Source: an uncultured bacterium
GTDB lineage: Bacteria > Bacillota_I > Bacilli_A > RFN20 > CAG-826
Direction: 5' to 3'
Length of the DNA: 64,000 bases
Assembly (NCBI GenBank): GCA_949293255.1
Contig: CASFCL010000003.1
Location: forward strand, 10,042 to 74,041
This document shows, one piece after another, positions 1 to 64,000 of the stretch; within the stretch, counting starts at the first letter, position 1, and the number at the start of each line of letters is the position of its first letter. The translations under genes were made by a program, and so were the position numbers. The notes beneath the pieces are model-generated. The model was not told the DNA's origin, did not search any database, and was given only the letters and a program-made list of their open reading frames with translations.

Positions 1-515
1 CTACATCATATGAAATGATGAGTGGAAATGAATATTTACAGTTTATTGCAAGTTGTTATGGACTTACTCAAACTGCTTTTGAAAATAACTATAAATATTT
101 AGCTTTTAAATTCACAATGTCTGAAGAAGATTTAAATAGAAAAATTAAAGAATACTCTCATGGTATGAAGCAAAAGATTTGTTTAATGGCTTCTTTAATT
201 CATAATCCTAAAATTTGGATTTTAGATGAACCTACTGTTGGTCTTGATATTATGGTTTATGAAACATTAGTTTCAATGATTAAAGAATTTGCTAAAAACG
301 GTAGAACTGTCTTTATTACATCTCATAATATTGATATGGTCGCTGCTATTTGTGATCGTGTAGCAATTATAAATAACGGAAAAGTAGAAAGATTATATGA
401 TCTTAATCTTGATCCAATTAAAAGAAGAGATTTATCAAAGATTTTCTTTAAAATCTATAATGAAACAGTTCCTACTAATCCTATAAATAGTAGTAACCAA
501 AGTGTAAGAAGCTAA
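1..515 (+). CDS. ABC transporter ATP-binding subunit (EcsA-like), 5' partial
   Basis: Signature YSHGMKQK, Walker B ILDEP, H-loop TSHN; Walker A lies upstream of the window. Confidence 0.9.
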   Translation, partial: TSYEMMSGNEYLQFIASCYGLTQTAFENNYKYLAFKFTMSEEDLNRKIKEYSHGMKQKICLMASLIHNPKIWILDEPTVGLDIMVYETLVSMIKEFAKNGRTVFITSHNIDMVAAICDRVAIINNGKVERLYDLNLDPIKRRDLSKIFFKIYNETVPTNPINSSNQSVRS

Positions 516-546
516 AAATTAATAAAAAGAAAAAAAGAAAAAAATT

Positions 547-2163
547 ATGTTAATTGAATTAGTTAGAAAGGAAATTATCGAAAGTAAAGACGATAAGCCT
601 TCAAGAAAGGTTAATCTTTTAAGATGGGCTATTAAATTACTTGTTATAGCAGCTTTTATTGCTATAGAAGTTTTTGTCTACATTTCTTTAGATAATCAAC
701 TTATAGCTAATGCTTCAATTTCTTCTTCATTTGATTTTTTAATTACAATTTTATTTATAACCCTGTTAATCTCAATTATTTATACAACTTTAAAAGCTAG
801 AACTGTTTTATTTTCTAAAAATGATTATAGTGTTATAACTCCTCTTCCAGTCACTAGTGGAGAGATTGTATTTTCTAAAGTTAGCTATTTATATTTAAAA
901 CAAACTTTAATTAATATTTGTATATCTTCTCCAATTTTAATTACCTATTTTGTTTTAAGAGGATTTATGCCTCCATTTTATGTATTTGGTCTAGTTTATG
1001 GAGCACTTATTTCATTTTTTGGAGTTGGTATTAGTTTAATTTTTTCAATCGTAGTTGAATTTATATATAGATTATTAAAGTTAAGTGATATTGTTCAATT
1101 TGTTTGTGCTTCAGCTATTGTTATTTTACTATGCTATGCTTATCAATTTGTTTTAAATGCTTATTTAAGTGCCTTATCAACTAATGAAGGAACTGGAATG
1201 ATTTCATCTTCTTTAATTGAGATGATGAGAGGACTTGCTTCTTATTTATATCCTATTTATCCTTTAATTTATCCTCTTTGTGCAGCGTTTAATAATTTTG
1301 TTCCAGGAATCTTAATTTTTGCTTCATTATCATTTATTAGTGTACTAGTTGGATGTTTTGTTGCATCTATTTCTTATAAATTTATTCATTTAAGAAGCAA
1401 GGAAATTCAACTTAAAAAGAAAGGTAATAGACATGTTAAAGTGTTAGATCCTTTTAAAGCCTTACTTTATAAAGAGTTTGTCCTGTTATTTAAAGATAGT
1501 AGTTATACTTTCTCATATACTGCTTTACTTATCATGGCTCCATTTTTAAGTTTTGTCGTTATATCATCTTTAAATGTAATTATTTATAACAATTTAAAAA
1601 TGTTTGCAGTGTATTTCCCAGAACTTACAAATGGAATAAATATTTTACTTATTTTACTTTTTGTTGGAGTTATTAATTCTAGTGCAAGTATGTCAATATC
1701 TAGAGAAGGAAGAAGTGTACAAATCGTAAAATATTTACCTCTTAATCCTTTAAAACAAGTTGTTGCTAAAATTATTACTCCAATAGTCTTATCTTCTTTA
1801 TCTTTAATTATTTCTTTAAGTGTTTTAATTTCGACTGGAAATATCGATTACAAGGTATTTTTAGTTACTTTAGTGATTGGAGTTATTTTAATTATTGCTA
1901 CATCATATTATGGATTATATTTTGATATGCATGATAAGTCTCCAAATACTAAAAAGTTAGGATATTTAACTAATGTTATTTCAATTGGATTACCTTTATT
2001 TATTTTAATTATTCATTTTGTTTTAGCATTATCTATTCCTAACTTAGCTTGGTTAATGTATATATTAGAAATTATAGTTAGTGGATGTATACTTATTCCT
2101 ATCTTTATAAAACCTAAAGATAGATGGATAAAAGTATTTAGAAGAATGGAGGTTAATGGTTAA
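547..2163 (+). CDS. ABC transporter permease (multi-TM)
   Basis: Many hydrophobic segments, SISREG motif, follows the ABC ATPase. Confidence 0.8.
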   Translation: MLIELVRKEIIESKDDKPSRKVNLLRWAIKLLVIAAFIAIEVFVYISLDNQLIANASISSSFDFLITILFITLLISIIYTTLKARTVLFSKNDYSVITPLPVTSGEIVFSKVSYLYLKQTLINICISSPILITYFVLRGFMPPFYVFGLVYGALISFFGVGISLIFSIVVEFIYRLLKLSDIVQFVCASAIVILLCYAYQFVLNAYLSALSTNEGTGMISSSLIEMMRGLASYLYPIYPLIYPLCAAFNNFVPGILIFASLSFISVLVGCFVASISYKFIHLRSKEIQLKKKGNRHVKVLDPFKALLYKEFVLLFKDSSYTFSYTALLIMAPFLSFVVISSLNVIIYNNLKMFAVYFPELTNGINILLILLFVGVINSSASMSISREGRSVQIVKYLPLNPLKQVVAKIITPIVLSSLSLIISLSVLISTGNIDYKVFLVTLVIGVILIIATSYYGLYFDMHDKSPNTKKLGYLTNVISIGLPLFILIIHFVLALSIPNLAWLMYILEIIVSGCILIPIFIKPKDRWIKVFRRMEVNG

Positions 2164-4679
2164 TGAAAAAGAATAAAACTTTAGTAATCTTATTATTAAT
2201 TCCGTTTGTTATTGGTTTATTAACATTTGTTAGTGTTGTCGCTTTAACAAATAATTTTGCTTCATATATTGAATATATCATCTTTAATTATCAAGAAAAT
2301 GAAGGCTTTAGAACTAATAATGAATATCTTTTAGAAGCTGAAGGTCATCAAGCAAGAGAAGATTTAGAACTTGCTCCAGGAAATAATCTTGTTTGGGAGA
2401 TTGTAAGCTATGGAGAAAATAGTGAAGGATGTGCCGTAATTGAAGAAAAAGAAGAAGGTGAATTTTATTTAGTTACCAGCGATAAAGAAGGTGACTGTTT
2501 AGTTAGATGTAGAACAGAAAATAAACAAGTTAAAAGAGATTTTAGAGCTCATATTTATGATAACGCTTTAATTTTAATTAATCCTGTTGCTATAAGTAGT
2601 GGCTCGCAAATTGATGAAACTAGATATTATGGAGAATATGATGTTGATAGTAATAACACCTGTTCAAAAACTCCTGCCGAGGTAGCTTTAAATGTTAGTG
2701 TATTTGGAGAAGGAGAAGGTGGAGAGATTAGAGTAGGAAGTAACACTACAAGCAATGTTTCATTTAATTCATCAAGTAGTGTAATGACTTTTAATGGTTC
2801 AGGAAATGCAACTTTAGAGCTAGAAACTTACGTTAATTCTGTTAATATTTCAGCAACCTATTCATTTAATATCGTCTCGCAAGGTTATAACGTTTACGAT
2901 TATTTAGATTTACTTGCTTGTACAAATAGATCATCAAGTGGAGAGATTGTTTGTTTACAAACAAACCTTCAATCACTTGCAAATACTTATAGGGTAAATA
3001 GAGATGAGCAAGGAAAAGATACATATATTGAAGAACATATTAATAACAACACTAAATTATTTGGCATTTTTGATTTTGCTTCTCAATCATACGATTTTAG
3101 CGATTTAATTTATTATCAAGATCCAAAATTAGAAACTAAATTTATCGATCAATTCTTAGCTAGTGATAAAGTTGTTGCTGGATTTAATTATTCAACTCAA
3201 ATGAAAGTAGGAATTAGAGCTCAAAAAGATATTTATGGAAATGGATTTACCATTAATATGAATGATCTAGCTTATCCAAATCATGGTTATATTGATGCAA
3301 CAACTGGAAAAATGACTCCAGATAGAACTTTAGATTATTTCTTTGGACCATTAACATTTGTTTCAATTGGTGATATTGAAACAATGTCAGTTATTAGAGC
3401 ATATTTATGTGATAATGTTGGATTACTTTTAGATGGTGATAATATCATTTTAAATGATATAAAGGTAAGAAACGCAAATAACGTTGATAATATGTATAAT
3501 CTTACCTTTACAGGAACAGTCGTAGAAGTTCAAGGAGATAATGTTACAGTTAAAAATTCAATTATTGAAAATGGTAGAACATGTTTAAGAGCATTTAGTA
3601 CTGATAACTTATTAATTGATAATTGTTTACTTCAAAATGCTGCTGAATTTATCGTAAAGTTAGGTTCTAATCGAGTAAATTCAACAAATCATAATAAAGA
3701 AGTTACTGTTAGATATGGTTCAAATACCATCACAACTGATTTTGAAGATTTCTATAATTTAAGTGAAGATAGTACCAAAGTTAATGCTGATAATGTTTTA
3801 ACTGATTTATTCTGGGGAGCTCAAAATGGAGGCAACACTTATACTTCAACAGAAGTAATTAATGCCTTAAATGATATTCAAGAAGGATTAGATAATTATG
3901 ATGGTATTATAAACTCTGATGGTAGTGTCAATTATGATGCTCATATCACAATAAATGATTCATTATTTTATAATAGTGGAATTTATTCAATTGCTTTAGA
4001 ATCAGCATTTAATGGAGCTTATTTATATAATGGAATGCCAGGGTTAGTATCAATGCTAGCTGAAATATTTGGAATTTTACCAAATGATGTTGGAGGAACA
4101 TCTTTCCCAGTAGAGCTTAAAATTACAGGAGATACAAGATTCTATGATTATCAAAATATTGATTCTTTAGATATTACCGCTTTAATTGAAGAAAATTTCT
4201 CAACCTTTATTGGTCAAGTTGGAGGTGGTAGTAGCGGTGGTAGCTTAGATGATATTTTAGGAGATTTTTCAGGTATTAATATTGATTCTTTTTTCCCACT
4301 AAAAGCGATTATTAAAGATTACGCTATTCAAAATGGCCTGGCTTATAGAGTAAGTGAAGAAGATGGAACGACTTCATATTATGTTAATAGACCAATTGCA
4401 TGGTATGGAGGAGGCTATAATGCCAGCACAGTCCATTTTGAAACTACAAATGATTATTCTTATTCTGATGAAGTAATTGCTGATTTAACTAATGATATTA
4501 TTAATGGAATTCATGTTCCAGCAACTGGTGAATTACTTTCATATTCAACACTTGCTAAATGTGTCATTATGGCAATTGGTACTCATCCATTTAAGTTTAT
4601 TATGAATGGTAGATTAAGTGGAAGTGGTGAGCCAGAATATTTTAATGAGGTTCCAAATATTAGTTATTTAACTAATTAA
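2163..4679 (+). CDS. Membrane-anchored extracellular protein, probable Ig-like plus beta-helix regions
   Basis: N-terminal TM; DIYGNGFTI and NVTVKNSII-type beta-helix strands. Confidence 0.55.
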   Translation: MKKNKTLVILLLIPFVIGLLTFVSVVALTNNFASYIEYIIFNYQENEGFRTNNEYLLEAEGHQAREDLELAPGNNLVWEIVSYGENSEGCAVIEEKEEGEFYLVTSDKEGDCLVRCRTENKQVKRDFRAHIYDNALILINPVAISSGSQIDETRYYGEYDVDSNNTCSKTPAEVALNVSVFGEGEGGEIRVGSNTTSNVSFNSSSSVMTFNGSGNATLELETYVNSVNISATYSFNIVSQGYNVYDYLDLLACTNRSSSGEIVCLQTNLQSLANTYRVNRDEQGKDTYIEEHINNNTKLFGIFDFASQSYDFSDLIYYQDPKLETKFIDQFLASDKVVAGFNYSTQMKVGIRAQKDIYGNGFTINMNDLAYPNHGYIDATTGKMTPDRTLDYFFGPLTFVSIGDIETMSVIRAYLCDNVGLLLDGDNIILNDIKVRNANNVDNMYNLTFTGTVVEVQGDNVTVKNSIIENGRTCLRAFSTDNLLIDNCLLQNAAEFIVKLGSNRVNSTNHNKEVTVRYGSNTITTDFEDFYNLSEDSTKVNADNVLTDLFWGAQNGGNTYTSTEVINALNDIQEGLDNYDGIINSDGSVNYDAHITINDSLFYNSGIYSIALESAFNGAYLYNGMPGLVSMLAEIFGILPNDVGGTSFPVELKITGDTRFYDYQNIDSLDITALIEENFSTFIGQVGGGSSGGSLDDILGDFSGINIDSFFPLKAIIKDYAIQNGLAYRVSEEDGTTSYYVNRPIAWYGGGYNASTVHFETTNDYSYSDEVIADLTNDIINGIHVPATGELLSYSTLAKCVIMAIGTHPFKFIMNGRLSGSGEPEYFNEVPNISYLTN

Positions 4680-4699
4680 ATATATAGGAGATATAGGTT

Positions 4700-5860
4700 A
4701 TGAAAAAAGGTATGTTTAAAAGATTAGGTAAATGTTTATTATTAAGTAGTGCTTTAGTTTTTGGAAGCGTGTCACTAGCATCTTGTGATATGTTTTTTGG
4801 AAGCGATGGGACTGCAGTTTTAAATTATGAAGTAACTGTTGATGAAACAACTGGAGATACAACAGTTGTTGTTAGTTTTGTTGATGATTCAATGGAAGAT
4901 CTTACTTTTACAATCCCTGCTGATGCTTTAGATGGAGTTGGAATTGAAAGTATTATTCCTACATATAACGCCGAGGATTCTTCAATAATCTTAACAATTA
5001 CCTATACCGATTCTTCCTATCAAGATACCGTCATTACCGTTCCTGTTTTAAAAGGTGAAGATGGAGAAAATGGCGTTAGTGTCACTGGAGTAGAAGTTGG
5101 AAGTGATGAAAATGGAAATACCACAATTCAATTTACATATAGTGATGAAACAACAAGTGAATTAATTACCATTCCTAAAGGTATCGATGGAGTTGATGGA
5201 GTTGGAATTGCTGATATTGATGCTTTTACTTATCCAGAAGGAATGACTGAAGTTACAATTACTTATACCAATGAAGAAACAGAAACATTTTTCCTTCCAG
5301 GAGTAACTTCAATTGCTGATATTAGTTATGATCAAAGTTCATCAACTGAAACTGAATATGGATTAATTATTAATTTTACAGATGGAACAAGTACGTCAAT
5401 TACTCTTCCTAGACCTCAAGCAACTGAGTGGTTTTATGGAGCTCTTCCACCCTCAGATACTTTAGGAAGTGATGGAGATTTCTATTTAAATATTTCTAAT
5501 GGTGAAGTTTATACAAAAGCAAATGGAGTATGGGCAGCTATATTTTCTATTCAAGGTAGTGGAAGTAGTGCAAGCGTAAATAGATATTATGTTTCATTTG
5601 TTTTAAATGATGGTAGTGAAAGCTTTGTTGATCCAAATCCAGATGATAATATTACTTTTAGTGGAACTTCAATCTCTCAAAGAGTTGATGAAGGATATGT
5701 ATTTACTTTAGATGAAATACCTTTAGTAAGTAAAGAAGGATATACATTTGAAGGATGGTATACCACAGCTGATAATAATCCTAACGCTGGAAAATTAAGC
5801 GATATTACCCCTGTATTTTCAAATCTTACTTTATATCCTCGTTGGAGCCAAAACGCATAA
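4700..5860 (+). CDS. Lipoprotein with short collagen-like linkers and C-terminal InlB B-repeat-like domain
   Basis: Lipobox LASC; KGEDGENG and KGIDGVDG; KEGYTFEGWY...LYPRW. Confidence 0.7.
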   Translation: MKKGMFKRLGKCLLLSSALVFGSVSLASCDMFFGSDGTAVLNYEVTVDETTGDTTVVVSFVDDSMEDLTFTIPADALDGVGIESIIPTYNAEDSSIILTITYTDSSYQDTVITVPVLKGEDGENGVSVTGVEVGSDENGNTTIQFTYSDETTSELITIPKGIDGVDGVGIADIDAFTYPEGMTEVTITYTNEETETFFLPGVTSIADISYDQSSSTETEYGLIINFTDGTSTSITLPRPQATEWFYGALPPSDTLGSDGDFYLNISNGEVYTKANGVWAAIFSIQGSGSSASVNRYYVSFVLNDGSESFVDPNPDDNITFSGTSISQRVDEGYVFTLDEIPLVSKEGYTFEGWYTTADNNPNAGKLSDITPVFSNLTLYPRWSQNA

Positions 5861-5875
5861 AATAATTGATTTTAG

Positions 5876-5909
5876 AAGGGATTTTAATTCAAAAATCCCT
5901 TTTTATTTT
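5876..5909 (+). terminator. Rho-independent terminator
   Basis: aagggatttt/aaaatccctt stem followed by a T-tract. Confidence 0.8.
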
Positions 5910-6034
5910 GTTTTAAATTTAAATTTTATTCTACATTTATTTCACACTTTTACGAATTCATTTTTTTCTTGTTACTCATTACTTATTAAATTTAAGAAAC
6001 TTAAAAATTAAAAATTTAAACTTTTTAAAGTATT

Positions 6035-6078
6035 TTGGTAAGTTTTTGAAACTATTGGCATCTTGTTAGTAAGGAGGT
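6035..6078 (+). promoter_or_regulatory. Bipartite motif copy 1: GGTAA-N17-CATCTTGTTAGTA plus RBS AAGGAGGT
   Basis: Same motif and spacing at 20002 and 25159. Confidence 0.55.
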
Positions 6079-6084
6079 GATTTT

Positions 6085-7247
6085 CTCAACTATCAAGAAA
6101 CAGGAAATATAGAACTAAAAAGAAATTTAAATAAAGATTTTGTAAAGAAAGTTGTTGCTTTTTTAAATACTCATGATGGAACTATTTATATTGGCGTGGA
6201 TAATGATGGAGATATTATAGGCGTTGAAAATGTAGATATGTTAATGAGGCAAGTTTGTGACATTATTAGAGATCAAATCCTTCCTTCAACGGAAGCCTTG
6301 TGTGAAATTTCCTCTTTATTACAAGAAGATAAAACAATAATCTTGGTTAGAGTAAATAAAGGTAATAAGCTTTTTTATATAAAAAAGAAGGAAGAAGTGC
6401 AACAGGGTTTTTCATAGAGATGGAACATCGTCAGTCCCAATGAGTGAAGAAGAAATAGAAAGAAGATTTATATCCTCATTAACCTATAAAAGAACTCAAT
6501 TAAGTGAAATTTCTATTGCTAAAAATAATTTAGATTTCAGTATTTTAAAAGGAAAACTACACTCAAATAATATTCATATTAATGACGATACCTTTTTAAA
6601 CAATTTTTCTTTAATAACTAAAGATGAAAGATTCAACTTATTGGCAGAATTATTAGCAGATGAAAATAGGGTTTCATTAGCTATTTATGTATTTAAAGGT
6701 AAAGATAAAACAGATTATGTTATGAGAAATGAATATGGAAATAAATCACTAATACAGGCATATAAAGATGCTTTAAATTATTGTGAAGCTATAAATCCAA
6801 CATTTGTTGATGTCAACACAAGACCTCGCCAAGAAAAGAGAATGTTTGATAATAAAGCTTTTGAAGAAGCATGGATTAATGCATGTGTCCATAATTTATC
6901 GATACGCATATTTCACCGCAGATTTATATATCTGAGGATAGAATATAAATTGAGTCTCAAGGAGGGATACCATATGGATTAACTGAAAAAGATTTTTGTC
7001 TGGTATTTCTAAACCTGAAAATCCAGATTTAATGGATGTATTTAAGTCGTGTGGGATTACTGAGCACTCGGGTCACGGTGTTCCTGAAGTTGTAAAAGTA
7101 TATGGCGAAAAAGCATATAAATTTTCTACTAATACAATAACTGTAACCATACCATTTGATTTACAAAAATTTTATAAAAATGGCATAATGAATGGCATCA
7201 TAAATGATTATGTAAGTTCTTATTTTAAGGGTTATGAAATTAGTTAG
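6085..7247 (+). pseudogene. Fragmented AlbA_2/HATPase_c_4 (RecG C-terminal-like) ATP-binding regulator
   Basis: ETGNIELKR...VVAFLNTHDGTIYIGVDNDG, EAWINACVHN, GITEHSGHGV split across ORFs 6196-6417, 6440-6982 and 6996-7247; no start codon after the RBS. Confidence 0.8.
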
Positions 7248-7531
7248 ATTATTAAAATTGAGAAAGAGAAATTGGAGATTTAGAAGTGTTAGATTGTGGA
7301 TTTATTGGATTAATAAAACCATTTTGAATATATGTATTTACACAAAGTACAAATTGAATCTAAATAATTGACAACATTAAATTTAAAAGGCTTGATTGTA
7401 CTCTAATTTAATAATCTTAAAACCTAATAGATTAGATGAAGTTATAAATGATAACAATGAAGTCTAAAAAGATATTCTAACGACCATTGATGACTATAAT
7501 AGAAATTGCAAAACAAATATATTTAATTCTA

Positions 7532-7573
7532 TATCGGCAAAAAAAATATTAACATTATTTATTTTTGCCGATA
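7532..7573. promoter_or_regulatory. Inverted repeat, likely operator of the HTH-Fic gene
   Basis: tatcggcaaaaa...tttttgccgata directly upstream of the gene. Confidence 0.5.
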
Positions 7574-7590
7574 AATGATAATATATTTAT

Positions 7591-8484
7591 ATAAAATATT
7601 TATCATCAAAAGAAATAGCAAAATTATGGAATGTTTCAGAAAGATCGATTAGGAATTATTGTCTTAATAATCAAATTAATGATGCTTATAAAAAAGGGAG
7701 AAAATGGTATATTCCTATAGATGCAGTTAAACCATTAAGAATAAATAGTTCTTTAGAAAATAAGAATCCTTTATTAAAAAGATTATTAGAAGAAAAAAGG
7801 ATTAATTAAAAAGGTGGAATATATCATAAAACACAAATTCTTTTTGCTTATAATTCTAATCATATAGAAGGTAGTACATTAACAATTGAAGAAACACAAT
7901 ATATATTTGATGAAAATAAAATCATAAAAAGTGGAGCGATATATATTGATGATATTATTGAAACTGTTAATCATTTTAAATGTTTTGATTATATATTAGA
8001 TAATGCTAATAAAGATTTAACAGAATCATTTATTAAAAAACTTCATTCAATATTAAAAGAAAATACAAGTGATTCAAGATTAAGCTATTTTAAGGTAGGA
8101 GAATATAAAACTCTAGCTAATGAAGTTAATGGAATTGTTACTAGTGATCCAAAAGAAGTTAAAAAGGATATAACAAAATTTTTAAAAGAATATAAAGAAA
8201 AAGAAAATATAGGATTAAAAGATATTATTGATTTCCATTATAAATTTGAAAAGATTCATCCATTTCAAGATGGTAACGGTAGAGTAGGAAGACTCATCAT
8301 GTTTAAAGAATGTTTAAAAAATAATTTAACGCCATTTATTATTGATGATGAATTAAAGATTCCTTATTTAAGTGGAATAAAAAATTATAATGAAGAAAAA
8401 GAATTTTTAAGAGGAACCATAGAAGAAGCAGTAGATAAATATAAAAAGATTATTGATTATTTTGGGGTGAAAACAAATAATTAA
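7591..8484 (+). pseudogene. HTH-Fic family protein pseudogene
   Basis: KYLSSKEIAKLWNVSERSIRNYC (HTH), YNSNHIEGS, Fic motif HPFQDGNGRVGR; ATA at the expected start and in-frame TAA at 7807-7809. Confidence 0.85.
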
Positions 8485-8620
8485 AATCTTTGTTTGTTAG
8501 GTAAAACTTGTTTTATTGATTTAGGAATAATGTGAAATTATATTGAAAATGATTAATTAATAAATAAGTCAATTTATTATTAAATATATAGATAAAAATA
8601 TATAACGATAGTGGTGGTTT

Positions 8621-8646
8621 TTTAAGTATACATTTATGTACAAATC
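8621..8646 (+). promoter_or_regulatory. Putative recombination site 1 (hix-like 12-2-12)
   Basis: tttaaGTATACA-TT-TATGTACaaatc; homologous to 14259-14284 (-) and 15367-15392 (+). Confidence 0.55.
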
Positions 8647-8899
8647 TTGATTTTAAAAGGATATCCACTGCAAAAATGTATCAAAAAATAAAAATTCAAA
8701 ATATTGTTATTCTTGAAAATTTAGATGTATTTTTAGATTCTAATATTTGTTTTGAATGTTTAAATAATGTACTTCCATTGCTTCTTTCTTTAATATCTAT
8801 TTTTTGTGTTGGATATGCTGGATGGACATTATCAGGAACAGGAGTTTCTACTAGTGTTAATGCAAGTGTTGGGGATGTAATTGACACATCAAATTATAT
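8626..8899 (+). repeat. Left copy of long inverted repeat (partner 13978-14279)
   Basis: 8680-8770 is the exact reverse complement of 14150-14240 (91 bp); homology continues through the codons for SIFCVGYAGWTLSG..VSTSVNASVGDVIDTSNYI. Confidence 0.95.
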
Positions 8900-9422
8900 A
8901 TATTTTGATTCTACATACGGAAGCAATAACTCAGGTATTGATCCATTTTCATACGTTCAAGATAGTGCTGTAAATGGCTTTGTAGATGAAAACGGAATGG
9001 TCAATTCTAGTGCTGTGTTAAAATTTTATTTAATATTTGATTTTGGTAACTATTATTTTTATGATACATCTTTTAAAGACAATGGAGCTTTTAATTTTTA
9101 TTTATCATTGAGCTCAAATTCGTATTTGTCCTCAACATACTTAGATTCAGCCATTTTAAACTTAAATAATTCACAATATGCTAGTGGAAATTATGTAGGT
9201 TCTGCTCCTAGATTCAGTTTTAACGGCATAACAAATACAACTAATTTCTCTATTTTTAATTGCAATTTACAAGTAAGCAATATTCCTTCAAATTTTTCAC
9301 AATCTTATACCTTACGTTATAGATTAACATTTTCTCTTGTTTTTAATTTTAAATCTTCTATGGTTGAAGAAGTAATTTCAAATATTTCTAATTTTTCTCT
9401 TGCTTTGGGGGTTTATTTCTAA
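8676..9422 (+). CDS. Cassette 1 small exported subunit; native RBS/start deleted, possibly silent
   Basis: Paralog of 13503-14129 and 15411-16061 (VGYAGW...VGDVID). Confidence 0.65.
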   Translation: MYQKIKIQNIVILENLDVFLDSNICFECLNNVLPLLLSLISIFCVGYAGWTLSGTGVSTSVNASVGDVIDTSNYIYFDSTYGSNNSGIDPFSYVQDSAVNGFVDENGMVNSSAVLKFYLIFDFGNYYFYDTSFKDNGAFNFYLSLSSNSYLSSTYLDSAILNLNNSQYASGNYVGSAPRFSFNGITNTTNFSIFNCNLQVSNIPSNFSQSYTLRYRLTFSLVFNFKSSMVEEVISNISNFSLALGVYF

Positions 9423-11584
9423 TGAGAGTTAAAAAATACCGTTTAAGGAAATTGCTAGCTGTTGAATTATTTGCTTTTTCCTGCTCGCTTGCTTATAGCG
9501 ATTGGAGGATTCCTTCTAATAATTCTCAAATGCCTACACCATTAAAGCAAGATTCAGTTTGCTATGTTAAACGAAATGGTTCTATACTTGGTTATTTTGT
9601 ATCTCTTTCGGGAGCAATGAAATATTGCTATCAAAATAATGAGAATGATTCGATATATGTTATTCCGGGAGGAACAAATGCTTGTAATACAATTACGATA
9701 GAAAACGAAACTTTAAATATAGAAGCTGGAGACTCTTTAATTTTACCTCACACAGGTGAATATTGGGGAGATACTCAAAGCTCAAATGATCAAAATAATT
9801 CAAACGCATCAGTTTCTTTTGGAAATTCTACTTATAAGAAAATACAACTTAATTTAGTAAATACAACTATTAACGTTAACGGATTATTAGGTGTCGGTGG
9901 ATTATGGGGAGGACTAAGCTCAAAAAAACATGGTTTTACTGGCGGAAATTATTCTGAAATTATAATGGATAGCTCATCAAAATTAAATATATATGGAAAC
10001 ATGAGGGTTTATGGTTATATTGGAAAAAGTACAAATTTTACTTCTACAATCTCGATAAATGTTTATTCAGGCGGAAGTGTGTCAGAACCTCTAGTTGTTT
10101 ATGACTTTGAAGGTGGAACTAATACAGTAACAGGTTTAATGGGAAAAGCATTCTTTTTTAATTGCTATGACATGCCATCAATTGAAGTTCCGATGTTATT
10201 AAATTATGGATCAACTTTAGTTGGAAAAGCAGCAATATACATGAGTGATGCTCATAGGTATACTGATGGTACAATCTTTTCAACATCAAGCGCAGCTTTT
10301 TTAACCGCTAACTCTTCTGATGCGTCACTTTTATGGGACTATAATAGAAACTCAACTTCATATGCTCATACAAATTACTTAAATCATAAAACAACATTAA
10401 CAACATACGGAAATATTACATTTAATAAATTGGTGGTAAGTATCTTTTTCCTTATTAACTATACCGTGGATTCATCTGACTATTTTTTACCGGTGAGTTC
10501 AATGTACTCTTTTATAGTAAATGGAACTTTAAATATTAATAATAAAATACAATTTTTACCAGGAGCTTCTGTCAAGATTAATGAAACAGGTTTTGTATAT
10601 ATAAACGCAAATGTGGTTGCTCATGAAAACAACAATTTAACAATTGCAGAGCACAATGTTTCCTCTACTAGAGCAGAAATCATTAATAATGGAACGATTG
10701 TACTAAATTCTGGCTTTCAAGGATATATACAACCTGAAAACAGCGATTATACCTCTATGGTAGTAACTGGAGGAAATTATTCTTCAAGTGTTTCTACATG
10801 TAATGTTAAAACTGGGGGAAAGGAATATGAAGCGGTATCATTTTCTTCAATAATTAAAGAAGAAACATCAGACACTAACTTACAAACCAATTCTTATTAT
10901 ACTTCCAATGCTTCTTTAACAAATTCATTTTATCGTCTTTATGGAGGTCAAACAGCTTCTATAACATTCAATACTATTGAAGAAACAGGAGATTTTTATT
11001 ATTCTCCAGTATTTTATGTTGATGTGTCTTTTTCTTCATCTGAACTTACTTTTTCGTATGTAGTTACTTCTCCTACAACATTATACTTACCTATAGGTTC
11101 ATCTTATAGCATTTATAAAGATGATGATGATATCACTGTGAATAGAATTATTTTAGGCTCAACCCAACTCGACCTCCTTAATCCTACATCTCAAACTCTT
11201 TCAAATACAATAACAGCTGATGTATATCCAACATTTGAAAGAGAATCAACACCTATTAAAAGCATTACTTTGTATTCAAATGACGTACCATCTGGAAATT
11301 TAAGTTCTGATGGAGGCCAACTATTTTCAATTTTTATAACTACAGATCCTTCCGATTTAAGTAATTCAAAATATAATAATTTTAGTTGGACTGTATCAAA
11401 TGCTACAACTCCCGCAGTCGCAGATTTTACTAGCGAAGCAATACCTATTGTTGTTGAAAAGAATTCGACGCCGTTCATCAGCACCTCCAGGAATGTTAAA
11501 ATCAAATTATCTGTTTTCGACTTTAAGAGCGGAAACATCATTTCTTCCAATGAGTTTAGCAAACGTCAAGATGGGTGGCGGTAG
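9422..11584 (+). CDS. Cassette 1 large exported Ser/Thr/Asn-rich protein (putative adhesin)
   Basis: Signal-like N-terminus ending AYSDW; shared blocks VCY, IYVIP, YDFEGG, LNYGS. Confidence 0.7.
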   Translation: MRVKKYRLRKLLAVELFAFSCSLAYSDWRIPSNNSQMPTPLKQDSVCYVKRNGSILGYFVSLSGAMKYCYQNNENDSIYVIPGGTNACNTITIENETLNIEAGDSLILPHTGEYWGDTQSSNDQNNSNASVSFGNSTYKKIQLNLVNTTINVNGLLGVGGLWGGLSSKKHGFTGGNYSEIIMDSSSKLNIYGNMRVYGYIGKSTNFTSTISINVYSGGSVSEPLVVYDFEGGTNTVTGLMGKAFFFNCYDMPSIEVPMLLNYGSTLVGKAAIYMSDAHRYTDGTIFSTSSAAFLTANSSDASLLWDYNRNSTSYAHTNYLNHKTTLTTYGNITFNKLVVSIFFLINYTVDSSDYFLPVSSMYSFIVNGTLNINNKIQFLPGASVKINETGFVYINANVVAHENNNLTIAEHNVSSTRAEIINNGTIVLNSGFQGYIQPENSDYTSMVVTGGNYSSSVSTCNVKTGGKEYEAVSFSSIIKEETSDTNLQTNSYYTSNASLTNSFYRLYGGQTASITFNTIEETGDFYYSPVFYVDVSFSSSELTFSYVVTSPTTLYLPIGSSYSIYKDDDDITVNRIILGSTQLDLLNPTSQTLSNTITADVYPTFERESTPIKSITLYSNDVPSGNLSSDGGQLFSIFITTDPSDLSNSKYNNFSWTVSNATTPAVADFTSEAIPIVVEKNSTPFISTSRNVKIKLSVFDFKSGNIISSNEFSKRQDGWR

Positions 11585-11639
11585 TTTTACACTTGTGACA
11601 GGTTTTTAGATATAAATTTGAACATAATTTCAGCTTTAT

Positions 11640-11673
11640 AAATGCGATATTCATCGGAAAAATCGCATTTTTT
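11640..11673 (+). terminator. Terminator between convergent cassettes 1 and 2
   Basis: aaatgcgat/atcgcattt stem with T-tract. Confidence 0.6.
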
Positions 11674-11821
11674 CATTTTTGCAAATTTGGTCTCACATCA
11701 TTTGTTATTAAACAGATTGATTATCTTTGTATTGATGATAAAAGCTATATAAAAAGTGAATAAAAAGTATAAGTTTAATTATTACTATTAAATTAGTAAA
11801 TGTAATATTTTAAAAGAGTAA

Positions 11822-13513
11822 TTAATTTGTCCAATAGGCATTAGAATCAGCGTCTAGTACACTTGTATATGTAGAACTCCCATTAAAGTTAGTTAGATTT
11901 GTTGCACTGGAAATATAACCCTGGGCATTGTATGTGACATTATTAGGAGTAACATCTGGCAACGTTCCAAGAAAACCGGTCTTTAATTTAGATAATATAG
12001 GCATAGAAACGCTAGCTTTTGTAATAAAATTTATTATAGAATTTGCTTTCTCTGTTTTAATAAAACCACCTAAACCATGACTAGAATTATTTGATGAATA
12101 TATGATTCCATTATTTATTAAAACTCCATCTGACATATCTGAAGGATAATATGTATAGTTTGACCACGAATCAAAAATAGTTTCTCTTTGCTGAAAATAA
12201 GAAGGAAAATCACTGCTCTTAATTATACCAGTGTTCCAGTTAAAGTATACCTGTGCACCTTCATCAATATTAATTGAACTCCCAGGCATAATTTTCAGTT
12301 GGACATGAAAGTTATATGTTCCTTCGAATAGATTTAGTCTTAATCTATGAGATAGCGGAAACATTTTTCCACTGGTTGTTATATCATATGCTGCAACTGT
12401 TAATGAAATATCGTTAACAGTCACTCCCCCATAACAATTAACATTTGTATAAGAATTTATATAATGTTCAGCTGAGTAATTATTACTATGCACTGTATGT
12501 GCAAAATAAGAAGAATTAAATTTATAATCTATATAGCCTCCATCAAGAATTTTAATAATTCCAGCCGAAGCTGTTTTTGTTCCATCATTAGAAGCCTCAT
12601 AACCAATTAGGGTAACTTCAGTATTATACATTAAATCCCCGGTTGTAACATATACGCTGGAATAGGCATTTAATAAGGAGCCATAATTTAATATTACATT
12701 TGTATGAGAATTAGGAAAATCAAATAGGTTAATCGGGAAGAAAGTTGAATCTTTTAAAGCATTAGTGATTGTTCCACCGGCGTAATCATAAAAAACTATA
12801 GGTTGATATAGAATACAATTATCGTTAACAATTAGTTTAGAATTATTATTATCTGAAACTGGTTTAATATAACCCCTTAGATCCAAAGTAGGTGTACCTG
12901 TAACATTTCTTTCCAGTACTATAGAAGCTGATGTACCTAATTGGACTTCAGCATATGATGATGTAGTAGCACCAGCTAATCTACCCCCTCTATGGCCTAT
13001 AATCCCTCCGATATTCATTCTTCCATTAATTGTTAGCTTTTGGCCACTTTCAATTCTTAAAATTATTTTTCTATTTGTTGCAATTAAAGCATCAGTTTGG
13101 TCAGCAAAATTATAATTGGAAGGATACCCGGATGATGTATCTAAGGTTTGAGCATAAGTCTCTCCTTCATAAGGTAAAGTCAAAATGTCTGTACTTTCAA
13201 GTGTGTGTGACTCTTTCATAGTAACGAGAGTGTGAGTGTTACTAGAAGAGTCGTCATTATTAAGACTTGGGATTACATACAAAGTATCGTCAATTCCATT
13301 TCCGTAAATATTTTTTAAAGCAGAATCAATATTCGTATAATATGTCGTGCCTTTAGAATTTGTTGAATAACAAACAGCTATTCCAGAATCTGCAGTTGTC
13401 GTCTTAGTAGTAGATGAGAGAACCCAATCAGATACTCCAACAACACATAATAAAATTGGAATAATTAAAAGGAGGAATCTAAACGTTTTGGACGATACTA
13501 ATTTATTGAACAT
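11822..13513 (-). CDS. Cassette 2 large exported protein (putative adhesin)
   Basis: N-terminus ending GVSDW; VCY, LYVIP, YDYAGG, LNYGS shared with 9422-11584. Confidence 0.7.
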   Translation of the reverse strand: MFNKLVSSKTFRFLLLIIPILLCVVGVSDWVLSSTTKTTTADSGIAVCYSTNSKGTTYYTNIDSALKNIYGNGIDDTLYVIPSLNNDDSSSNTHTLVTMKESHTLESTDILTLPYEGETYAQTLDTSSGYPSNYNFADQTDALIATNRKIILRIESGQKLTINGRMNIGGIIGHRGGRLAGATTSSYAEVQLGTSASIVLERNVTGTPTLDLRGYIKPVSDNNNSKLIVNDNCILYQPIVFYDYAGGTITNALKDSTFFPINLFDFPNSHTNVILNYGSLLNAYSSVYVTTGDLMYNTEVTLIGYEASNDGTKTASAGIIKILDGGYIDYKFNSSYFAHTVHSNNYSAEHYINSYTNVNCYGGVTVNDISLTVAAYDITTSGKMFPLSHRLRLNLFEGTYNFHVQLKIMPGSSINIDEGAQVYFNWNTGIIKSSDFPSYFQQRETIFDSWSNYTYYPSDMSDGVLINNGIIYSSNNSSHGLGGFIKTEKANSIINFITKASVSMPILSKLKTGFLGTLPDVTPNNVTYNAQGYISSATNLTNFNGSSTYTSVLDADSNAYWTN

Positions 13514-14129
13514 TTATGTATGCTCCTATATTCAATGATATTCCATTTGTTACATTAATTGATGAATAAATAGATGTATAATCACTAACTTCAAATGTAA
13601 CTAAAATTCCAAAATAGATGGTTTCTATCGATCCGTTTGTATTTAAAATTGAGGCGATATTTAATGTACTGTTTGAAACTGATGGAGTTAAAAATAAGCT
13701 TGTATTACTAGCTCCAAGAATTCCATAGGAAGCTTGAGTTGCAGCAATTTTTGAATTTGTTATTAAATCATAAGACCCTGAATTTTTAATTTCTACTTTA
13801 AAAACAAGTTGATTATTTGTTATAAGTTTAGCGTTATTACATGTATTAAGATTGATTTGATAATGAATTGTTAAAGAAGCCGTATTACCAATTATTCCTT
13901 CGTTAGCAAAACCCTTATCTGTATATACAATATTTGAAATGCCTGAATTGTTGTCCCCTCTAACTGAATTATAAGAAATATAATTCGAAGTATCGATTAC
14001 ATCTCCAACACTCGCATTAACACTAGTAGAAACTCTTGTTCCAGAAAGTGTCCATCCAGCATATCCAACACAAAAAATAGATGTTAAAGAAAGAAACAAT
14101 GGAAGTAGTAATTTAGCTTTCTTAACCAT
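13503..14129 (-). CDS. Cassette 2 small exported subunit, intact RBS and start
   Basis: GGGAG-aaaaca-ATG; MVKKAKLLLPLFLSLTSIFCVGYAGW. Confidence 0.75.
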   Translation of the reverse strand: MVKKAKLLLPLFLSLTSIFCVGYAGWTLSGTRVSTSVNASVGDVIDTSNYISYNSVRGDNNSGISNIVYTDKGFANEGIIGNTASLTIHYQINLNTCNNAKLITNNQLVFKVEIKNSGSYDLITNSKIAATQASYGILGASNTSLFLTPSVSNSTLNIASILNTNGSIETIYFGILVTFEVSDYTSIYSSINVTNGISLNIGAYINVQ

Positions 14130-14279
14130 TGTTTTCTCCCGATAAATTGACATTATTTAAACATTCAAAACAAATATTAGAATCTAAAAATACATCTAAA
14201 TTTTCAAGAATAACAATATTTTGAATTTTTATTTTTTGATTATCCTTTTTAAAATCAAGATTAGTACATAAATGTATAC
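13978..14279 (-). repeat. Right copy of long inverted repeat
   Basis: Reverse complement of 8626-8899, plus 43 bp (14107-14149) carrying the RBS and start codon. Confidence 0.95.
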
Positions 14280-14284
14280 ATTTA
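14259..14284 (-). promoter_or_regulatory. Putative recombination site 2
   Basis: Minus strand taaatGTATACA-TT-TATGTACtaatc; overlaps the perfect 22-bp palindrome 14266-14287. Confidence 0.55.
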
Positions 14285-14294
14285 TGTCGTATTA

Positions 14295-14323
14295 ATAATA
14301 CCACCATTAATATTTTTTGTAAA
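14295..14323 (-). promoter_or_regulatory. Sigma70/SigA-type promoter facing cassette 2
   Basis: TTTACA-17bp-TATTAT with extended TG. Confidence 0.6.
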
Positions 14324-14359
14324 TACCAAATAAAATAGTCAATTTATTCAAGAAAACAA

Positions 14360-14959
14360 TTATTTTTTTGTTTCAATTGATCTTAAAAAATTATAGAAAG
14401 CAGTTCTTGATATACCTAGTCTAGTAGTAGCTTCTTTAACAGTAATTTCTTTATTTTTATATAGCGATGCAACTTCATAATATTCATCAGTAATCACTAA
14501 AGATGGTCTACCAAATTTAACACCTTTTTCTTTAGCGATCTTAATTCCTTCAGCTTGTCTTTGTCTAATGGTATCTCTTTCATTTTCAGCAATAAAAGAT
14601 AGAAGTTGGAGAACAAGATCTGAGACAAATCTTCCCCATAAATTCGAAGGTTTATCTCTTGTATCTAGTATTGGCATATCTATTACAAATATATCAGCTT
14701 TGATATCTTGAGTGATTACTTTCCGTTGTTCTCCAATTTCTCTATAGTTTCTTCCTAACCTATCAATTGATTTGATAACTAGAAGATCTTTTTCTTTTAA
14801 TTTTCTTATTAATCTACGATACGATTTTCTATTAAAATCTTTCCCTGATTGTTTATCGATAAATATGTTTTTATCTTCAATTCCAAGTTTATACATTTCT
14901 TCAACTTGTCTGTCGGTTTTTTGAGTAACTGACGATACTCTTACATATCCATAATTCAT
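14360..14959 (-). CDS. Serine recombinase (resolvase/invertase family) with C-terminal HTH
   Basis: YGYVRVSS..Q..RQ, DKQSGK..NR, SIDRLGR, ER..I.QRQAEGI..AK..GVKFGRP; AAGGAG RBS fits ATG at 14959. Confidence 0.93.
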   Translation of the reverse strand: MNYGYVRVSSVTQKTDRQVEEMYKLGIEDKNIFIDKQSGKDFNRKSYRRLIRKLKEKDLLVIKSIDRLGRNYREIGEQRKVITQDIKADIFVIDMPILDTRDKPSNLWGRFVSDLVLQLLSFIAENERDTIRQRQAEGIKIAKEKGVKFGRPSLVITDEYYEVASLYKNKEITVKEATTRLGISRTAFYNFLRSIETKK

Positions 14960-15366
14960 ATAAAACATTCTCCTTATGAATATATTTTAAAGTAGCAGTT
15001 ATTTATCGTGATTTTATTAGGATGGTTGCGTTTAAAGTAATAAATTTAAATAACTTAAAAGCTTATTTATAAAAAACATATGTTTTCCTACATATTTTAA
15101 TGTTACGCTAAACTTTTGTGTGACAATTGCTATTAATTCTTAGTTTTTACAATGAATTTTAACCATGCATATTTGTGATAAGAATAGTTATGATTTTAGG
15201 CCTCTAGGTCCTGACTTCATAATGACTGTCAGTAGGGAAATCGCCGATTTAATAAATCGTTTTTTATATCAAAAATTTTAAAAGTTAATTAGATATAAAA
15301 TGTTAATATTTAAGTCAATTTATTATTTTTAAATTGAATTAAATCTATAGTATTTTACCATGTTTA

Positions 15367-15392
15367 TTTTTGTATACATTTATATACGAAAG
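15367..15392 (+). promoter_or_regulatory. Putative recombination site 3
   Basis: tttttGTATACA-TT-TATATACgaaag; 9 of 12 arm positions palindromic. Confidence 0.55.
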
Positions 15393-15410
15393 TTAATTAT
15401 TTTCTTACAT

Positions 15411-16061
15411 ATGAATCTAAAACCCATTAAAAATTCACTAAAAATAGTAAATAAAAAAAGCAGCGGAATCTTACTTTTGCTCTCAATTTTTAGCCTTTTT
15501 AGTGTAGGATTTTCATCATGGATTTTAGTCAACGAAAATGAAAATTCAATGTCAGTTAATGTTGATGGAACAGTAGGTGATGTTATTGATCTTACAGGAT
15601 TAGTAACATTAGATACTTCTAATGTAACAATCACTGATTATGGTTATTCAGGGTTTATAAAAAATGGAATATATTCAACATTAGGATATGTTGCTTTACC
15701 AGTTACTATTAATCCAAAAGAAGGTGAAAATTATACACTTTATCCTTCTTTATCTTATACTTGGGATGAAATAACGGAATCAACAGCAGTTGCTTTTAGG
15801 GAGAATTTTTACAGATGTTCATTTGATACAACTTTAGATTATGGAACATCAGTTTTATATGGTACTTTTTCATCAAGTTTAAGTACAAAATATTCTGCAG
15901 CATATTCTTTTGATTATTCATCTAATAGTTCATCATTAGGAACAAATTTTTATATTATTTTTGAACTTGGTCCATTTAGTGAGTCTTTATATGAAAGATT
16001 ATCAGATTCTTCTTTAAGGTTTTCTTTTTCGTTAAATATAGGAGTTGATACAAATGCTTAG
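15411..16061 (+). CDS. Cassette 3 small exported subunit
   Basis: LLSIFSLFSVGFSSWIL...TVGDVIDL; start uncertain. Confidence 0.7.
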   Translation: MNLKPIKNSLKIVNKKSSGILLLLSIFSLFSVGFSSWILVNENENSMSVNVDGTVGDVIDLTGLVTLDTSNVTITDYGYSGFIKNGIYSTLGYVALPVTINPKEGENYTLYPSLSYTWDEITESTAVAFRENFYRCSFDTTLDYGTSVLYGTFSSSLSTKYSAAYSFDYSSNSSSLGTNFYIIFELGPFSESLYERLSDSSLRFSFSLNIGVDTNA

Positions 16062-19000
16062 TATGAAAAATAAAAAGAGAGTTTATAGAAGATCGATATT
16101 TTATTATCTATTTTTCTTTATGCTCTTTTTTGTTACACCTATTGCAATATGTTCATGGATATTATCTGATGTAGTTATTTATGAAAATATTAAGGCTGAT
16201 TTTAAACCTAGTGGTTTAACTGATTATATTAATGGTCTTAGTAGTGGAACAAGTAATTACATTTACGATAATAGTGTGAATTATAATGATGATAATTATC
16301 GAAATGAAAATGCTTCATATTTAGCAACGGCTCAGAGTGCATCTGATACATACGTTTCGAATTATGTTTTAGCTGCTGAAGATGAATCGTCCTATAGAGG
16401 CTACGATATAGATAGCGACTTTACATATATTGGTGGTAAAACAAAAACGATTGAATTAGGAAATCCATTTTCTACAACAACAATTAATAAAAATGTTCAT
16501 TTTACTCATACAAATAGTGAAATTAATTATTCATGGAGCAGTATAAGTTCTTTTTCTGTAAACGATAACGCAGAAGATGAAGCTGGAACATCTAGTAATT
16601 TAAGTTCTAATAGTTTTTTCCAATATAGAGTCTACAATAGTTCTCAATCACGTATGGAGTATCGATACTCTAATAGATTTAATAAAAACGTAAATTTTTA
16701 TTGGGGAATTAATGCAAATTATGATGGAACATCCCATACAAAGCACGGTACAGTAACTGCTATCCATTACTATGGCGACCAAGGTGCCTCTAGGATTACT
16801 GTAACTTCCGCTGTACCTTATGGAAGACTTTATACAGTTAAACTTGTCGGAGATTTACTAATTACTGATAATTCAACCTTATCAATTGGTGCATTAATTG
16901 GAGCAATTTCAACTACATTTTCAGGTGGCGTCATTAATGGGGATTTTGTGTGTTTAGATTTGAATGGCCATACAATTACTATTGACAGTGGTTCAACTTT
17001 AAATGCTTGGGGATATGTAATTGATTCTTCATTAGATGAAAATGGTAATCATTTAGGGCAAATTGTTAATAATGGAACAATTTATACAAGTTTTGTTGTT
17101 GAAGATTATGGTGGAGGTGGTAATACTGTTGGTAGAGGATTCACTAATACAATGCCTTTTTCACTATATTCCTTACCTTATTTAGCTTGCAAAGTAAAGA
17201 CGAATTATGGTGGTAGCATTATTTGTGGAACAATGCTTTATGCTAGTGATACACAAAATAGAACCTTATTAAATTGGATAGGGAATACAAGTAGTTATTT
17301 TATTCAAATGACTACATCTGGAGATTACATTACTATTGATACATATAATAATTGTTCATCGAACATGAACACACATGTTAAAGGATCATCAACACTGCAA
17401 CCATTCCATTCTAATTATTATCTAAACGGTACAATCAATATTAATAGTTTAACGCTTAATTTAAGTGTTTCTGTTATTAGTGCTACTATCAATATGTCTC
17501 AATATCCATTTCAAATTCCTCCATATGCTCGAATTACAATTTCTTCATCTAGCACTATAACTTTACCTATTCATCTAGAGTTGAATCCTGGTTCAACTCT
17601 AGTAGCTTATGAAGGAAGCAAGATAAACTTTACTTCTGTTACTTATCAGACTTCCGCAACTGCCCTGGGAAGTACTAAAGTAATTGCTAGTGGGACATCT
17701 TATGGTGGAATAAGTGTGCCAACTCAGATGCCACCTACTGGGAATACTTCTTTTGCAATTACTGGTGCATCAGGTCAAAGTAACGGCTTATATGGATATA
17801 CATCATCCTATTATACAGATTATGAATCAGCTGAAAAAAATTTGATATTACAAAATAATCCAAGAGTTAAAATTAATAGCACTTTAAACTTTAGCGGTAA
17901 CGGTCATATATTAAGTGGATTAATGTCTTTAGGTGCAGAAACTCTAAATTCAATTACGAATGCAGTAAATCAAGGAAAATTAACTACTTTTTATAGAAAT
18001 GCACAAACATTCGAGAATTTTGGAACAAATACTAGCGATGCTATTTCTTTTGTTAACACAGGTGCTAATCCCGGAAATATTTCTTATGGAGGTTATACTA
18101 TTCAGCCTCTTGCAACTTCAAGCAGTCAAGTTTCTATTAATTATACTGACGCTACAATTGATGATAGCGGAAATAGCGATAGTGAAGCTTTAGTTTTATA
18201 TAAAGTTGTTTCTCCAAGTTCATTTAATGCTAACTTTGATGCTAATACTTATTATGATTTTAGAAATGGTTTTTATTATAATTCAAAAACAAGTAAATAT
18301 TATATTTATAAATTAGTTAGCGGAAGCGGAACGCCTGTAACATCAATAGGAAGGATTCAAACACTTGGTAATTTTGTTGAAGTAGAATCAATAAATAAAG
18401 ACCATAGTGTAACATATAATAGTGCCAAATATTTGTTTTTCGAGGATACTTTTGTTTCCACAAATATATCAAGTCCTTCTACTTCTGGTAATGGTTTATA
18501 TCTTTATGATAATTCAACAAAAGCTTATAATTTGATTAGTAACTTATCAGCAAATTACACATTTGAGGCTAGTGTTCGTAGAAGAAGATATAGAGGTGCA
18601 ACTTCTGTTACAAGTAGTTCAGCTAATACTACTTATGCTGCAAGTGGAACTGCCAGTAAATCCTATATTGCTTGGATTCCAGGAAGTATTACTTATCCTA
18701 CTTCATGGACGAATTTACCTAATTTTGAAGAAGATGCTTATGATGATGTTAGATATACAGGAGAACAAGTTGATCAGGGCACTGTGCCAACAAAAGGTAT
18801 AGTTTATGTTTCTAATGTATCACTTAATTCTTTTACTGTTTCAAATGTAAATACTTCTAGTCAAAGAGTAGATTTAACAGTTATTTCTCAAAGTGCGACA
18901 TATAGTTCTACCTATAATTTAATAGGTACATGCGATATCAGTTATAGCAATGAATCCGGATATACATATTCATATTCCGATCCTTGGCAGACTGATAGCG

Positions 19001-19215
19001 CTTCAAGTGGTTTTCCTGATAGTAGTTGGAAAGCTCCAACAATTGGTACAGGAACAGTTAGTAGAACTCGGTATTTAGATCACTATTATTTTTATAGATA
19101 TTCATATTTTGTTTCAGGCAATTATAACGAGACTGGTGCTAATTTGTATACAAATGTATTAAGTTCTGGGAGCAATATTAAATACACCTCTTCAACAGGC
19201 TTATGGACAAAATAA
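16054..19215 (+). CDS. Cassette 3 large exported protein (putative adhesin)
   Basis: GGAG RBS; N-terminus ending AICSW; LSIGALIG, LNAWGYV, VEDYGGG, TNYGG match paralog blocks. Confidence 0.7.
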   Translation: MLSMKNKKRVYRRSIFYYLFFFMLFFVTPIAICSWILSDVVIYENIKADFKPSGLTDYINGLSSGTSNYIYDNSVNYNDDNYRNENASYLATAQSASDTYVSNYVLAAEDESSYRGYDIDSDFTYIGGKTKTIELGNPFSTTTINKNVHFTHTNSEINYSWSSISSFSVNDNAEDEAGTSSNLSSNSFFQYRVYNSSQSRMEYRYSNRFNKNVNFYWGINANYDGTSHTKHGTVTAIHYYGDQGASRITVTSAVPYGRLYTVKLVGDLLITDNSTLSIGALIGAISTTFSGGVINGDFVCLDLNGHTITIDSGSTLNAWGYVIDSSLDENGNHLGQIVNNGTIYTSFVVEDYGGGGNTVGRGFTNTMPFSLYSLPYLACKVKTNYGGSIICGTMLYASDTQNRTLLNWIGNTSSYFIQMTTSGDYITIDTYNNCSSNMNTHVKGSSTLQPFHSNYYLNGTININSLTLNLSVSVISATINMSQYPFQIPPYARITISSSSTITLPIHLELNPGSTLVAYEGSKINFTSVTYQTSATALGSTKVIASGTSYGGISVPTQMPPTGNTSFAITGASGQSNGLYGYTSSYYTDYESAEKNLILQNNPRVKINSTLNFSGNGHILSGLMSLGAETLNSITNAVNQGKLTTFYRNAQTFENFGTNTSDAISFVNTGANPGNISYGGYTIQPLATSSSQVSINYTDATIDDSGNSDSEALVLYKVVSPSSFNANFDANTYYDFRNGFYYNSKTSKYYIYKLVSGSGTPVTSIGRIQTLGNFVEVESINKDHSVTYNSAKYLFFEDTFVSTNISSPSTSGNGLYLYDNSTKAYNLISNLSANYTFEASVRRRRYRGATSVTSSSANTTYAASGTASKSYIAWIPGSITYPTSWTNLPNFEEDAYDDVRYTGEQVDQGTVPTKGIVYVSNVSLNSFTVSNVNTSSQRVDLTVISQSATYSSTYNLIGTCDISYSNESGYTYSYSDPWQTDSASSGFPDSSWKAPTIGTGTVSRTRYLDHYYFYRYSYFVSGNYNETGANLYTNVLSSGSNIKYTSSTGLWTK

Positions 19216-19227
19216 GGGTGACCTATT

Positions 19228-19878
19228 ATGACTATTGAAAATAATTCAAAGATATTAAATAGAACAATTTCATACTTTAATAAATTTGAAAATAATGTCT
19301 TTAAATACGAGTTAGTTATTCGAGAAAATAATTGTCTCAATAATTCTTATAATAAATCTATAATCAAAGTATATCCTGAAAAGATATCAAAAACTAAAGC
19401 ACTTTTGTATAAGAATAAAAACATATCTAGAAGTAAAAACTCTTCTATAATTCCTCTTCGACAAAGGGATAAGGTTTATTTATTTAATTTAGTTATTGAT
19501 GTCACTAAACTTAAAGAAGAATTATCTTTAGGTAAAATTGTTCTTTCAACAGCTTTATCACTCTTTATTGAAGCGTTAGCTGGAATAGGAACAACAGTGA
19601 TGGTTTCTTATTTATCCAATGCGGTGCTTAAATCAGTATCTTCATTAAAGCATAGTTATGCACTAGTGCTTTATTGGATTCATCTAAATGAACCTGTAAC
19701 AAAAACAGTTGCATGTAGAAAAATCTTAAATGATAAAAATATTAACTTTAAAGATAAAACCAAATCGACTATTGACAAAATCATTGATGATTTATTAGCA
19801 AAAACTTTAATATGTAAAATAGAAAATAAGTATATTTCTAATGTTCGAGTATTTAAGATATGTAGTAGACTATTATAA
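19228..19878 (+). CDS. Hypothetical protein
   Basis: 216-aa ORF with RBS-like AAGGG; no recognised motif. Confidence 0.5.
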   Translation: MTIENNSKILNRTISYFNKFENNVFKYELVIRENNCLNNSYNKSIIKVYPEKISKTKALLYKNKNISRSKNSSIIPLRQRDKVYLFNLVIDVTKLKEELSLGKIVLSTALSLFIEALAGIGTTVMVSYLSNAVLKSVSSLKHSYALVLYWIHLNEPVTKTVACRKILNDKNINFKDKTKSTIDKIIDDLLAKTLICKIENKYISNVRVFKICSRLL

Positions 19879-20001
19879 ATAAAATTTTATTAAAGTATCG
19901 ATTAAAAAAATTATTAAGAATAAATAGTTTATACATTATCAAATATCATTTTCCCTGCAAAACTCAACTTTTTTTATAAATTTTTATTTTTTTCATTTTC
20001 T

Positions 20002-20045
20002 TTGGTAAATTTTTCTCTTTGCTGACATCTTGTTAGTAAGGAGGT
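20002..20045 (+). promoter_or_regulatory. Bipartite motif copy 2 plus RBS
   Basis: ttGGTAAatttttctctttgctgaCATCTTGTTAGTAAGGAGGT. Confidence 0.55.
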
Positions 20046-20315
20046 AATAATGATGACTTAACAAATTTTAAATGATGACCTAGAGCAAGAGATTTTATTG
20101 ATGCGATTATTAATAAATAAAGAAGAAATTTACATATTTAAAAATAGCCTATTTTAAAATAGGTAAATCATTAAACTTTAAAAAGATGAAAAAATTTTCA
20201 GTTAGGAGGAAGATCTTAGGCTTAATAAAATTGAGTAATTTGATTCATTATGCAACGTATTTGCAACGAAAATAAATGCGTTGCATAATCAAAGAATTTA
20301 TTTTATTATCAAAAC

Positions 20316-21578
20316 ATGAGGAGTATAAAGTTGAAAGAAACAAAAACATTAAAATTTAAAGTAGATTTATCTAACTCATTTTTAAAAACTGTCAGTGCCT
20401 TTGCAAATTTTGGTACTGGAGTGGTTAAATTTGGAGTTGATAATGATGGTTTTATTATTGGAATTGATGATTTAGAGAAGAAATGTTTAGATATTGCAAA
20501 TAAGATTAATGATAGTATATCTCCTAACCCTAATTATAAACTTGAAATAGATTATAAAAATAAAACTATAGATTTAATTGTTTATGAAGGATTAAATAAA
20601 CCATATTTTTATAAATCAAAAGCTTATAAAAGGAATGATTCATCAACAATAGAGGTAGATATAATTGAACTTCAAAGACTTATTTTAGAAGGTAGAAATA
20701 TGTTTTATGAAGAAGTAGAAACTATTGAAGAAGATTTAAGTTTTGAGATATTAAAAGATAAACTAAAAAAAGAAATAGGTGTTGATCTATCTAAAGATAT
20801 ATTAAAAACTTTAGGACTTATAAATGACAATAATAAATATAATAATGGTGCAAAAATCTTATCAGATTCAAATTGTCTTTTAGGAATCGAGATTATTAAA
20901 TTTGGTAACAATATTAATGAAATAAAAGAAAGAATCGCTATAAGTAATTGTTCAATTTTAAAACAATATGATTTAACTTATGAAATTTTTAAAAAGAATT
21001 ACAGTTATGAATTAATTGATGGACAAGCAAGAAAAACTATTAACTTAATCCCTTTAAATGCCTTTAGAGAAGCTTTAGCTAACGCTATAATTCATAGGGT
21101 ATATGATGAAAATATTAATATTAGAATAATGATGTTTTTAGATAAGGTAATTATAACTTCGCCTGGTGGATTACCTAGTGGAATAAGTAAAGAAGAATAT
21201 TTAGATGGCAAAATTTCTAAATTAAGAAACCCAATGATTGCTAATATATTTTATAGATTTAAATATATTGAAAAATTTGGTACTGGAATATTAAGAATCA
21301 AAGATTTATATAAAGAGTTAAATGTTAAACCAGATTTTAAAGTTTATGAAAATAGTATTAGCGTAATTCTTCCTTCTATAAATATGAAATTATCTTTAAC
21401 AGAAGATGAAAAGAAAATAATGGATCATTTAAATGAAGGATATAGAGCTTCAAGTAAAGATTTATCTAATGTAACAGGGTTTAATAAAGATAAAGTTTTA
21501 AGAACTATAAAAGGATTAAAAGAAAAAGATTATATAAAAATTAGTGGTGTAGGTAAGGCAACTAAATATTATGTTTAG
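20316..21578 (+). CDS. AlbA_2/HATPase_c_4 ATP-binding protein with C-terminal wHTH
   Basis: KTVSAFANFGTG..FGVDNDG, FREALANAIIHR, SPGGLP, RNPMIA, IEKFGTGI. Confidence 0.85.
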   Translation: MRSIKLKETKTLKFKVDLSNSFLKTVSAFANFGTGVVKFGVDNDGFIIGIDDLEKKCLDIANKINDSISPNPNYKLEIDYKNKTIDLIVYEGLNKPYFYKSKAYKRNDSSTIEVDIIELQRLILEGRNMFYEEVETIEEDLSFEILKDKLKKEIGVDLSKDILKTLGLINDNNKYNNGAKILSDSNCLLGIEIIKFGNNINEIKERIAISNCSILKQYDLTYEIFKKNYSYELIDGQARKTINLIPLNAFREALANAIIHRVYDENINIRIMMFLDKVIITSPGGLPSGISKEEYLDGKISKLRNPMIANIFYRFKYIEKFGTGILRIKDLYKELNVKPDFKVYENSISVILPSINMKLSLTEDEKKIMDHLNEGYRASSKDLSNVTGFNKDKVLRTIKGLKEKDYIKISGVGKATKYYV

Positions 21579-21969
21579 TTAGTCTTGTTAACTATTCATA
21601 AGAAACTAATATAATTTAAAAAAGTAGAATTCTATTAAAAATTATTGAAAACGATTACAAATTTATTACTTTGTTTTTTTGTATTAAGTAATGCTTATTA
21701 TTTTAGGGAAACCAATTTTTTCTAAACTAAATAATATTTGATTTAACATAAAGTAAAAAAATCACTTATCTGTAAAGTTTTTAAATATTGAAAAACACAA
21801 TATTTTAAAGTAAAATCCTTGTAAAAACTAAATATTTTTTAAAAATTATTCATTTTGTTGAAATGATTTCTTTGAAAATAGATGCTATTAAATGTATTAT
21901 ATTAATAATCGAAATTTATTTTTATTTTAAAAATAAAAAGATTCAAAAATAATTTGAGGAACTAAGTTT

Positions 21970-24900
21970 ATGGAAGCAGCTATTAAAAAAGAATCCAGTA
22001 AAGTTGGTGTTAGAAAATGGTTTATTTTCATCCTTGTTGGACTTATTGGTCAGTTTGCCTGGGCAATAGAAAATATGTATATAAATACATATATCACTTA
22101 TTTAAATTTTACGGATGTAAGTGGAGTCGGTTTTAATTATTCGATGTTAATTGCAATAACTACTGCATTAAGTGCAATTGTTGCAACGTTAACTACGATT
22201 TTTATGGGTAGTTTAACTGATAGAGTTAATAAAAGAAAAATATTTATCTCTATTGGTTATATTGTTTGGGGTATTTCGACTGCAAGTTTTGGATTATTAA
22301 ATGTTGGTGGAGGAAGTGCAAATAACTTAATCCCTATTTCAATAACTGCTTTCCAAGCTGCAATCATGGTAATTGTTATTGATTGTATTATGACTTTCTT
22401 TGGATCAACTAGTAACGATGCTGCTTTTAATTCTTATGTTACGAAAAATACAAATAGTTTAAATAGAGGAAAAGTTGAAGGCGTTTTAGCTGTTTTACCA
22501 CTCATTGCTATGTTAATTATTTTTGTTGGTCTAAATGGTTTAACAACAGAAGCAATGGGTTATAGATGGGATTTATTTTTCTATATTGTTGGGGCTTTAG
22601 TTTTATTTGTTGGTCTTATTTCAACTATTTTGATTCCTAAAGAAGATACGATAAAAGTAGAAGATTTATCTTATACAAGATTATTATTTGATGGATTTAA
22701 ACCAAAAACTGTTAAAGAAAATAAGCTTTTATATTTAGTTTTAGTTGGATATTTCATTTATGGAGTTGCAATACAAGTATATTTCCCATATTTGATGGTT
22801 TATGTTCAATATACTTGTAATATTGCAAATAGTGGCGAAGGATTTTTAACTCCATTTGCAATTGTTATGGCAATTGCTTTACTTGGAGGAAGTTTGCTTT
22901 CTGTAATAATTGGAATCTTCTCTGATAAATTTTCAAAAGAAAAGATGATGATTCCAGTAGTTACAATCTTAATTATTGGATGCTTAATGATGTTTTTTGC
23001 CCCATTTATTAAAGATGACACTATTAGAATTGTTTATTCATCAATTAGTGGACTAATTATGATTTTAGGATATGTTTCAGTTCCAACTATCTTTAATGCG
23101 ATGGTAAAAGATAATATTCCTAAAGGTAAAGAAGGATCATTTATGGGAGTAAGAATGATTTTCGTTGTTGCTTTACCAATGTGTATTGGACCGTTTATTG
23201 GAGATGCTTTAAATGCAAGTTTAGGAAGTACTTACTTATCTGATTTTGGAGTTGAAAGTAATATTCCTAGTGAATATGGATATATAGTTGCTATCTTTAT
23301 TTTATTATTAACCTTTATCCCAATCTTCTTTATTTTGAAAATGAATAAAGATAAAGGAATCAAAAAAGCATATAAAAACAAAGGTTATTTATATAGTGAT
23401 TTAAAGAAAGAATACACAAAAGAAGAGCTAGATTTTGATTTATCTAAACATCCTAGACCTCAACTTGAAAGAGCTGATTTTATGTCAATCAATGGAGAAT
23501 GGGATATCGAAATTTCTAAAAATCCTGATATTGATGAGATTAATTTTTCTTCAAAAGGAATGGTGCCTTTTGCAGTTGAATCACCTATTAGTCAAGTGAA
23601 TCATCTTTTAGAATCTGATGAGTTTATTTACTATAAAAAAGTGGTTTCTTTAACTAAATCCTTGCAAAAAGAGCATATTTTCTTAAATTTTGAAGGTGTT
23701 GATCAAGAGTGTTGGGTCTATATAAATAAAAAATTGGCTACTTATCATGTAGGTGCTTATACTCGTTTTAAAGTAGATATTAAAGAATTTATTGAAGATG
23801 AAAATTACGAAAATATTGAAATTACAATTAAGGTAAAAGATGTAACTGACGATAGCTATCACATGGTAGGAAAACAAAGATTACATCCAAGTGGATGGTT
23901 TTATTCTTCAAGTAGTGGAATTTATAAACCTGTTTATATAGAAAGTATTGACGGAGATTATATTGAATCAGTTTTATATACTTCTTTATATGATGAAGAA
24001 TCAGTTTTAGTTAATGTTAAAACAAATGTTGATGGAGAAGTTAAATTATTTATTAATGAAAAAGAATATTTAATTGAAGCAAATAAAGAAACAAAAATTA
24101 AACTTGATCCATTCATAGCTTGGGATATTAATAATCCTTATTTATATGATGTAAAAATTGTCTTTAACAAAGATGAAGTTAAATCTTATTTTGGAGTAAG
24201 AAAAATAGAGATTAAAGGGGATGAAAATAAAGGAATTTATTTAAATAATAGAAGAATTATTTTAAATGGATTACTTGATCAAGGATATTATTATTTAGGT
24301 GGACTTACTCCTAGAAGTTATGATGAATATTTAAATGATATAAAAAATGCTAAAGAATTAGGTTATAACTGTTTAAGAAAGCATATTAAAGTAGAAAATG
24401 ATTATTACTATTATTATGCAGATAAATTAGGAGTTTTATTAATTCAAGATATCCCTAATGGTGGTGATAGAATTAAATTCTTAAATGTTGTCTTCCCTAG
24501 ATTTTCTATTAAATTATTTAATAAAGAGAAATTTAATACTTATGAAAGTTATGGAAGAACAAATGATGAAGGTAGAGAATTATTTAAAAAAGATTTACTA
24601 GAAATTATAAATAATACTTCTTCTTTTCCATCAGTAATTATTTATACTTTATTTAATGAAGCCTGGGGACAATTTGATGGATCAAAAATTTATGAATATG
24701 TAAAACCATTAGTTAAAAACCAACTCATTGATACTGCTAGTGGATGGCTTGATTGTGTTAAGAGCGATTTTTATTCAATTCATTCATATACATTTCCTGC
24801 TTTTAAAAGAAAAGATGATAAAGGATATAATAGACCTTATGTTTTAACTGAAATTGGTGGAGCCTCATTAAAAGTTAAAGGTCATTATGATTATCCAAAA

Positions 24901-25134
24901 TTATATGGTCATCATATCTGTTTATCTCAAAAAGCATATGAAAAAAGATATGTTTCCTTATATAAAAAGATGATTAAGAGAATGAAAGATAACAATTTAA
25001 ATGGAATTATTTATACTGAATTATCTGATTGTGAAACTGAAGCAAACGGAATTTATACTCTTGATAGAGAAGTTTTAAAGATTGATAAAGAAATTATTAA
25101 AGCTATTAATAAAGAGATTGATGATATTTATTAA
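21970..25134 (+). CDS. MFS sugar transporter fused to a GH2 glycoside hydrolase
   Basis: Multi-TM N-half with GSLTDRVNKRK; C-half HPRPQLER, FEGVDQ, LDQGY, RKHIKVE, FNEAWG, TEIGG. Confidence 0.85.
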   Translation: MEAAIKKESSKVGVRKWFIFILVGLIGQFAWAIENMYINTYITYLNFTDVSGVGFNYSMLIAITTALSAIVATLTTIFMGSLTDRVNKRKIFISIGYIVWGISTASFGLLNVGGGSANNLIPISITAFQAAIMVIVIDCIMTFFGSTSNDAAFNSYVTKNTNSLNRGKVEGVLAVLPLIAMLIIFVGLNGLTTEAMGYRWDLFFYIVGALVLFVGLISTILIPKEDTIKVEDLSYTRLLFDGFKPKTVKENKLLYLVLVGYFIYGVAIQVYFPYLMVYVQYTCNIANSGEGFLTPFAIVMAIALLGGSLLSVIIGIFSDKFSKEKMMIPVVTILIIGCLMMFFAPFIKDDTIRIVYSSISGLIMILGYVSVPTIFNAMVKDNIPKGKEGSFMGVRMIFVVALPMCIGPFIGDALNASLGSTYLSDFGVESNIPSEYGYIVAIFILLLTFIPIFFILKMNKDKGIKKAYKNKGYLYSDLKKEYTKEELDFDLSKHPRPQLERADFMSINGEWDIEISKNPDIDEINFSSKGMVPFAVESPISQVNHLLESDEFIYYKKVVSLTKSLQKEHIFLNFEGVDQECWVYINKKLATYHVGAYTRFKVDIKEFIEDENYENIEITIKVKDVTDDSYHMVGKQRLHPSGWFYSSSSGIYKPVYIESIDGDYIESVLYTSLYDEESVLVNVKTNVDGEVKLFINEKEYLIEANKETKIKLDPFIAWDINNPYLYDVKIVFNKDEVKSYFGVRKIEIKGDENKGIYLNNRRIILNGLLDQGYYYLGGLTPRSYDEYLNDIKNAKELGYNCLRKHIKVENDYYYYYADKLGVLLIQDIPNGGDRIKFLNVVFPRFSIKLFNKEKFNTYESYGRTNDEGRELFKKDLLEIINNTSSFPSVIIYTLFNEAWGQFDGSKIYEYVKPLVKNQLIDTASGWLDCVKSDFYSIHSYTFPAFKRKDDKGYNRPYVLTEIGGASLKVKGHYDYPKLYGHHICLSQKAYEKRYVSLYKKMIKRMKDNNLNGIIYTELSDCETEANGIYTLDREVLKIDKEIIKAINKEIDDIY

Positions 25135-25158
25135 AATTTTTAAAAAAATACAAAAAGT

Positions 25159-25203
25159 TTGGTAAATTTTTGAAATTGCGGCAATCTTGTTAGTATAAGG
25201 GGG
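25159..25203 (+). promoter_or_regulatory. Bipartite motif copy 3
   Basis: ttGGTAAatttttgaaattgcggcAATCTTGTTAGTAtaaggggg. Confidence 0.5.
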
Positions 25204-25259
25204 AAAATAATATGTTTACCCTTTATAAAAGAATGATGTTTTTATAAAATATCATTTAT

Positions 25260-26837
25260 ATGAATTTGAAGGAAGAAGAAACCAAAAAAGAAGAGCTTAA
25301 CCTCAACGAATCAATTGAAGAAGATGTTCAAGAGGTTAAAGAAGAAAAAGAAAAAGAAGAGAAAGAAAAAAAGGATAAAGATCAAAATAAAGGCAATAAA
25401 TATGTTCTTTATTTAGGAATTATTCTCATTATTACCATTGCTGTTTTATGTTTTAACCTTTTAAGTGGAACAAACATTTTATCAGAAGATGGTAAAACTT
25501 ATTTAAAGGTCTATCAAACTTTTCCAATGATCTTTGAAGAAATGAATTATGGATATTTTGCTTTTACTATATTCATAATTATATTTTCATTGATGTTAAA
25601 TGGGTTTATTCTCTTTTGTTTTGCTAGACTTTATACAAAAAGATACCGATATCATCAAGCGATGGCGAATTTATTGATTGGTGATTTCTATCAAGCAATT
25701 ACTCCAGGAGGAGTTGGGGGACATTTTGCTCAAGTTTACACATTTAAAAAACAAGAGATTAATATCTCGGTTGGTACTTCGATTGTTGTAATGATTTTCA
25801 TCGTTTATCAAACAGTCTTATTAATTTGTGGATTTATCTCGATGTTTAAAATTGGCGATATTTTAGCTATCAATACAATCACACTTGGTGCAGGTGAAAG
25901 TGGAGAAGCTATTAATACAATTAACATTCCTCTTGTTATTTTTGTTATTGCTGGGTATTTACTTAACGCAATTGTTATCTTAGCCTTAATTTTTATGTCT
26001 TATTCAAGAAGATTACACAATTTCGTTATCAATAAAGGAATCCGATTTTTAGGGAAATTACATTTAATTAAAGATCCTGATAAAAAAAGAGAAGAATTAA
26101 TAATTAAAGTTGCTAATTATCGAGTTGAATTAAGACGTTTACAAACTAATATTCCTTTTACAATTTTAGTTTCAGTTTTAACTTTTGGGTTTATTTTTTT
26201 CTCTGGAGCAATTCCAGCTTTATGTGGATATTCTTTAAATGCTTTTATTGAAACAAGCCAATTAGATGTATTAGATAAATGTTTTACATCGTTTTGTTAT
26301 TATAATTTCCATCAAATGACCTGTGGTCTTCTTCCAATTCCAGGAATGAGTGGTATATCAGAATTTGTTTTTGCAAAACTTTATACAGTTCCTGGAGAAG
26401 AAGTTGTAAATCCATTTTTTACAAATCCTGAGTTCATAGATAAAGGAGGCTTGCCAATTCTTTTATTATTATGGAGAATTGGAACTTTCTATATTCCTTT
26501 CTTAGTTGATGGACTTATTGCTGCATTATATAAATCAAGAGGTCTTAGAGGAGAAAGTAGATTCTATAACATTTCAAATCCAAGACAAACATTCCTTACT
26601 ATCCAAATTGAAACATATGAAGAAAGAAAAACTTCAAGTGATACAAGATATGTAACAGTTGCAATGGAAAGAAAGCAATTATTGCATTCTCTTTCACCAA
26701 AAGGTAGAAAAGAAAAGAAGCAAAAGAAGAAAGAAGATCAGGCTCAAAATATTAAGAAAAACGAAGAGAATATTAATTCTCAAAAAACTACATATGTTAA
26801 AATCGGAAATCAAGAAGATAAAGGAGAAGAAAAGTAA
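25260..26837 (+). CDS. LPG_synthase_TM (flippase-like) membrane protein
   Basis: AITPGGVGG, LPIPGMSGISE, LWRIGTFY; next to a glycosyltransferase. Confidence 0.8.
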   Translation: MNLKEEETKKEELNLNESIEEDVQEVKEEKEKEEKEKKDKDQNKGNKYVLYLGIILIITIAVLCFNLLSGTNILSEDGKTYLKVYQTFPMIFEEMNYGYFAFTIFIIIFSLMLNGFILFCFARLYTKRYRYHQAMANLLIGDFYQAITPGGVGGHFAQVYTFKKQEINISVGTSIVVMIFIVYQTVLLICGFISMFKIGDILAINTITLGAGESGEAINTINIPLVIFVIAGYLLNAIVILALIFMSYSRRLHNFVINKGIRFLGKLHLIKDPDKKREELIIKVANYRVELRRLQTNIPFTILVSVLTFGFIFFSGAIPALCGYSLNAFIETSQLDVLDKCFTSFCYYNFHQMTCGLLPIPGMSGISEFVFAKLYTVPGEEVVNPFFTNPEFIDKGGLPILLLLWRIGTFYIPFLVDGLIAALYKSRGLRGESRFYNISNPRQTFLTIQIETYEERKTSSDTRYVTVAMERKQLLHSLSPKGRKEKKQKKKEDQAQNIKKNEENINSQKTTYVKIGNQEDKGEEK

Positions 26838-26840
26838 CTT

Positions 26841-28010
26841 ATGAATATAGGATTATTTTCTGATACTTATATCCCTGAAATTAATGGTGTAGCTACAAGT
26901 GTCAATTCTTTATATAAAATCTTAAAAAAGTATGGACACAACGTATATGTAATCACCACAAGTGATAAAAAAGAAGTTACATTTGAAAATGATATTATTC
27001 GTATTCCAGGAGTTGAATTAAAAAAACTTTACGGATACAGAATGGCTTTTGTCTTTAATTCAAAAGCATTTAAAATCATTAAGAATTTACATTTAGATGT
27101 AGTTCATGTTAATACCGAATTTGGTATTGGAAAATTTGGATTTATAGTTGCTTCAAGATTAAAGATAGCTTCTGTTTATACTTATCATACAATGTATGAA
27201 GATTATACTTATTATATGACAAAAGGTTATTTCGACCGCGTTTCAAAATGGGTAATTAGAGAATTTTGCAAGACTAATATGGTTAGAGCAAATGAAATAA
27301 TTACACCTAGTGAAAAGACAAAAGTTTATCTTAGATCGATAGGAATTGAATCATATATCAACGTTGTACCAACCGGTTTTGATATTTCTGGATTTGCAAA
27401 TATTGATAAAAACTGTGAATATTTGCAGGCTTTTAAAGAAAAATACAAGCTTTCAGATAAGAGTAAAATTCTTTTATGTCTTGGTCGACTTGCAAAAGAA
27501 AAGAGCTTCGATATTGTAATTGATGGTTATAAACAATTTAAAGAGACATTTAATTATGATACTAAATTATTGTTTGTAGGTGATGGTCCTGCGGCAAGTT
27601 CATTAAAAAGACAAGCTGAAAGATTAGGGTTAAAGGATGATGTAATTTTTGTTGGCAAAGTTCCACAAAAAGAAACTAAATATTTTTATGCACTCGCTGA
27701 TGTATTTTTAAATGCTTCAGTTAGTGAAACACAAGGTTTAACTTTTATGGAAGCAATGGCAGGAGGAGATATTATTCTTTGTAGATTTGATAATAACTTA
27801 ATTGGAATTATCAACAATAAAATTAACGGCTTCTTTTTTATAGATGCTGATGATTTTAAATATAAATTAAAAGAAATTTTAGAACTTGAAGAAGAGAAGA
27901 AGAAAGAAATTCTCGATAATGCTTTAAAATCAATTGATGGTTTTGGAGAGAATTCGTTTTATAATAATATAATAGAGGTATATACACGTGCGATACGAAG
28001 AAATTGGTAA
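26841..28010 (+). CDS. GT4 glycosyltransferase (diacylglycerol glucosyltransferase-like)
   Basis: FSDTYIPEINGVATS, TYHTMYEDY, GRLAKEK, SETQGLTFMEAMA. Confidence 0.9.
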   Translation: MNIGLFSDTYIPEINGVATSVNSLYKILKKYGHNVYVITTSDKKEVTFENDIIRIPGVELKKLYGYRMAFVFNSKAFKIIKNLHLDVVHVNTEFGIGKFGFIVASRLKIASVYTYHTMYEDYTYYMTKGYFDRVSKWVIREFCKTNMVRANEIITPSEKTKVYLRSIGIESYINVVPTGFDISGFANIDKNCEYLQAFKEKYKLSDKSKILLCLGRLAKEKSFDIVIDGYKQFKETFNYDTKLLFVGDGPAASSLKRQAERLGLKDDVIFVGKVPQKETKYFYALADVFLNASVSETQGLTFMEAMAGGDIILCRFDNNLIGIINNKINGFFFIDADDFKYKLKEILELEEEKKKEILDNALKSIDGFGENSFYNNIIEVYTRAIRRNW

Positions 28011-28797
28011 TGACAATTATTTAAAAAATGTTAAGCAAAAAGGAAATTGCTTTATCTATAATTTTGGCGAATTTACAGTTAGAATTCCTCTTTCATCTTA
28101 TAGTGAAGTAAAATTATCCCCTGAAAATACATACTCAAAAGAAGAATTAAGGGAACTTTTTGATCTAGGAACACTCTATAAAATTGAAACATATGTTAAA
28201 AAATTAACTTCAAAAAAAGTTTATTCCTCATATGATTTAAAAATTAAATTAATGAAAAAATATAATAACTCAAGACTTGTAAATAAAGTAGTTGAGGAAT
28301 ATAAAGAAATGAATGTTGTTAATGATGAAATATTTGCAAAAGAGTGTTATGAGATTTTAGATGAGAAATTATATGGTAAATATTTTATAGTTGATTATTT
28401 AAAAAAACGTGGGATTTGCGACGATTTTATTAAAAATATGAATTTTTCCGAAGAAAGAGAAATCGAAAAATGTACCGTCTATTTTGAATCAATAAAGAAT
28501 AAATTCGTCTCTAAAAATTTTACAAAACAAAAGAAAAGCCTATTTAATTTAATGATTAAAAGAGGATTCGAATTGAATGTTATTGATAGTGTTTTAAATA
28601 ATTTAAAAATTAATCCTGAACACGAAATAACAAGTTTAAAGAAAGATTATCAAAAATATAGTTATAAATATTCAGCTAAATTTGTTGGTTATAAATTAAG
28701 AAACAAAATCGTTAATGCTTTAGTTACCAAAGGTTATCCTTACCAAATGATTTCTACAGTATTAAATGAAATGGGAGAGGAGAATACAAATGATTAA
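27988..28797 (+). CDS. recX: RecX-like regulatory protein
   Basis: VNDEIFA, YGKYFI..YLKKRGI, repeated KRGF/TKGY helices. Confidence 0.7.
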   Translation: MRYEEIGNDNYLKNVKQKGNCFIYNFGEFTVRIPLSSYSEVKLSPENTYSKEELRELFDLGTLYKIETYVKKLTSKKVYSSYDLKIKLMKKYNNSRLVNKVVEEYKEMNVVNDEIFAKECYEILDEKLYGKYFIVDYLKKRGICDDFIKNMNFSEEREIEKCTVYFESIKNKFVSKNFTKQKKSLFNLMIKRGFELNVIDSVLNNLKINPEHEITSLKKDYQKYSYKYSAKFVGYKLRNKIVNALVTKGYPYQMISTVLNEMGEENTND

Positions 28798-29716
28798 AGA
28801 TTTACGAAATGGTATGTCAGCTGATGGAACATACCTTGTTAAAGATTGCTCTTGTTTAACTGGGTCAAATGGCAATAGCTATTTTAGTTTAACCCTTCAA
28901 GATGCTAGCGGAACAATCGATGCTAAAAAATTTGATGTATATGAAAAAGATGAAATGATTTTAGCCCCTGGAAATTTTATTGAAATCGAAGGTGTAGTTA
29001 ATGTTTATCGTGAAAAAATGCAAATTATTGTTCGTTATGCTTCAAAATTAGATAAAAATAAAGTAGATTATTCTCACTTTATCCCTTCAGCTCCTATCTC
29101 TCAAAGCGTTTTAGAAAAAGATTTAAAATCTTTTATTGAATCTATTAAAGATGAAGATTGTTATAAAATTGTAAAAACTATTTTTGATAGAAATTATAAT
29201 CAATTTATTGTTCATCCAGCTGCTGTAAGAAATCATCATGATTTTAACAATGGTCTTTTATATCACACTGTTACAATGTGTAAACTTGCTGATCATATCG
29301 CATCTTTATATCCTAATATTAATAGAGACATTTTAATTAGTGGATGTTTACTACATGATATTGGTAAATTAAAAGAATTAAGTGGAGCAGTTGGTTGCCA
29401 TTATACTGTTGAAGGAAATTTATTAGGCCATTTAGTAATTGGAACAATGATGGTTAATGAAGTAGCTAAGGAACTTCAAATTACATCTGAAGTACCTTTA
29501 CTTTTAGAACATATGATTGCTTCACATCATGGAAAACTTGAATATGGTGCTGCAATATTACCTCAAACTCAAGAAGCTTTACTTCTTAGTATGATTGATG
29601 ATATGGATGCAAAAGCCAATTCTTTAAGCAAGAATTTAAGTAATATAAAAGAGGGAACATTTACTGAAAAAATATTCCCTCTCGATAATAGAAGTTTTTA
29701 TAAACCAGGTAAATAA
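28790..29716 (+). CDS. yhaM: 3'-5' exoribonuclease YhaM (OB fold plus HD domain)
   Basis: LQDASGTIDAK, PAAVRNHH, LHDIGK, SHHGKLEYG. Confidence 0.9.
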   Translation: MIKDLRNGMSADGTYLVKDCSCLTGSNGNSYFSLTLQDASGTIDAKKFDVYEKDEMILAPGNFIEIEGVVNVYREKMQIIVRYASKLDKNKVDYSHFIPSAPISQSVLEKDLKSFIESIKDEDCYKIVKTIFDRNYNQFIVHPAAVRNHHDFNNGLLYHTVTMCKLADHIASLYPNINRDILISGCLLHDIGKLKELSGAVGCHYTVEGNLLGHLVIGTMMVNEVAKELQITSEVPLLLEHMIASHHGKLEYGAAILPQTQEALLLSMIDDMDAKANSLSKNLSNIKEGTFTEKIFPLDNRSFYKPGK

Positions 29717-30130
29717 TTAATCAATTTTAATTTTTTCTAAAACTTGTGGAAGATTAACATCTTTTAAGTCTTTCATTTCGAGTTTGAAACCATCTGTTGA
29801 TTCATAACGTGGTATTACATGAACGTGGAAATGTTTTACAACTTGACCAGCAGCTTCATAACAATTAATTAAAATATTTACGCCTTTAGCTCCTAATTGT
29901 TCCATTTGGACTTGTCCAATTCTTTGAGCAACGTTCATTACTTTGTTCATAATATCTTTTGGAGTTGATAAGAAAGATACATAGTGATCTTTAGGAACAA
30001 CTAAAGTGTGACCATAAGTAACAGGATTGACATCTAAAAAGGCTAAAACATCATTATCTTCATAAATTTTATAAGCTGGTATTTTGCCATCAATGATTTT
30101 GCAAAAAACACAATTTACATCGAATTTCAT
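29717..30130 (-). CDS. hit: HIT family hydrolase
   Basis: CVFCKII, GHTLVVPK, HFHVHVIPR. Confidence 0.92.
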   Translation of the reverse strand: MKFDVNCVFCKIIDGKIPAYKIYEDNDVLAFLDVNPVTYGHTLVVPKDHYVSFLSTPKDIMNKVMNVAQRIGQVQMEQLGAKGVNILINCYEAAGQVVKHFHVHVIPRYESTDGFKLEMKDLKDVNLPQVLEKIKID

Positions 30131-30157
30131 AATAAATTATTTACCTCCAAATAAATA

Positions 30158-30183
30158 AAAAGAAGAGTCTTTTCGACTCTTCT
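30158..30183 (-). terminator. Rho-independent terminator
   Basis: agaagagtc/gactcttct stem; T-tract on the minus strand. Confidence 0.65.
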
Positions 30184-30209
30184 ATTATACCATATTTAGT
30201 GATTAGTGA

Positions 30210-32114
30210 TTAATCAAATAAACCTGGATATGTGCTTACAAAGTAATCAAATACGTCTTGATCAAAGTATGTAAGTGCTGATTCTTCAATGAAGTATTCA
30301 ATTGCTGAAGAGGTAAATGTTGAACCACTTGCAATTTCATAACCAACATCGATTGCGTATTGTTCGATTTCAAGGAAATCAGAAGCAGTTGTAGAATCAT
30401 CAGAGGTTAACTTTGATGGAGTAATATAATCATAGATGGCAACAATATAATAGGTATTATCTGAATTCCAGATGATACTATCATATGGATCCCAAAGATT
30501 ATATGATGATTTCTTTAAGAAGGTAACTCCGCCAGCAGCGAATGATTTTAAATAGTTCCAATCAATAGCTGAACTTTGACCAGCTGTTTGAGCGTTGTTT
30601 AATTCATTAATAATTGAAGCAGAGAATAATCTATCAGTTACAGCTGAAGGTAAGTCTGAATAATCTGAACTTGTTCCCCAACCATATCTTGTATAGTCTT
30701 CAACTCTAATTTCATTAGTTTTGATTTGTAAACCTTCTTTAGGAGAATAAATCTTACTATTGATGTTTGTAAATGTGTCGTAGTTGGTTTCGTTATTAGT
30801 ATTTGGATTTGTTGTTAATGTTGAATAATCACCGATTAAATCACCATAAACTGATCCATCATAATAGGTGTAACCATTGTTTGGTGTTCCATCAATATAA
30901 GTAACTGAATTTCTATTTTCATCTGTTAAGACGACTTGAGAATTTTGCCATTCTGTTGATACATTTCCGAATGTTTCACCAGCAATTGCTTTTGCATCAG
31001 CATTATCAGCTTGATCTAAATCTTCTGGAATACCCATCCAAGCAGTTGCAGCAGGAGAGAAATCTAAGTTATCTTCTGTAACAACAGTAGAACCATCGAT
31101 AATGTTTCTTGCATATGATCTTAAGAGTGAATATGCATCGTTATCTTCGTTGTTAGCGATTTGGATGTACTCAATCTTTCTTTGTTGAGTTCTACCAATA
31201 GCAGCATATTGATTTCTTAAAATGTATTGTTCGGTTAATAAGTTATTAATAATGCCTGGAACAATAGTTGAATTGATGTATTGAGTGTAGTGTTCTAAGT
31301 GTAATAAAGGTTCATTTCCATCGATAATGTTGGATGTATCTTTATTTGGATCATAGCTACTATCAATAAATACGCCTTGAGTGAATTCACCATTAGCGGA
31401 AACATGATTGTCTCCAACTTCATAGTCGATTTCTTCAAGTGCTTCAACTTGACTATAAATATCAGCTAATTTAAGAGTAGTTGTTCCATCAACTGAGTAA
31501 ATAACATTTAATGAATCCATTAATGATTGAACATAAAGGATTTCATAGAAAGCACTGTTATATTTGTAGGCAGAGGAGTTGATGTTATCAAACATAGTGA
31601 TAACAATTTCTTTCTTAATTAATTCTTTATAGGAGTTAATTCTGCCTTCGTAGGTTGATAATTGAGAAGCTGTAACATCTTCAGCATCTTCATAAGTGAT
31701 TCTGATACCGGCATCAACCCAGTTCCAGTACATTTGATGATTTTGAATGAAAGCGATCTTTTGTTCATTGGTGACATTGGTTTGTCTTGTACCATATTCA
31801 TCAAGAACATAATCCCAACCTTCAAGTTCGATTTCACCATTACTATTAATTGTGTAATTACCAACATAGTTTTTGGCAATTTCATAATTTAACATTGAAG
31901 CGATTTCGCTTGAGAAGCTTGAATCTTCTCTAACGATATCATAAAGATCTTGTAATGTATCTTTATCAACAGCAGCAGTATAACCAGTATAGCTATATCC
32001 TTTATCAGTTCCATTTGAGATTGGAGCGTGAGCAACATCACAAGAAGCAATGAGGACTAATGAAGCAGCTAATGCTAATGAATTAACAATATTACGTTTT
32101 TTCATATATTCCAC
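30210..32114 (-). CDS. Large acidic lipoprotein, unknown function
   Basis: Lipobox IASC; GGAGG RBS. Confidence 0.7.
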   Translation of the reverse strand: MEYMKKRNIVNSLALAASLVLIASCDVAHAPISNGTDKGYSYTGYTAAVDKDTLQDLYDIVREDSSFSSEIASMLNYEIAKNYVGNYTINSNGEIELEGWDYVLDEYGTRQTNVTNEQKIAFIQNHQMYWNWVDAGIRITYEDAEDVTASQLSTYEGRINSYKELIKKEIVITMFDNINSSAYKYNSAFYEILYVQSLMDSLNVIYSVDGTTTLKLADIYSQVEALEEIDYEVGDNHVSANGEFTQGVFIDSSYDPNKDTSNIIDGNEPLLHLEHYTQYINSTIVPGIINNLLTEQYILRNQYAAIGRTQQRKIEYIQIANNEDNDAYSLLRSYARNIIDGSTVVTEDNLDFSPAATAWMGIPEDLDQADNADAKAIAGETFGNVSTEWQNSQVVLTDENRNSVTYIDGTPNNGYTYYDGSVYGDLIGDYSTLTTNPNTNNETNYDTFTNINSKIYSPKEGLQIKTNEIRVEDYTRYGWGTSSDYSDLPSAVTDRLFSASIINELNNAQTAGQSSAIDWNYLKSFAAGGVTFLKKSSYNLWDPYDSIIWNSDNTYYIVAIYDYITPSKLTSDDSTTASDFLEIEQYAIDVGYEIASGSTFTSSAIEYFIEESALTYFDQDVFDYFVSTYPGLFD

Positions 32115-32117
32115 CTC

Positions 32118-34262
32118 CTAGTCTGTAGTGGAAGAAGAACTTCCACTTGATGTTGATTGATCTGCTGATGATGAGTAGTAACAGATTCCGTTAGTTCCAT
32201 AGTAATTTGAATCTCCGAAGTGGAGAGCACATGTTTCTGGAATTAAACCTGTTTCTCTTTCTCTTTCTTGGTTAACAATTGTGTTATATAAAGAATCCCA
32301 AGCAGTTTTAAGTGTATCAGCAACGCCGTTGCTATATGAAACTTCGATTTGTTCTTCATATCTAGCGATTAAATCGTTAATCTTATCGTTAGTAGATGTA
32401 ACGCTAACTGAAACATTAGCAGATTCATTTAACCAATCGATAATAACCATATCTTTAATACCAGTTGATGAACTTCCTGAACTTTCTTGATAACCTTTGT
32501 AGTTTTCTTCAAGACCGCCAGAAGCACCGATGATATCACTATAACCATTAAGGTTTGTAATAGTATCGGAATAGACATAAGTCATCTTTGGATAGCCATC
32601 TTCGCTAACACCTGGGAAATCAGAATTGTAATCTGGTCCTAATGTTCCGTTCTTGCTAACAAGTGAATTTGAATTTAATGGATTTTCTGGAGCGAAGTAT
32701 TCTGCAAGAGTAACATCTCTTTCAGTTTTTCCGTCATATCTAACTTCTTTTTTAACTTCATCAAGAGCTGAACGTTCAACAACGATGAAGTGGATACCAC
32801 CTGAACTCGTTGCATTTAAAACCATCATGATTGGGTTTCCGTTTTCATCACATAAAACATTCTTTGTATCACCGTTGATTGTTAATGGATGGAAGTTTTG
32901 GGTATTTAATCCAGCGTATTGGCTACCAGTATCATATTTACCATTTTTTAAATCTGAAACACCAGTTGTTCCATCAGTAAATGTGATTTTTGTTCCGCCG
33001 TTATTAACAAATTCTTCTTCAGTAGCACCATCTGTATATTTTACATCTTCATCAGTAAGGAATGCGATGTTGTGTCTATTGAAGTATTTGTTGAAGATGA
33101 TATTTCTTGGATAGTAAGCAGCAGAACCATCGTTAACTGTTTGACCTGAAGAGGTAGTAGTTATTGATTTATAGGTATTCATTTCTACAAGAGCACCATA
33201 TGGGATAAATGCTGCACCAAGATTTGATAAATATTCAGCAACACTTCCTGATGTAAATCCTGAGGTTGTATAACCTGGAATATTGAATGATGACTTGTTG
33301 GTATATGTGCCTGATGAAACTCTATCAGCATAAGCAGCTTTTGTTTCAGCATTTGTTGTGGCAGCATCTGTAGCACTTGAATCTTGGATATCAAGTAAGA
33401 CTTCGTAAGTATAAACGCCTAATTTGAATTCGTTAACGAATGAAGTGCTTAAATCCATGAGATAACCATTTGGATTATTTGTGATACCTGAATCATCTGT
33501 CCAAATCTTTGCAACTGAGTTAAATGTTATGTTGTTTGATGGATCTACATTGATTAATGCGTTAACTGCATTATAGAGTTTGGTAACACCATCTTCTGTA
33601 ACTTCAGATCTTGTAAATTCATCTGTTGAACTTCCGATTTGAATAAGAAGATGCTTTACGTTATAAGGCATACGTGTTTTTAAGTATCCGTTTTCTCCCC
33701 AAACAAGATTGTACTTTTGTTGAAGTGTATAATCTTCATCAGCAGCAGTTGATTCTTGCCAGACATTGAATCTATCGTAATATTCGTCTTCGATTTTTTC
33801 TTGCATGATAGCATATTGACGATCTGCCCAGTATGCAGCTTCTTTTTCAGCTACATCCATGTTAGGATCATCATAGCCTAAACCTTCAAGATGGTCTTCC
33901 CAATCTTCTCCGTTTTCATCAGCAGTGTCTTGTTCTTCTTGAACATCGATGTCGGTTTCACGATTAACCTCAGCTAAACGATGGTGCATTGTACCATTCT
34001 CATCAAGGAATGAAAGTTTAATTTGAATTTCATTCATTGCATTGTAGAAGGCTGCAGCATGGTTGCTTGGGTTTTGCTCAAGATATCTATCAAAGACATC
34101 ATCAGCTGTGATTTCTTTTGTTTCAACCTTACCATTTGGAGCAACGTAATTATATTCGATAATTATGTTGTCTTTTGTGGTAACTCCACAACCGGCTAAA
34201 GAAATAAGACCTAATGCACAAATAGCGATAGATAAAGGTTTCTTATATTTCTTCATACTCAT
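32118..34262 (-). CDS. Large lipoprotein with divergent parvulin-like (PrsA-like) motifs
   Basis: Lipobox LAGC; VKHLLI, FNSVAK.WTDD, FVNEF, GIHFI. Confidence 0.55.
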   Translation of the reverse strand: MSMKKYKKPLSIAICALGLISLAGCGVTTKDNIIIEYNYVAPNGKVETKEITADDVFDRYLEQNPSNHAAAFYNAMNEIQIKLSFLDENGTMHHRLAEVNRETDIDVQEEQDTADENGEDWEDHLEGLGYDDPNMDVAEKEAAYWADRQYAIMQEKIEDEYYDRFNVWQESTAADEDYTLQQKYNLVWGENGYLKTRMPYNVKHLLIQIGSSTDEFTRSEVTEDGVTKLYNAVNALINVDPSNNITFNSVAKIWTDDSGITNNPNGYLMDLSTSFVNEFKLGVYTYEVLLDIQDSSATDAATTNAETKAAYADRVSSGTYTNKSSFNIPGYTTSGFTSGSVAEYLSNLGAAFIPYGALVEMNTYKSITTTSSGQTVNDGSAAYYPRNIIFNKYFNRHNIAFLTDEDVKYTDGATEEEFVNNGGTKITFTDGTTGVSDLKNGKYDTGSQYAGLNTQNFHPLTINGDTKNVLCDENGNPIMMVLNATSSGGIHFIVVERSALDEVKKEVRYDGKTERDVTLAEYFAPENPLNSNSLVSKNGTLGPDYNSDFPGVSEDGYPKMTYVYSDTITNLNGYSDIIGASGGLEENYKGYQESSGSSSTGIKDMVIIDWLNESANVSVSVTSTNDKINDLIARYEEQIEVSYSNGVADTLKTAWDSLYNTIVNQERERETGLIPETCALHFGDSNYYGTNGICYYSSSADQSTSSGSSSSTTD

Positions 34263-34467
34263 TTCCTTTCATAAAAAAATGCTATAAAAATAAATAGCGT
34301 TAATAATTTTATACTAACGTATAATTAAAAACAATAGAAAAAATTAGCACTAAGTTATTATATAACTTGTCTTCTCAAAACCTGAGAAAAATAGGCTTAT
34401 CATATCATTTGTCTAACAAAGAAATTTGGTATAGAATAAACCCGCTAAAAGAAAAAGGATTTTAATT

Positions 34468-35298
34468 ATGAACGAATTGATTATTAAAAATTTACATGTA
34501 GAAGTTGAAGGAAAAGAAATTTTAAAAGGTGTTGATCTTACTGTTTCAAAAAACGAAGTAATCGCACTTTTAGGCCCTAATGGACATGGAAAATCAACTC
34601 TTTTAGCTGCAATTATGGGTAATCCAAAGTATAAAGTTACCGAAGGAAGTATTACTTTTAATGGAAAAGATGTTCTTGCGATGAGCGTAGATGAAAGAAG
34701 TAGAAACGGACTTTTCTTAGCTTTTCAAAATCCATATGAAATCCCAGGATTAGTCTCTGCTGAGTTTTATAAATCAGCTTTAAATGCAAGAAGTCAAAAA
34801 AGAATTCCTCTTTTCCAATTTTATCGTAAGTTAGAAGAAGCCTCAAAAGAGGTCAAAATTCCTTTTGAACTTGTAAATAGAAGTTTAAATGATGGATTTA
34901 GCGGTGGTGAAAAGAAAAGAAATGAAATTCTTCAAATGATTTTACTTAATCCAGAAATTGCTATGCTTGATGAAATTGATAGTGGTCTCGATGTTGATGC
35001 TATCAATATTGTTAGTGAAGCAATCAATAAGCAAAAAGAAGAAAAAGAAACAGGATTTTTAGTAATTTCACATTACGCAAGATTATTTGATTTAATTCAT
35101 CCAACTAAAACTGCTGTCATGATTAATGGAAGAATTGCATGTGTTGGTGGACCAGAAATTTTTAAGAAGATTGATGAATTTGGGTATGAATGGGTCAAAA
35201 AAGAATATGGTGTTTCAATTGAAAAAGAAGATGTCCAAATGAATCAAGTAAGCATTGGAGTTTGTGCAACAAAAGAAGTAATTAAAAATGAAAATTAA
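34468..35298 (+). CDS. sufC: Fe-S assembly ATPase SufC
   Basis: GPNGHGKST, FSGGEKKRNEILQ, LDEIDSGLD. Confidence 0.95.
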   Translation: MNELIIKNLHVEVEGKEILKGVDLTVSKNEVIALLGPNGHGKSTLLAAIMGNPKYKVTEGSITFNGKDVLAMSVDERSRNGLFLAFQNPYEIPGLVSAEFYKSALNARSQKRIPLFQFYRKLEEASKEVKIPFELVNRSLNDGFSGGEKKRNEILQMILLNPEIAMLDEIDSGLDVDAINIVSEAINKQKEEKETGFLVISHYARLFDLIHPTKTAVMINGRIACVGGPEIFKKIDEFGYEWVKKEYGVSIEKEDVQMNQVSIGVCATKEVIKNEN

Positions 35299-36091
35299 TG
35301 ATTTGATTGAAAATTTTGAGTTTGATTTTACTAATGATGGTGAGTACTATTTAGCACTTGCTAATTTTGATCAACCATTATTTTTTAACGTTGCATCAAA
35401 CAAAAAAATTAATCTCATCATTAAAGATTTTAATGATAAAAATGAGATTAATTTTTTCCTTCAAGAAGGTGCAAGTTGCTCATTAAAATTAATCAATAGT
35501 TTTAAAGAAAAAACCGTAATTTTAAGAGAAAACCTTGCTAAAACCGCAAATTTTAATTGTTTTATCGCAGATTTTGCTAAAGAAAATTTAAAAATTGAAA
35601 ACAATTCTATCTTACTTGGAGAAGGTGCAAGTGCTTACTTTGATGTAGCTTCTTTAAGCTTTGATTCAGATAAAAAAATATACGATATTTCAATTGATCA
35701 CATTGGTCAAAAAACTGAATCTAATTTTACTTTCCATGGTGTTTCTACATCTACTAGCGAGATTATTGTTAGAGGTGTTTCACACATTGAACAAGACTCA
35801 ATTAAATCACAAGCAAGTCAAGCTTGTAACGTAATTTTATTTGATAAAGAAAGTAGAGCAAAGGCATCTCCAACTTTAAAGATTGACTGCGATGACATCA
35901 AGGCATCACATGGATGTGCAATTGGTTCATTGAATGATAATCATATTTTTTACTTATTAAGTAGAGGCTTAACTTTAAAAGAAGCAAGAAGATTAATTAC
36001 TTTAGGTTATCTTGAACCAATTAAGAATCATTTTAATGAAGAAGATGCAAATTATATTGATAGTTTGATAAGAAAGGGGATGGACTTATGA
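35288..36091 (+). CDS. sufD: SufD (short form)
   Basis: PTLKIDCDDIKASHG, FYLLSRGL; operon position. Confidence 0.85.
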   Translation: MKINDLIENFEFDFTNDGEYYLALANFDQPLFFNVASNKKINLIIKDFNDKNEINFFLQEGASCSLKLINSFKEKTVILRENLAKTANFNCFIADFAKENLKIENNSILLGEGASAYFDVASLSFDSDKKIYDISIDHIGQKTESNFTFHGVSTSTSEIIVRGVSHIEQDSIKSQASQACNVILFDKESRAKASPTLKIDCDDIKASHGCAIGSLNDNHIFYLLSRGLTLKEARRLITLGYLEPIKNHFNEEDANYIDSLIRKGMDL

Positions 36092-37320
36092 TAGATGTAA
36101 GTAAAATAAGAAAAGATTTCCCAATGTTTAATAACAAAACTCAACAAGGACATACTCTTTGTTATCTTGATAATGCAGCTACAACATTTAAACCATATAG
36201 TGTAATTGAAGCTTGTAATGAATATTATTTAAATGATAATGCTAATGCACATCGTGGAGATTATGATTTAGCATATAAAGTTGATAAAAAAGTTGATGAA
36301 GTTAGACAAAAAGTTGCTAATTTTATTAATGCTGAAAAGATTGAAATTGTTTTTACAAGCGGTACATCAATGTCTATGAACATGATTGCTTTCGGGTATG
36401 GTATTAAATTTTTAAATAAAGGTGATGAAATCTTATTAACAGAAGCAGAGCATGCTTCAAATGTTTTGCCTTGGTTTAAAGTTGCTGAAATGACTGGTGC
36501 AGTTATTAAATATATTCCATTAACTGATGAAGGCAGATTAACCGTTGAAAATTTAAAAAGTGTATTAACTGAAAAAACAAAAGTTGTTTCAGTTGCTCAA
36601 GTTACAAATGTTTTAGGATTTTTATCTGACATGAAAGCAATTTGTAAATTAGTTCATGAAACAACTGATGCAATTGTAATTTGTGATGGTGCTCAATCAG
36701 TTCCTCATATAAAAGTTGATGTTAAAGATATGGATTGTGACTTCTTATCCTTTAGTGCTCATAAAATGTGTGGACCTACTGGAATTGGAGTTTTATATGG
36801 AAAATATAGCTTACTTCAAAAGACTGATGTCTTAATGAGTGGAGGTGGAGATAATGCTAGATTTGATATGTGTGGCAATGTTGCCTACCTTCAACCACCA
36901 GCAAAATTTGAAGCCGGAACCATGAATCTAGAAGGTATTTATGGATTTGGAGCAGCCATTGATTATCTTAATTCTATCGGTATGGAAAATATTGAAAGTT
37001 ATGAAAAAGAATTAAGAAAATATGCGATTTCTAAGTTAAAAACCCTGCAAAACCTCATTATTTATAACGAAAACGCTGATTCTGGAATCATTACACTTAA
37101 TGTAAAAGGAGTATTTCCTCAAGATGAAGCAAGTTATTTAAATAGTAAAGGTATATGTGTAAGAAGTGGTGAGCACTGTGCAAAATTATTAAAAGATAGA
37201 CTTGGTGCTGGAGGCACAATTAGAGTGAGTATTTATTTTTACAATACTAAAGAAGAAATCGATCAGCTTTACGAAGCACTTAAAAATGGAGGTGATTTTT
37301 TAGATGCCTATTTCAATTAA
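36088..37320 (+). CDS. sufS: Cysteine desulfurase SufS
   Basis: YLDNAATT, SAHKMCGPTG, RSGEHCA. Confidence 0.95.
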   Translation: MIDVSKIRKDFPMFNNKTQQGHTLCYLDNAATTFKPYSVIEACNEYYLNDNANAHRGDYDLAYKVDKKVDEVRQKVANFINAEKIEIVFTSGTSMSMNMIAFGYGIKFLNKGDEILLTEAEHASNVLPWFKVAEMTGAVIKYIPLTDEGRLTVENLKSVLTEKTKVVSVAQVTNVLGFLSDMKAICKLVHETTDAIVICDGAQSVPHIKVDVKDMDCDFLSFSAHKMCGPTGIGVLYGKYSLLQKTDVLMSGGGDNARFDMCGNVAYLQPPAKFEAGTMNLEGIYGFGAAIDYLNSIGMENIESYEKELRKYAISKLKTLQNLIIYNENADSGIITLNVKGVFPQDEASYLNSKGICVRSGEHCAKLLKDRLGAGGTIRVSIYFYNTKEEIDQLYEALKNGGDFLDAYFN

Positions 37321-37747
37321 TCCTCAAATAATGAGAGAAATTATTATGGATCATTATTCAAATCCAATTCATAAAGGTGTCCCTGAAAACAAGGATGATT
37401 TTTTAAGTGTTCGTATGGATAGTGATAGTTGTATTGATGATATAACAATTTATTTAAAAGTCGAAAACGATGTCGTAAAAGAAAGTTATTTTGAAGGAAT
37501 TGCATGTACAATTTCAACCGCTTCAACAGATATTTTATGTGATTTAGTTTTAGATAAATCAAAAAAAGATGCATTATATGTAATTGAGCAATATCAAAAC
37601 ATGATTTATGAAAAAGAGTTTGATGAAGAAGCAGTTGGCGAACTTATTGCTTTTGTAAACACACATAAACAAGCTGCAAGAATTAAATGCGCAACTTTAG
37701 GAAGTTTAGGAATTAAAGAATTATTAGAGGATAAAAAAGATGTCTAA
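37304..37747 (+). CDS. sufU: SufU
   Basis: IMDHYSNP, three conserved Cys, RIKCATL. Confidence 0.9.
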
Positions 37748-39140
37748 AAAAGTTGAAATTAAAGACACAAGAGAAAAGTACGATTTTAAAGACGATGTTG
37801 AGTCTATTTTTTCAACTGGCCAAGGTTTAAACGAAGAAATTGTTAGAGCAATTTCAAAAGCTAAAAACGAACCTGATTGGATGCTTGAATTTCGTTTAAG
37901 AAGCTACAAGATTTTTGAAAAATTCCCATTCCCAAATTTTGGACCAGATGTATCACATTTAGATTTTAATTCTTATACATATTTCACTCGTTATGTTAAA
38001 GGAGAGAAAGAAAGCTGGGAAAACGTACCAGAAACTATCAAAAATACATTTCAAAAGTTAGGAATTCCTGAAGCAGAGCAAAAATACCTTGCCGGAGCAG
38101 CTACTCAATATGAATCTGAAATGGTTTATCATAACATGCTTCAAGAAGTTGAAGAAAAGGGTGTTATCTTTTTATCAACTGATATGGCTTTACAAATGTA
38201 TCCAGATTTGGTTAGGAAATATTTTGGGACAGTTGTTCCTACTAGCGATAACAAATTTTCGGCATTGAATGGTGCTTGTTGGTCAGGTGGATCATTTATT
38301 TATGTTCCAAAAGGCGTAAAACTTGAAAAACCTCTTCAATCTTATTTTAGAATCAATAATCAAAAAACTGGTCAATTTGAAAGAACCTTGATTATTTGTG
38401 ATGAAGATAGTGAAGTTCATTATATTGAAGGATGCACAGCTCCAATTTATTCAAAAGAATCATTACATGCTGCAGTTGTTGAAATTGTAGTTTTAAAAGG
38501 AGCAAAATGCAGATATTCAACAGTTCAAAACTGGTCAAATAACATTGTTAATTTAGTTACAAAAAGAGCTTTTGTCTATGAAGGCGGCTCAATGGAATGG
38601 ATTGATGGAAACATCGGTTCACAAGTAAATATGAAATATCCTGCATGCGTTTTAAAAGGTGAAAATGCAAAAGGTGTTTGTATTTCAATTGCGGTTGCTG
38701 GAAAAGGTCAATATCAAGATGCAGGAGCAAGAATGATTCATGAAGCTCCTAACACTTCATCTCAAATTATTTCAAAAAGTATTGTTAGAGGTGGTGGAAC
38801 TAGTAACTATAGAGGAACAGTTAGAATCCATAAAGATGCAATCAATTCAAAAACACATATTGAATGTGATACTTTAATTTTAGATGATATTTCTAAATCA
38901 GATACCATACCAAAGAATGAATGCTTTAATAATTCAAGTTTTATTGAACATGAAGCAACGGTCAGTAAAATTGATGAAGAATTACTTTTCTATTTAATGT
39001 CTAGAGGAATTAAAAAAGAAGATGCAGTTCAAATGGTAATTATGGGATTTATTGAACCATTCTCAAGAGAACTCCCAATGGAATATGCAGTTGAATTAAA
39101 TCAACTTATTAAAATGGATATGGAAGGAAGTGTTGGCTAG
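37740..39140 (+). CDS. sufB: SufB
   Basis: [26 protein letters not shown]. Confidence 0.96.
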
Positions 39141-39142
39141 AA

Positions 39143-41026
39143 ATGGACAATTTTTATGATGTTATTGTCGTAGGTGGTGGCCACGCTGGAAGTGAAGCAA
39201 GTTTAGCTAGTGCAAAACTTGGATCCAAAACTGCTCTTATTTCTTTAAATATAAAGATGATGGCAAATATGCCTTGTAACCCTTCAATTGGAGGAAGTGC
39301 TAAAGGAATTGTTGTTAGAGAAATCGATGCACTTGGAGGTTACATGGGTATTTGTGCTGACCATGAATATCTTCAAATGAAGATGTTAAATACAGCAAAA
39401 GGTCCTGGAGTTCAATGTTTAAGAGCTCAAGCTGATAAAAAAAGATATCCAGCTTTAATGCAAATAAAGCTACTAAACACGCCTAATTTATCAGTTATTG
39501 AAGGAGAAGTAGTTGAAATTCTTCATGATGAAAATAAAGTTTTAGGTGTTAAATTAAAAGACGGAAGAGAGTTGAATTCTAAAGCAGTAATTTTAGCAAC
39601 TGGAACTTATATGGAAAGCGAACTCTTAGTTGGGCACACTAAAACCAAAGGTGGCCCTGATGGAGAAAAATCATCGATTGGTTTATCTTCATCGCTTTTA
39701 AGCATGGGTATCAAACTTCAAAGACTTAAAACCGGGACTCCTCAAAGAATCGCAAAAGAATCGATTGATTTTTCTAAAACCGAAATTCAATATGGAAATG
39801 TTGAAGATCAAGGATTTTCATATACATCAAAAGAATTTATCCCATTAAAAGATCAAATTCCTTGTTATTTAATTTATACAAATTCGAAAACTCACGAGAT
39901 TATAAATAACCATTTACTTGATAGTGCAATGTATGGAGGCATCGTTAATGGAGTTGGTCCAAGATATTGTCCATCAATTGAAGATAAAATTGTTCGTTTT
40001 TCAGATAAACCAAGACATCAACTCTTTTTAGAACCCGAAAGTTACGATACAAACTCAATTTATCTTCAAGGTTTTTCAACTTCGATGCCAAAAGAAGTGC
40101 AAGAAGAGATGGTTCATTCATTGAGCGGATTAGAAAATGCTAAAATTTTAAAATATGCTTATGCTATTGAATATGATTCTATCGATGAATTCCAATTTGA
40201 TGCTACTTTAATGATTAAAAAGTGGCCTGGATTATTTATTTCAGGACAAATTTGTGGAACAAGTGGCTATGAAGAAGCCGCCGGATTAGGTTTAATGGCT
40301 GGAATTAACGCTCATCGATTTATAAATAATTTATCTCCGTTTATTTTAGGAAGAGACGAAGCTTATATTGGAGTTATGATTGATGATTTAGTTACAAAAG
40401 GAACTAAAGAACCATATAGATTATTGTCTAGTCGAGCAGAATATAGACTTCTTTTAAGAAGTGATAATGCTGACTTAAGATTAACTGAATATGGTCATGA
40501 ATTAGGATTGATTGATGATGATAGATATCAAGAGTTTTTAACTAAAAAAGAGACTATTGAAAAGGTCTTAAAGATACTTGATAAAACTTACTTAGGAGAA
40601 ACAAGTCCTATTAATGAAGCACTTCCATCTTTAGGCTTTGAAAAATTAAATAATGGCGTTTCTGCAAGGAATTTGTTAAAAAGGAACGGAATTACATATT
40701 CTTTTTTAAAGAAATACATTGATATTCCTGAAGATTTAAAACTAGATAAATTAGGTGAAGATGAAGTGGAAATTATTGCTAAATATGAAGGCTATATCGA
40801 AGGTCAAAGAAGAGAAGTTTTAAAATTTAGAAAGTTAGAAAATATATCTTTACCTGATGATTTAGATTATATTCATATGGATGGTTTAGCTTTAGAGGCT
40901 AGACAAAAACTTGATAAAGTTAGACCTACAAATATTGGACAAGCTTCAAGAATTAGTGGAGTTAACCCTAGCGATATTAACTGTCTTGTTTTAAACTTAA
41001 AAAAGAGAAAACTTTATGACAATTAA
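39143..41026 (+). CDS. mnmG: tRNA modification enzyme MnmG
   Basis: GGGHAG, MPCNPSIGG, GPRYCPSIEDK, GTSGYEEA. Confidence 0.97.
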   Translation: MDNFYDVIVVGGGHAGSEASLASAKLGSKTALISLNIKMMANMPCNPSIGGSAKGIVVREIDALGGYMGICADHEYLQMKMLNTAKGPGVQCLRAQADKKRYPALMQIKLLNTPNLSVIEGEVVEILHDENKVLGVKLKDGRELNSKAVILATGTYMESELLVGHTKTKGGPDGEKSSIGLSSSLLSMGIKLQRLKTGTPQRIAKESIDFSKTEIQYGNVEDQGFSYTSKEFIPLKDQIPCYLIYTNSKTHEIINNHLLDSAMYGGIVNGVGPRYCPSIEDKIVRFSDKPRHQLFLEPESYDTNSIYLQGFSTSMPKEVQEEMVHSLSGLENAKILKYAYAIEYDSIDEFQFDATLMIKKWPGLFISGQICGTSGYEEAAGLGLMAGINAHRFINNLSPFILGRDEAYIGVMIDDLVTKGTKEPYRLLSSRAEYRLLLRSDNADLRLTEYGHELGLIDDDRYQEFLTKKETIEKVLKILDKTYLGETSPINEALPSLGFEKLNNGVSARNLLKRNGITYSFLKKYIDIPEDLKLDKLGEDEVEIIAKYEGYIEGQRREVLKFRKLENISLPDDLDYIHMDGLALEARQKLDKVRPTNIGQASRISGVNPSDINCLVLNLKKRKLYDN

Positions 41027-41681
41027 TGATATAAAATCAAACGAAACTTTAAAAAAATACATGGATCTTGTTTTAAAAGAAAATGAGGTCATGAATTTAA
41101 CTTCGATTACTGATGAAGAAGAGTTTTATGATAAGCATTTTTATGACTCTCTTTTTGTTATCGATTCATTTGATTTCAAAAATAAAGTTGTTATGGATTT
41201 AGGAAGCGGAGCTGGATTTCCAGGAATTCCACTTGCAATTGTTTTAAAAGATACGACTTTTTATTTAGTTGAACCAATGACAAAAAGATGTAATTTTTTA
41301 AATAAAGTTGTTCAAGAATTAGATTTAAAAAATGTAATCGTTGTTAATAAAAGAGCAGAAGATTTAGATGATAGTTTTATTGAAAAATTTGATTTTATAA
41401 CCTCTAGAGCAGTATCAAAATTAAATATCTTACTTGAATTATCTGCTAAATTTTTAAAAATTGGTGGGAACATGATTTTTTTAAAAGGATTAAAGTATCA
41501 AGAAGAGGTTGAACAATCAAAAAATGCCTTCAAAATATTAAATTTAAATTATATTAAGACTTTAGAAGCAACCCTTCCATTTTCAAAAGAAACAAGATTT
41601 TATATAATTGTTAAAAAGTTAGGGAAAACCAATCCACAATATCCACGTCCTTATCAAAAAATTAAAAAGAAACCATTATAA
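41016..41681 (+). CDS. rsmG: 16S rRNA m7G527 methyltransferase RsmG
   Basis: HFYDSL, DLGSGAGFPG, TSRAV. Confidence 0.95.
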   Translation: MTINDIKSNETLKKYMDLVLKENEVMNLTSITDEEEFYDKHFYDSLFVIDSFDFKNKVVMDLGSGAGFPGIPLAIVLKDTTFYLVEPMTKRCNFLNKVVQELDLKNVIVVNKRAEDLDDSFIEKFDFITSRAVSKLNILLELSAKFLKIGGNMIFLKGLKYQEEVEQSKNAFKILNLNYIKTLEATLPFSKETRFYIIVKKLGKTNPQYPRPYQKIKKKPL

Positions 41682-41684
41682 GAT

Positions 41685-42449
41685 ATGAAAATTATTGCAA
41701 TCGCTAATCAAAAAGGCGGTGTAGGAAAAACTACGACCGCAATCAACCTTGCAGCCGGTTTAGAAATGATGAAAAGAAAGGTTCTTCTCATCGATTTAGA
41801 CCCTCAAGGTAATTCATCAAGAGGTTTAGGTCTTGATATTTCTTTGATCAACAAGAATATTTTTGATGCTTTAATTTTAGATACAGATGTAAATAAAGTT
41901 ATTAAAAAAACAATGTTAAAAAACCTCGATTTAATTCCTGCTAACTTAAAATTATCAAACTTAGAAAGTGAGATTAATCAAAAAAGTTTAACTCCTTTTT
42001 TAACTTTGAAAAATTGTATTAAAAATATTAAGAAAAGTTACGATTACATCTTAATTGATTGTCCTCCTTCTTTAGGAATTTTATGTATTAATGCTTTAAG
42101 TGCAGCAACTTCTGTATTAATTCCTGTTCAATGTGAATTTTTTGCTCTTGAAGCAGTTGCTCAAATGCTTGCAACAATCTCAAATGTTCAAAAAGATTAC
42201 AATCAAAGTTTAGAAATCGAAGGATTTTTATTAACAATGTTTGAACCTCGTTCTCAACTTGGAGTTGAAGTAGTGAATCAAGTTAGAGAATTATTTAGAG
42301 AAAATACTTTTGCAGTTCAAATTCCTAGAAACATATCCTTAAGTGAAGCAAGTGCTAAAGGTTTACCTGCGCTTTTATATAGACCAAATAGTGCTGGAAG
42401 TATAGCTTATAAACAACTTGCAAAAGAGGTTATTGAGAATGAAAAATAA
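41685..42449 (+). CDS. parA: ParA/Soj ATPase
   Basis: [24 protein letters not shown]. Confidence 0.95.
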
Positions 42450-43260
42450 AGAAAAATTAATAACTTCTGATTTAAAAACTTTAATTAAAAGATATTCAAA
42501 AAACGACGTAATTTCTAATATTGAAAAGAATTACTCAAAAGACAACATAAAGTACATTTCTTCCGATTTAATCGAAGATAACCGCTTTTTAAAGAATATA
42601 AAAATTAATCAAAATGATTTAAAAGATGTCGCAGATTCTTTAAAAGAAAATGGTTTTTATAATCCTTTAATTGTTAGAACAATAGAAGAGGATAAATTTG
42701 AAGTAATTTTAGGAAGAAAAAGATTTTTATCAACAAGTTTAATTGGAAAAATGGATATCCCAGTAATCGTTACAAAATTTAACGATGAAGAAGTTTTATT
42801 AACTTTACTTGCTGATTGTAGAGAAAGAAGAAATGTTAGTGCTTATGAAACAGCAGTAATTTTAGATAGATTGATTCATGATTATAAATATAAAAGCAAG
42901 GACCTTGCTCTAATTTTAGATCAATCTCCATCTCAAGTTTCTAACCTAATTTGTATCTTAAATTTACCAAAATATATTCTTGATGATTTAAGTTACAATA
43001 AAATTAGTTATGGTCATGCAAAATGCATTGCTCGACTTGAACCTAATTTAATTGATGAAACCTATACAAAAATCATTGATGAAAAGATGAGTGTTAGAGA
43101 ACTTGAAGATTATGTAAATTCTTTGAAAACTACAAAAAAAGTTGAAAATTGCAGCGTTTTTATAAAAAATAACAAGATTATTATCAAAGTAAATAACGAA
43201 GATTTACTTGAAGAAGTTGAAAAAGATATTAAAAATTATATTAATTTAAAGAATAAGTGA
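42439..43260 (+). CDS. parB: ParB/Spo0J family protein
   Basis: SLKENG..NPLIVR, HTH, ISYGHAK, SVRELE; follows parA. Confidence 0.85.
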
Positions 43261-43272
43261 TATAATTGTTTT

Positions 43273-43385
43273 GCTTCAGGGAGAGGTGTGATTCCTTACT
43301 GGTGGTATACTCCACGAAATCTATTTGAGATAGATTTGAATTAGTGAAATTCTAATAGCAACAGTTAAAGTCTGGATGAAAGAAG
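43273..43385 (+). ncRNA. FMN riboswitch (AT-rich variant)
   Basis: cttcagggagaggtgtgattccttactggtggt...gtgaaattc...acagttaaagtctggatgaaagaag matches the RFN consensus; upstream of ribU; TGnTATAAT at 43258. Confidence 0.9.
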
Positions 43386-43400
43386 TTAGTTTTTTCCTTG

Positions 43401-43429
43401 AAGACCTATATTATCGGAGGTCTTTTTTT
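43401..43429 (+). terminator. Riboswitch expression-platform hairpin (terminator and RBS sequestering)
   Basis: aagacct/aggtctt stem with T-tract; overlaps the GGAG RBS. Confidence 0.7.
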
Positions 43430-44074
43430 ATGACAATTAACAAGAACAGGGTAATTCAAATTATTTCAGTTAGTGCGATATTTGGAGCCCTCGCAATTAT
43501 TCTATATTGCGTACCAATTTTTCAATTCTCGTTACCTTTTGCGCCATCTTTTTTAAAGATGCATTTTGATGAGATCCCAATTTTTATTGCTGGATTTGCT
43601 TATGGCCCAATTCCTGCAATTATTATCATCATTTTAAAAGCTTTATTTAAACTTATTCAAGATATTGGAGAAACAGGTGGAATAGGAGTTTTAGCAGATG
43701 TTATTTATACTTGTGCATTCGTCTTACCAGCGATATTTATTTATAAATTTAATAAAACTTTAAAAGGTGCACTTATTGGATTAGGTGTTTCATTAATTGT
43801 TCAATTATTATTTTCTTGTGTAGTTGGATTATATACAATCTATCCTCTTTATGGATTTTATTTTAATCCTCAAGCATCTTCTTATGATGATGCAATGGTT
43901 ACAATAGGAAGTTTATTTGGAGCATTGGATAATTCAATAACAACAGCTGCAGATCCAAAAGTTATGTATGAATTTTTACTTCCTTTCAACCTTATAAAAG
44001 ATGCAATTGTTATTGTTTTTGTAATTTTAACTTATAAACCATTAAGTATTTATATTGAAAGAAGGCAAAAATAA
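43430..44074 (+). CDS. ribU: ECF riboflavin transporter S component RibU
   Basis: FLKMHFDEIP..IAGFAYGP, LPFNLIK; FMN riboswitch upstream. Confidence 0.88.
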   Translation: MTINKNRVIQIISVSAIFGALAIILYCVPIFQFSLPFAPSFLKMHFDEIPIFIAGFAYGPIPAIIIIILKALFKLIQDIGETGGIGVLADVIYTCAFVLPAIFIYKFNKTLKGALIGLGVSLIVQLLFSCVVGLYTIYPLYGFYFNPQASSYDDAMVTIGSLFGALDNSITTAADPKVMYEFLLPFNLIKDAIVIVFVILTYKPLSIYIERRQK

Positions 44075-44095
44075 AAGTCTCAGACGAGACTTTTA
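44075..44095. terminator. Bidirectional terminator
   Basis: aaagtctc-agac-gagacttt between convergent genes. Confidence 0.65.
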
Positions 44096-44115
44096 AGTTT
44101 GTTTTTTTTGGTTAA

Positions 44116-44307
44116 TTATTTTGAAATTGCACCGACTGGGCATGTTGCAACTACTTCATCAGCACTTGCTTCATCGATGTCATCGATGACAGTTGCTTTA
44201 CCTTCATCATTGAAAGCAAAAGCAGTTGAATATGAACCTACACAAAGTCCGCATCCGATGCATGTATCAGCATCAACAGTTAATCTTACCATTTTTAGTT
44301 CCTCCAA
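44116..44307 (-). CDS. Ferredoxin (single cluster)
   Basis: CIGCGLC and CPVGAI. Confidence 0.9.
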   Translation of the reverse strand: MEELKMVRLTVDADTCIGCGLCVGSYSTAFAFNDEGKATVIDDIDEASADEVVATCPVGAISK

Positions 44308-44390
44308 ACGTATTTATATTATACTTTTTAATTATTCTTTTTCAATATCTTTAATGAATATTAAAGGGGATTTATGATAATATATTTAAC

Positions 44391-44690
44391 ATGAGTAGGA
44401 AATCAAAATTAACTAGAATGGAATTATATAAAGAATATCGTAAGAGTATTCAAAAGTATGATTTTATCGATATTAATGAAGATACAAAAATGGAAAAACC
44501 TACTTATGCAAGAAGAGTTTTTAAGATTGATAGCAAAAGAAATCGAAAAGTAAAAAAAGTTGAAGACAATATTTACAAATCTTACATTAGAAAAAGAAGA
44601 GTTAATTTATTTCTTTATATACTTGCAAGTGTCTTACTTATCGGATTATTAGTTACAATTATCGTTATTTGTGGAGTTATTTATTTATGA
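44391..44690 (+). CDS. Small membrane-anchored hypothetical protein
   Basis: Basic N-terminus, C-terminal TM. Confidence 0.6.
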   Translation: MSRKSKLTRMELYKEYRKSIQKYDFIDINEDTKMEKPTYARRVFKIDSKRNRKVKKVEDNIYKSYIRKRRVNLFLYILASVLLIGLLVTIIVICGVIYL

Positions 44691-45364
44691 TCAAAAAGAA
44701 TATTTCAATCGCAATTGATGGCCCAAGTGCTAGCGGAAAATCAACAATCGCTAAAATTTTAGCTGAAAAACTTAATTTTATTTATATTGATACTGGTGCG
44801 ATGTATCGTGCTTTTACTTTGGGATGCATAAATAATGGAATCGATTGTACTAATGAAGAAGAATGCTGCAAATTAATTGGTAAAATCATGATTGGTTTTA
44901 ATGAAAAAAATCATGTAACTTTAAATGGCATAGATGTAGAAAAAGAAATTAGAGGCAACAAAGTTGCGGATAATGTTTCTTATATTGCTTCATATAAAGA
45001 TATTCGACTTGAATTAGTCAATCAACAAAGACTTTTAGCTCAAAATAATGATGTTGTAATGGATGGTAGAGACATTGGAACATATGTTTTACAAGATGCT
45101 GATGTTAAATTCTTCCAAATTGCTGATGTTGAAGAAAGAGCTAAAAGAAGATATAAAGAAAACTTAGAAAAAGGCATTGAAACCTCTTATGAAGAATGTT
45201 TAGAAAACCTTAAAAAACGTGATTATATCGACTCTCATAGAGAATTTTGTCCACTTAGACCAGCAAAAGATAGCATTGAAATTAATACAACTAATTTAGG
45301 TATAAATGAAGTAAGTGATATGCTTATTGCTTTACTTAAATCAAAAGGAATCGAAAGAAGATGA
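44687..45364 (+). CDS. cmk: Cytidylate kinase
   Basis: IDGPSASGKST, DTGAMYR, DGRDIGT. Confidence 0.95.
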   Translation: MIKKNISIAIDGPSASGKSTIAKILAEKLNFIYIDTGAMYRAFTLGCINNGIDCTNEEECCKLIGKIMIGFNEKNHVTLNGIDVEKEIRGNKVADNVSYIASYKDIRLELVNQQRLLAQNNDVVMDGRDIGTYVLQDADVKFFQIADVEERAKRRYKENLEKGIETSYEECLENLKKRDYIDSHREFCPLRPAKDSIEINTTNLGINEVSDMLIALLKSKGIERR

Positions 45365-46671
45365 AACAAAGTTTAGTTGCAATTGTCGGAGCACCTAGCG
45401 TAGGAAAATCTACAATTTTTAATCGAATTATTGGCGAAAGAAAGTCAATCATCGAAACTCAAAGAGGTGTTACAAGAGATAGAATTTATAGTAAGACAAG
45501 TTGGCTTACTAAGAATTTTAATGTTGTCGATACTGGTGGAATTGAACTTGAAAATCGTCCATTTCAAGAACAAATTAGAATGCAAGCTGAAATCGCAATT
45601 GATGAAGCTGACGTTATTGTTTTTGTAACTGATGGAAAATTAGGTTTAACAGATGATGATAATTTTATTGCTTCTATTTTATATAGATGTAATAAACCTA
45701 TCATTGTAGCAGTTAATAAAATTGATAGCGGTGAATTAAAAAACAATATTTATGAATTTTATTCACTTGGATTAGGTGGTCCAATTGCAGTAAGTGGAGT
45801 TCATGGTATTGGAATTGGTGATTTACTTGATGAAGTAATCAAAAATTTACCAAAAGAAAGTGAAGAAGAAGTAGAAGATGATGAAATTAAATTTTGTATC
45901 ATTGGAAGACCAAATGTTGGTAAATCATCTTTATATAATGCTTTATTAAATGAAACTAGAGTTATTGTTTCAAATATTGAAGGCACAACAAGAGATGCAA
46001 TTGATACTCACTTCATTCATGATGAGCAAAAATATTGCGTAATTGATACTGCTGGATTAAAAAAACGTGGAAAAATATATGAATCTATCGATAAATATGC
46101 AGCAATTAGATGCTTAAAAGCTATTGATGATTCTGATGTTGCTATTTTAGTAATCGATGGAGAAAAAGGTATAACTGAACAAGATAAACACGTTGTTGGT
46201 TATGCAATGGAATCGAAAAAAGCTATTATTATTTGTGTTAATAAATGGGATTTAGTTAAAAAAGATAACAATACAATGAATGAATTTACAAAACAAATTC
46301 GTGCACATTTTAAATTCTTAGATTATGTCCCTGTCGTTTATGTTAGTGCTTTAACTAAATCAAGAGTTAACAACTTATTCCCATTAATTGATCAAGTTTA
46401 TGAATCATATTGTTTTAAGATTCAAACCTCAACTTTAAATACCATTCTTCAAGAAGCTCAAATTATGAATGAAACACCTGAATTTAATGGTGGTAGATGT
46501 AAAATTTATTTTGGTCAACAAGTTGGAAGCAAACCTTTAACAATTGCTTTATTCTGTAATGATCCTGAATATATGCATTTTTCATATTTAAGATATTTAG
46601 AAAATAAAATTAGAGATTCATTTGAATTAATTGGTTCTCCCATTAACTTTGTTTTAAGGAAGAGAAAATAA
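45361..46671 (+). CDS. der: Ribosome biogenesis GTPase Der
   Basis: Two G domains: GAPSVGKS and GRPNVGKS; DTGG/DTAG; NKID/NKWD. Confidence 0.97.
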   Translation: MKQSLVAIVGAPSVGKSTIFNRIIGERKSIIETQRGVTRDRIYSKTSWLTKNFNVVDTGGIELENRPFQEQIRMQAEIAIDEADVIVFVTDGKLGLTDDDNFIASILYRCNKPIIVAVNKIDSGELKNNIYEFYSLGLGGPIAVSGVHGIGIGDLLDEVIKNLPKESEEEVEDDEIKFCIIGRPNVGKSSLYNALLNETRVIVSNIEGTTRDAIDTHFIHDEQKYCVIDTAGLKKRGKIYESIDKYAAIRCLKAIDDSDVAILVIDGEKGITEQDKHVVGYAMESKKAIIICVNKWDLVKKDNNTMNEFTKQIRAHFKFLDYVPVVYVSALTKSRVNNLFPLIDQVYESYCFKIQTSTLNTILQEAQIMNETPEFNGGRCKIYFGQQVGSKPLTIALFCNDPEYMHFSYLRYLENKIRDSFELIGSPINFVLRKRK

Positions 46672-46672
46672 T

Positions 46673-47677
46673 ATGAATTATGGTGTAATTGGTAGCGGAG
46701 CAATGGGTTTAGCACTTGCTAATGTTTTAGCAAATAATGATAAAAAAGTCTTTATTTATGGAAGAAACCCTGCAGAAGTTGAGGAAATTAATAAATTTCA
46801 TACAAATAAAAAGTATTTAAATGATACTAAACTTGATGAAAAAATTAAGGCAACTAATGATATAAAAGAAGTTATCGATTTTGCTGATTCTTTAATTATT
46901 GCCGTTCCAACTCCATCGGTTATCAGTGTTATAAAAGAGATAAATAAATATTTAAATAAACCTATTGTTATTATTAACGCTAGTAAAGGATTAGATATTA
47001 ATACTAATGAAGGAATGCAATCAGTCATTTATAAACATATTAATAAAGATTATTTATTAGGAATCATCTCCTTATTAGGACCTGGATTTGCTAAAGAAAT
47101 CATTGAAAAAAATATTACCTTAATTTGTGCAGTATCTGAAAATGAAGAAATTGCAAAAAAAGTTCAATTAGATTTTTCTAATGATTATTTTAGAGTTTAT
47201 CTTCTCGATGATATTAATGGTGCTGAAATTGGTTCAGCTATGAAAAACGCAATTGCTATTGCAAGTGGAATTTTAAAAGGTTTAGGGTATGGAGAAAATT
47301 CTAAAGCTGCATTAATTACTAGAGGGTTAATAGAAATTAATAAAGTTGGTAAAATTTTTAACTCAAAAGAATCAACATTTTTAGGATTAACTGGAGTTGG
47401 AGATTTAATTTTAACTTGTAATACTTTTGAATCTAGAAACTTTAAAGCAGGATATGAAATTGGTTTAAAAGATGATGCAAAAGAATTTTTAAATAACAAT
47501 AAAACGACAGTTGAAGGTATCTATACAATTAAAGTTATCTATGAAATTGCTAAGAAAAATAATCTAGATTTACCTATCATAGATGCCTTATACCAAGTTC
47601 TTTATTTATATGAAAAACCATCTCTAGTTGTAAAAAATGTAATGAATCGACCACTAAAGAAAGAACAAAAACAATAA
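46673..47677 (+). CDS. gpsA: NAD(P)H glycerol-3-phosphate dehydrogenase
   Basis: GSGAMG, KNAIAIASG, GVGDLILTC. Confidence 0.95.
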   Translation: MNYGVIGSGAMGLALANVLANNDKKVFIYGRNPAEVEEINKFHTNKKYLNDTKLDEKIKATNDIKEVIDFADSLIIAVPTPSVISVIKEINKYLNKPIVIINASKGLDINTNEGMQSVIYKHINKDYLLGIISLLGPGFAKEIIEKNITLICAVSENEEIAKKVQLDFSNDYFRVYLLDDINGAEIGSAMKNAIAIASGILKGLGYGENSKAALITRGLIEINKVGKIFNSKESTFLGLTGVGDLILTCNTFESRNFKAGYEIGLKDDAKEFLNNNKTTVEGIYTIKVIYEIAKKNNLDLPIIDALYQVLYLYEKPSLVVKNVMNRPLKKEQKQ

Positions 47678-47770
47678 AATGCGATATAATCGCATTTTTT
47701 TCTACTTTTTAGAGATTGCATAAAATCGTCCTATATGTTAACTTATAATCAAAGAAAGGGGCATAGACCA

Positions 47771-48043
47771 ATGAATAAACAAGAATTAGCAGTCGCTGTT
47801 GCAAACGAGTGCGAATTATTAAAAAAAGATGCTGAATTAGCAGTTGCAGCCGTTTTTGATCAAATTGCTAGAGCTCTCGAAGAGGGCGATACCGTTAAAA
47901 TTTCTGGTTTCGGAGTTTTTGCTGTTAAAACAAGACAAGCAAGAAATGGAACAGTTCCAGGAACATCACAAAAAATTGAAATTCCTGAAACTAAAACAGT
48001 TGGTTTTAAACCATCAAAATCCTTAAAGGAAGCTGTTAATTAA
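47771..48043 (+). CDS. hup: HU DNA-binding protein
   Basis: MNKQEL, ISGFGVF, FKPSKSLKEAVN. Confidence 0.95.
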   Translation: MNKQELAVAVANECELLKKDAELAVAAVFDQIARALEEGDTVKISGFGVFAVKTRQARNGTVPGTSQKIEIPETKTVGFKPSKSLKEAVN

Positions 48044-48065
48044 TCTTTTAGTTAATAATTATTTT

Positions 48066-48099
48066 AAAACCCACTTCAATAATTAAAAAAGTGGGTTTT
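48066..48099 (+). terminator. Rho-independent terminator
   Basis: aaaacccactt/aagtgggtttt. Confidence 0.7.
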
Positions 48100-48176
48100 A
48101 ATTTTGAAAATATATTTCTAAATTAGTATAAATCTTACTCAATAACTTGCCCTTTTATATGTTATAATCTACTAAC

Positions 48177-48797
48177 ATGAATGAGATTTTCGATTCCTTA
48201 AAAAAGATTTTTAATGATAACGGTTTTAGGCTTTATATGATAGGCTCTACAAGTAGAGATTACTTATTAAATAAAGAAATAACTGATTATGATTTTGTTA
48301 GTGATGCTACACCAAAAGAAGTTTCAAAATTTATCGCTGTAGACACAACTTTCTCAAAATATGGGATAACAAATTTTCATTTCAAAGGAATCAAAATTGA
48401 TTTAGCAACTTTAAGAAAAGAAACCAATTATGAAGATTATCGACATCCTAGTAAAATAGAATTTATTAAAGATATTAATATTGATTATCTTCGAAGAGAC
48501 TTTACAATTAATGCAATTTATATTGATGAAAACTATCAAATTATTGATCCATCTAAAGGAGTTATTGATTTAAAAAATAAAGTTCTTAAAATGATAGGAG
48601 ATCCATATAAAAGAATTAAAGAAGATCCTTTAAGAATATTAAGAGCAAAAAGATTTGAATTCGAATATAATTTAACTATTGAAGAAACTTTAAAAAAAGC
48701 TCTTAAAGAAAATGAATATTTATTAAAGGAATTAAATCCTGATAAAATTCATATGGAGTTATTAAAATTAGAAAAGATTAAAAAGGAGGAGAAGTAA
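48177..48797 (+). CDS. cca: Short CCA/polyA polymerase-family tRNA nucleotidyltransferase
   Basis: DYDFV, RRDFTINA, EDPLRILRA.RF. Confidence 0.8.
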   Translation: MNEIFDSLKKIFNDNGFRLYMIGSTSRDYLLNKEITDYDFVSDATPKEVSKFIAVDTTFSKYGITNFHFKGIKIDLATLRKETNYEDYRHPSKIEFIKDINIDYLRRDFTINAIYIDENYQIIDPSKGVIDLKNKVLKMIGDPYKRIKEDPLRILRAKRFEFEYNLTIEETLKKALKENEYLLKELNPDKIHMELLKLEKIKKEEK

Positions 48798-48798
48798 A

Positions 48799-49371
48799 AT
48801 GAATTTAGAAAGTAGTGCAGTAAATTTCTCATATTTATTATTAGATTATTATAAATCCTTAAATATTAAAGAAGATGAACTTGCAGTTATCTTAATGATT
48901 GACCATTTATTAGCATCAACTGATGATTTTATTACAACTGATTTACTTGCTATGAAAATGAATCTTGATGAAAGACGAATTGATGAAATTATGGCTAATC
49001 TTTTAAACAAAAAATATATTGAATTTGAATTAACTAAAGATAAAGCCCTCCTTACTTTAAATCCTTTAAAAAAGATTTTATATTCTTTCTTCAAACAATC
49101 AATTTTTACCCAAGAAGAACTTGATCAACAAGAAGGAATCGATCAAAAAAGAACTGAATATTTTGAAATGATAGAAGAGTTTTTTGGCAGAACTCTTTCT
49201 CCTTTTGAAATGTCGATTGTTGATGAATGGATTGCTCAAGATATCGATGAAGATATTGTTACAAATGCAATAAAAGATGCAATTAGATATGATAAAAAAT
49301 CAGTAAGAACTATCGATAAATACGTAATTTCTCGTCTTAAAAAAGAAGATAATTTAGGTAATGCAAAATAA
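48799..49371 (+). CDS. dnaD: DnaD-domain replication protein
   Basis: FGRTLSPFE; conserved dnaD-nth order. Confidence 0.8.
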   Translation: MNLESSAVNFSYLLLDYYKSLNIKEDELAVILMIDHLLASTDDFITTDLLAMKMNLDERRIDEIMANLLNKKYIEFELTKDKALLTLNPLKKILYSFFKQSIFTQEELDQQEGIDQKRTEYFEMIEEFFGRTLSPFEMSIVDEWIAQDIDEDIVTNAIKDAIRYDKKSVRTIDKYVISRLKKEDNLGNAK

Positions 49372-49993
49372 AGAAAAAATTAAATTAATTGAAGATTATT
49401 TTAATGAAATTCTTCCTCAAGCTGGATGTGAATTGACATATAGTAGCGACTATGGTCTTTTAATTGCAGTCATGTTATCAGCTCAATGCACTGATAAGAA
49501 AGTAAATAAAGTTACCCATGTTTTATTTTCTAAATACAAAACTTTAAAAGAACTTGATGAAGCTCCTTTAGAAGATATTGAAAGCATAATAAAGTTTTTA
49601 GGATTATATAAAAATAAAGCTAAAAATATTAAATTAATTACAAGAAGATTGATTAATTTTTATGATGGAAAAGTTCCATCAAGTAAAGAAGAACTCACTA
49701 CATTAGCAGGAGTAGGAAATAAAACAGCTAACGTAGTTCGAATTGAAATTTTTAAAGAACCTGAATTCCCTGTTGATACTCATGTTAAAAGAATCTCAAA
49801 TAGACTAGGGTTAGTTAATGAAGAAGATCCAGATAAAATTGAACAAATTTTAAGAAGAAAATTTCCTAAAGATAAATGGATTTTACTTCATCATCAAATG
49901 ATTCATTTTGGTAGATATTATTGTAAAGCAATGAATCCGATGTGTGAAAATTGTAAATTAAAAGGTATTTGCAAAGATTATAAAAATCACTAA
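49361..49993 (+). CDS. nth: Endonuclease III
   Basis: LSAQCTD, GVGNKTANV, VDTHV, C-terminal 4-Cys cluster. Confidence 0.95.
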   Translation: MQNKEKIKLIEDYFNEILPQAGCELTYSSDYGLLIAVMLSAQCTDKKVNKVTHVLFSKYKTLKELDEAPLEDIESIIKFLGLYKNKAKNIKLITRRLINFYDGKVPSSKEELTTLAGVGNKTANVVRIEIFKEPEFPVDTHVKRISNRLGLVNEEDPDKIEQILRRKFPKDKWILLHHQMIHFGRYYCKAMNPMCENCKLKGICKDYKNH

Positions 49994-50026
49994 TTTAAAG
50001 TAAAAACCCTGCAAAAACCTATTATT

Positions 50027-50566
50027 TTATAAATATTTAATATAATTAATTGGATATTTTATCGTTGGACGTATCTCTTTTACATATGTTTTAAAATAAG
50101 AAATTGGAATAGATTTAGAGAAATGGGTTTTTAAAAATTCATCATATTGTTCTATAGGTAAAAGATAGATTTTTTCTAATGTTGAAAAATAAATGATAAA
50201 AAAAGCAATGCCACCATGTTTTTTAATTTCTCTTAAATGACTGATTTGATATGACTTGATATTTAATAAAGGAAAAGAAGTTTTGGATTTAGTTTCTTTG
50301 GCTTCAAAATCAATATATTTTCCTTTATAAACTCCATAATAATCGGTAGTAGATTTCTTTTCATAAAAAGCTTTTGTTATTTCGTTATCTTTATTAACTC
50401 TAGCAACTTTTATAGGAGTTGGTCGTTTATAAATATAGGCGATATTATCTTTAATATAGTTTTCGTTTGTTCTATTAATTAAATCTTCTAAAGTCATTCC
50501 TCGATTTTTATAGGAATATGGGTTAGAGGTGATCACTAAATCTTCATCGATTTTAAATTCAGACAT
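50027..50566 (-). CDS. recU: Holliday junction resolvase RecU
   Basis: NRGMTLE, KRPTP, TTDYYGVYKG.YIDFEAKET. Confidence 0.95.
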   Translation of the reverse strand: MSEFKIDEDLVITSNPYSYKNRGMTLEDLINRTNENYIKDNIAYIYKRPTPIKVARVNKDNEITKAFYEKKSTTDYYGVYKGKYIDFEAKETKSKTSFPLLNIKSYQISHLREIKKHGGIAFFIIYFSTLEKIYLLPIEQYDEFLKTHFSKSIPISYFKTYVKEIRPTIKYPINYIKYL

Positions 50567-51285
50567 TAAATCTCCTCCTCAATATATTTAATAAGAACAC
50601 TTTCATCAACAGTTTTTCCTTTTTTGATGTCTCTTAAAATTTTTGCAAAAGGAGCTGGAAGTTTAGGATTTGAATATAAAACTTTAAGATATTGTTCTCT
50701 TAAAATTCCTCTTTCTTTTATAAAAGCTTTATATAAAAGCATTAAATTAATTGCATCATATTTAGGATCATGAAAATCACCGTTTGGTGTAACATTAAAA
50801 ACTCTTAATCCATCTCTTAAAGAAACAGTATGATTATGTTCATCTCTAACAAAATGAGAGACAATTTGAGAAAAATCAATATAGTTATGATAAATTTTTT
50901 GAATAAATGGTGTTTCGTTTATTAAATTTATGACACTAGAAGAATGAAGCATCTTTAAATCGAAGTTACCATAAGAAATAAATTTGATATTTTCTTCATT
51001 ACCAACATATTTTTCAAAGTTTTTAATTGCATCTAAAAAGTGGATGCCTTCTTTAGCTAATAAGTTATCATTTATTCCTGTTAAATCTTCAATATAACTT
51101 CCAACTATATCTTTTGCTTTGACAAAACATTTAAATGGTTTAGAAGTAGACTTAACCTGAAACTTATTATCTAATTGTACTTTTATAGCACCTATAGCAA
51201 TAATTTCTTGCGAAAATTGTGTCCCCTCAAAATCAAAGAAGACAACAACTCGAGAATCTTTTAAATATGGATTTAAGTATTTCAT
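50566..51285 (-). CDS. DEDDh 3'-5' exonuclease
   Basis: FDFEGT, LTGI, HDPKYDA. Confidence 0.8.
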   Translation of the reverse strand: MKYLNPYLKDSRVVVFFDFEGTQFSQEIIAIGAIKVQLDNKFQVKSTSKPFKCFVKAKDIVGSYIEDLTGINDNLLAKEGIHFLDAIKNFEKYVGNEENIKFISYGNFDLKMLHSSSVINLINETPFIQKIYHNYIDFSQIVSHFVRDEHNHTVSLRDGLRVFNVTPNGDFHDPKYDAINLMLLYKAFIKERGILREQYLKVLYSNPKLPAPFAKILRDIKKGKTVDESVLIKYIEEEI

Positions 51286-51288
51286 GCT

Positions 51289-51879
51289 TTATTTATCTTT
51301 TTGAATAACAGCTAAGAATTCTTTAACAGCGCCTTCATTCATTTTAATGATAAGGTTAGTCATATAATCAAGTTTAGATGGATCAGGATTTTTTGCATAC
51401 TCAATCATAAAAGAAAGAGTACCATTAATTGTATAAGTTGATAAATGATTAATTTCATCTTCACTTAAAAATGGGAACATTGTAGTAAAATCAGATAAAT
51501 ATTTTTCTTTTGTATAATCAATTAAATTTGATAACAACTTACTTTGGCTTCTTGAGTCTTCTAAAATAATTTTAACAATAGTAGGAAATTCAAAAACAAA
51601 TAAAAGAATTTGTTTAAAATATTGACCATCGATACTTGTAACTGATTTTGTTTCTAACTTTTCAATGATGTAATTATAAAAATCAACTTGAATACTTTCA
51701 TAGACATCAATGATATCGTTAAAGTGGTTATAAAAAGTACCGCGATTAATTTTAGCAAGAGTGCATAATTCAGTGACTGAAATTTTAGTAATTGATTTAG
51801 TTTCTAATAACTTTTTTAATGCATCTTTGATTACGTTTTTTGAATATCTGCTTCTAAGGTCTAAATTCTCTTTTTTCAT
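51289..51879 (-). CDS. TetR/AcrR regulator
   Basis: ISVTELC.LAKINRGTFYNHF. Confidence 0.9.
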   Translation of the reverse strand: MKKENLDLRSRYSKNVIKDALKKLLETKSITKISVTELCTLAKINRGTFYNHFNDIIDVYESIQVDFYNYIIEKLETKSVTSIDGQYFKQILLFVFEFPTIVKIILEDSRSQSKLLSNLIDYTKEKYLSDFTTMFPFLSEDEINHLSTYTINGTLSFMIEYAKNPDPSKLDYMTNLIIKMNEGAVKEFLAVIQKDK

Positions 51880-52033
51880 AAAGTGTCCTCCAAATCGACA
51901 TTTTTACTTTTTTTGTTGATTTCTTGAATATTCTAACATTTTTCTATGATTTGTAGAATAATTTTTTCAAACAAGTGTTGAATTTTTTAACATTTATTGT
52001 AAATTGATAATAGTTTAAAAAAGGGAGTTAGTT

Positions 52034-52744
52034 ATGAGTGAAAAAGTAATTATTAGAGCAGAAAACCTTACACGTATATATCAAGTCGGTGGAAGTGAGA
52101 TTTACGCACTTAATAATTTATCTTTTGAAGCAAAAGAGGGTGATTTTATTATCATTTTAGGTCAATCTGGTGCAGGAAAGACCACTTTATTAAATATTAT
52201 TGGTGGAATGGATCATGCTACAAGTGGATCTTTATATATAGATGATATTGATATAACTAAATATAGTAAAAAACAACTTACAAATTATCGTAGAAATGAT
52301 GTTGGTTTTGTTTTCCAATTTTATAATTTAATGCCAAATTTAACAGCTATTGAAAATGTTGAATTATCGGTAGAAATGTGCAAAAACGCTTTAAAACCTG
52401 AAGATATTTTAAATAAAGTTGGTTTAGGAGGGAGATTTAATAACTTCCCAGGACAACTTAGCGGAGGCGAACAACAAAGAGTTTCAATCGCTAGAGCCAT
52501 CGCAAAAAATCCAAAAATTTTACTTTGTGATGAACCAACTGGTGCCTTAGATTATCAAACTGGTAAACAAATTTTAAAGTTACTTTTTGATATGTGTAAA
52601 GAAGAAAAGAAAACTGTAATTATTGTTACTCATAACTCTGCAATTAAAGATATGGCAGATAAAATTATTCATATTAAAAATGGAACTGTTGAAAGTGTTG
52701 AAAATAACGACAATCCAGTCAACATCGAGGAAATTGAATGGTAA
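52034..52744 (+). CDS. ABC ATP-binding protein (LolD/MacB type)
   Basis: GQSGAGKT, LSGGEQQR, DEPTGALD. Confidence 0.93.
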   Translation: MSEKVIIRAENLTRIYQVGGSEIYALNNLSFEAKEGDFIIILGQSGAGKTTLLNIIGGMDHATSGSLYIDDIDITKYSKKQLTNYRRNDVGFVFQFYNLMPNLTAIENVELSVEMCKNALKPEDILNKVGLGGRFNNFPGQLSGGEQQRVSIARAIAKNPKILLCDEPTGALDYQTGKQILKLLFDMCKEEKKTVIIVTHNSAIKDMADKIIHIKNGTVESVENNDNPVNIEEIEW

Positions 52745-54609
52745 AACCTAGTAGCTATTTTAAGACAATTTATAGGTCTGTTTGGAACAATTTAGGCCGT
52801 ATTATCTCGATTATTTCGATTATTTTAATTGCGATTGTTTGCTATGCAGGACTAGGAACTTTATCTTCAACAGTTGAAGCATCGTTCAATGTTTTCTTTG
52901 TTGATTCAAATTTAAGTGATATCACTATAAAAGCTACTTCAGAAAGTGGTTTTTCTACTCAAGATCAAATCACTGAAGATGGGCAATTGATATATAGTGA
53001 TGTCAATTATTTTAAAAATTCTTGTAGCGTTGAAGAAGTTGATGCATTTACTTCATTAGAGTTTGAAAATTATGGAGAAAATACAAGATTATATATTTTT
53101 AATCCTGATGATATGCAACTTAATAAATTAAAAGTTGTTGAAGGAAGGATGCCAGAAAATGTTAATGAAGTTGTTGTTGAACAAGCTTCATTGACAATTG
53201 CTCCAACTGAATTAAATAGCACAATTCGTATCAATATTATGGGAATGTATCCTATTGATGTAACAGTTGTAGGAATTGTTCAAAATCCTTTAATGTTTAC
53301 TCCTGATGGAGATGTAGATTTAGTAAATCAAGAAACTTTAGATAAAGTAGTTTATTGTTATCAAGAAACAATTCCTTCTTTAATTTCATCACTGCTTCCA
53401 GTCACTGATCTATATGTTCAACTTGTAAAATATAATGATAGAATCGACTATTTTAGCAATAGTTATCTTAATGATGTTCAAGAAGCTATCGATGAGTTTG
53501 AAGCAGATGGTTACACTGATTTTGCTTATTTAACTTTAGAAGAAAATAAAGCTTATAACATTCTTTCATCATATATGGAAAAAGTTGATGTAATTGCGCT
53601 TGTTGTTCCAATATTTTTCCTTGTTGTTGCAGCATTAGTTGTTTTAACAACAATGACTAGAATGATTGATGAAGATCGAGCTTCAATTGGATGTTATTCA
53701 TCTTTAGGGGTATCAAACTTCAAAATTAAGTTTAAATATATGCTAATTTGTGGAGTATTTACTACTTTAGGATGTGTTTTAGGTATGATTTTAGGTTTAA
53801 CTGTCCTTCCAGCAGTTATTTATCCAGGATTTGAAACGATTGTTTTCTTACCTGCAAAAGTTATGTTTGTTGATGTAGTTCCTGGAATAATTGCGTCATT
53901 AATAGTTATTGTTTCAGCGATGGCGATTACTTTTTATCAAATTAGTATGGAACTTAAAACTGAATCATCTAATTTACTTCTTCCAAAAACTCCTAAAGCT
54001 GGTAAAAAGATTTTCCTTGAAAAGATTAAAGTCATTTGGAGAAGATTACCTTTTAGATATAAATCTTCAATTAGAAACATTATTAGAAATAAAAAACATT
54101 TCTGGATGACAGTAATTACAACAGCTGGAGCAACAGCAATAGTCTTTTTAGGATTATCTTTATATGATGTTGTTTCATTTAATGAATCACCTGCAGTAAC
54201 CTTTGTTGCTGATACTATAAAACCTATTTGTATTTTAATTATTATGTTATCTTTACTTTTAACAATATTTGTTGTTTATAACCTTACGAACATGAATATT
54301 GGTGAAAGAACTAGAGAAATAGCAACTTTAGATGTTTTAGGATATCATGATCGCGAAGTTTGTATGTATATTTATAGAGAAATTGCAATTATGGGAGGAG
54401 TAGGAGTAGTACTTGGTATTCCTTGTGGTATTATTGCTTCTTATGTTTTACTTGGATATTTAGATTTTGGAAGTTTAGCTGATGTCCAATGGTATACCTA
54501 TATAGCATCTGCATTACTTGTTGTTTCATTTATAGTTGTAGTTGATTTAATGCTCATAAGAAAAATCTTAAGAGTAGATATGACTACATCATTAAAATCA
54601 GTTGATTAA
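52738..54609 (+). CDS. FtsX-like ABC permease
   Basis: TTMTRMIDE and ERTREIATL.VLG. Confidence 0.85.
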   Translation: MVKPSSYFKTIYRSVWNNLGRIISIISIILIAIVCYAGLGTLSSTVEASFNVFFVDSNLSDITIKATSESGFSTQDQITEDGQLIYSDVNYFKNSCSVEEVDAFTSLEFENYGENTRLYIFNPDDMQLNKLKVVEGRMPENVNEVVVEQASLTIAPTELNSTIRINIMGMYPIDVTVVGIVQNPLMFTPDGDVDLVNQETLDKVVYCYQETIPSLISSLLPVTDLYVQLVKYNDRIDYFSNSYLNDVQEAIDEFEADGYTDFAYLTLEENKAYNILSSYMEKVDVIALVVPIFFLVVAALVVLTTMTRMIDEDRASIGCYSSLGVSNFKIKFKYMLICGVFTTLGCVLGMILGLTVLPAVIYPGFETIVFLPAKVMFVDVVPGIIASLIVIVSAMAITFYQISMELKTESSNLLLPKTPKAGKKIFLEKIKVIWRRLPFRYKSSIRNIIRNKKHFWMTVITTAGATAIVFLGLSLYDVVSFNESPAVTFVADTIKPICILIIMLSLLLTIFVVYNLTNMNIGERTREIATLDVLGYHDREVCMYIYREIAIMGGVGVVLGIPCGIIASYVLLGYLDFGSLADVQWYTYIASALLVVSFIVVVDLMLIRKILRVDMTTSLKSVD

Positions 54610-54620
54610 TTTATTAAATA

Positions 54621-55307
54621 TTATTTATCTTTATTATCTAAATCTTTATTTTTTCTTTTGAAAAATTTAGCAAATTTTGAATCAGGAAATCCGTTTGTGA
54701 TCCAACTATAAGCTTTTGGAATTACATATATTAATATTTGAAGAACAATAGCAACAAAATAAATATAAGTGATGTTATATTCTCTAAAATATAAGTAGAG
54801 CCCAACGGCTAAAGTCCAAATACAAACTGAGAGAAGAATATTGATGTATCTATTAATTTTTAAGGTTATTTCAATAATAATTGTTAATAATAAAATAGCA
54901 GAAATACACATCAAAATAAGTGGGAAAACACTACTTATTTCTGGATTTATAGGAATTAAAGACATGAAAATAGCAACCAAACCAGCTAAAACTAAGAAGA
55001 CAGTAATACTGATTGTAAGTCTAAAAATAGTAACTTTTTTTTGAATAATTCTATCGATTTCATCGTTGGTTTCTTTAGTTTCTACAGTTTCTTCTTCATG
55101 ATGTTCGGTGTATAAATATTCAATTGTTACACCATAAAATTCAGCAATTTTAAATAACATTTCAGCATCAGGTAAAGAATCACATCTTTCCCGCTTAGAA
55201 ATTGTTTTATCTGAATATCCAAGTTTATCTGCAACGTCTTGTTGAGTTAATTTATTTCTTTTTCTTAAAGTCACTAAATTCTTAGCGATAATTTCTCTTA
55301 CTGTCAT
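54621..55307 (-). CDS. XRE HTH regulator with C-terminal TM segments
   Basis: LTQQDVADKLGYSDKTISK; four hydrophobic segments. Confidence 0.85.
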   Translation of the reverse strand: MTVREIIAKNLVTLRKRNKLTQQDVADKLGYSDKTISKRERCDSLPDAEMLFKIAEFYGVTIEYLYTEHHEEETVETKETNDEIDRIIQKKVTIFRLTISITVFLVLAGLVAIFMSLIPINPEISSVFPLILMCISAILLLTIIIEITLKINRYINILLSVCIWTLAVGLYLYFREYNITYIYFVAIVLQILIYVIPKAYSWITNGFPDSKFAKFFKRKNKDLDNKDK

Positions 55308-55497
55308 GTTTTTTATTATAAATAAAGTTTAATAAAAATTAAACGAATAATTTAGAGATGCATAATTTTGAGAAAATATTGTATTTTTGCAGGGTTTTTA
55401 GAAAAAATATTAGGGTTTTGTAATTTTAATTAGCATGTTTTTATTTAATATTTATATAAAATAAGCTAATATATTTATAGATTTAAGAGGTGTTAAT

Positions 55498-56280
55498 ATG
55501 AACTATGAAAAAGAATTGAATGCTGCAATCGAAGCAGGGCTTAAAGCAAAAGAAGTAATTTTAAATTATTACTACCATGGTTTTCATGTTGAAATAAAAG
55601 AAGATGCTTCTCCAGTAACAGAAGCAGATAAAGAAAGCGATAGGATAATTAGAGAATATTTAGGCTCAAGATTTCCTACTTATGCTTTTTTAACAGAAGA
55701 AAGTATTGATGATAAATCTAGACTTCAAAATGATTATTGTTGGATTGTTGATCCAGTCGATGGAACAAAGGATTTCGTCATGAAAGATGATGAATTTACA
55801 ATTAATATTGCTTTAGCTTATAAACATGAAGTTGTTTTAGGAGTTGTTTTTATTCCAGCAAGAAATGAAATTTATTATGCAACTAAAGATTCAAGAGCTT
55901 ATAAAATTGATGAAAACGGAAAAACAAAAAAGATTCAAGTTAATGATAAACTCACTGAACTTACAGTTTTAAAATCAAGATATCATTCTAAAAAAGAAGA
56001 GGAAGAAATCTATAAAAAATATGCTTCAAGAATTAAAAATATTGAAGGTAGAGGAAGTTCATTAAAAGCTTGCTTAATTGCTGAAGGTAAAGCTGAACTT
56101 ACTTATAGAAAGGGAGATGGAACAAAAGAATGGGATACAGCTGCTTTTCAAATTATAGTCGAAGAAGCTGGAGGATTAGTTTTAGATTATAGTGGTAAAC
56201 CTCTTAAATATAATAGAGAAGATGTCTACAATCATGATGGATATGTTGTCATGAATAGAAAAGAAAACTATTTAATTTAA
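55498..56280 (+). CDS. cysQ: 3'(2'),5'-bisphosphate nucleotidase (CysQ/IMPase family)
   Basis: SPVTEAD, VDPVDGTKDF, EWDTAA. Confidence 0.85.
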   Translation: MNYEKELNAAIEAGLKAKEVILNYYYHGFHVEIKEDASPVTEADKESDRIIREYLGSRFPTYAFLTEESIDDKSRLQNDYCWIVDPVDGTKDFVMKDDEFTINIALAYKHEVVLGVVFIPARNEIYYATKDSRAYKIDENGKTKKIQVNDKLTELTVLKSRYHSKKEEEEIYKKYASRIKNIEGRGSSLKACLIAEGKAELTYRKGDGTKEWDTAAFQIIVEEAGGLVLDYSGKPLKYNREDVYNHDGYVVMNRKENYLI

Positions 56281-56326
56281 TAATTAATTATATTTATATA
56301 AAAAAATGGAACCTATTAAGATGATT

Positions 56327-56620
56327 TTACTTAACAGGTTCCATTTTTCTTACTTCTTCAAGAGCTTTTTTGACTTCTTCTTTTTGAGAAGCAAGTCTAA
56401 CAGCGACTACTCCAGGAACTTCTTCCATTAAAATAACTTCAACACCTTGTTCAAGATCATCATTTAATAAAGAACATCCTTCACAAGCACCGCTAATATT
56501 GACATAAACTATACCATCTTCAAAAGAATCGAAGGTTACATCTCCACCTTCTCTTTGCATAAATGGTCTAATCTTATCTAAAGTAGATTTAATTAATTCG
56601 ATTGTTGCATCATTTTCCAT
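56327..56620 (-). CDS. NifU-like (NfuA C-terminal) protein
   Basis: IRPFMQREGGDV, GACEGC. Confidence 0.88.
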   Translation of the reverse strand: MENDATIELIKSTLDKIRPFMQREGGDVTFDSFEDGIVYVNISGACEGCSLLNDDLEQGVEVILMEEVPGVVAVRLASQKEEVKKALEEVRKMEPVK

Positions 56621-56839
56621 AACGATTGAATATTTTAGTTATTAGTTTAATGAAAAGCAAATAATTTGATAAAAAACTTAATAACATAAATAAATGAAAG
56701 TAGGTAAAAATTAAAAACTTATTGTTTTCTCAGGTAAAATATATCATTCTCAAAACAAGAGAGTGTAGTTTTTAGTATTATGTTTTCATTGATTTCAATA
56801 TCATTTATAATTTGTCTTGGATTGGATGGAGAATAAGTT

Positions 56840-57709
56840 ATGAAAGTTTGTATTATTGTAGATGATAACTCTGGATTTACACCTGAAGAAGTTAAAAAAG
56901 AAGGTATCTCTTGTTTAAAGATGCCTATTGTTATAGATGGCGAAGAATTTTTTCAATATATCAATATTGACGAAAAAACATATTTTGAAAAATTAGAAGG
57001 TGGTAGCCACATTACAACTTCTCAACCTGCAATTGGCGAAGTTATGGAACTTTGGAGAAGTTTATTAAAAGAATATGATGAAGTTGTCCATATTCCTATG
57101 AGTAGCGGATTATCAAATACCTGTGATACAACAATTGCTTTAGCTAGAGACAAAGAATTTGCAGACAAAGTTTTTGTTGTTGATAACCATAGAATTAGTA
57201 TTACTTTAAAACCAGCTGTTAAAGATGCTAAAACTTTAATTGCTAAGGGAAAATCCGGAAGAGAAATTAAAGAAATTTTAGAAAAAACAGCTTATGATAG
57301 CTCAATTTATATTACTTGTAATACTTTAAAATATCTTAAAAAAGGTGGAAGAATTACTCCAGCTGCTGCTTTAGTTGGTGAAGCTTTACATATTAAACCA
57401 GTTATGACCATTAAAGGTGGAAAATTAGATAAATATAAAAAATCAGTTGGTTTAAATAGTGCTAAAAAAGTTATGATCGAAGCAATTAAAAATGATTTAG
57501 AAACAAAATTTAAAGATGTTCCTAGAGAAGATCTTGAATTATCATTTGCTTATACAAAAGATAGAGATGTTTGTGAAAAATTTGCTAAAGAAGCCACCAA
57601 AATTCTTGGATTTAAATCCTACAAATATTTAAATCCATTATCATTTAGTTTATCTACACATATTGGTCCTGGAGTTTTAGCAATCGCACTTACAAAATTA
57701 ATTAAATAA
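56840..57709 (+). CDS. DegV family fatty acid-binding protein
   Basis: TTSQP, SSGLS, LKKGGRI, HIGPG. Confidence 0.92.
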   Translation: MKVCIIVDDNSGFTPEEVKKEGISCLKMPIVIDGEEFFQYINIDEKTYFEKLEGGSHITTSQPAIGEVMELWRSLLKEYDEVVHIPMSSGLSNTCDTTIALARDKEFADKVFVVDNHRISITLKPAVKDAKTLIAKGKSGREIKEILEKTAYDSSIYITCNTLKYLKKGGRITPAAALVGEALHIKPVMTIKGGKLDKYKKSVGLNSAKKVMIEAIKNDLETKFKDVPREDLELSFAYTKDRDVCEKFAKEATKILGFKSYKYLNPLSFSLSTHIGPGVLAIALTKLIK

Positions 57710-57735
57710 ATAATTAAAAAAGCACATCAAAAATT

Positions 57736-57765
57736 AAAAATAGATGGGAAAACATCTATTTTTTT
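57736..57765 (+). terminator. Rho-independent terminator
   Basis: aaaaatagatg/catctattttt. Confidence 0.7.
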
Positions 57766-57776
57766 ATTAATTGGTA

Positions 57777-57845
57777 GTCTAGGAATAGGGAATTTCAAAG
57801 CCTAGAAATAGTGAAATTTTTGGTCTAGAAGTAAGCAATTTTATT
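57777..57845 (+). repeat. Three degenerate 23-bp direct repeats
   Basis: gtctaggaatagggaattt / gcctagaaatagtgaaatt / gtctagaagtaagcaattt at 57777, 57800, 57823. Confidence 0.5.
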
Positions 57846-57878
57846 GTAATCTTAGATACTTAATTCTCTAATTTTTGT

Positions 57879-59037
57879 ATGAATAAGACCTATTTTAAAA
57901 GATATATCGAAGAAAATATTGCTGAAATGCTACAAATATCTGGGGTTGTTGTAGTTACTGGCCAAAGTTTTGTGGAAAAACAACGACATGCAAACTTTTC
58001 GCAAAAAGTATATATTCGCTTGATAATGACGAGAAAATTAGATTAGCCCAATCAAGCCCAAATTCAATATTAATTGGTGACAATCCTAGATTAATTGATG
58101 AATGGCAATTTATTCCAGATCTTTGAAATTGTGTTAGATCGGAAGTTGATCGAAGAGATGAAAAATTTTGACTATTTATTTTTACTGGAAGTTCAATCCC
58201 TGTTGAAATGGATAAAATTTATCATTCAGGAGCAGGTGGTATTGTTAGCTTAAAGATGTCGACACTAACTTTATCTGAAACTAACGAATCAAAAAAATAA
58301 TTTCTTTAAAAAGATTATTTGAAGGAAAACAAGAATGTTTTTATATAAATGAAAATTATTTTTTACATGATATGGCGTTTTACATTTGTCGAGGCGGATG
58401 GCCATTATCGTTAGAACAAGAAAAGAAAAAAGCATTACAAATAACCAGAAATTATTGTTCAATGCTATTTAATTTTGAAAATTCATTTAATAAGAAATTT
58501 AGAAATAAAAATTCTGCTATTTTCGAAATGATTTTAAAAAGTTATGCTAGGAATATTTCTACCGAAGCAAGAAAAAGTACGATGATTAGTGATATTAATA
58601 AAAACGACGATAGAAATTTAGATATAAATACTTTTGATTCTTATGTGGAAGCATTAAAAGATTTATTTATTATTGATGATCTTGAAGCTTGGAATCCTAA
58701 TTTAAGAAGCAAAGCAATTATTATTTCTACACCAACTCGTCACTTTGTAGATACTTCAGTTGCTACATATTGTGGAACTTGGAGTGGAAAAGTTGGACTT
58801 AATGATGTAACAATTGTTATAAATAGCGATGGAACCGCAACTTATGGCGGTATAGCAGCAGATAGCAATTATACTGCTAATGGTAATGTAATTAAATTTA
58901 CTTATGGAGATGAAAGCTATTCAGTAACAATTACTTACAATGAATCTTCAAAGAGCATTACAGTTGTTTGGTATGATGAATGCGAATATATTGAACTCGA
59001 AGGAACAATGACCGAATTCACACCAGAAGCAAATTAA
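57879..59037 (+). pseudogene. Decayed AAA_14/DUF4143 ATPase fused to the tail of an unrelated surface protein
   Basis: Frameshifted G-PKFCGKTT, LIDEWQ then TGA, FTGS, GGWP, WNPNLRS..TPTRHFVD, then an abrupt switch to TYCGTWSG. Confidence 0.75.
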
Positions 59038-59070
59038 TCTTCTATAACTATAAGTTATAGATACATTACA

Positions 59071-59098
59071 AAAGAAGTAGCGATAACTACTTCTTTTC
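59071..59098 (+). terminator. Rho-independent terminator
   Basis: aaagaagtag/ctacttctttt. Confidence 0.75.
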
Positions 59099-59149
59099 TC
59101 GAGTAAAATTCTTTTCAAAAAAATAAAGTTATGTATAATTATTCGTGCT

Positions 59150-60970
59150 ATGAAAAAAAGAAGATTATTTATATTTGCATTTAGTTTATTAACACTCGCT
59201 CTCACTAGTTGCGATAGATTTTTTTCAAACAACCAAACAGATACACCTCCTTCAGGTGAAGTTCCTGGTGAAGAAACCCCTGGAGAAGATAATCCAGGTG
59301 AACAAACTCCAGAAGAAAATCCACCAGAAGAAGAAACACCAAATTATGATGAAGACAACTTAAAACGCGAATATTTTCAAGGTGAGTTTTTAACATTAGA
59401 AGGTAGTATCTATGAAACAATGGATGGCGTTTTACTTTATAGAAATGGTACTCGCGTTCAAGAAGGCATCGTTTTAAATGATGTTGGAACATTTACTTTA
59501 AGATTAATTAAAACTGGTACTTTTGATTTAACAAGATCAATTAAAGTTAATGCTGCTTCACCAAGAGAAGTGGCATTAGAAGATTTCACTTATTATGATT
59601 TAAATAAAAATGGTGAAATTAATGTTACTCAATCAACAGGAAACCAAAAAATATTAGTAATTCCTGTAGAAATTGAAGGATATAGTTCAAATGCAACTCA
59701 AACAAACCTTCAAGCAATTAAAGATGCTTTTATTGGCGAAGCAAGCAATAATCCATTTGAATCAGTTCAATCTTTCTATCAAAAATCAAGCTATGGAAAC
59801 TTAAACTTTGATATAACTGTTGCTGATAGCTGGTTTGATTGCGGAATGACTGCTAGAGAAATCACAAATTATGGTAGCTCAACAACTGTTGATGGAGTTA
59901 GAAACCTTTTAAATTTGGCAGTTGAATGGTATAAAGAAACTTATAACACCAGTGCAACTGAATTTGATGTTGATAACGATGGTTTAGTAGATACTGTCTG
60001 GCTTGTTTATTCAGCTCCAAACGCTCAAAATTCATCAAGTTTATCTAATGAAATCTTCTGGGCATTCACATATTGGAATTTTGATAATTATGATGATGCA
60101 AACATTTTATCTCCTGTTCCTTATGCATTTGCTTGGGCAAGTTTTGATTTTGTCTATTCAGGATATGGAAGAAATTCAATTGATGCTCATACCTTTATTC
60201 ATGAAACAGGTCACTTACTTGGTTTAATGGATTATTATTCTTATGATTATAATGAATCTCCAGGTGGAGAGATCGATATGATGGATTATAACATCGGTGA
60301 TCACATGGCTTTAAGTAAGTATTCTTTAGGTTGGGTTGAACCAACTGTTGTAAGTGAAACTACACAAATTACTTTAAAACCATTCGAGAATAGCGGGGAT
60401 TTTGTTTTAATTGGTGGAGATAATTTCAAAAATACAGCATTTGATGAATACTTTACTTTTGAATATATTACTCCAACTGGATTAAATGAAGCTGACTATA
60501 CAAGTGTATATTCATCAATTGCAGGATACACTGGTCCAGGTATTAGAGTTTATCATGTTGATAATAGGGCTGCTTATTATAGTAGATATAGCAGTTTAAA
60601 TCCAACTTATGATACTTCTTTAATGGAAACAAACTATGGTGATAATACTGCTTCATACGCACCAACTGTAAATAAAAATCCAGTTTATCAAGCAACTATT
60701 ATGCCTAAAAATTATTCATCTAGTTATTATTCTTCTTCTAATCCATTAAGTGCATACTATGTAGGATCTTCTGAAGACACTCTTTTCTTAGAAGGAGATA
60801 CATTTACTTTCAATTCAACAAGTAAATATACTGACTTAATGGCTTTTGAAAGTAATAGGTTAAATAAATACTATGATGGTAACAGCAGTAATGATGCTTT
60901 AGATTTTAGTGTTGAAGTTGTATCACTTACTAAAGAAGGAGCAACATTAAATATCACCATTAATCATTAA
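59150..60970 (+). CDS. Lipoprotein M6-like (immune inhibitor A-type) metalloprotease
   Basis: Lipobox LTSC, Pro/Glu linker, FYQKSSYG, HETGHLLGLMDYY, SKYSLGW. Confidence 0.85.
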   Translation: MKKRRLFIFAFSLLTLALTSCDRFFSNNQTDTPPSGEVPGEETPGEDNPGEQTPEENPPEEETPNYDEDNLKREYFQGEFLTLEGSIYETMDGVLLYRNGTRVQEGIVLNDVGTFTLRLIKTGTFDLTRSIKVNAASPREVALEDFTYYDLNKNGEINVTQSTGNQKILVIPVEIEGYSSNATQTNLQAIKDAFIGEASNNPFESVQSFYQKSSYGNLNFDITVADSWFDCGMTAREITNYGSSTTVDGVRNLLNLAVEWYKETYNTSATEFDVDNDGLVDTVWLVYSAPNAQNSSSLSNEIFWAFTYWNFDNYDDANILSPVPYAFAWASFDFVYSGYGRNSIDAHTFIHETGHLLGLMDYYSYDYNESPGGEIDMMDYNIGDHMALSKYSLGWVEPTVVSETTQITLKPFENSGDFVLIGGDNFKNTAFDEYFTFEYITPTGLNEADYTSVYSSIAGYTGPGIRVYHVDNRAAYYSRYSSLNPTYDTSLMETNYGDNTASYAPTVNKNPVYQATIMPKNYSSSYYSSSNPLSAYYVGSSEDTLFLEGDTFTFNSTSKYTDLMAFESNRLNKYYDGNSSNDALDFSVEVVSLTKEGATLNITINH

Positions 60971-61000
60971 TTTATACGAGAAAACAATATAAATATTAAT

Positions 61001-61029
61001 ATGGGCTTAAAATTTAAGCCCATTTTTTA
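61001..61029 (+). terminator. Rho-independent terminator
   Basis: atgggcttaa/ttaagcccat with T-tract. Confidence 0.8.
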
Positions 61030-61133
61030 ATTTAAATTAAAGTCCCATATTTTCAAAAATTTTTTTAGGTTTATACTTAATAACTAGATTGTTCTTAAAG
61101 AAAATTGAAAAATTCAAAGGGGTTAAACAAACT

Positions 61134-63458
61134 ATGAAGAAAAAATTTAATTTTTTAGCGGTAGCTGCTATTTTAGCTTTAGGCGGAAGTGTTTTTGGTT
61201 TAGCTAGTTGTGAAGGAACACCAGAAATTCCTACACCAGTTGAACCAGATACTTATAGCGTTACATTAAATGCAGGAAGCGGAAGTACAATTGCATTATC
61301 AGGGAGTGAAACCGAATTCGAAGCCGGGGATGAAGTTAGATTTACAGTTTCTTTAGAAGATAGTACAACCAAAGAATTAACAGCTGTTAATTTTGGTGAT
61401 ACTGGCTTAGCAGTCAGTGCAACTGGAAGTTATGTTGCAATTATGCCAGCAAAAGATGTTGTAATTTCTACTACTGTTGGAGATATCGACTTTGGTACAT
61501 TTGCTATAACTTTAGAAGCAGATACTGGTACAACAATTGAAATTTTATCAGCAGAAGCCGAAGGAGGAGACTATCTTCCAGGAAGCGAAATTTCATTTAA
61601 AGTTGCTGTCGAAAATGAATTACTTACCCAATTAGATGGAGTTACAGTTGATGAAAAAGCAGTCGAATTAGTCGATGGAGTCGGAAGTTTTGTAATGCCT
61701 TCAAAAGATGTAGTCATCAAAACTGAAGCAACAACATTAGGTGATGGATCTATATTAAACGTTGCTGATGTTGATGAAACTGCATTAGCAGCAATTGCTG
61801 ATCTTGAAGGAGTTAAATCATTACTTTCAACATCAGCAACATTAGAAAAAACTCATGTTAATGGTGGAACTAGAGCTTTTGATACTTCATATAGATATGA
61901 TGATGTCTTTAGTTATGAATATGAAGTTGGTAGCAACGGAGTGTTAAATGTTGAAGGAAGAACAGCTTCTTCAGCATCAAGTTCATCAGATAAATACGAT
62001 AGAACCACCTATGCACTTTTAGGCGAAGACAAATATTATAGAATTAATAATAATGGGGGAAGTGTCAGTGCAAATCTTTATGATATTGTTGATGATGAAG
62101 CTGAAAGTGTCTCAACATATGGAGAAATTAGAAAATCTGTCGCTGAAGGAAATGTTAGCGGATTAGATATTTCAACAACAGTTTCTGGTTTATTAAATTA
62201 TTCACTTGCTATTGATAACAAAGCAATGAGTGAAGATAAAAAACAATTTACTATCGAATTAAGTGCTGTTTCATCAAGCTATTACACAGTTTATTTTTAT
62301 GAAGCAACTTTAACTTTTGATAGTGATTCACTTTTAAGAGAAGCTTCAATTAAAGAAGCATCATATGATTCCGATGATTATAGTGATGAAAACGGATTAG
62401 CTGAAGGTGCAGTTGCAAATAATAACGAAGAATATCACTACACTTTAAATAGAGGATATAGAAGAGCAATTACACCAGTTTGTAATATTGAAGACTATGT
62501 TTTTGACAGTTACAAAGTTAATACAACTGGCTACTTTAGTGAAAGCTATACATATTTATATGATGAAGGCGGAGAAGTAAGTAACGGTTCAACTTTATCA
62601 TTTACATTTAGATCAGATGATAAAAAAGATGCTGTTTTATTACCAAGAATTGTTGGTTATACCGGAGAAGAAGGAATTGTTACAATCGGTGCCCTTTCTT
62701 CATCAGGAACTCAAAGTGTTACAGTTAATAAAGAAGGTGCATTCACTTTAACATTTGATAATGGTTTAGGTGTTCAAAAAACTCTTGAATATACTTCTAC
62801 AAAACCAAAACCAACATACATCCATGCATCATTATCATCTTCTAGCATTTTTGTTGGAAGCTCAGCAACCTTAACTGTTTCAGTTACTCCAGAACAAGCT
62901 GATCAAAGTGTTGTCGTAACATTAGATGAAAGCTCAACATGTACAGCAACCATCACAAAAAACGATGATGGAACATATGATATTCAAGGTGATGCCGCTG
63001 GTTTAGGTGTCTTAAATATTTCTTCAGCAGTTGATTCATCAATTTCAACAAAAGTTTCATTCGAAGTTGCTGAACCACCAGTATATGAAAATGTTTATGA
63101 ATTAATGACAACTTACACCTTAACAGGTACAACCGTAAGTTCAGGAAATTACTATGAATTATGTATTAATTTCAATGATGATGGAACTGGTGAATACTTA
63201 TTAAATGAATATTACTATGGCTCATGGGACGGTGGTTCTGTTGTTACATTTAATTGGACAATCGATCAAGAAACATTCGCAGTTACATTAAGTAATGTAA
63301 GTGGTAATTCTGTTTATGGAACAACTGTTAGCGGAATCGCCGCAATAAGTTCAACTTCATTTAGCTTTACTGCTTCATATTATGGCTCAGGCAGTTCAGG
63401 AACCTTAACTTCTTATGGTTCAAGAGTTGATGATCTTTCAACACTTGCAAGAGTTTAA
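61134..63458 (+). CDS. Surface lipoprotein with repeated beta-sandwich and Ig-like domains
   Basis: Lipobox LASC; two MP(A/S)KDVVI repeats; LTVSVTPEQAD Big_2-like segment. Confidence 0.7.
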   Translation: MKKKFNFLAVAAILALGGSVFGLASCEGTPEIPTPVEPDTYSVTLNAGSGSTIALSGSETEFEAGDEVRFTVSLEDSTTKELTAVNFGDTGLAVSATGSYVAIMPAKDVVISTTVGDIDFGTFAITLEADTGTTIEILSAEAEGGDYLPGSEISFKVAVENELLTQLDGVTVDEKAVELVDGVGSFVMPSKDVVIKTEATTLGDGSILNVADVDETALAAIADLEGVKSLLSTSATLEKTHVNGGTRAFDTSYRYDDVFSYEYEVGSNGVLNVEGRTASSASSSSDKYDRTTYALLGEDKYYRINNNGGSVSANLYDIVDDEAESVSTYGEIRKSVAEGNVSGLDISTTVSGLLNYSLAIDNKAMSEDKKQFTIELSAVSSSYYTVYFYEATLTFDSDSLLREASIKEASYDSDDYSDENGLAEGAVANNNEEYHYTLNRGYRRAITPVCNIEDYVFDSYKVNTTGYFSESYTYLYDEGGEVSNGSTLSFTFRSDDKKDAVLLPRIVGYTGEEGIVTIGALSSSGTQSVTVNKEGAFTLTFDNGLGVQKTLEYTSTKPKPTYIHASLSSSSIFVGSSATLTVSVTPEQADQSVVVTLDESSTCTATITKNDDGTYDIQGDAAGLGVLNISSAVDSSISTKVSFEVAEPPVYENVYELMTTYTLTGTTVSSGNYYELCINFNDDGTGEYLLNEYYYGSWDGGSVVTFNWTIDQETFAVTLSNVSGNSVYGTTVSGIAAISSTSFSFTASYYGSGSSGTLTSYGSRVDDLSTLARV

Positions 63459-63481
63459 TTAGTAAAAATTTATAGAGATAG

Positions 63482-63521
63482 CATAAGTCTCCACGAGTTT
63501 GTGAAGACTTATGTCTATTTT
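63482..63521 (+). terminator. Terminator-like hairpin
   Basis: cataagtct/agacttatg stem. Confidence 0.55.
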
Positions 63522-63533
63522 AAAAAGGGACAT

Positions 63534-64000
63534 ATGAAAAAAAGATTATTATTTTTGTTAACTTTAGGATTTTTAATTAGTGGATGTGGAGTTAATGAAC
63601 CTCCAATAGGAGAAGATCCTAATCCAAATATTGGTGAAGAAGAAAATCCAGATGATGATGGTGGAGAAATAAAAGAGGAAGAAGGACAAGAAGAAGAGAA
63701 TAATCCCGATATAACTCCATTTTCAAAAATTAGTGAATTAATTAGCTATGTAAATAACGATTTAGTTGAATCTCGAGAAGGGATTTCTTTTGTTAAGCAA
63801 ACGTATACTTACGGATATTCTTCTTTATATTCTTTTAATATAGAAACAACTAATTTAGATATTAATTCATATTCAAATGACATAACAATTATCGAAGGAG
63901 AAACTTCAACTTTTAAAGATTATCCTGAAGATGATTACTTTGAAGATGAAACAACAAGTGATTCATTTATAAGTGTAACTTCAATTATTGATAATAGTTT
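63534..64000 (+). CDS. Lipoprotein, 3' partial
   Basis: MKKRLLFLLTLGFLISGC lipobox; acidic linker; frame open to the window end. Confidence 0.7.
   Translation, partial: MKKRLLFLLTLGFLISGCGVNEPPIGEDPNPNIGEEENPDDDGGEIKEEEGQEEENNPDITPFSKISELISYVNNDLVESREGISFVKQTYTYGYSSLYSFNIETTNLDINSYSNDITIIEGETSTFKDYPEDDYFEDETTSDSFISVTSIIDNS

Follow-up and report, generated by a model that had tools for sequence, protein, structure and literature searches.

A group of three two-gene cassettes arranged around one recombinase gene in an uncultured gut bacterium with a small genome is read here, with moderate confidence, as a site-specific DNA-inversion switch in which a single small serine recombinase would give access to three expression states. 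The locus belongs to contig C3 of a 1.25-Mb assembly and lies in the 64-kb stretch of DNA that was analysed (the window), where three pairs of a small and a large gene, in the orientations +, -, +, flank the only small serine recombinase gene. In the proposed mechanism, a segment S carrying this gene would invert between two inverted 26-bp sites, sites 2 and 3, and thereby move a promoter from cassette 2, its neighbour in the window, to cassette 3; site 1, inverted with respect to site 2, would permit another inversion, of 5.6 kb, after which cassette 1 rather than cassette 2 stands beside the promoter, and the inversions together would yield the three states, for which the first-pass annotation predicted mutually exclusive expression. 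The contigs of public sequencing runs give good, though indirect, support for inversion of the 1.1-kb recombinase segment.

The first cassette is composed of small1 (8676-9422, +), read in the window as 248 aa, and large1 (9422-11584, +; 720 aa), whose start overlaps the small1 stop; residues 1-31 of small1 in the window are the product of a 43-nt deletion, and P0008, the same protein with 216/217 identical residues, starts with MVKKTK. In cassette 2, large2 (11822-13513, -; 563 aa) is preceded by small2 (13503-14153, -), with a likely start at the ATG at 14129 (MVKKAKLL), ahead of which a GGGAG is found; a database copy from the same contig has 208 aa. Cassette 3 comprises small3 (+), which ends at 16061 and has two candidate starts, and large3 (16045-19215, +; 1056 aa), a distant member of the large family. 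The small3 start at 15411 falls outside S and the alternative ATG at 15360 within it, so that in the latter case the start codon would go missing upon inversion. Judged from the alignments, the three cassettes are paralogous, as the first-pass annotation had proposed together with their +, -, + order: large1 and large2 share 31% identity (E 1.7e-26), small1 and small2 44% (E 4e-22), small3 and small2 29% over 122 aa (E 3e-6), and large3 matches the large-family profile with an hhalign probability of 99% (E 9e-18). The constant 5' region of cassette 1 (8626-8911, +), which includes the leader, the signal peptide and the first mature residues, forms an inverted repeat with 13966-14279 in blocks of 33 nt (97%), 91 nt (100%) and 142 nt (89%), interrupted by 16-nt and 43-nt indels. 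Compared with the Logan contigs and P0008, the window's leaders show indels of 16 nt and 43 nt. The surroundings of the locus are chromosomal housekeeping genes, and no transposase or plasmid gene adjoins it among the flanking genes examined.

One 16-mer stands ahead of all three pairs (three copies in 64 kb, a number reached in 0/100 shuffles), and a shared site, GTATACATTTATRTAC, is present at 8626 (+), 14264 (-) and 15372 (+). The chance expectation of GTATACATTTATRTAC is 0.17, and its four matches, which include an overlapping one at site 2 with two mismatches produced by the palindrome of the site, were reached in 0/100 shuffles; elsewhere in the genome a single further copy with one mismatch occurs within a gene-like stretch of C16. 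All three crossover sites have a 12-2-12 form centred on the AT of GTATAC: site 1 (8616-8641, +; centre 8628-8629; score 17) has a conserved cassette-side arm, ACATTTATGTAC, and a poor outer arm with 5/12 dyad positions, site 2 (14264-14289, -; centre 14276-14277; score 18) holds a 22-bp perfect palindrome, and site 3 (15362-15387, +; centre 15374-15375; score 19) has the best dyad of the three (8/12). The 26-bp sites placed at first pass at 8621, 14259 and 15367 do contain the conserved core, but their frame is 5 bp off, because the dyad frame is the one that fits the homologous sites of relatives; the crossover centres given there (8633/8634, 14271/14272 and 15379/15380) are consequently corrected to 8628/9, 14276/7 and 15374/5. 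Since the central AT is self-complementary, the core alone would not prevent sites 1 and 3, in direct orientation, from deleting the DNA between them.

Sites 2 and 3 bound S (14277-15374; 1098 bp), which contains the recombinase gene, a promoter-like site and two copies of a 20-mer. Public Logan k=31 contigs were inspected for X1, the probable source run and possibly the MAG's own source sample, with a flat depth of about 40x, and for X2-X4 from the same study. The X1 contigs include one that covers exactly 14268-15383 (1116 nt) and a following one that begins at 15371, and the cassette-2 leader contig begins 1 nt ahead of GTATAC. A k=31 unitig simulation with the reference only returned a single unbroken unitig (14211-21000), whereas the reference plus flipped S gave 14268-15383 (1116 nt) and 15371 onwards; the X1 ends match the simulation only when both orientations are present, and this supports the inversion of S. 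In fact, they fall on the very boundaries of the 13-nt inverted repeats that a flip predicts, and in X4, which holds a roughly 95% strain, S is a separate contig (14264-15387). Among the X1 contigs, no joint between opposite strands is listed at the sites and the alternative junction sequences were not seen, so that the site 2 x site 3 inversion advanced in the first-pass annotation gains indirect support from contig breaks placed exactly as a two-orientation mixture predicts. The exchange of cassettes 1 and 2 through site 1 x site 2, also advanced there, is not borne out in X1, in which a contig crosses site 1 unbroken (7500-8700) and site-1 recombinants are hence undetected at about 40x.

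The recombinase (14360-14968, -; 202 aa) has an N-terminal catalytic domain (Pfam Resolvase, 2.7e-25) and a C-terminal HTH (HTH_7, 7e-4, short of its cut-off), and no second copy was found anywhere in the 1.25-Mb assembly. It matches phrog_125 "DNA invertase" (2.8e-45), and its best solved match is Sin (2r0q; E 1.1e-26, 97 bits), with which the RVSS and SIDRLGRNY motifs line up; the solved DNA-invertase chains in the PDB, which we take to be Gin, score 48 bits. A serine recombinase between the divergent cassettes 2 and 3 is accordingly what was found, with its catalytic motifs and in a family that occurs beside invertible promoter segments; the first pass compared it with Hin and Gin, but the enzyme is nearer to Sin-type resolvases. 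The sites look composite in sequence, with an accessory-like element, a 20-mer of the form AATAAAT-N6-ATTTATT, 60-62 bp from each crossover site: copy 1 (8559-8578, +) has its centre on the non-cassette side of site 1, 60 bp from the site's own, copy 2 (14329-14348, +) lies inside S, 62 bp from the centre of site 2, and copy 3 (15305-15324, +), also inside S, 60 bp from that of site 3. The interval outlined at first pass starts at 8559, the first nucleotide of copy 1. These three copies in the window, at up to 3 mismatches, were matched in number in 0/100 shuffles; their outer arms look like crossover-site arms, and all are on the + strand, hence site 2 differs from the others in relative orientation. 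Crossover site and 20-mer make up a unit of 83-85 bp. A second recombinase dimer probably binds at the 20-mers, which, together with an HU-type protein (the genome has an HU gene), may decide which pairs of sites react.

The candidate promoter (14295-14323, -) is a sigma-70-like match, TTTACA-17-(TG)TATTAT (10/12, with a TG extension), at the 3' end of the recombinase gene, and it faces outward from S, across site 2, toward cassette 2. In the window, the segment between sites 2 and 3 is seen directly to carry both a promoter-like site that points outward and the gene of the recombinase; the motif called a clear SigA-type promoter is present, but is clear by position only, since such matches occur at chance density in this window of 29% G+C (72 found vs 81.2 expected). 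Weaker matches are found upstream of site 1 (8516-8544) and in S facing cassette 3 (15146-15173) and, given this density, a single shared promoter is not established. In G001, a second species of the same genus, an outward TTTATA-17-TATAAT, read by eye, occupies the equal relative place.

Relatives give further information on the enzyme and its sites. When 92 homologue loci and the window were scanned for 12-2-12 GT-NN-AC sites with a score of 15 or more, 62 fell in the 155 kb lying no more than 600 bp from a recombinase gene and 15 in the other 937 kb. Seventeen loci, several of them near-identical copies, have two sites 116-138 bp apart adjoining the recombinase gene, and in 17/17 the two centres carry complementary dinucleotides, GT/AC or AA/TT; on this sequence evidence, the homologous recombinases flank promoter invertons of 116-138 bp. 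Between two related genomes, L031 and L032, the 108-nt interiors match at 77/108 positions when one is inverted and at 62/108 when both are read in one direction; 200 shuffles gave a mean of 62.1 and a maximum of 68, and the flank aligns directly. G001 has the same recombinase at 60% identity, in a frame containing TGA, and three exact site copies, each ahead of a small+large cassette. The first 127 nt of its C28, the 3' flank of the recombinase gene, are the reverse complement of the starts of C61 and C10 (100%), which part 1 nt past the central AT into two different cassettes. One recombinase flank joined to two cassettes is a hint of cassette swapping; this branching could also come from a bin (2.0 Mb, 170 contigs, 4% contamination) that holds two strains. 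Among 15 cassette loci, a recombinase homologue adjoins one (L036) and a scoring site two (L036, L200), with a further site read by eye at L163, all in G001; in the other 12, from 11 other genomes, neither a recombinase homologue nor a scoring site adjoins a small gene.

In a two-state, Hin-like switch, flipping of S would serve only cassettes 2 and 3, site 1 would be a remnant that came along with the duplicated 5' end of cassette 1, and this cassette would be silent or use a promoter of its own. Such a switch is rather unlikely but has several observations in its favour: the X1 contig and the simulation at site 1, the degenerate outer arm of this site and the similarity of sites 1 and 2 within a 286-bp repeat, explicable by duplication alone. 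However, the 20-mer 60 bp from site 1 is retained beyond the duplicated region, and in G001 the 3' flank is joined to two cassettes with the 5' side fixed, which a simple flip of S fails to explain. The same 286-bp inverted 5' regions could instead let general homologous recombination exchange cassettes 1 and 2, the recombinase flipping only S. The sap genes of Campylobacter fetus are exchanged in this way, and the inverted identity of 91 nt at 100% and 142 nt at 89%, the eight clusters with one N-terminus and unrelated bodies (see below) and an X1 contig that runs from cassette-1-type sequence ahead of the 91-nt repeat into cassette-2-type sequence beyond it are in agreement with it; yet this chimera is also explicable as an assembler path through the repeat, and such an exchange would leave each leader start beside its own flank and change only the body behind it. 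We consider this route improbable.

The absence of any rearrangement in living cells, with contig breaks and G001 branching due to strain mixtures or assembly artefacts, would agree with the 90-99% contigs that X1 holds in the region, with the other cassette sets of X3 and X4 and with the mixed appearance of the G001 bin. It is nevertheless very unlikely, as three ends and a length of 1116 nt fall exactly at the predicted boundaries, X4, another strain, gives the same boundaries and the depth of X1 is flat; moreover, a strain difference starting exactly at the site centre would itself point to a past site-specific exchange. Least likely of all is a Sin-type resolvase with res-like sites, whether mobile-element remains or a system in which the direct modules 1 and 3 resolve and excise 6.7 kb, taking along cassettes 1 and 2 and the recombinase gene. 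The closest solved relative, the symmetric AT core and the composite-site length, which resembles the Sin res site in the available text of PMC2428073, speak for it; against it, the contig ends agree with a flip of S, the recombinases of relatives stand beside short invertons whose centres are asymmetric and complementary, the surroundings are free of mobile-element genes as described above, and no contig joining 8628 to 15375 is among the X1 joints listed.

For the three-state inversion switch, the products at stake are proteins with neither a Pfam nor a PHROG family match. A constant 45-residue N-terminus with unrelated or variable bodies recurs in eight metagenome database clusters, and the N-terminal motif, found in 8/1259 ORFs, every one on C3, is common to the cassette proteins and two upstream paralogues, directly after which lies the gene of a SipW-like signal peptidase (TIGR02228, 48.9-50.5 bits, cut-off 51.85). 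Each cassette would encode two exported proteins, one small and one large, from a family not yet characterised, and the shared motif suggests that they are processed by this peptidase, encoded about 13 kb upstream. A PBP transpeptidase was not found in the 94%-complete assembly, and the host is probably wall-less.

The principle of the inversion switch is well known. In Salmonella flagellar phase variation, Hin and the H-segment combine a serine recombinase gene and a promoter on roughly 1 kb between inverted 26-bp 12-2-12 sites; likewise, one segment here holds the recombinase gene together with a promoter-like site that faces outward, and a flip of this segment would connect or disconnect the promoter. 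The Hin switch is on/off, while here the promoter would alternate among two, perhaps three, cassettes, with an enzyme nearer Sin, a symmetric AT core, a third site and a putative accessory-like site 60 bp away in place of the Fis enhancer. The Gin/Cin/Min systems of phages and p15B and the R64 shufflon, whose recombinase is of the tyrosine type, swap 3' segments of tail-fibre or pilus-tip genes; they too obtain alternative arrangements of a surface or adhesion structure from several crossover sites and one recombinase, but here whole two-gene cassettes would be put behind a promoter. The inversions of Mycoplasma vsa, vsp and mpl and of C. fetus sap rely on tyrosine recombinases or RecA, and resemble this locus in a shared expression site, silent paralogous surface genes with conserved 5' ends and a small-genome or wall-less setting, but not in the serine recombinase, the two translationally coupled genes of each cassette and the protein family. 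Sin and the beta recombinase belong to Gram-positive plasmids and act at res or six sites; beta inverts as well as resolves. According to the accessible part of PMC2428073, the res site of Sin has 86 bp, close to the 83-85 bp found here, and its site I is separated by a spacer that HU binds from site II, a direct repeat; here the modules are chromosomal and inverted around cassettes, and the accessory-like element is a quasi-palindrome with inverted arms. In gut Bacteroides, the serine "master invertase" Mpi runs invertible promoters and, as far as the available text of PMC10403206 and PMC4747536 goes, acts in trans on many short invertons that vary the surface of a commensal; the present small serine recombinase (50.2 bits on the NCBIfam Mpi model, cut-off 272) rides on the inverting segment and would serve the adjacent cassettes. 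On this known principle, the set-up and its target proteins are a new variation, and the cassette products would be variable structures at the surface of a gut bacterium that probably lacks a wall.

The source assembly G000, of whose contig C3 the window covers positions 10042-74041, is 1.25 Mb long, has 29% G+C and is 94% complete; no PBP transpeptidase was found in it. Its MnmG is 83% identical to the counterpart in a MAG labelled "uncultured Bacilli", further relatives are labelled uncultured Mollicutes or Candidatus Onthovivens, and the host lineage is presumably RF39-like. The first-pass annotation had described three gene pairs oriented +, - and + around one serine recombinase and had read them as a three-way invertase switch; this anatomy is real. 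In particular, cassette 1 is formed by small1 (8676-9422) and large1 (9422-11584) on the + strand, cassette 2 by large2 (11822-13513) and small2 (13503-14153) on the - strand, and cassette 3 by small3 (15411-16061) and large3 (16045-19215) on the + strand. The small and large reading frames overlap by a few bases in every pair, and the three pairs are paralogues of one another. The recombinase gene (14360-14968, - strand, 202 aa) lies between pairs 2 and 3, within the 1098-bp segment S (14277-15374) bounded by crossover sites 2 and 3. An alternative ATG of small3 at 15360 falls inside S, while the ATG at 15411 is outside it and yields a normal signal-peptide start.

Directly 3' of large3 there is a 216-aa ORF (19228-19878) with no family match, which is kept in the strain sequenced in run X4 although the body of cassette 3 differs there. 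On the other side, 6094-7247 holds decayed pieces of an AlbA_2/HATPase_c_4 gene, an intact paralogue of which is found at 20316-21578, and 7250-8300 is about 1 kb without any ORF of at least 50 aa, yet is about 95% conserved in the strains of runs X2-X4; this stretch matches neither the cassette profiles nor the recombinase. Further downstream, a single 1054-aa ORF (21970-25134) has an MFS transporter domain at residues 38-408 and, behind it, glycosyl hydrolase family 2 domains at residues 500-1034, a fusion that is unusual if real.

The recombinase matches Pfam Resolvase over residues 6-150 (2.7e-25), and its YGYVRVSS and SIDRLGRNY stretches align with Sin, covering the nucleophile serine and the DRLGR motif of the catalytic domain; the C-terminal HTH_7 match (residues 153-192, E 7e-4) reaches 20.1 bits, under the Pfam cut-off of 23.8. 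With an N-terminal catalytic domain, a C-terminal HTH and 202 aa, where about 180-210 are expected, the protein can be classed from its sequence as a small serine recombinase, and it is the only copy in the whole assembly. Among relatives of solved structure, Sin scores 97 bits, the gamma-delta resolvase 68 and the DNA-invertase chains 4m6f/3uj3 48, so that Hin, Gin, Cin and Pin are out as its closest kin; the match to phrog_125 (2.8e-45) carries the name "DNA invertase" as an annotation label only, and the master invertase Mpi family (NCBIfam NF009949) is discarded at 50.2 bits against a cut-off of 272. The locus would work as that of Hin does, with a recombinase whose sequence is nearer Sin. 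An R64-type shufflon is likewise rejected, since in that system the tyrosine recombinase Rci acts on sfx sites within the 3' parts of one gene, whereas here the enzyme is of the serine type and the sites lie upstream of entire cassettes. The reading as phage tail fibres switched in the manner of Gin or Min is set aside because the six cassette proteins and the 216-aa ORF have no PHROG match and the neighbourhood is chromosomal.

The sequence GTATACATTTATRTAC occurs once before each cassette, in that cassette's orientation, a count reached in 0 of 100 shuffles. The shared site proposed by the first-pass annotation is therefore present, but its centres had been placed 5 bp off: in the 12-2-12 frame given by the sites of relatives, sites 1, 2 and 3 occupy 8616-8641, 14264-14289 and 15362-15387, each with AT at the centre, and site 2 is inverted relative to sites 1 and 3. 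Hin/Gin-type invertases act on inverted 26-bp 12-2-12 sites with an asymmetric 2-bp core and rely on a recombinational enhancer bound by Fis. The AT core of the window is symmetric; the cores of relatives are GT/AC or AA/TT. As for the promoter that was thought to be turned from one cassette to the other, a consensus match does exist (TTTACA-17-TATTAT with a TG extension, 14323-14295, minus strand), ending 5 bp short of site 2 and facing cassette 2, and in G001, a second species of the genus, a counterpart found by eye (TTTATA-17-TATAAT) overlaps the outer arm of the corresponding site. However, promoter-like matches occur in the DNA of the window at chance density (72 against 81.2 expected), and weaker ones stand before site 1 and within S towards cassette 3, so that 14323-14295 is a candidate promoter and its function and uniqueness are only presumed. 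Rfam gave no RNA element for the 393 nt that separate site 3 from the recombinase gene, nor for the leaders, and the fold z-score in this check was -0.49.

Evidence that S inverts comes from the Logan k=31 contigs of four public runs of one study (X1-X4), in which parts of the stretch left uncovered in X2-X4 were not taken as evidence. The MAG may derive from X1, in which 98% of the sampled words are present. In this run one contig corresponds exactly to 14268-15383 (1116 nt) and the next begins at 15371, at a depth of about 40, and the cassette-2 leader contig, of similar depth, begins 1 nt before GTATAC. Sites 2 and 3 share an exact inverted repeat of only 13 nt, much shorter than k=31, and therefore a single orientation cannot break the graph; in fact, simulation of the reference alone gave one unitig (14211-21000), while the reference together with flipped S gave 14268-15383 (1116 nt) and 15371 onwards. 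The contig ends of X1 are thus those of a simulated mixture of both orientations. In X4, whose strain is about 95% alike, S is again a contig of its own (14264-15387). Alternative junctions were not seen among the X1 contigs listed, the predicted junction unitigs being just 47 nt, nor were alternative-junction contigs found within the MAG itself. The proposed inversion between sites 2 and 3 is, as judged from contig ends, well supported, though indirectly. At site 1 the simulated break falls at 8641 and the X1 contig continues to 8700, so that site-1 recombinants were not detected in the contigs of this run, whose depth is about 40. A third arm of the switch and the proposed logic of expression are plausible.

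The sites of homologous recombinases also speak for inversion. The homologues, 52-60% identical, come from 80 metagenome contigs, a single contig of the same genus and 11 loci in relatives, and near-palindromic GTnTATAAAAGT-NN-ACTTTTATAnAC sites adjoin their genes. When every GT-NN-AC 26-mer was scored against the half-site with a threshold of at least 15, 62 sites were found within 600 bp of recombinase genes (155 kb) against 15 in the other 937 kb. At 17 loci, several of them near-duplicates, paired sites 116-138 bp apart adjoin the gene, and many of the segments so enclosed contain a promoter-like site. Inverted crossover sites of a serine recombinase must have reverse-complementary central dinucleotides, and this holds in 17 of 17 paired-site loci (GT/AC or AA/TT). 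Moreover, in the comparison of two genomes of one genus (loci L031 and L032) the 108-nt interior aligns only when inverted (77 versus 62 matches; maximum of shuffles, 68), while the flank aligns directly. The genes behind these small invertons are diverse, encoding DNA methyltransferase, SPFH/zinc-ribbon proteins and DUF1919, and such loci indicate that the recombinase family consists of promoter invertases. Metagenome loci including L046, L056, L067 and L116 carry recombinases next to 116-138-bp invertons upstream of methyltransferase, SPFH/zinc-ribbon and DUF1919 genes, and the inverton family is apparently broad and undescribed in gut Firmicutes-like bacteria. The best matches in the metagenome scan with the recombinase were just 59% identical, and no locus of the same species was available for a comparison of orientations.

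A large-family gene is found in only one of the 92 homologue loci, L036 of G001, where the recombinase is 60% identical to that of the window. Its gene (contig C28, 58-645) has one in-frame TGA; the gene may have decayed, the switch may be frozen, or the TGA may be a sequencing error. The site of G001 is present in three identical copies, and a small+large cassette follows each of them immediately. Contig C28 begins at the midpoint of the site that lies downstream of this gene. Over their opening 127 nt, contigs C61 and C10 are both identical to the reverse complement of the opening 127 nt of C28; they separate 1 nt past the central AT and lead into different cassettes. The site on the 5' side of the recombinase is joined without a break to a third cassette. 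Cassette swapping at the promoter-side site would give this branching as its expected outcome; the same graph could come from two strains in one bin. By this branch point the crossover lies no further along than the AT, rather than 5 bp beyond it. Across 15 cassette loci the recombinase stands beside a cassette in one (L036) and a scoring site in two (L036 and L200, both in G001), with L163, also in G001, added by eye; at 12 cassette loci from 11 other genomes neither the recombinase nor a scoring site was found next to the small gene.

A second repeated element accompanies the crossover sites. The 20-mer AATAAATAAGTCAATTTATT is present in three copies in the window (0 of 100 shuffles), with centres 60, 62 and 60 bp from the crossover centres and in all three cases on the side that does not face the cassette; it shares its outer arms (ATAAAT...ATTTAT) with the crossover site and differs from it in the central hexamer. 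Crossover site and 20-mer together form modules of 83, 85 and 83 bp, which come close in length to the composite res/six sites of Sin/beta-type recombinases, where an accessory recombinase site stands about one spacer from the crossover site and the total is about 86-90 bp; in the res site of Sin, 86 bp long, an HU-bound spacer separates the crossover site from the accessory site (PMC2428073). Because of this module length and the kinship with Sin, the 20-mers may be read as accessory sites. All three copies lie on the + strand, and by eye nothing convincing is found about 60 bp from the sites of relatives, both of which count against this reading. Sin/beta-type recombinases require a DNA-bending protein of the HU/IHF type; an HU-family gene is present (G000:C3:57812-58081, E 3.4e-29) but says little, as most bacteria have one. 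A promoter function of the 20-mer is discarded, since its minus strand has TTGACT but, by eye, no usable -10 in any of the three copies.

The leaders of the cassettes call for caution. Compared with each other, the cassette-1 leader of the window is without 43 nt and the cassette-2 leader without 16 nt, and these indels are reciprocal (8659-8674, 8770/8771 and 14108-14149). In the X1 contigs both stretches seem to be present in both leaders: there are two 119-nt versions, each with the 43-nt stretch, and a cassette-2-type leader with the 16 nt. In the database, small1 is represented by P0008, which begins normally with MVKKTK (216 of 217 residues identical). Given these differences, the unusual first 31 residues of small1 as read here reflect either variation or assembly, and the sequence of the window could be a variant or be locally mis-assembled within the inverted repeat. 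Runs X2-X4 contain related strains with other cassette sets and joints such as 8652 to 19877, with sides shorter than 30 nt, and an X3 contig ends at 8645. Contigs of X3 and X4 join the site-like 27-mer at 8626-8652 straight to 19877 onwards, and in these runs 19948-19959 is joined to the intergenic 11714-11755 in one contig, on the opposite strand. The cassette locus is hypervariable between conserved flanks in the X3 and X4 strains.

The core of the large proteins defines a family with 3497 cluster representatives at E of 0.001 or less and 1050 at 1e-30 or less, found in 25 of the 61 genomes searched (G000 included) and in 16 of 36 within the genus. It has no Pfam, PDB or PHROG match, and no source names the family; the PDB matches of the family fall only on Hint-type C-terminal domains of some members. 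In fact, P0002, P0003 and others end in Hint/intein-like domains that start with C-x-x-E-G-T, which the three copies of the window do not have, a feature suggestive of variants with autoprocessing or toxin delivery. The six cassette proteins have an N-terminal pattern in common, made of a basic stretch, a hydrophobic stretch and a motif like G-F-S-S-W-I-L, and by regular expression only two further ORFs of 1259 match the motif, small-family paralogues at G000:C3:3161-4770. The ORF directly after both has an archaeal/SipW-type signal peptidase domain (TIGR02228, 48.9-50.5 bits, cut-off 51.85); this neighbourhood (L204, G000:C3:3161-6363), 4-7 kb before the window, comprises the two motif-bearing paralogues followed by the 509-aa ORF with the peptidase domain, which occupies G000:C3:4834-6363. 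On contig C14 (L206, L208) a second such domain stands beside a 246-aa ORF with a near-motif, the ninth protein of this kind. The SipW-cognate signal model TIGR04088 gave 0 matches at E of 10 or less in the genome and Peptidase_M73 (PF12389) none in the locus. In profile-profile comparison the small family aligned with Peptidase_M73-like proteins of relatives over 33 N-terminal columns only, at 45% probability, and a homology of the small proteins with TasA/camelysin finds no support past these columns. Database relatives of small1 and small2, three of them on one 206-kb contig, have a constant 45-residue N-terminus followed by unrelated bodies, which is the usual look of cassette variation.

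A tentative and, on balance, doubtful reading brings these elements together: a recombinase of the Sin/beta type, acting at res-like composite sites (a crossover site whose AT core is symmetric and an accessory site 60 bp off), would have become domesticated in RF39-like gut bacteria, uncultured and wall-less, to serve as a three-way selector, in which the geometry of the accessory sites, and not the core, permits inversions only, and which picks the two-gene surface-fibre cassette to be expressed from a large, uncharacterised family linked to a SipW peptidase. If this were true, it would be the first antigenic-variation system described for the RF39-like lineage and a novel means by which a serine invertase is made directional. 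The locus would be Hin-like in its working, with an enzyme nearer Sin, a new protein family and a lineage without described phase variation, no paper on which was found in the literature searched. Loci of this type break up and scramble metagenome assemblies, of which G001 and the leaders of the window are examples, and should be read with care. If the switch works, it would be an example from nature of a Sin-like recombinase that inverts DNA, at composite sites with a symmetric core, bearing on how serine recombinases choose the direction of the reaction and on their use as genetic tools, and it would open a first approach to the function of a large, unannotated protein family. RF39-like bacteria, which have reduced genomes and are uncultured, are common in the gut communities of animals and humans, and to our knowledge almost nothing is known of their cell surface; a working switch would mean that they vary a surface structure by programmed DNA inversion, as mycoplasmas do with a different class of enzyme.

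Follow-up and report, generated by a model that had tools for sequence, protein, structure and literature searches.

Organization of the locus

The window analysed here, a 64,000-nucleotide stretch of the genome of a small uncultured gut bacterium (G000; 1,254,100 bases), contains a small serine recombinase gene on the minus strand, three two-gene cassettes and a repeated site whose 16-bp shared part, GTATACATTTATRTAC, occurs in three exact copies that all surround the recombinase gene. The features, in order along the window, are as follows.

8559-8578, plus strand: D1 copy 1, AATAAATAAGTCAATTTATT; centre 60 bp from the site 1 core, on the non-cassette side
8616-8641: site 1, GGTTTTTTAAGT-AT-ACATTTATGTAC, core 8628-8629; read from the sequence by 16-mer match
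8629-14276: segment B, cassettes 1 and 2 tail to tail; would invert by site 1 x site 2 exchange
8676-11584, plus strand: cassette 1 (open reading frames); small membrane-anchored protein 8676-9422 (as assembled), large protein 9422-11584, 720 aa
11822-14153, minus strand: cassette 2 (open reading frames); small protein 13503-14153, large protein 11822-13513, 563 aa
14264-14289: site 2, GTACATAAATGT-AT-ACATTTATGTCG, core 14276-14277; read from the sequence
14277-15374: invertible segment C, 1,098 bp core to core; recombinase gene, predicted outward promoter (left end) and two D1 copies
14295-14323, minus strand: predicted outward promoter, TTTACA-17 nt-TGgTATTAT; stops 5 nt short of site 2
14329-14348, plus strand: D1 copy 2; centre 62 bp from the site 2 core, inside segment C
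14360-14968, minus strand: small serine recombinase, longest open reading frame 202 aa; Pfam Resolvase 2.7e-25
15305-15324, plus strand: D1 copy 3; centre 60 bp from the site 3 core, inside segment C
15362-15387: site 3, GTTTATTTTTGT-AT-ACATTTATATAC, core 15374-15375; read from the sequence
15411-19215, plus strand: cassette 3 (open reading frames); small protein 15411-16061, large protein 16045-19215, 1056 aa

Each cassette encodes one small membrane-anchored and one large protein. Cassettes 1 and 2 are paralogous; the cassette 1 proteins matched no Pfam or NCBIfam family, and the large protein of cassette 2, the only large cassette protein modelled, was predicted to form a beta-helix. The small protein of cassette 2, which adjoins the promoter end of segment C as assembled, probably starts at 14129, after GGGAGAA, and the start codon of cassette 3 lies 23 nt past site 3. 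The recombinase itself probably starts at the second ATG (14959, after GGAG), giving 199 aa (14360-14959). Its closest solved relative was Sin/Bin3, with the catalytic motifs VRVSS and SIDRLGRNY aligned, and its HTH_7 match (20.1 bits) fell below the 23.8-bit cut-off.

The putative promoter, which would read out of segment C into the adjoining cassette, scored 10/12 and was the only promoter-like match of the region with a TG extension; promoter-like matches as a class numbered 41 in this A+T-rich stretch, against 53 expected, and so showed no enrichment. Similar elements, read by eye, occupy the same place in two genomes of the same genus (G070 and G076), ending 5-7 nt before the site. In both, the cassette ATG lies only 0-12 nt past the site, which leaves no room for a promoter of the cassette's own. 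Among the related inversion loci, L109 has a TTGACT-17-TATAAT promoter within its 139-bp segment.

The repeated site is confined to the recombinase locus

Besides the three exact matches, the window held one near-copy of the 16-mer with two mismatches, due to a palindrome at site 2; shuffled windows gave a mean of 0.17 matches, and at least four matches occurred in 0 of 100 shuffles. Across the whole genome, the exact copies were the same three only, while one 1-mismatch and four further 2-mismatch matches elsewhere had no flank likeness to the sites. The three 26-mers reported by a first-pass annotation (8621-8646, plus; 14259-14284, minus; 15367-15392, plus) are present as written, and their motif is restricted to this locus, with three exact copies in 1.25 Mb.

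Sites 1 and 2 run on into about 285 bp of inverted homology covering leader and N-terminal coding sequence (91 nt at 100%, 142 nt at 89% and 33 nt at 97%), which begins exactly at GTATAC. Site 3, in contrast, resembles site 1 over only about 38 nt (76%) and site 2 over only 28 nt (82%); consistently with the earlier proposal, the site has been kept there without its surroundings. Half-site scores, which are partly circular since the matrix was built from sites pre-chosen for GT..AC and palindromy, were -2.4 and 7.0 at site 1 (outer arm, on the flank A side, degenerate; cassette-side arm good), 7.0 and 3.6 at site 2 (both arms good, pairing at 10/12 positions) and -3.4 and 7.3 at site 3 (recombinase-side arm degenerate; cassette-side arm good). 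Direct reading confirmed a perfect 22-bp palindrome (14266-14287) inside site 2. This had been thought to create a second, oppositely oriented near-copy; the copy exists, with its two mismatches, but the palindrome is no by-product and makes site 2 the only fully symmetric site of the three.

Related recombinases share the site form

We found the same form, arm-GT-NN-AC-arm, beside homologous recombinases 51-72% identical to this one (family consensus nTTYnAAAAwGT-NN-ACwTTTTnRAAn). In a metagenome set of 80 loci (recombinases 51-59% identical), the 260 nt after the gene were scanned for 26-mers with at least 10/12 complementary arm positions. This arm-pairing count, run with control DNA from the same loci, is the unbiased test of the register: 27 of the 34 palindromic 26-mers after the gene were centred on GT-NN-AC, compared with 0 of the 30 found in control DNA. 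Over 22 different sites of relatives with strong palindromy, pairing between the arms reached its maximum only at the GT-NN-AC centre (mean 10.6/12, vs 1.8-4.7 elsewhere).

A pair of sites 83-168 bp apart was present in 42 of the 80 metagenome loci, with reverse-complementary cores in all 42 pairs. Of 80 species-genome loci, 56 had a site pair, with complementary cores in 52. Most relatives have an asymmetric core (GT/AC, CT/AG or TT/AA) that is reverse-complementary between partner sites. Inversion has really taken place in the family: in three contig pairs of relatives in opposite states, the inner arms were swapped and the outer arms retained, which bounded the exchange window at left-arm position 10 and right-arm position +7, positions up to +6 being still allowed.

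Register and core of the sites

These comparisons support a hix-like geometry, with two 12-bp arms flanking a 2-bp core. The dyad centre common to the relatives, the NN of GT-NN-AC, falls here on the AT of GTATAC (8628/9, 14276/7 and 15374/5), five bases from the TT (8633-8634; 14271-14272, minus strand; 15379-15380) which the first-pass annotation had placed at the centre, as an asymmetric core fixing direction as in hix. The sequence can be written as GTATACA-TT-TATRTAC, and the exchange windows here and in relatives include the TT position; arms around TT pair at 6, 6 and 9 of 12 positions in the three G000 sites, slightly more than in the AT register at site 1 (6 vs 5) and site 3 (9 vs 8). 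Among the strongly palindromic sites of relatives, however, mean pairing at the TT offset was 3.5/12, equal to background, and it dropped to 3/12 at site b of G076 and 5/12 in G001. The TT occupies positions +4/+5 of one arm, within a T-tract that is the counterpart of the conserved AAA in the opposite arm, and the serine recombinases characterised so far cut a dimer-bound site at its centre of symmetry. We therefore regard a TT centre as improbable. The AT register at the G000 locus is anchored in the relatives: same-genus sites by themselves gave a modest gap, not cleanly separated (64/96 arm pairs vs 53/96 for TT), and exchange at AT or at TT yields identical products here, so that junctions cannot tell the two apart.

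An AT core reads the same on both strands and therefore cannot determine direction here. That the core does so holds true for relatives with GT/AC, CT/AG or TT/AA cores, but not for this locus.

Segment C is present in both orientations

In the sampled population, segment C exists in both orientations, and recombination involves sites 2 and 3 at least. In X1, the public contigs of the probable source sample (possibly the sample from which the genome was assembled), one contig spans exactly 14268-15383, another starts at 15371, and a 77-nt contig begins one base ahead of the 16-mer of leader 2; the breaks fall at site 2 (14268) and site 3 (15383 and 15371). Built from only the reference, a k=31 graph showed no break between 14211 and 20000, whereas adding the site 2 x site 3 inversion reproduced all observed contig boundaries. 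The 14268-15383 contig is predicted only when both orientations are present. A deletion plus circle was rejected, as it predicts a start at 14273 instead of the observed boundary. At site 1, no recombinant junction was seen in the X1 contigs (unbroken from 7000 to 8700), which carry no frequencies and from which rare variants are dropped.

Genomes of the same genus differ likewise. In G070 (recombinase 71% identical) and G076 (59%), the recombinase gene stands between two cassettes and is flanked by AT-core sites. Its orientation is leftward in G000 and G070 and rightward in G076 and G001, segment C being flipped in the latter two relative to the former.

Proposed switch and alternative explanations

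The earlier proposal that the adjacent serine recombinase uses these sequences as crossover sites, with hix-like geometry, was borne out by the family site form, the restriction to the locus and the exchange between sites 2 and 3. We consider it probable that the whole works as a Hin-like switch, in which recombination at AT-core sites exchanges cassettes by segment inversion; a DNA-flipping enzyme would thus likely switch which surface-protein genes this small gut bacterium expresses. A recombinase dimer would place one subunit on each 12-bp arm, cut both strands at the AT with a 2-nt stagger and then swap half-sites. When sites 2 and 3 recombine, the 1.1-kb segment with the recombinase gene and the outward promoter just past the gene's 3' end would be inverted, and transcription from this promoter, plus any that runs on from the recombinase gene, would cross the site and enter either cassette 2 or cassette 3. 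Recombination of site 1 with site 2 would put cassette 1 in the expressed position and so give a switch with three states. With a symmetric AT, direction must come from the pairing of the sites, possibly aided by D1, which lies 60-62 bp from each core. This 20-bp direct-repeat family has only three genome copies at up to 2 mismatches, and D1 was not conserved in G070, G076 or G001; we regard it as a candidate accessory binding site.

One alternative concerns site 1, which might be a relic of cassette duplication that takes no part in the switch, cassettes 1 and 2 being swapped, if at all, by homologous recombination or gene conversion. The long inverted leader repeats would suit such events, the identity of sites 1 and 2 belongs to a longer duplicated block, two sites suffice in G070 and G076, and the X1 contigs showed no branch at site 1. 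Yet site 1 is built like the recombining site 3 (degenerate outer arm, good cassette arm, GT-AT-AC centre), the leader homology starts exactly at its GTATAC, and a D1 copy lies 60 bp from its core, as at the other sites; moreover, with rare variants lost from contigs, a missing junction does not equal absence. We find a relic possible but on balance doubtful.

The contig breaks at sites 2 and 3 might have arisen without active switching in one population, either because strains fixed in opposite arrangements were mixed or as an artefact of the assembler: X1 is a metagenome, related strains at 90-97% likeness occur in X2-X4, and the window assembly differs from the X1 contigs inside repeats. 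However, the segment contig matched the reference with no other letters, at a depth of 40.1 (neighbours 38-40), and one precise exchange fits all boundaries, which makes this explanation unlikely; even if it held, the exchange would have happened at these sites. Least credible of all, and in our view very improbable, is that the 16-mer, instead of being a recombination site, controls the transcription or translation of the cassettes, as a shared operator or 5' leader box would. It does lie directly upstream of each cassette and would fall within the 5' untranslated region, but the same site form stands beside hundreds of homologous recombinases, ahead of unrelated genes, opposite-state contigs of relatives swap exactly at the site, and the contig graph at the G000 locus requires recombinant junctions inside the 16-mer.

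Comparison with known systems

The inversion system favoured here resembles Hin/hix (and Gin, Cin and Pin) in its small serine recombinase and its 26-bp sites with imperfect inverted arms around 2 central bp. As in Hin, a segment of about 1 kb carries the recombinase gene and a predicted outward promoter toward alternative surface-structure genes. PMC2427008 describes 26-bp hix sites and a 1-kb invertible segment with a promoter for Salmonella Hin, and states that symmetric hixC inverts 16-fold more slowly than wild-type sites. The hix core is an asymmetric pair, whereas the core here is the symmetric AT; among solved structures, the recombinase is nearer Sin (1.1e-26) than Gin (7.1e-12); and three sites with three two-gene cassettes replace the on/off switch of Hin. 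A search for a Fis homologue gave no clear candidate, with HTH_8 reaching only 22.5 bits (500-aa frame) and 20.1 bits (57-aa frame).

The Min system of plasmid p15B uses one serine invertase with several crossover sites to shuffle the 3' parts of tail-fibre genes. Like Min, this locus has more than two sites per invertase, and with the third site as a putative participant it could take more than two arrangements of alternative gene segments; unlike Min, it would bring whole two-gene cassettes to a mobile predicted promoter.

The Sin/resH system resembles this locus in having a second element (here the candidate D1) at a fixed distance on one side of the crossover site. According to PMC2764113, the 86-bp resH comprises site I and regulatory site II, separated by an HU-bent spacer, and the regulatory sites set direction. 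An HU gene is present in the G000 genome. Sin, however, resolves directly repeated sites, whereas the products here are inversions, and its regulatory residues F52 and R54 are both K here, as read from the alignment.

The recombinase's own family is that of the promoter invertons of gut Bacillota with an adjacent serine recombinase, which share 51-72% recombinase identity, the site form and a promoter moved by inversion; PMC11892184 mentions unpublished inverted-repeat motifs for Firmicutes_A invertons. In 48 of the 56 paired genome loci the two sites follow the recombinase gene and bracket no more than a short segment, and the gene lies between them in only two, G070 and L152, the latter (with non-complementary cores) probably a mis-pairing. 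Unlike most loci of the family, those of this genus have the recombinase gene within the part that inverts, flanked by alternative cassettes.

Layout of the recombinase locus and its three sites

The locus comprises a serine recombinase gene, three 26-bp sites and three cassettes of one small and one large open reading frame (ORF) each, arranged as follows.

Features of the locus (coordinates in the window)
up to site 1: flank A
8616-8641: site 1
8676-9422, plus strand: small ORF of cassette 1
9422-11584, plus strand: large ORF of cassette 1
11822-13513, minus strand: large ORF of cassette 2
13503-14153, minus strand: small ORF of cassette 2
14264-14289: site 2
70 nt: spacer from site 2 to the recombinase gene
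14360-14968, minus strand, probable start at 14959: serine recombinase
393 nt: spacer from the recombinase gene to site 3
15362-15387: site 3
15411-16061, plus strand: small ORF of cassette 3
16045-19215, plus strand: large ORF of cassette 3

Each site has a 2-bp centre between two 12-bp arms that form an imperfect inverted repeat, and the last two sites flank the recombinase gene, enclosing a segment of 1,098 bp (14277-15374). Read directly from the window, the three 26-mers of the first-pass annotation are present exactly where it had placed them (8621-8646, 14259-14284 and 15367-15392), as is the perfect 22-bp palindrome that it had described at 14266-14287. The 16-mer shared by the sites, GTATACATTTATRTAC, had three exact matches in the window and a two-mismatch near-copy created by the palindrome; shuffled windows held a mean of 0.17 matches and none of 100 shuffles reached four. 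Across the genome (1,254,100 bases in 41 contigs, 94% complete), the search that the annotation had proposed returned exact copies at these three sites only, all at the recombinase locus; the single one-mismatch match and four other two-mismatch matches lay elsewhere, with flanks unlike those of the sites. A genome-wide scan with a half-site matrix of the recombinase family was unspecific, giving more than 100 weak matches in this A+T-rich genome, among which one on contig C34 looks like chance, and Rfam returned nothing at E up to 1 between 8300 and 15600. Site 3 resembles site 1 over about 38 nt and site 2 over 28 nt, and no further; beyond sites 1 and 2 the inverted homology continues for about 285 bp, in stretches of 33 nt (97% identical), 91 nt (100%) and 142 nt (89%).

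Within these inverted leaders, the window assembly disagrees at 8741-8798 and 14172-14267 with contigs assembled from a public sequencing run (X1). The next 8 letters of a shared X1 contig of double depth are those of cassette 2, at a point where about 40 nt, among them a ribosome-binding site and an ATG, are missing from cassette 1 in the window; two 119-nt X1 variants (14053-14171) have about 40x depth each, and the window's leader 2 lacks about 15 nt seemingly present in both X1 leaders. These differences are probably due to repeat collapse in the assembly, and the unusual beginning of the small ORF in cassette 1 may therefore be an artefact. Ahead of site 1, several short ORFs (6196-8484) look like a gene broken into pieces, the last of them encoding at about 8258-8293 the motif HPFQDGNGRVGR, which we take to be typical of Fic domains; two same-genus genomes, G070 and G076, lack this stretch between their homologue of ORF 4700-5860 and the cassettes.

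The recombinase

The gene product matched Pfam Resolvase (PF00239, 2.7e-25, residues 6-150), and its GYVRVSS and SIDRLGRNY catalytic motifs align with Sin, consistently with a small serine recombinase that has an N-terminal catalytic domain, with its nucleophilic serine and conserved arginines, and a C-terminal helix-turn-helix, the latter matched weakly (HTH_7, 20.1 bits, below the 23.8 cut-off). Among solved relatives found by phmmer, Sin/Bin3 was closest (1.1e-26), followed by gamma-delta (9.2e-18), Tn3 (1.3e-16) and Gin (7.1e-12); the C-terminal 63 residues had no meaningful match among solved structures. A master invertase of the Mpi type of Bacteroides was rejected (NCBIfam NF009949, 50.2 bits against a cut-off of 272). 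The recombinase belongs by descent to the large inverton-recombinase family of gut Bacillota. A tblastn search of the genome found no further copy of the recombinase or of the cassette proteins.

The sites are centred on GTATAC

The first-pass annotation had taken the sites for hix-like, with an asymmetric TT centre 5 bp from the AT of GTATAC. Recombinases 52-60% identical to this one were encoded by 11 of the 60 other genomes searched in the order, and ones 50-71% identical by 7 of the 59 others searched in the genus; palindromes centred on GTWWAC adjoin them. A scan of metagenome contigs gave at least 576 relatives among at least 592 matched stretches, of which the best 80 (51-59% identical) were analysed with a motif-free test: within 260 nt past the gene, any 26-mer was retained whose arms were complementary at 10 or more of 12 positions. 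This returned 34 26-mers in 19,763 positions, 27 of them with a GT-NN-AC centre, against 30 in 104,928 positions of control DNA 1.5-3.5 kb further on, none with that centre. Over 22 distinct sites of relatives, mean arm pairing was 10.6 of 12 at GT-NN-AC; shifting the centre by up to 8 positions either way (-8 to +8) lowered it to 1.8-4.7 throughout, including 3.5 at the offset of the TT centre (+5). The family half-site reads nTTYnAAAAwGT, and the TT then falls at arm positions +4/+5, in a T-tract mirroring the conserved AAA. Within the genus alone the gap is modest (64 of 96 arm pairs at AT against 53 of 96 at TT, eight sites); around GTATAC, sites 1, 2 and 3 pair at 5, 10 and 8 of 12 positions, and the TT register does slightly better at two of them, with 6 positions at site 1 and 9 at site 3. 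The register is decided by the wider family, whose sequences place the core here at the AT of GTATAC.

Core dinucleotides across the family

Among the best 80 metagenome loci, searched with a half-site matrix built from sites preselected for GT..AC and palindromy, 42 had a site pair 83-168 bp apart, 11 had one site and 27 had none; six loci had too little flank.

Core dinucleotides of the 42 metagenome site pairs
GT/AC (either order): 30 pairs
AT/AT: 10 pairs
AG/CT: 1 pair
TT/AA: 1 pair

The two cores were reverse-complementary in all 42 pairs and asymmetric in 32. In species-representative genomes, searched with the same matrix, 56 of 80 loci analysed had a pair and 52 of these had complementary cores, the other four having weak second sites; neither the metagenome and genome sets nor the loci within them are independent of one another. 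Complementarity alone is expected from any inverted repeat and is uninformative. The central two bases differ from lineage to lineage between a constant GT and AC, and they are the sole non-palindromic positions of otherwise symmetric sites. Such a variable, non-palindromic central dinucleotide in a symmetric site is characteristic of the crossover sites of serine recombinases.

The proposal that an asymmetric core sets the direction of recombination, as in hix, suits most of the family, with its asymmetric complementary cores. All three sites of the window have the form GT-AT-AC, and AT, the core also of G070, G076 and G001 (a further genome of the genus), is its own reverse complement; being symmetric, it cannot set direction in these four genomes.

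In one subclade (loci L053, L055, L061, L065 and L075), the first site, just after the gene, is nested in a longer palindrome, extra inverted TTGCAAA elements stand 12 bp outside each arm, and a half-site-like sequence 36 bp upstream overlaps the end of the recombinase gene.

Inversion in relatives, and two coexisting orientations of the recombinase segment in one sample

Public metagenome contigs of near-identical strains gave three opposite-state pairs among relatives (L054/L063, L100/L105 and L048/L050), in which the outer arms and flanks were retained and the inner arms and enclosed segment inverted, the arms being swapped exactly; informative positions bound the exchange between left-arm position 10 and right-arm position +7.

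For the locus itself we used run X1, which holds 98% of sampled words and is possibly the source of the genome. One of its k=31 contigs spans exactly 14268-15383 with zero differences, a further contig starts at 15371, and a 77-nt contig starts one base ahead of leader 2's copy of the 16-mer. Built from just the reference, a k=31 graph has no break between 14211 and 20000; with the inverted 14277-15374 added, it breaks into 14211-14280, 14268-15383 and 15371 onward, exactly as in X1. Deletion of the segment as a circle between sites 2 and 3 would predict a start at 14273, unlike the X1 contigs. Since the graph with the added inversion reproduces the contig boundaries, both orientations of the recombinase segment coexist in the X1 sample, as seen in contigs that carry no frequencies, drop rare variants and are not independent of the assembly. 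Exchange at AT or at TT would give the same product at this locus.

Junctions were thus seen for sites 2 and 3 out of the three. A 1x2 or 1x3 inversion would break X1 contigs at 8641 or 8632, and no site 1 junction was seen among these contigs, one of which is unbroken from 7000 to 8700, contigs being prone to drop rare variants. In three further runs holding related strains (X2-X4), some contigs end at or near sites (8641, 8645), with joints whose sides are too short to be read as inversions. The earlier view is borne out in part: these are hix-like crossover sites, but with the centre moved by 5 bp and a core that is not asymmetric.

A predicted promoter and a proposed expression switch

A promoter-like sequence, TTTACA-17-TGgTATTAT, lies between the recombinase stop codon and site 2, ending 5 nt before the site. 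By eye, G070 (TTTTAA-17-TGcTAAAAT) and G076 (TTTATA-17-TGaTAAAAT) have one in the same place, 5 and 7 nt before their sites, and a cassette start codon 0-12 nt after the site, which leaves these cassettes no room for a promoter of their own. Promoter-like matches as such are not enriched in the region (41 found, 53 expected). Short segments of the family can also carry a promoter, as TTGACT-17-TATAAT at locus L109.

In the switch that we propose, the recombinase end of the invertible segment would act as an expression site with a predicted outward promoter, and the abutting cassette would be transcribed across the crossover site. Cassette 2 would be expressed as assembled, cassette 3 after 2x3 inversion and cassette 1 after a hypothetical 1x2 inversion. 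Scored with the preselected half-site matrix, the cassette-side arms (7.0, 7.0 and 7.3) and the promoter-end arm of the segment (3.6) are good, and the flank A arm (-2.4) and the other segment-end arm (-3.4) are degenerate; as the good arms are those of the cassettes and the promoter end, a fully symmetric site always forms at the expression junction.

Cassette start codons stand 0-23 nt after the site, with no recognisable Shine-Dalgarno sequence (L122 in G070, L123 in G076 and 15388-15410 in the window), and the site would therefore account for most of the 5' untranslated region.

Related loci in the genus

G070 and G076, with recombinases 71% and 59% identical to that of the window, keep the upstream synteny (homologues of ORFs 547-2163, 2163-4679 and 4700-5860) and have an AT-core site on each side of the recombinase, followed outward by a cassette of one small and one large ORF. 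The gene points to the left cassette in G070, as here, and the opposite way in G076 and G001. Of the 56 paired genome loci, 48 had both sites downstream of the gene and six had both upstream; in two, G070 and L152, they flanked it, L152 with its non-complementary cores being probably a mis-pairing. No second site was found in four other genomes (G065, G011, G062 and G064), and so no comparable layout.

In G001 the homologue (L036, contig C28:58-645) is interrupted by a single in-frame TGA, and the contig stops 57 nt beyond it, near the expected place of a second site. A broken gene, an error in sequencing or an assembly that broke at the site could each account for this.

Cassette proteins

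The small cassette proteins have an N-terminal hydrophobic segment in common, and identities among the large ones are 23-27%. Pfam and NCBIfam gave no family for any cassette protein, and the Atlas returned unnamed clusters only, all under 0.9. For the 563-aa protein, the one that was modelled, four sequence homologues were found including its own cluster, i.e. three others, and an 11-sequence alignment gave a model with mean pLDDT 68.4 and pTM 0.75. Foldseek found nothing for this model at E up to 0.001. In a wide structural search, all 50 rows listed were right-handed beta-helix proteins, headed by pertactin (Z 11.3, rmsd 6.9, 248 aligned), phage tailspikes (Z about 10) and TibA (Z 9.5). Given this ranking, the large cassette proteins are probably membrane-anchored beta-helix proteins, a fold call of moderate confidence drawn from a single model, and may be adhesin-like or glycan-acting.

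A repeated element beside each site and the direction of recombination

A 20-bp motif, D1, occurs on the plus strand at 8559-8578, 14329-14348 and 15305-15324, 60-62 bp centre to centre from each core and always on the non-cassette side, and the genome has no other copy with up to two mismatches. In its first copy the arms, ATAAAT-N6-ATTTAT, are those of site 2 around another centre, a pattern found at 10 places in the genome, two of them at this locus. D1 is a candidate accessory site; it may instead be left over from a duplication. The arrangement recalls the Sin site, described as 86 bp in which a crossover site is accompanied by a spacer bent by HU and a regulatory site governing selectivity (PMC2764113), and the genome has an HU gene; no clear Fis was found, HTH_8 giving just two matches at or near the cut-off, in frames of 500 and 57 aa.

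Direction might then be set by a res-like composite of AT site, bent spacer and D1 with a second recombinase dimer. If so, a Sin-like regulatory architecture would have been turned from resolution to inversion, allowing 1x2 and 2x3 inversions and blocking the 1x3 deletion that would lose the recombinase gene. We regard such a composite as unlikely: D1 is not conserved in G070, G076 or G001, 77 distinct family pairs show no fixed extra half-site upstream of the first, recombinase-proximal site, and the Sin regulatory residues F52 and R54 align with lysines, all of which counts against it. The symmetric core poses the question of how inversion and deletion would be told apart if neither Fis nor core asymmetry is at work.

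Comparison with known systems

The family matched at least 576 metagenome stretches and at least 582 genome stretches. For this large family of gut-Bacillota serine recombinases the sites suggest a testable grammar (12-bp arm, GT, any 2 bp, AC, 12-bp arm), from which its inversion switches could be predicted from genome sequence alone. Homologous recombinases also occur in Acutalibacter intestini M00204, Lachnospiraceae bacterium NE2001 and bacterium 210917-SL.2.15 (L143, L163 and L184), presumably cultured isolates, and cultured relatives with homologous switches could serve bench tests of this grammar. According to surveys, invertons are numerous in Clostridia and scarce in Bacilli (PMC5903667), and new inverted-repeat motifs are reported for invertons of Firmicutes_A (PMC11892184); the main texts of the papers searched yielded no description of this site motif or locus type.

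The sites share with the short promoter invertons of gut Bacillota the arm-GT-NN-AC-arm form with complementary cores, but those have a segment of about 80-170 bp beside the gene, whereas here the sites flank the gene at a distance of 1,098 bp, and they flank it in G070 and G076 too. Architecturally Hin is closest: its sites are 26 bp long, and its segment of roughly 1 kb contains both the recombinase gene and a promoter, the promoter here being a predicted one. The Hin/Gin family has an asymmetric core dinucleotide, unlike the symmetric AT of these sites; a symmetric composite site of Hin, hixC, is reported to work, inverting 16-fold more slowly (PMC2427008). An uncultured, small-genome member of the gut Bacilli would thus vary two-gene cassettes by flipping a recombinase-promoter cassette, a layout known from Salmonella Hin and rare in this recombinase family.
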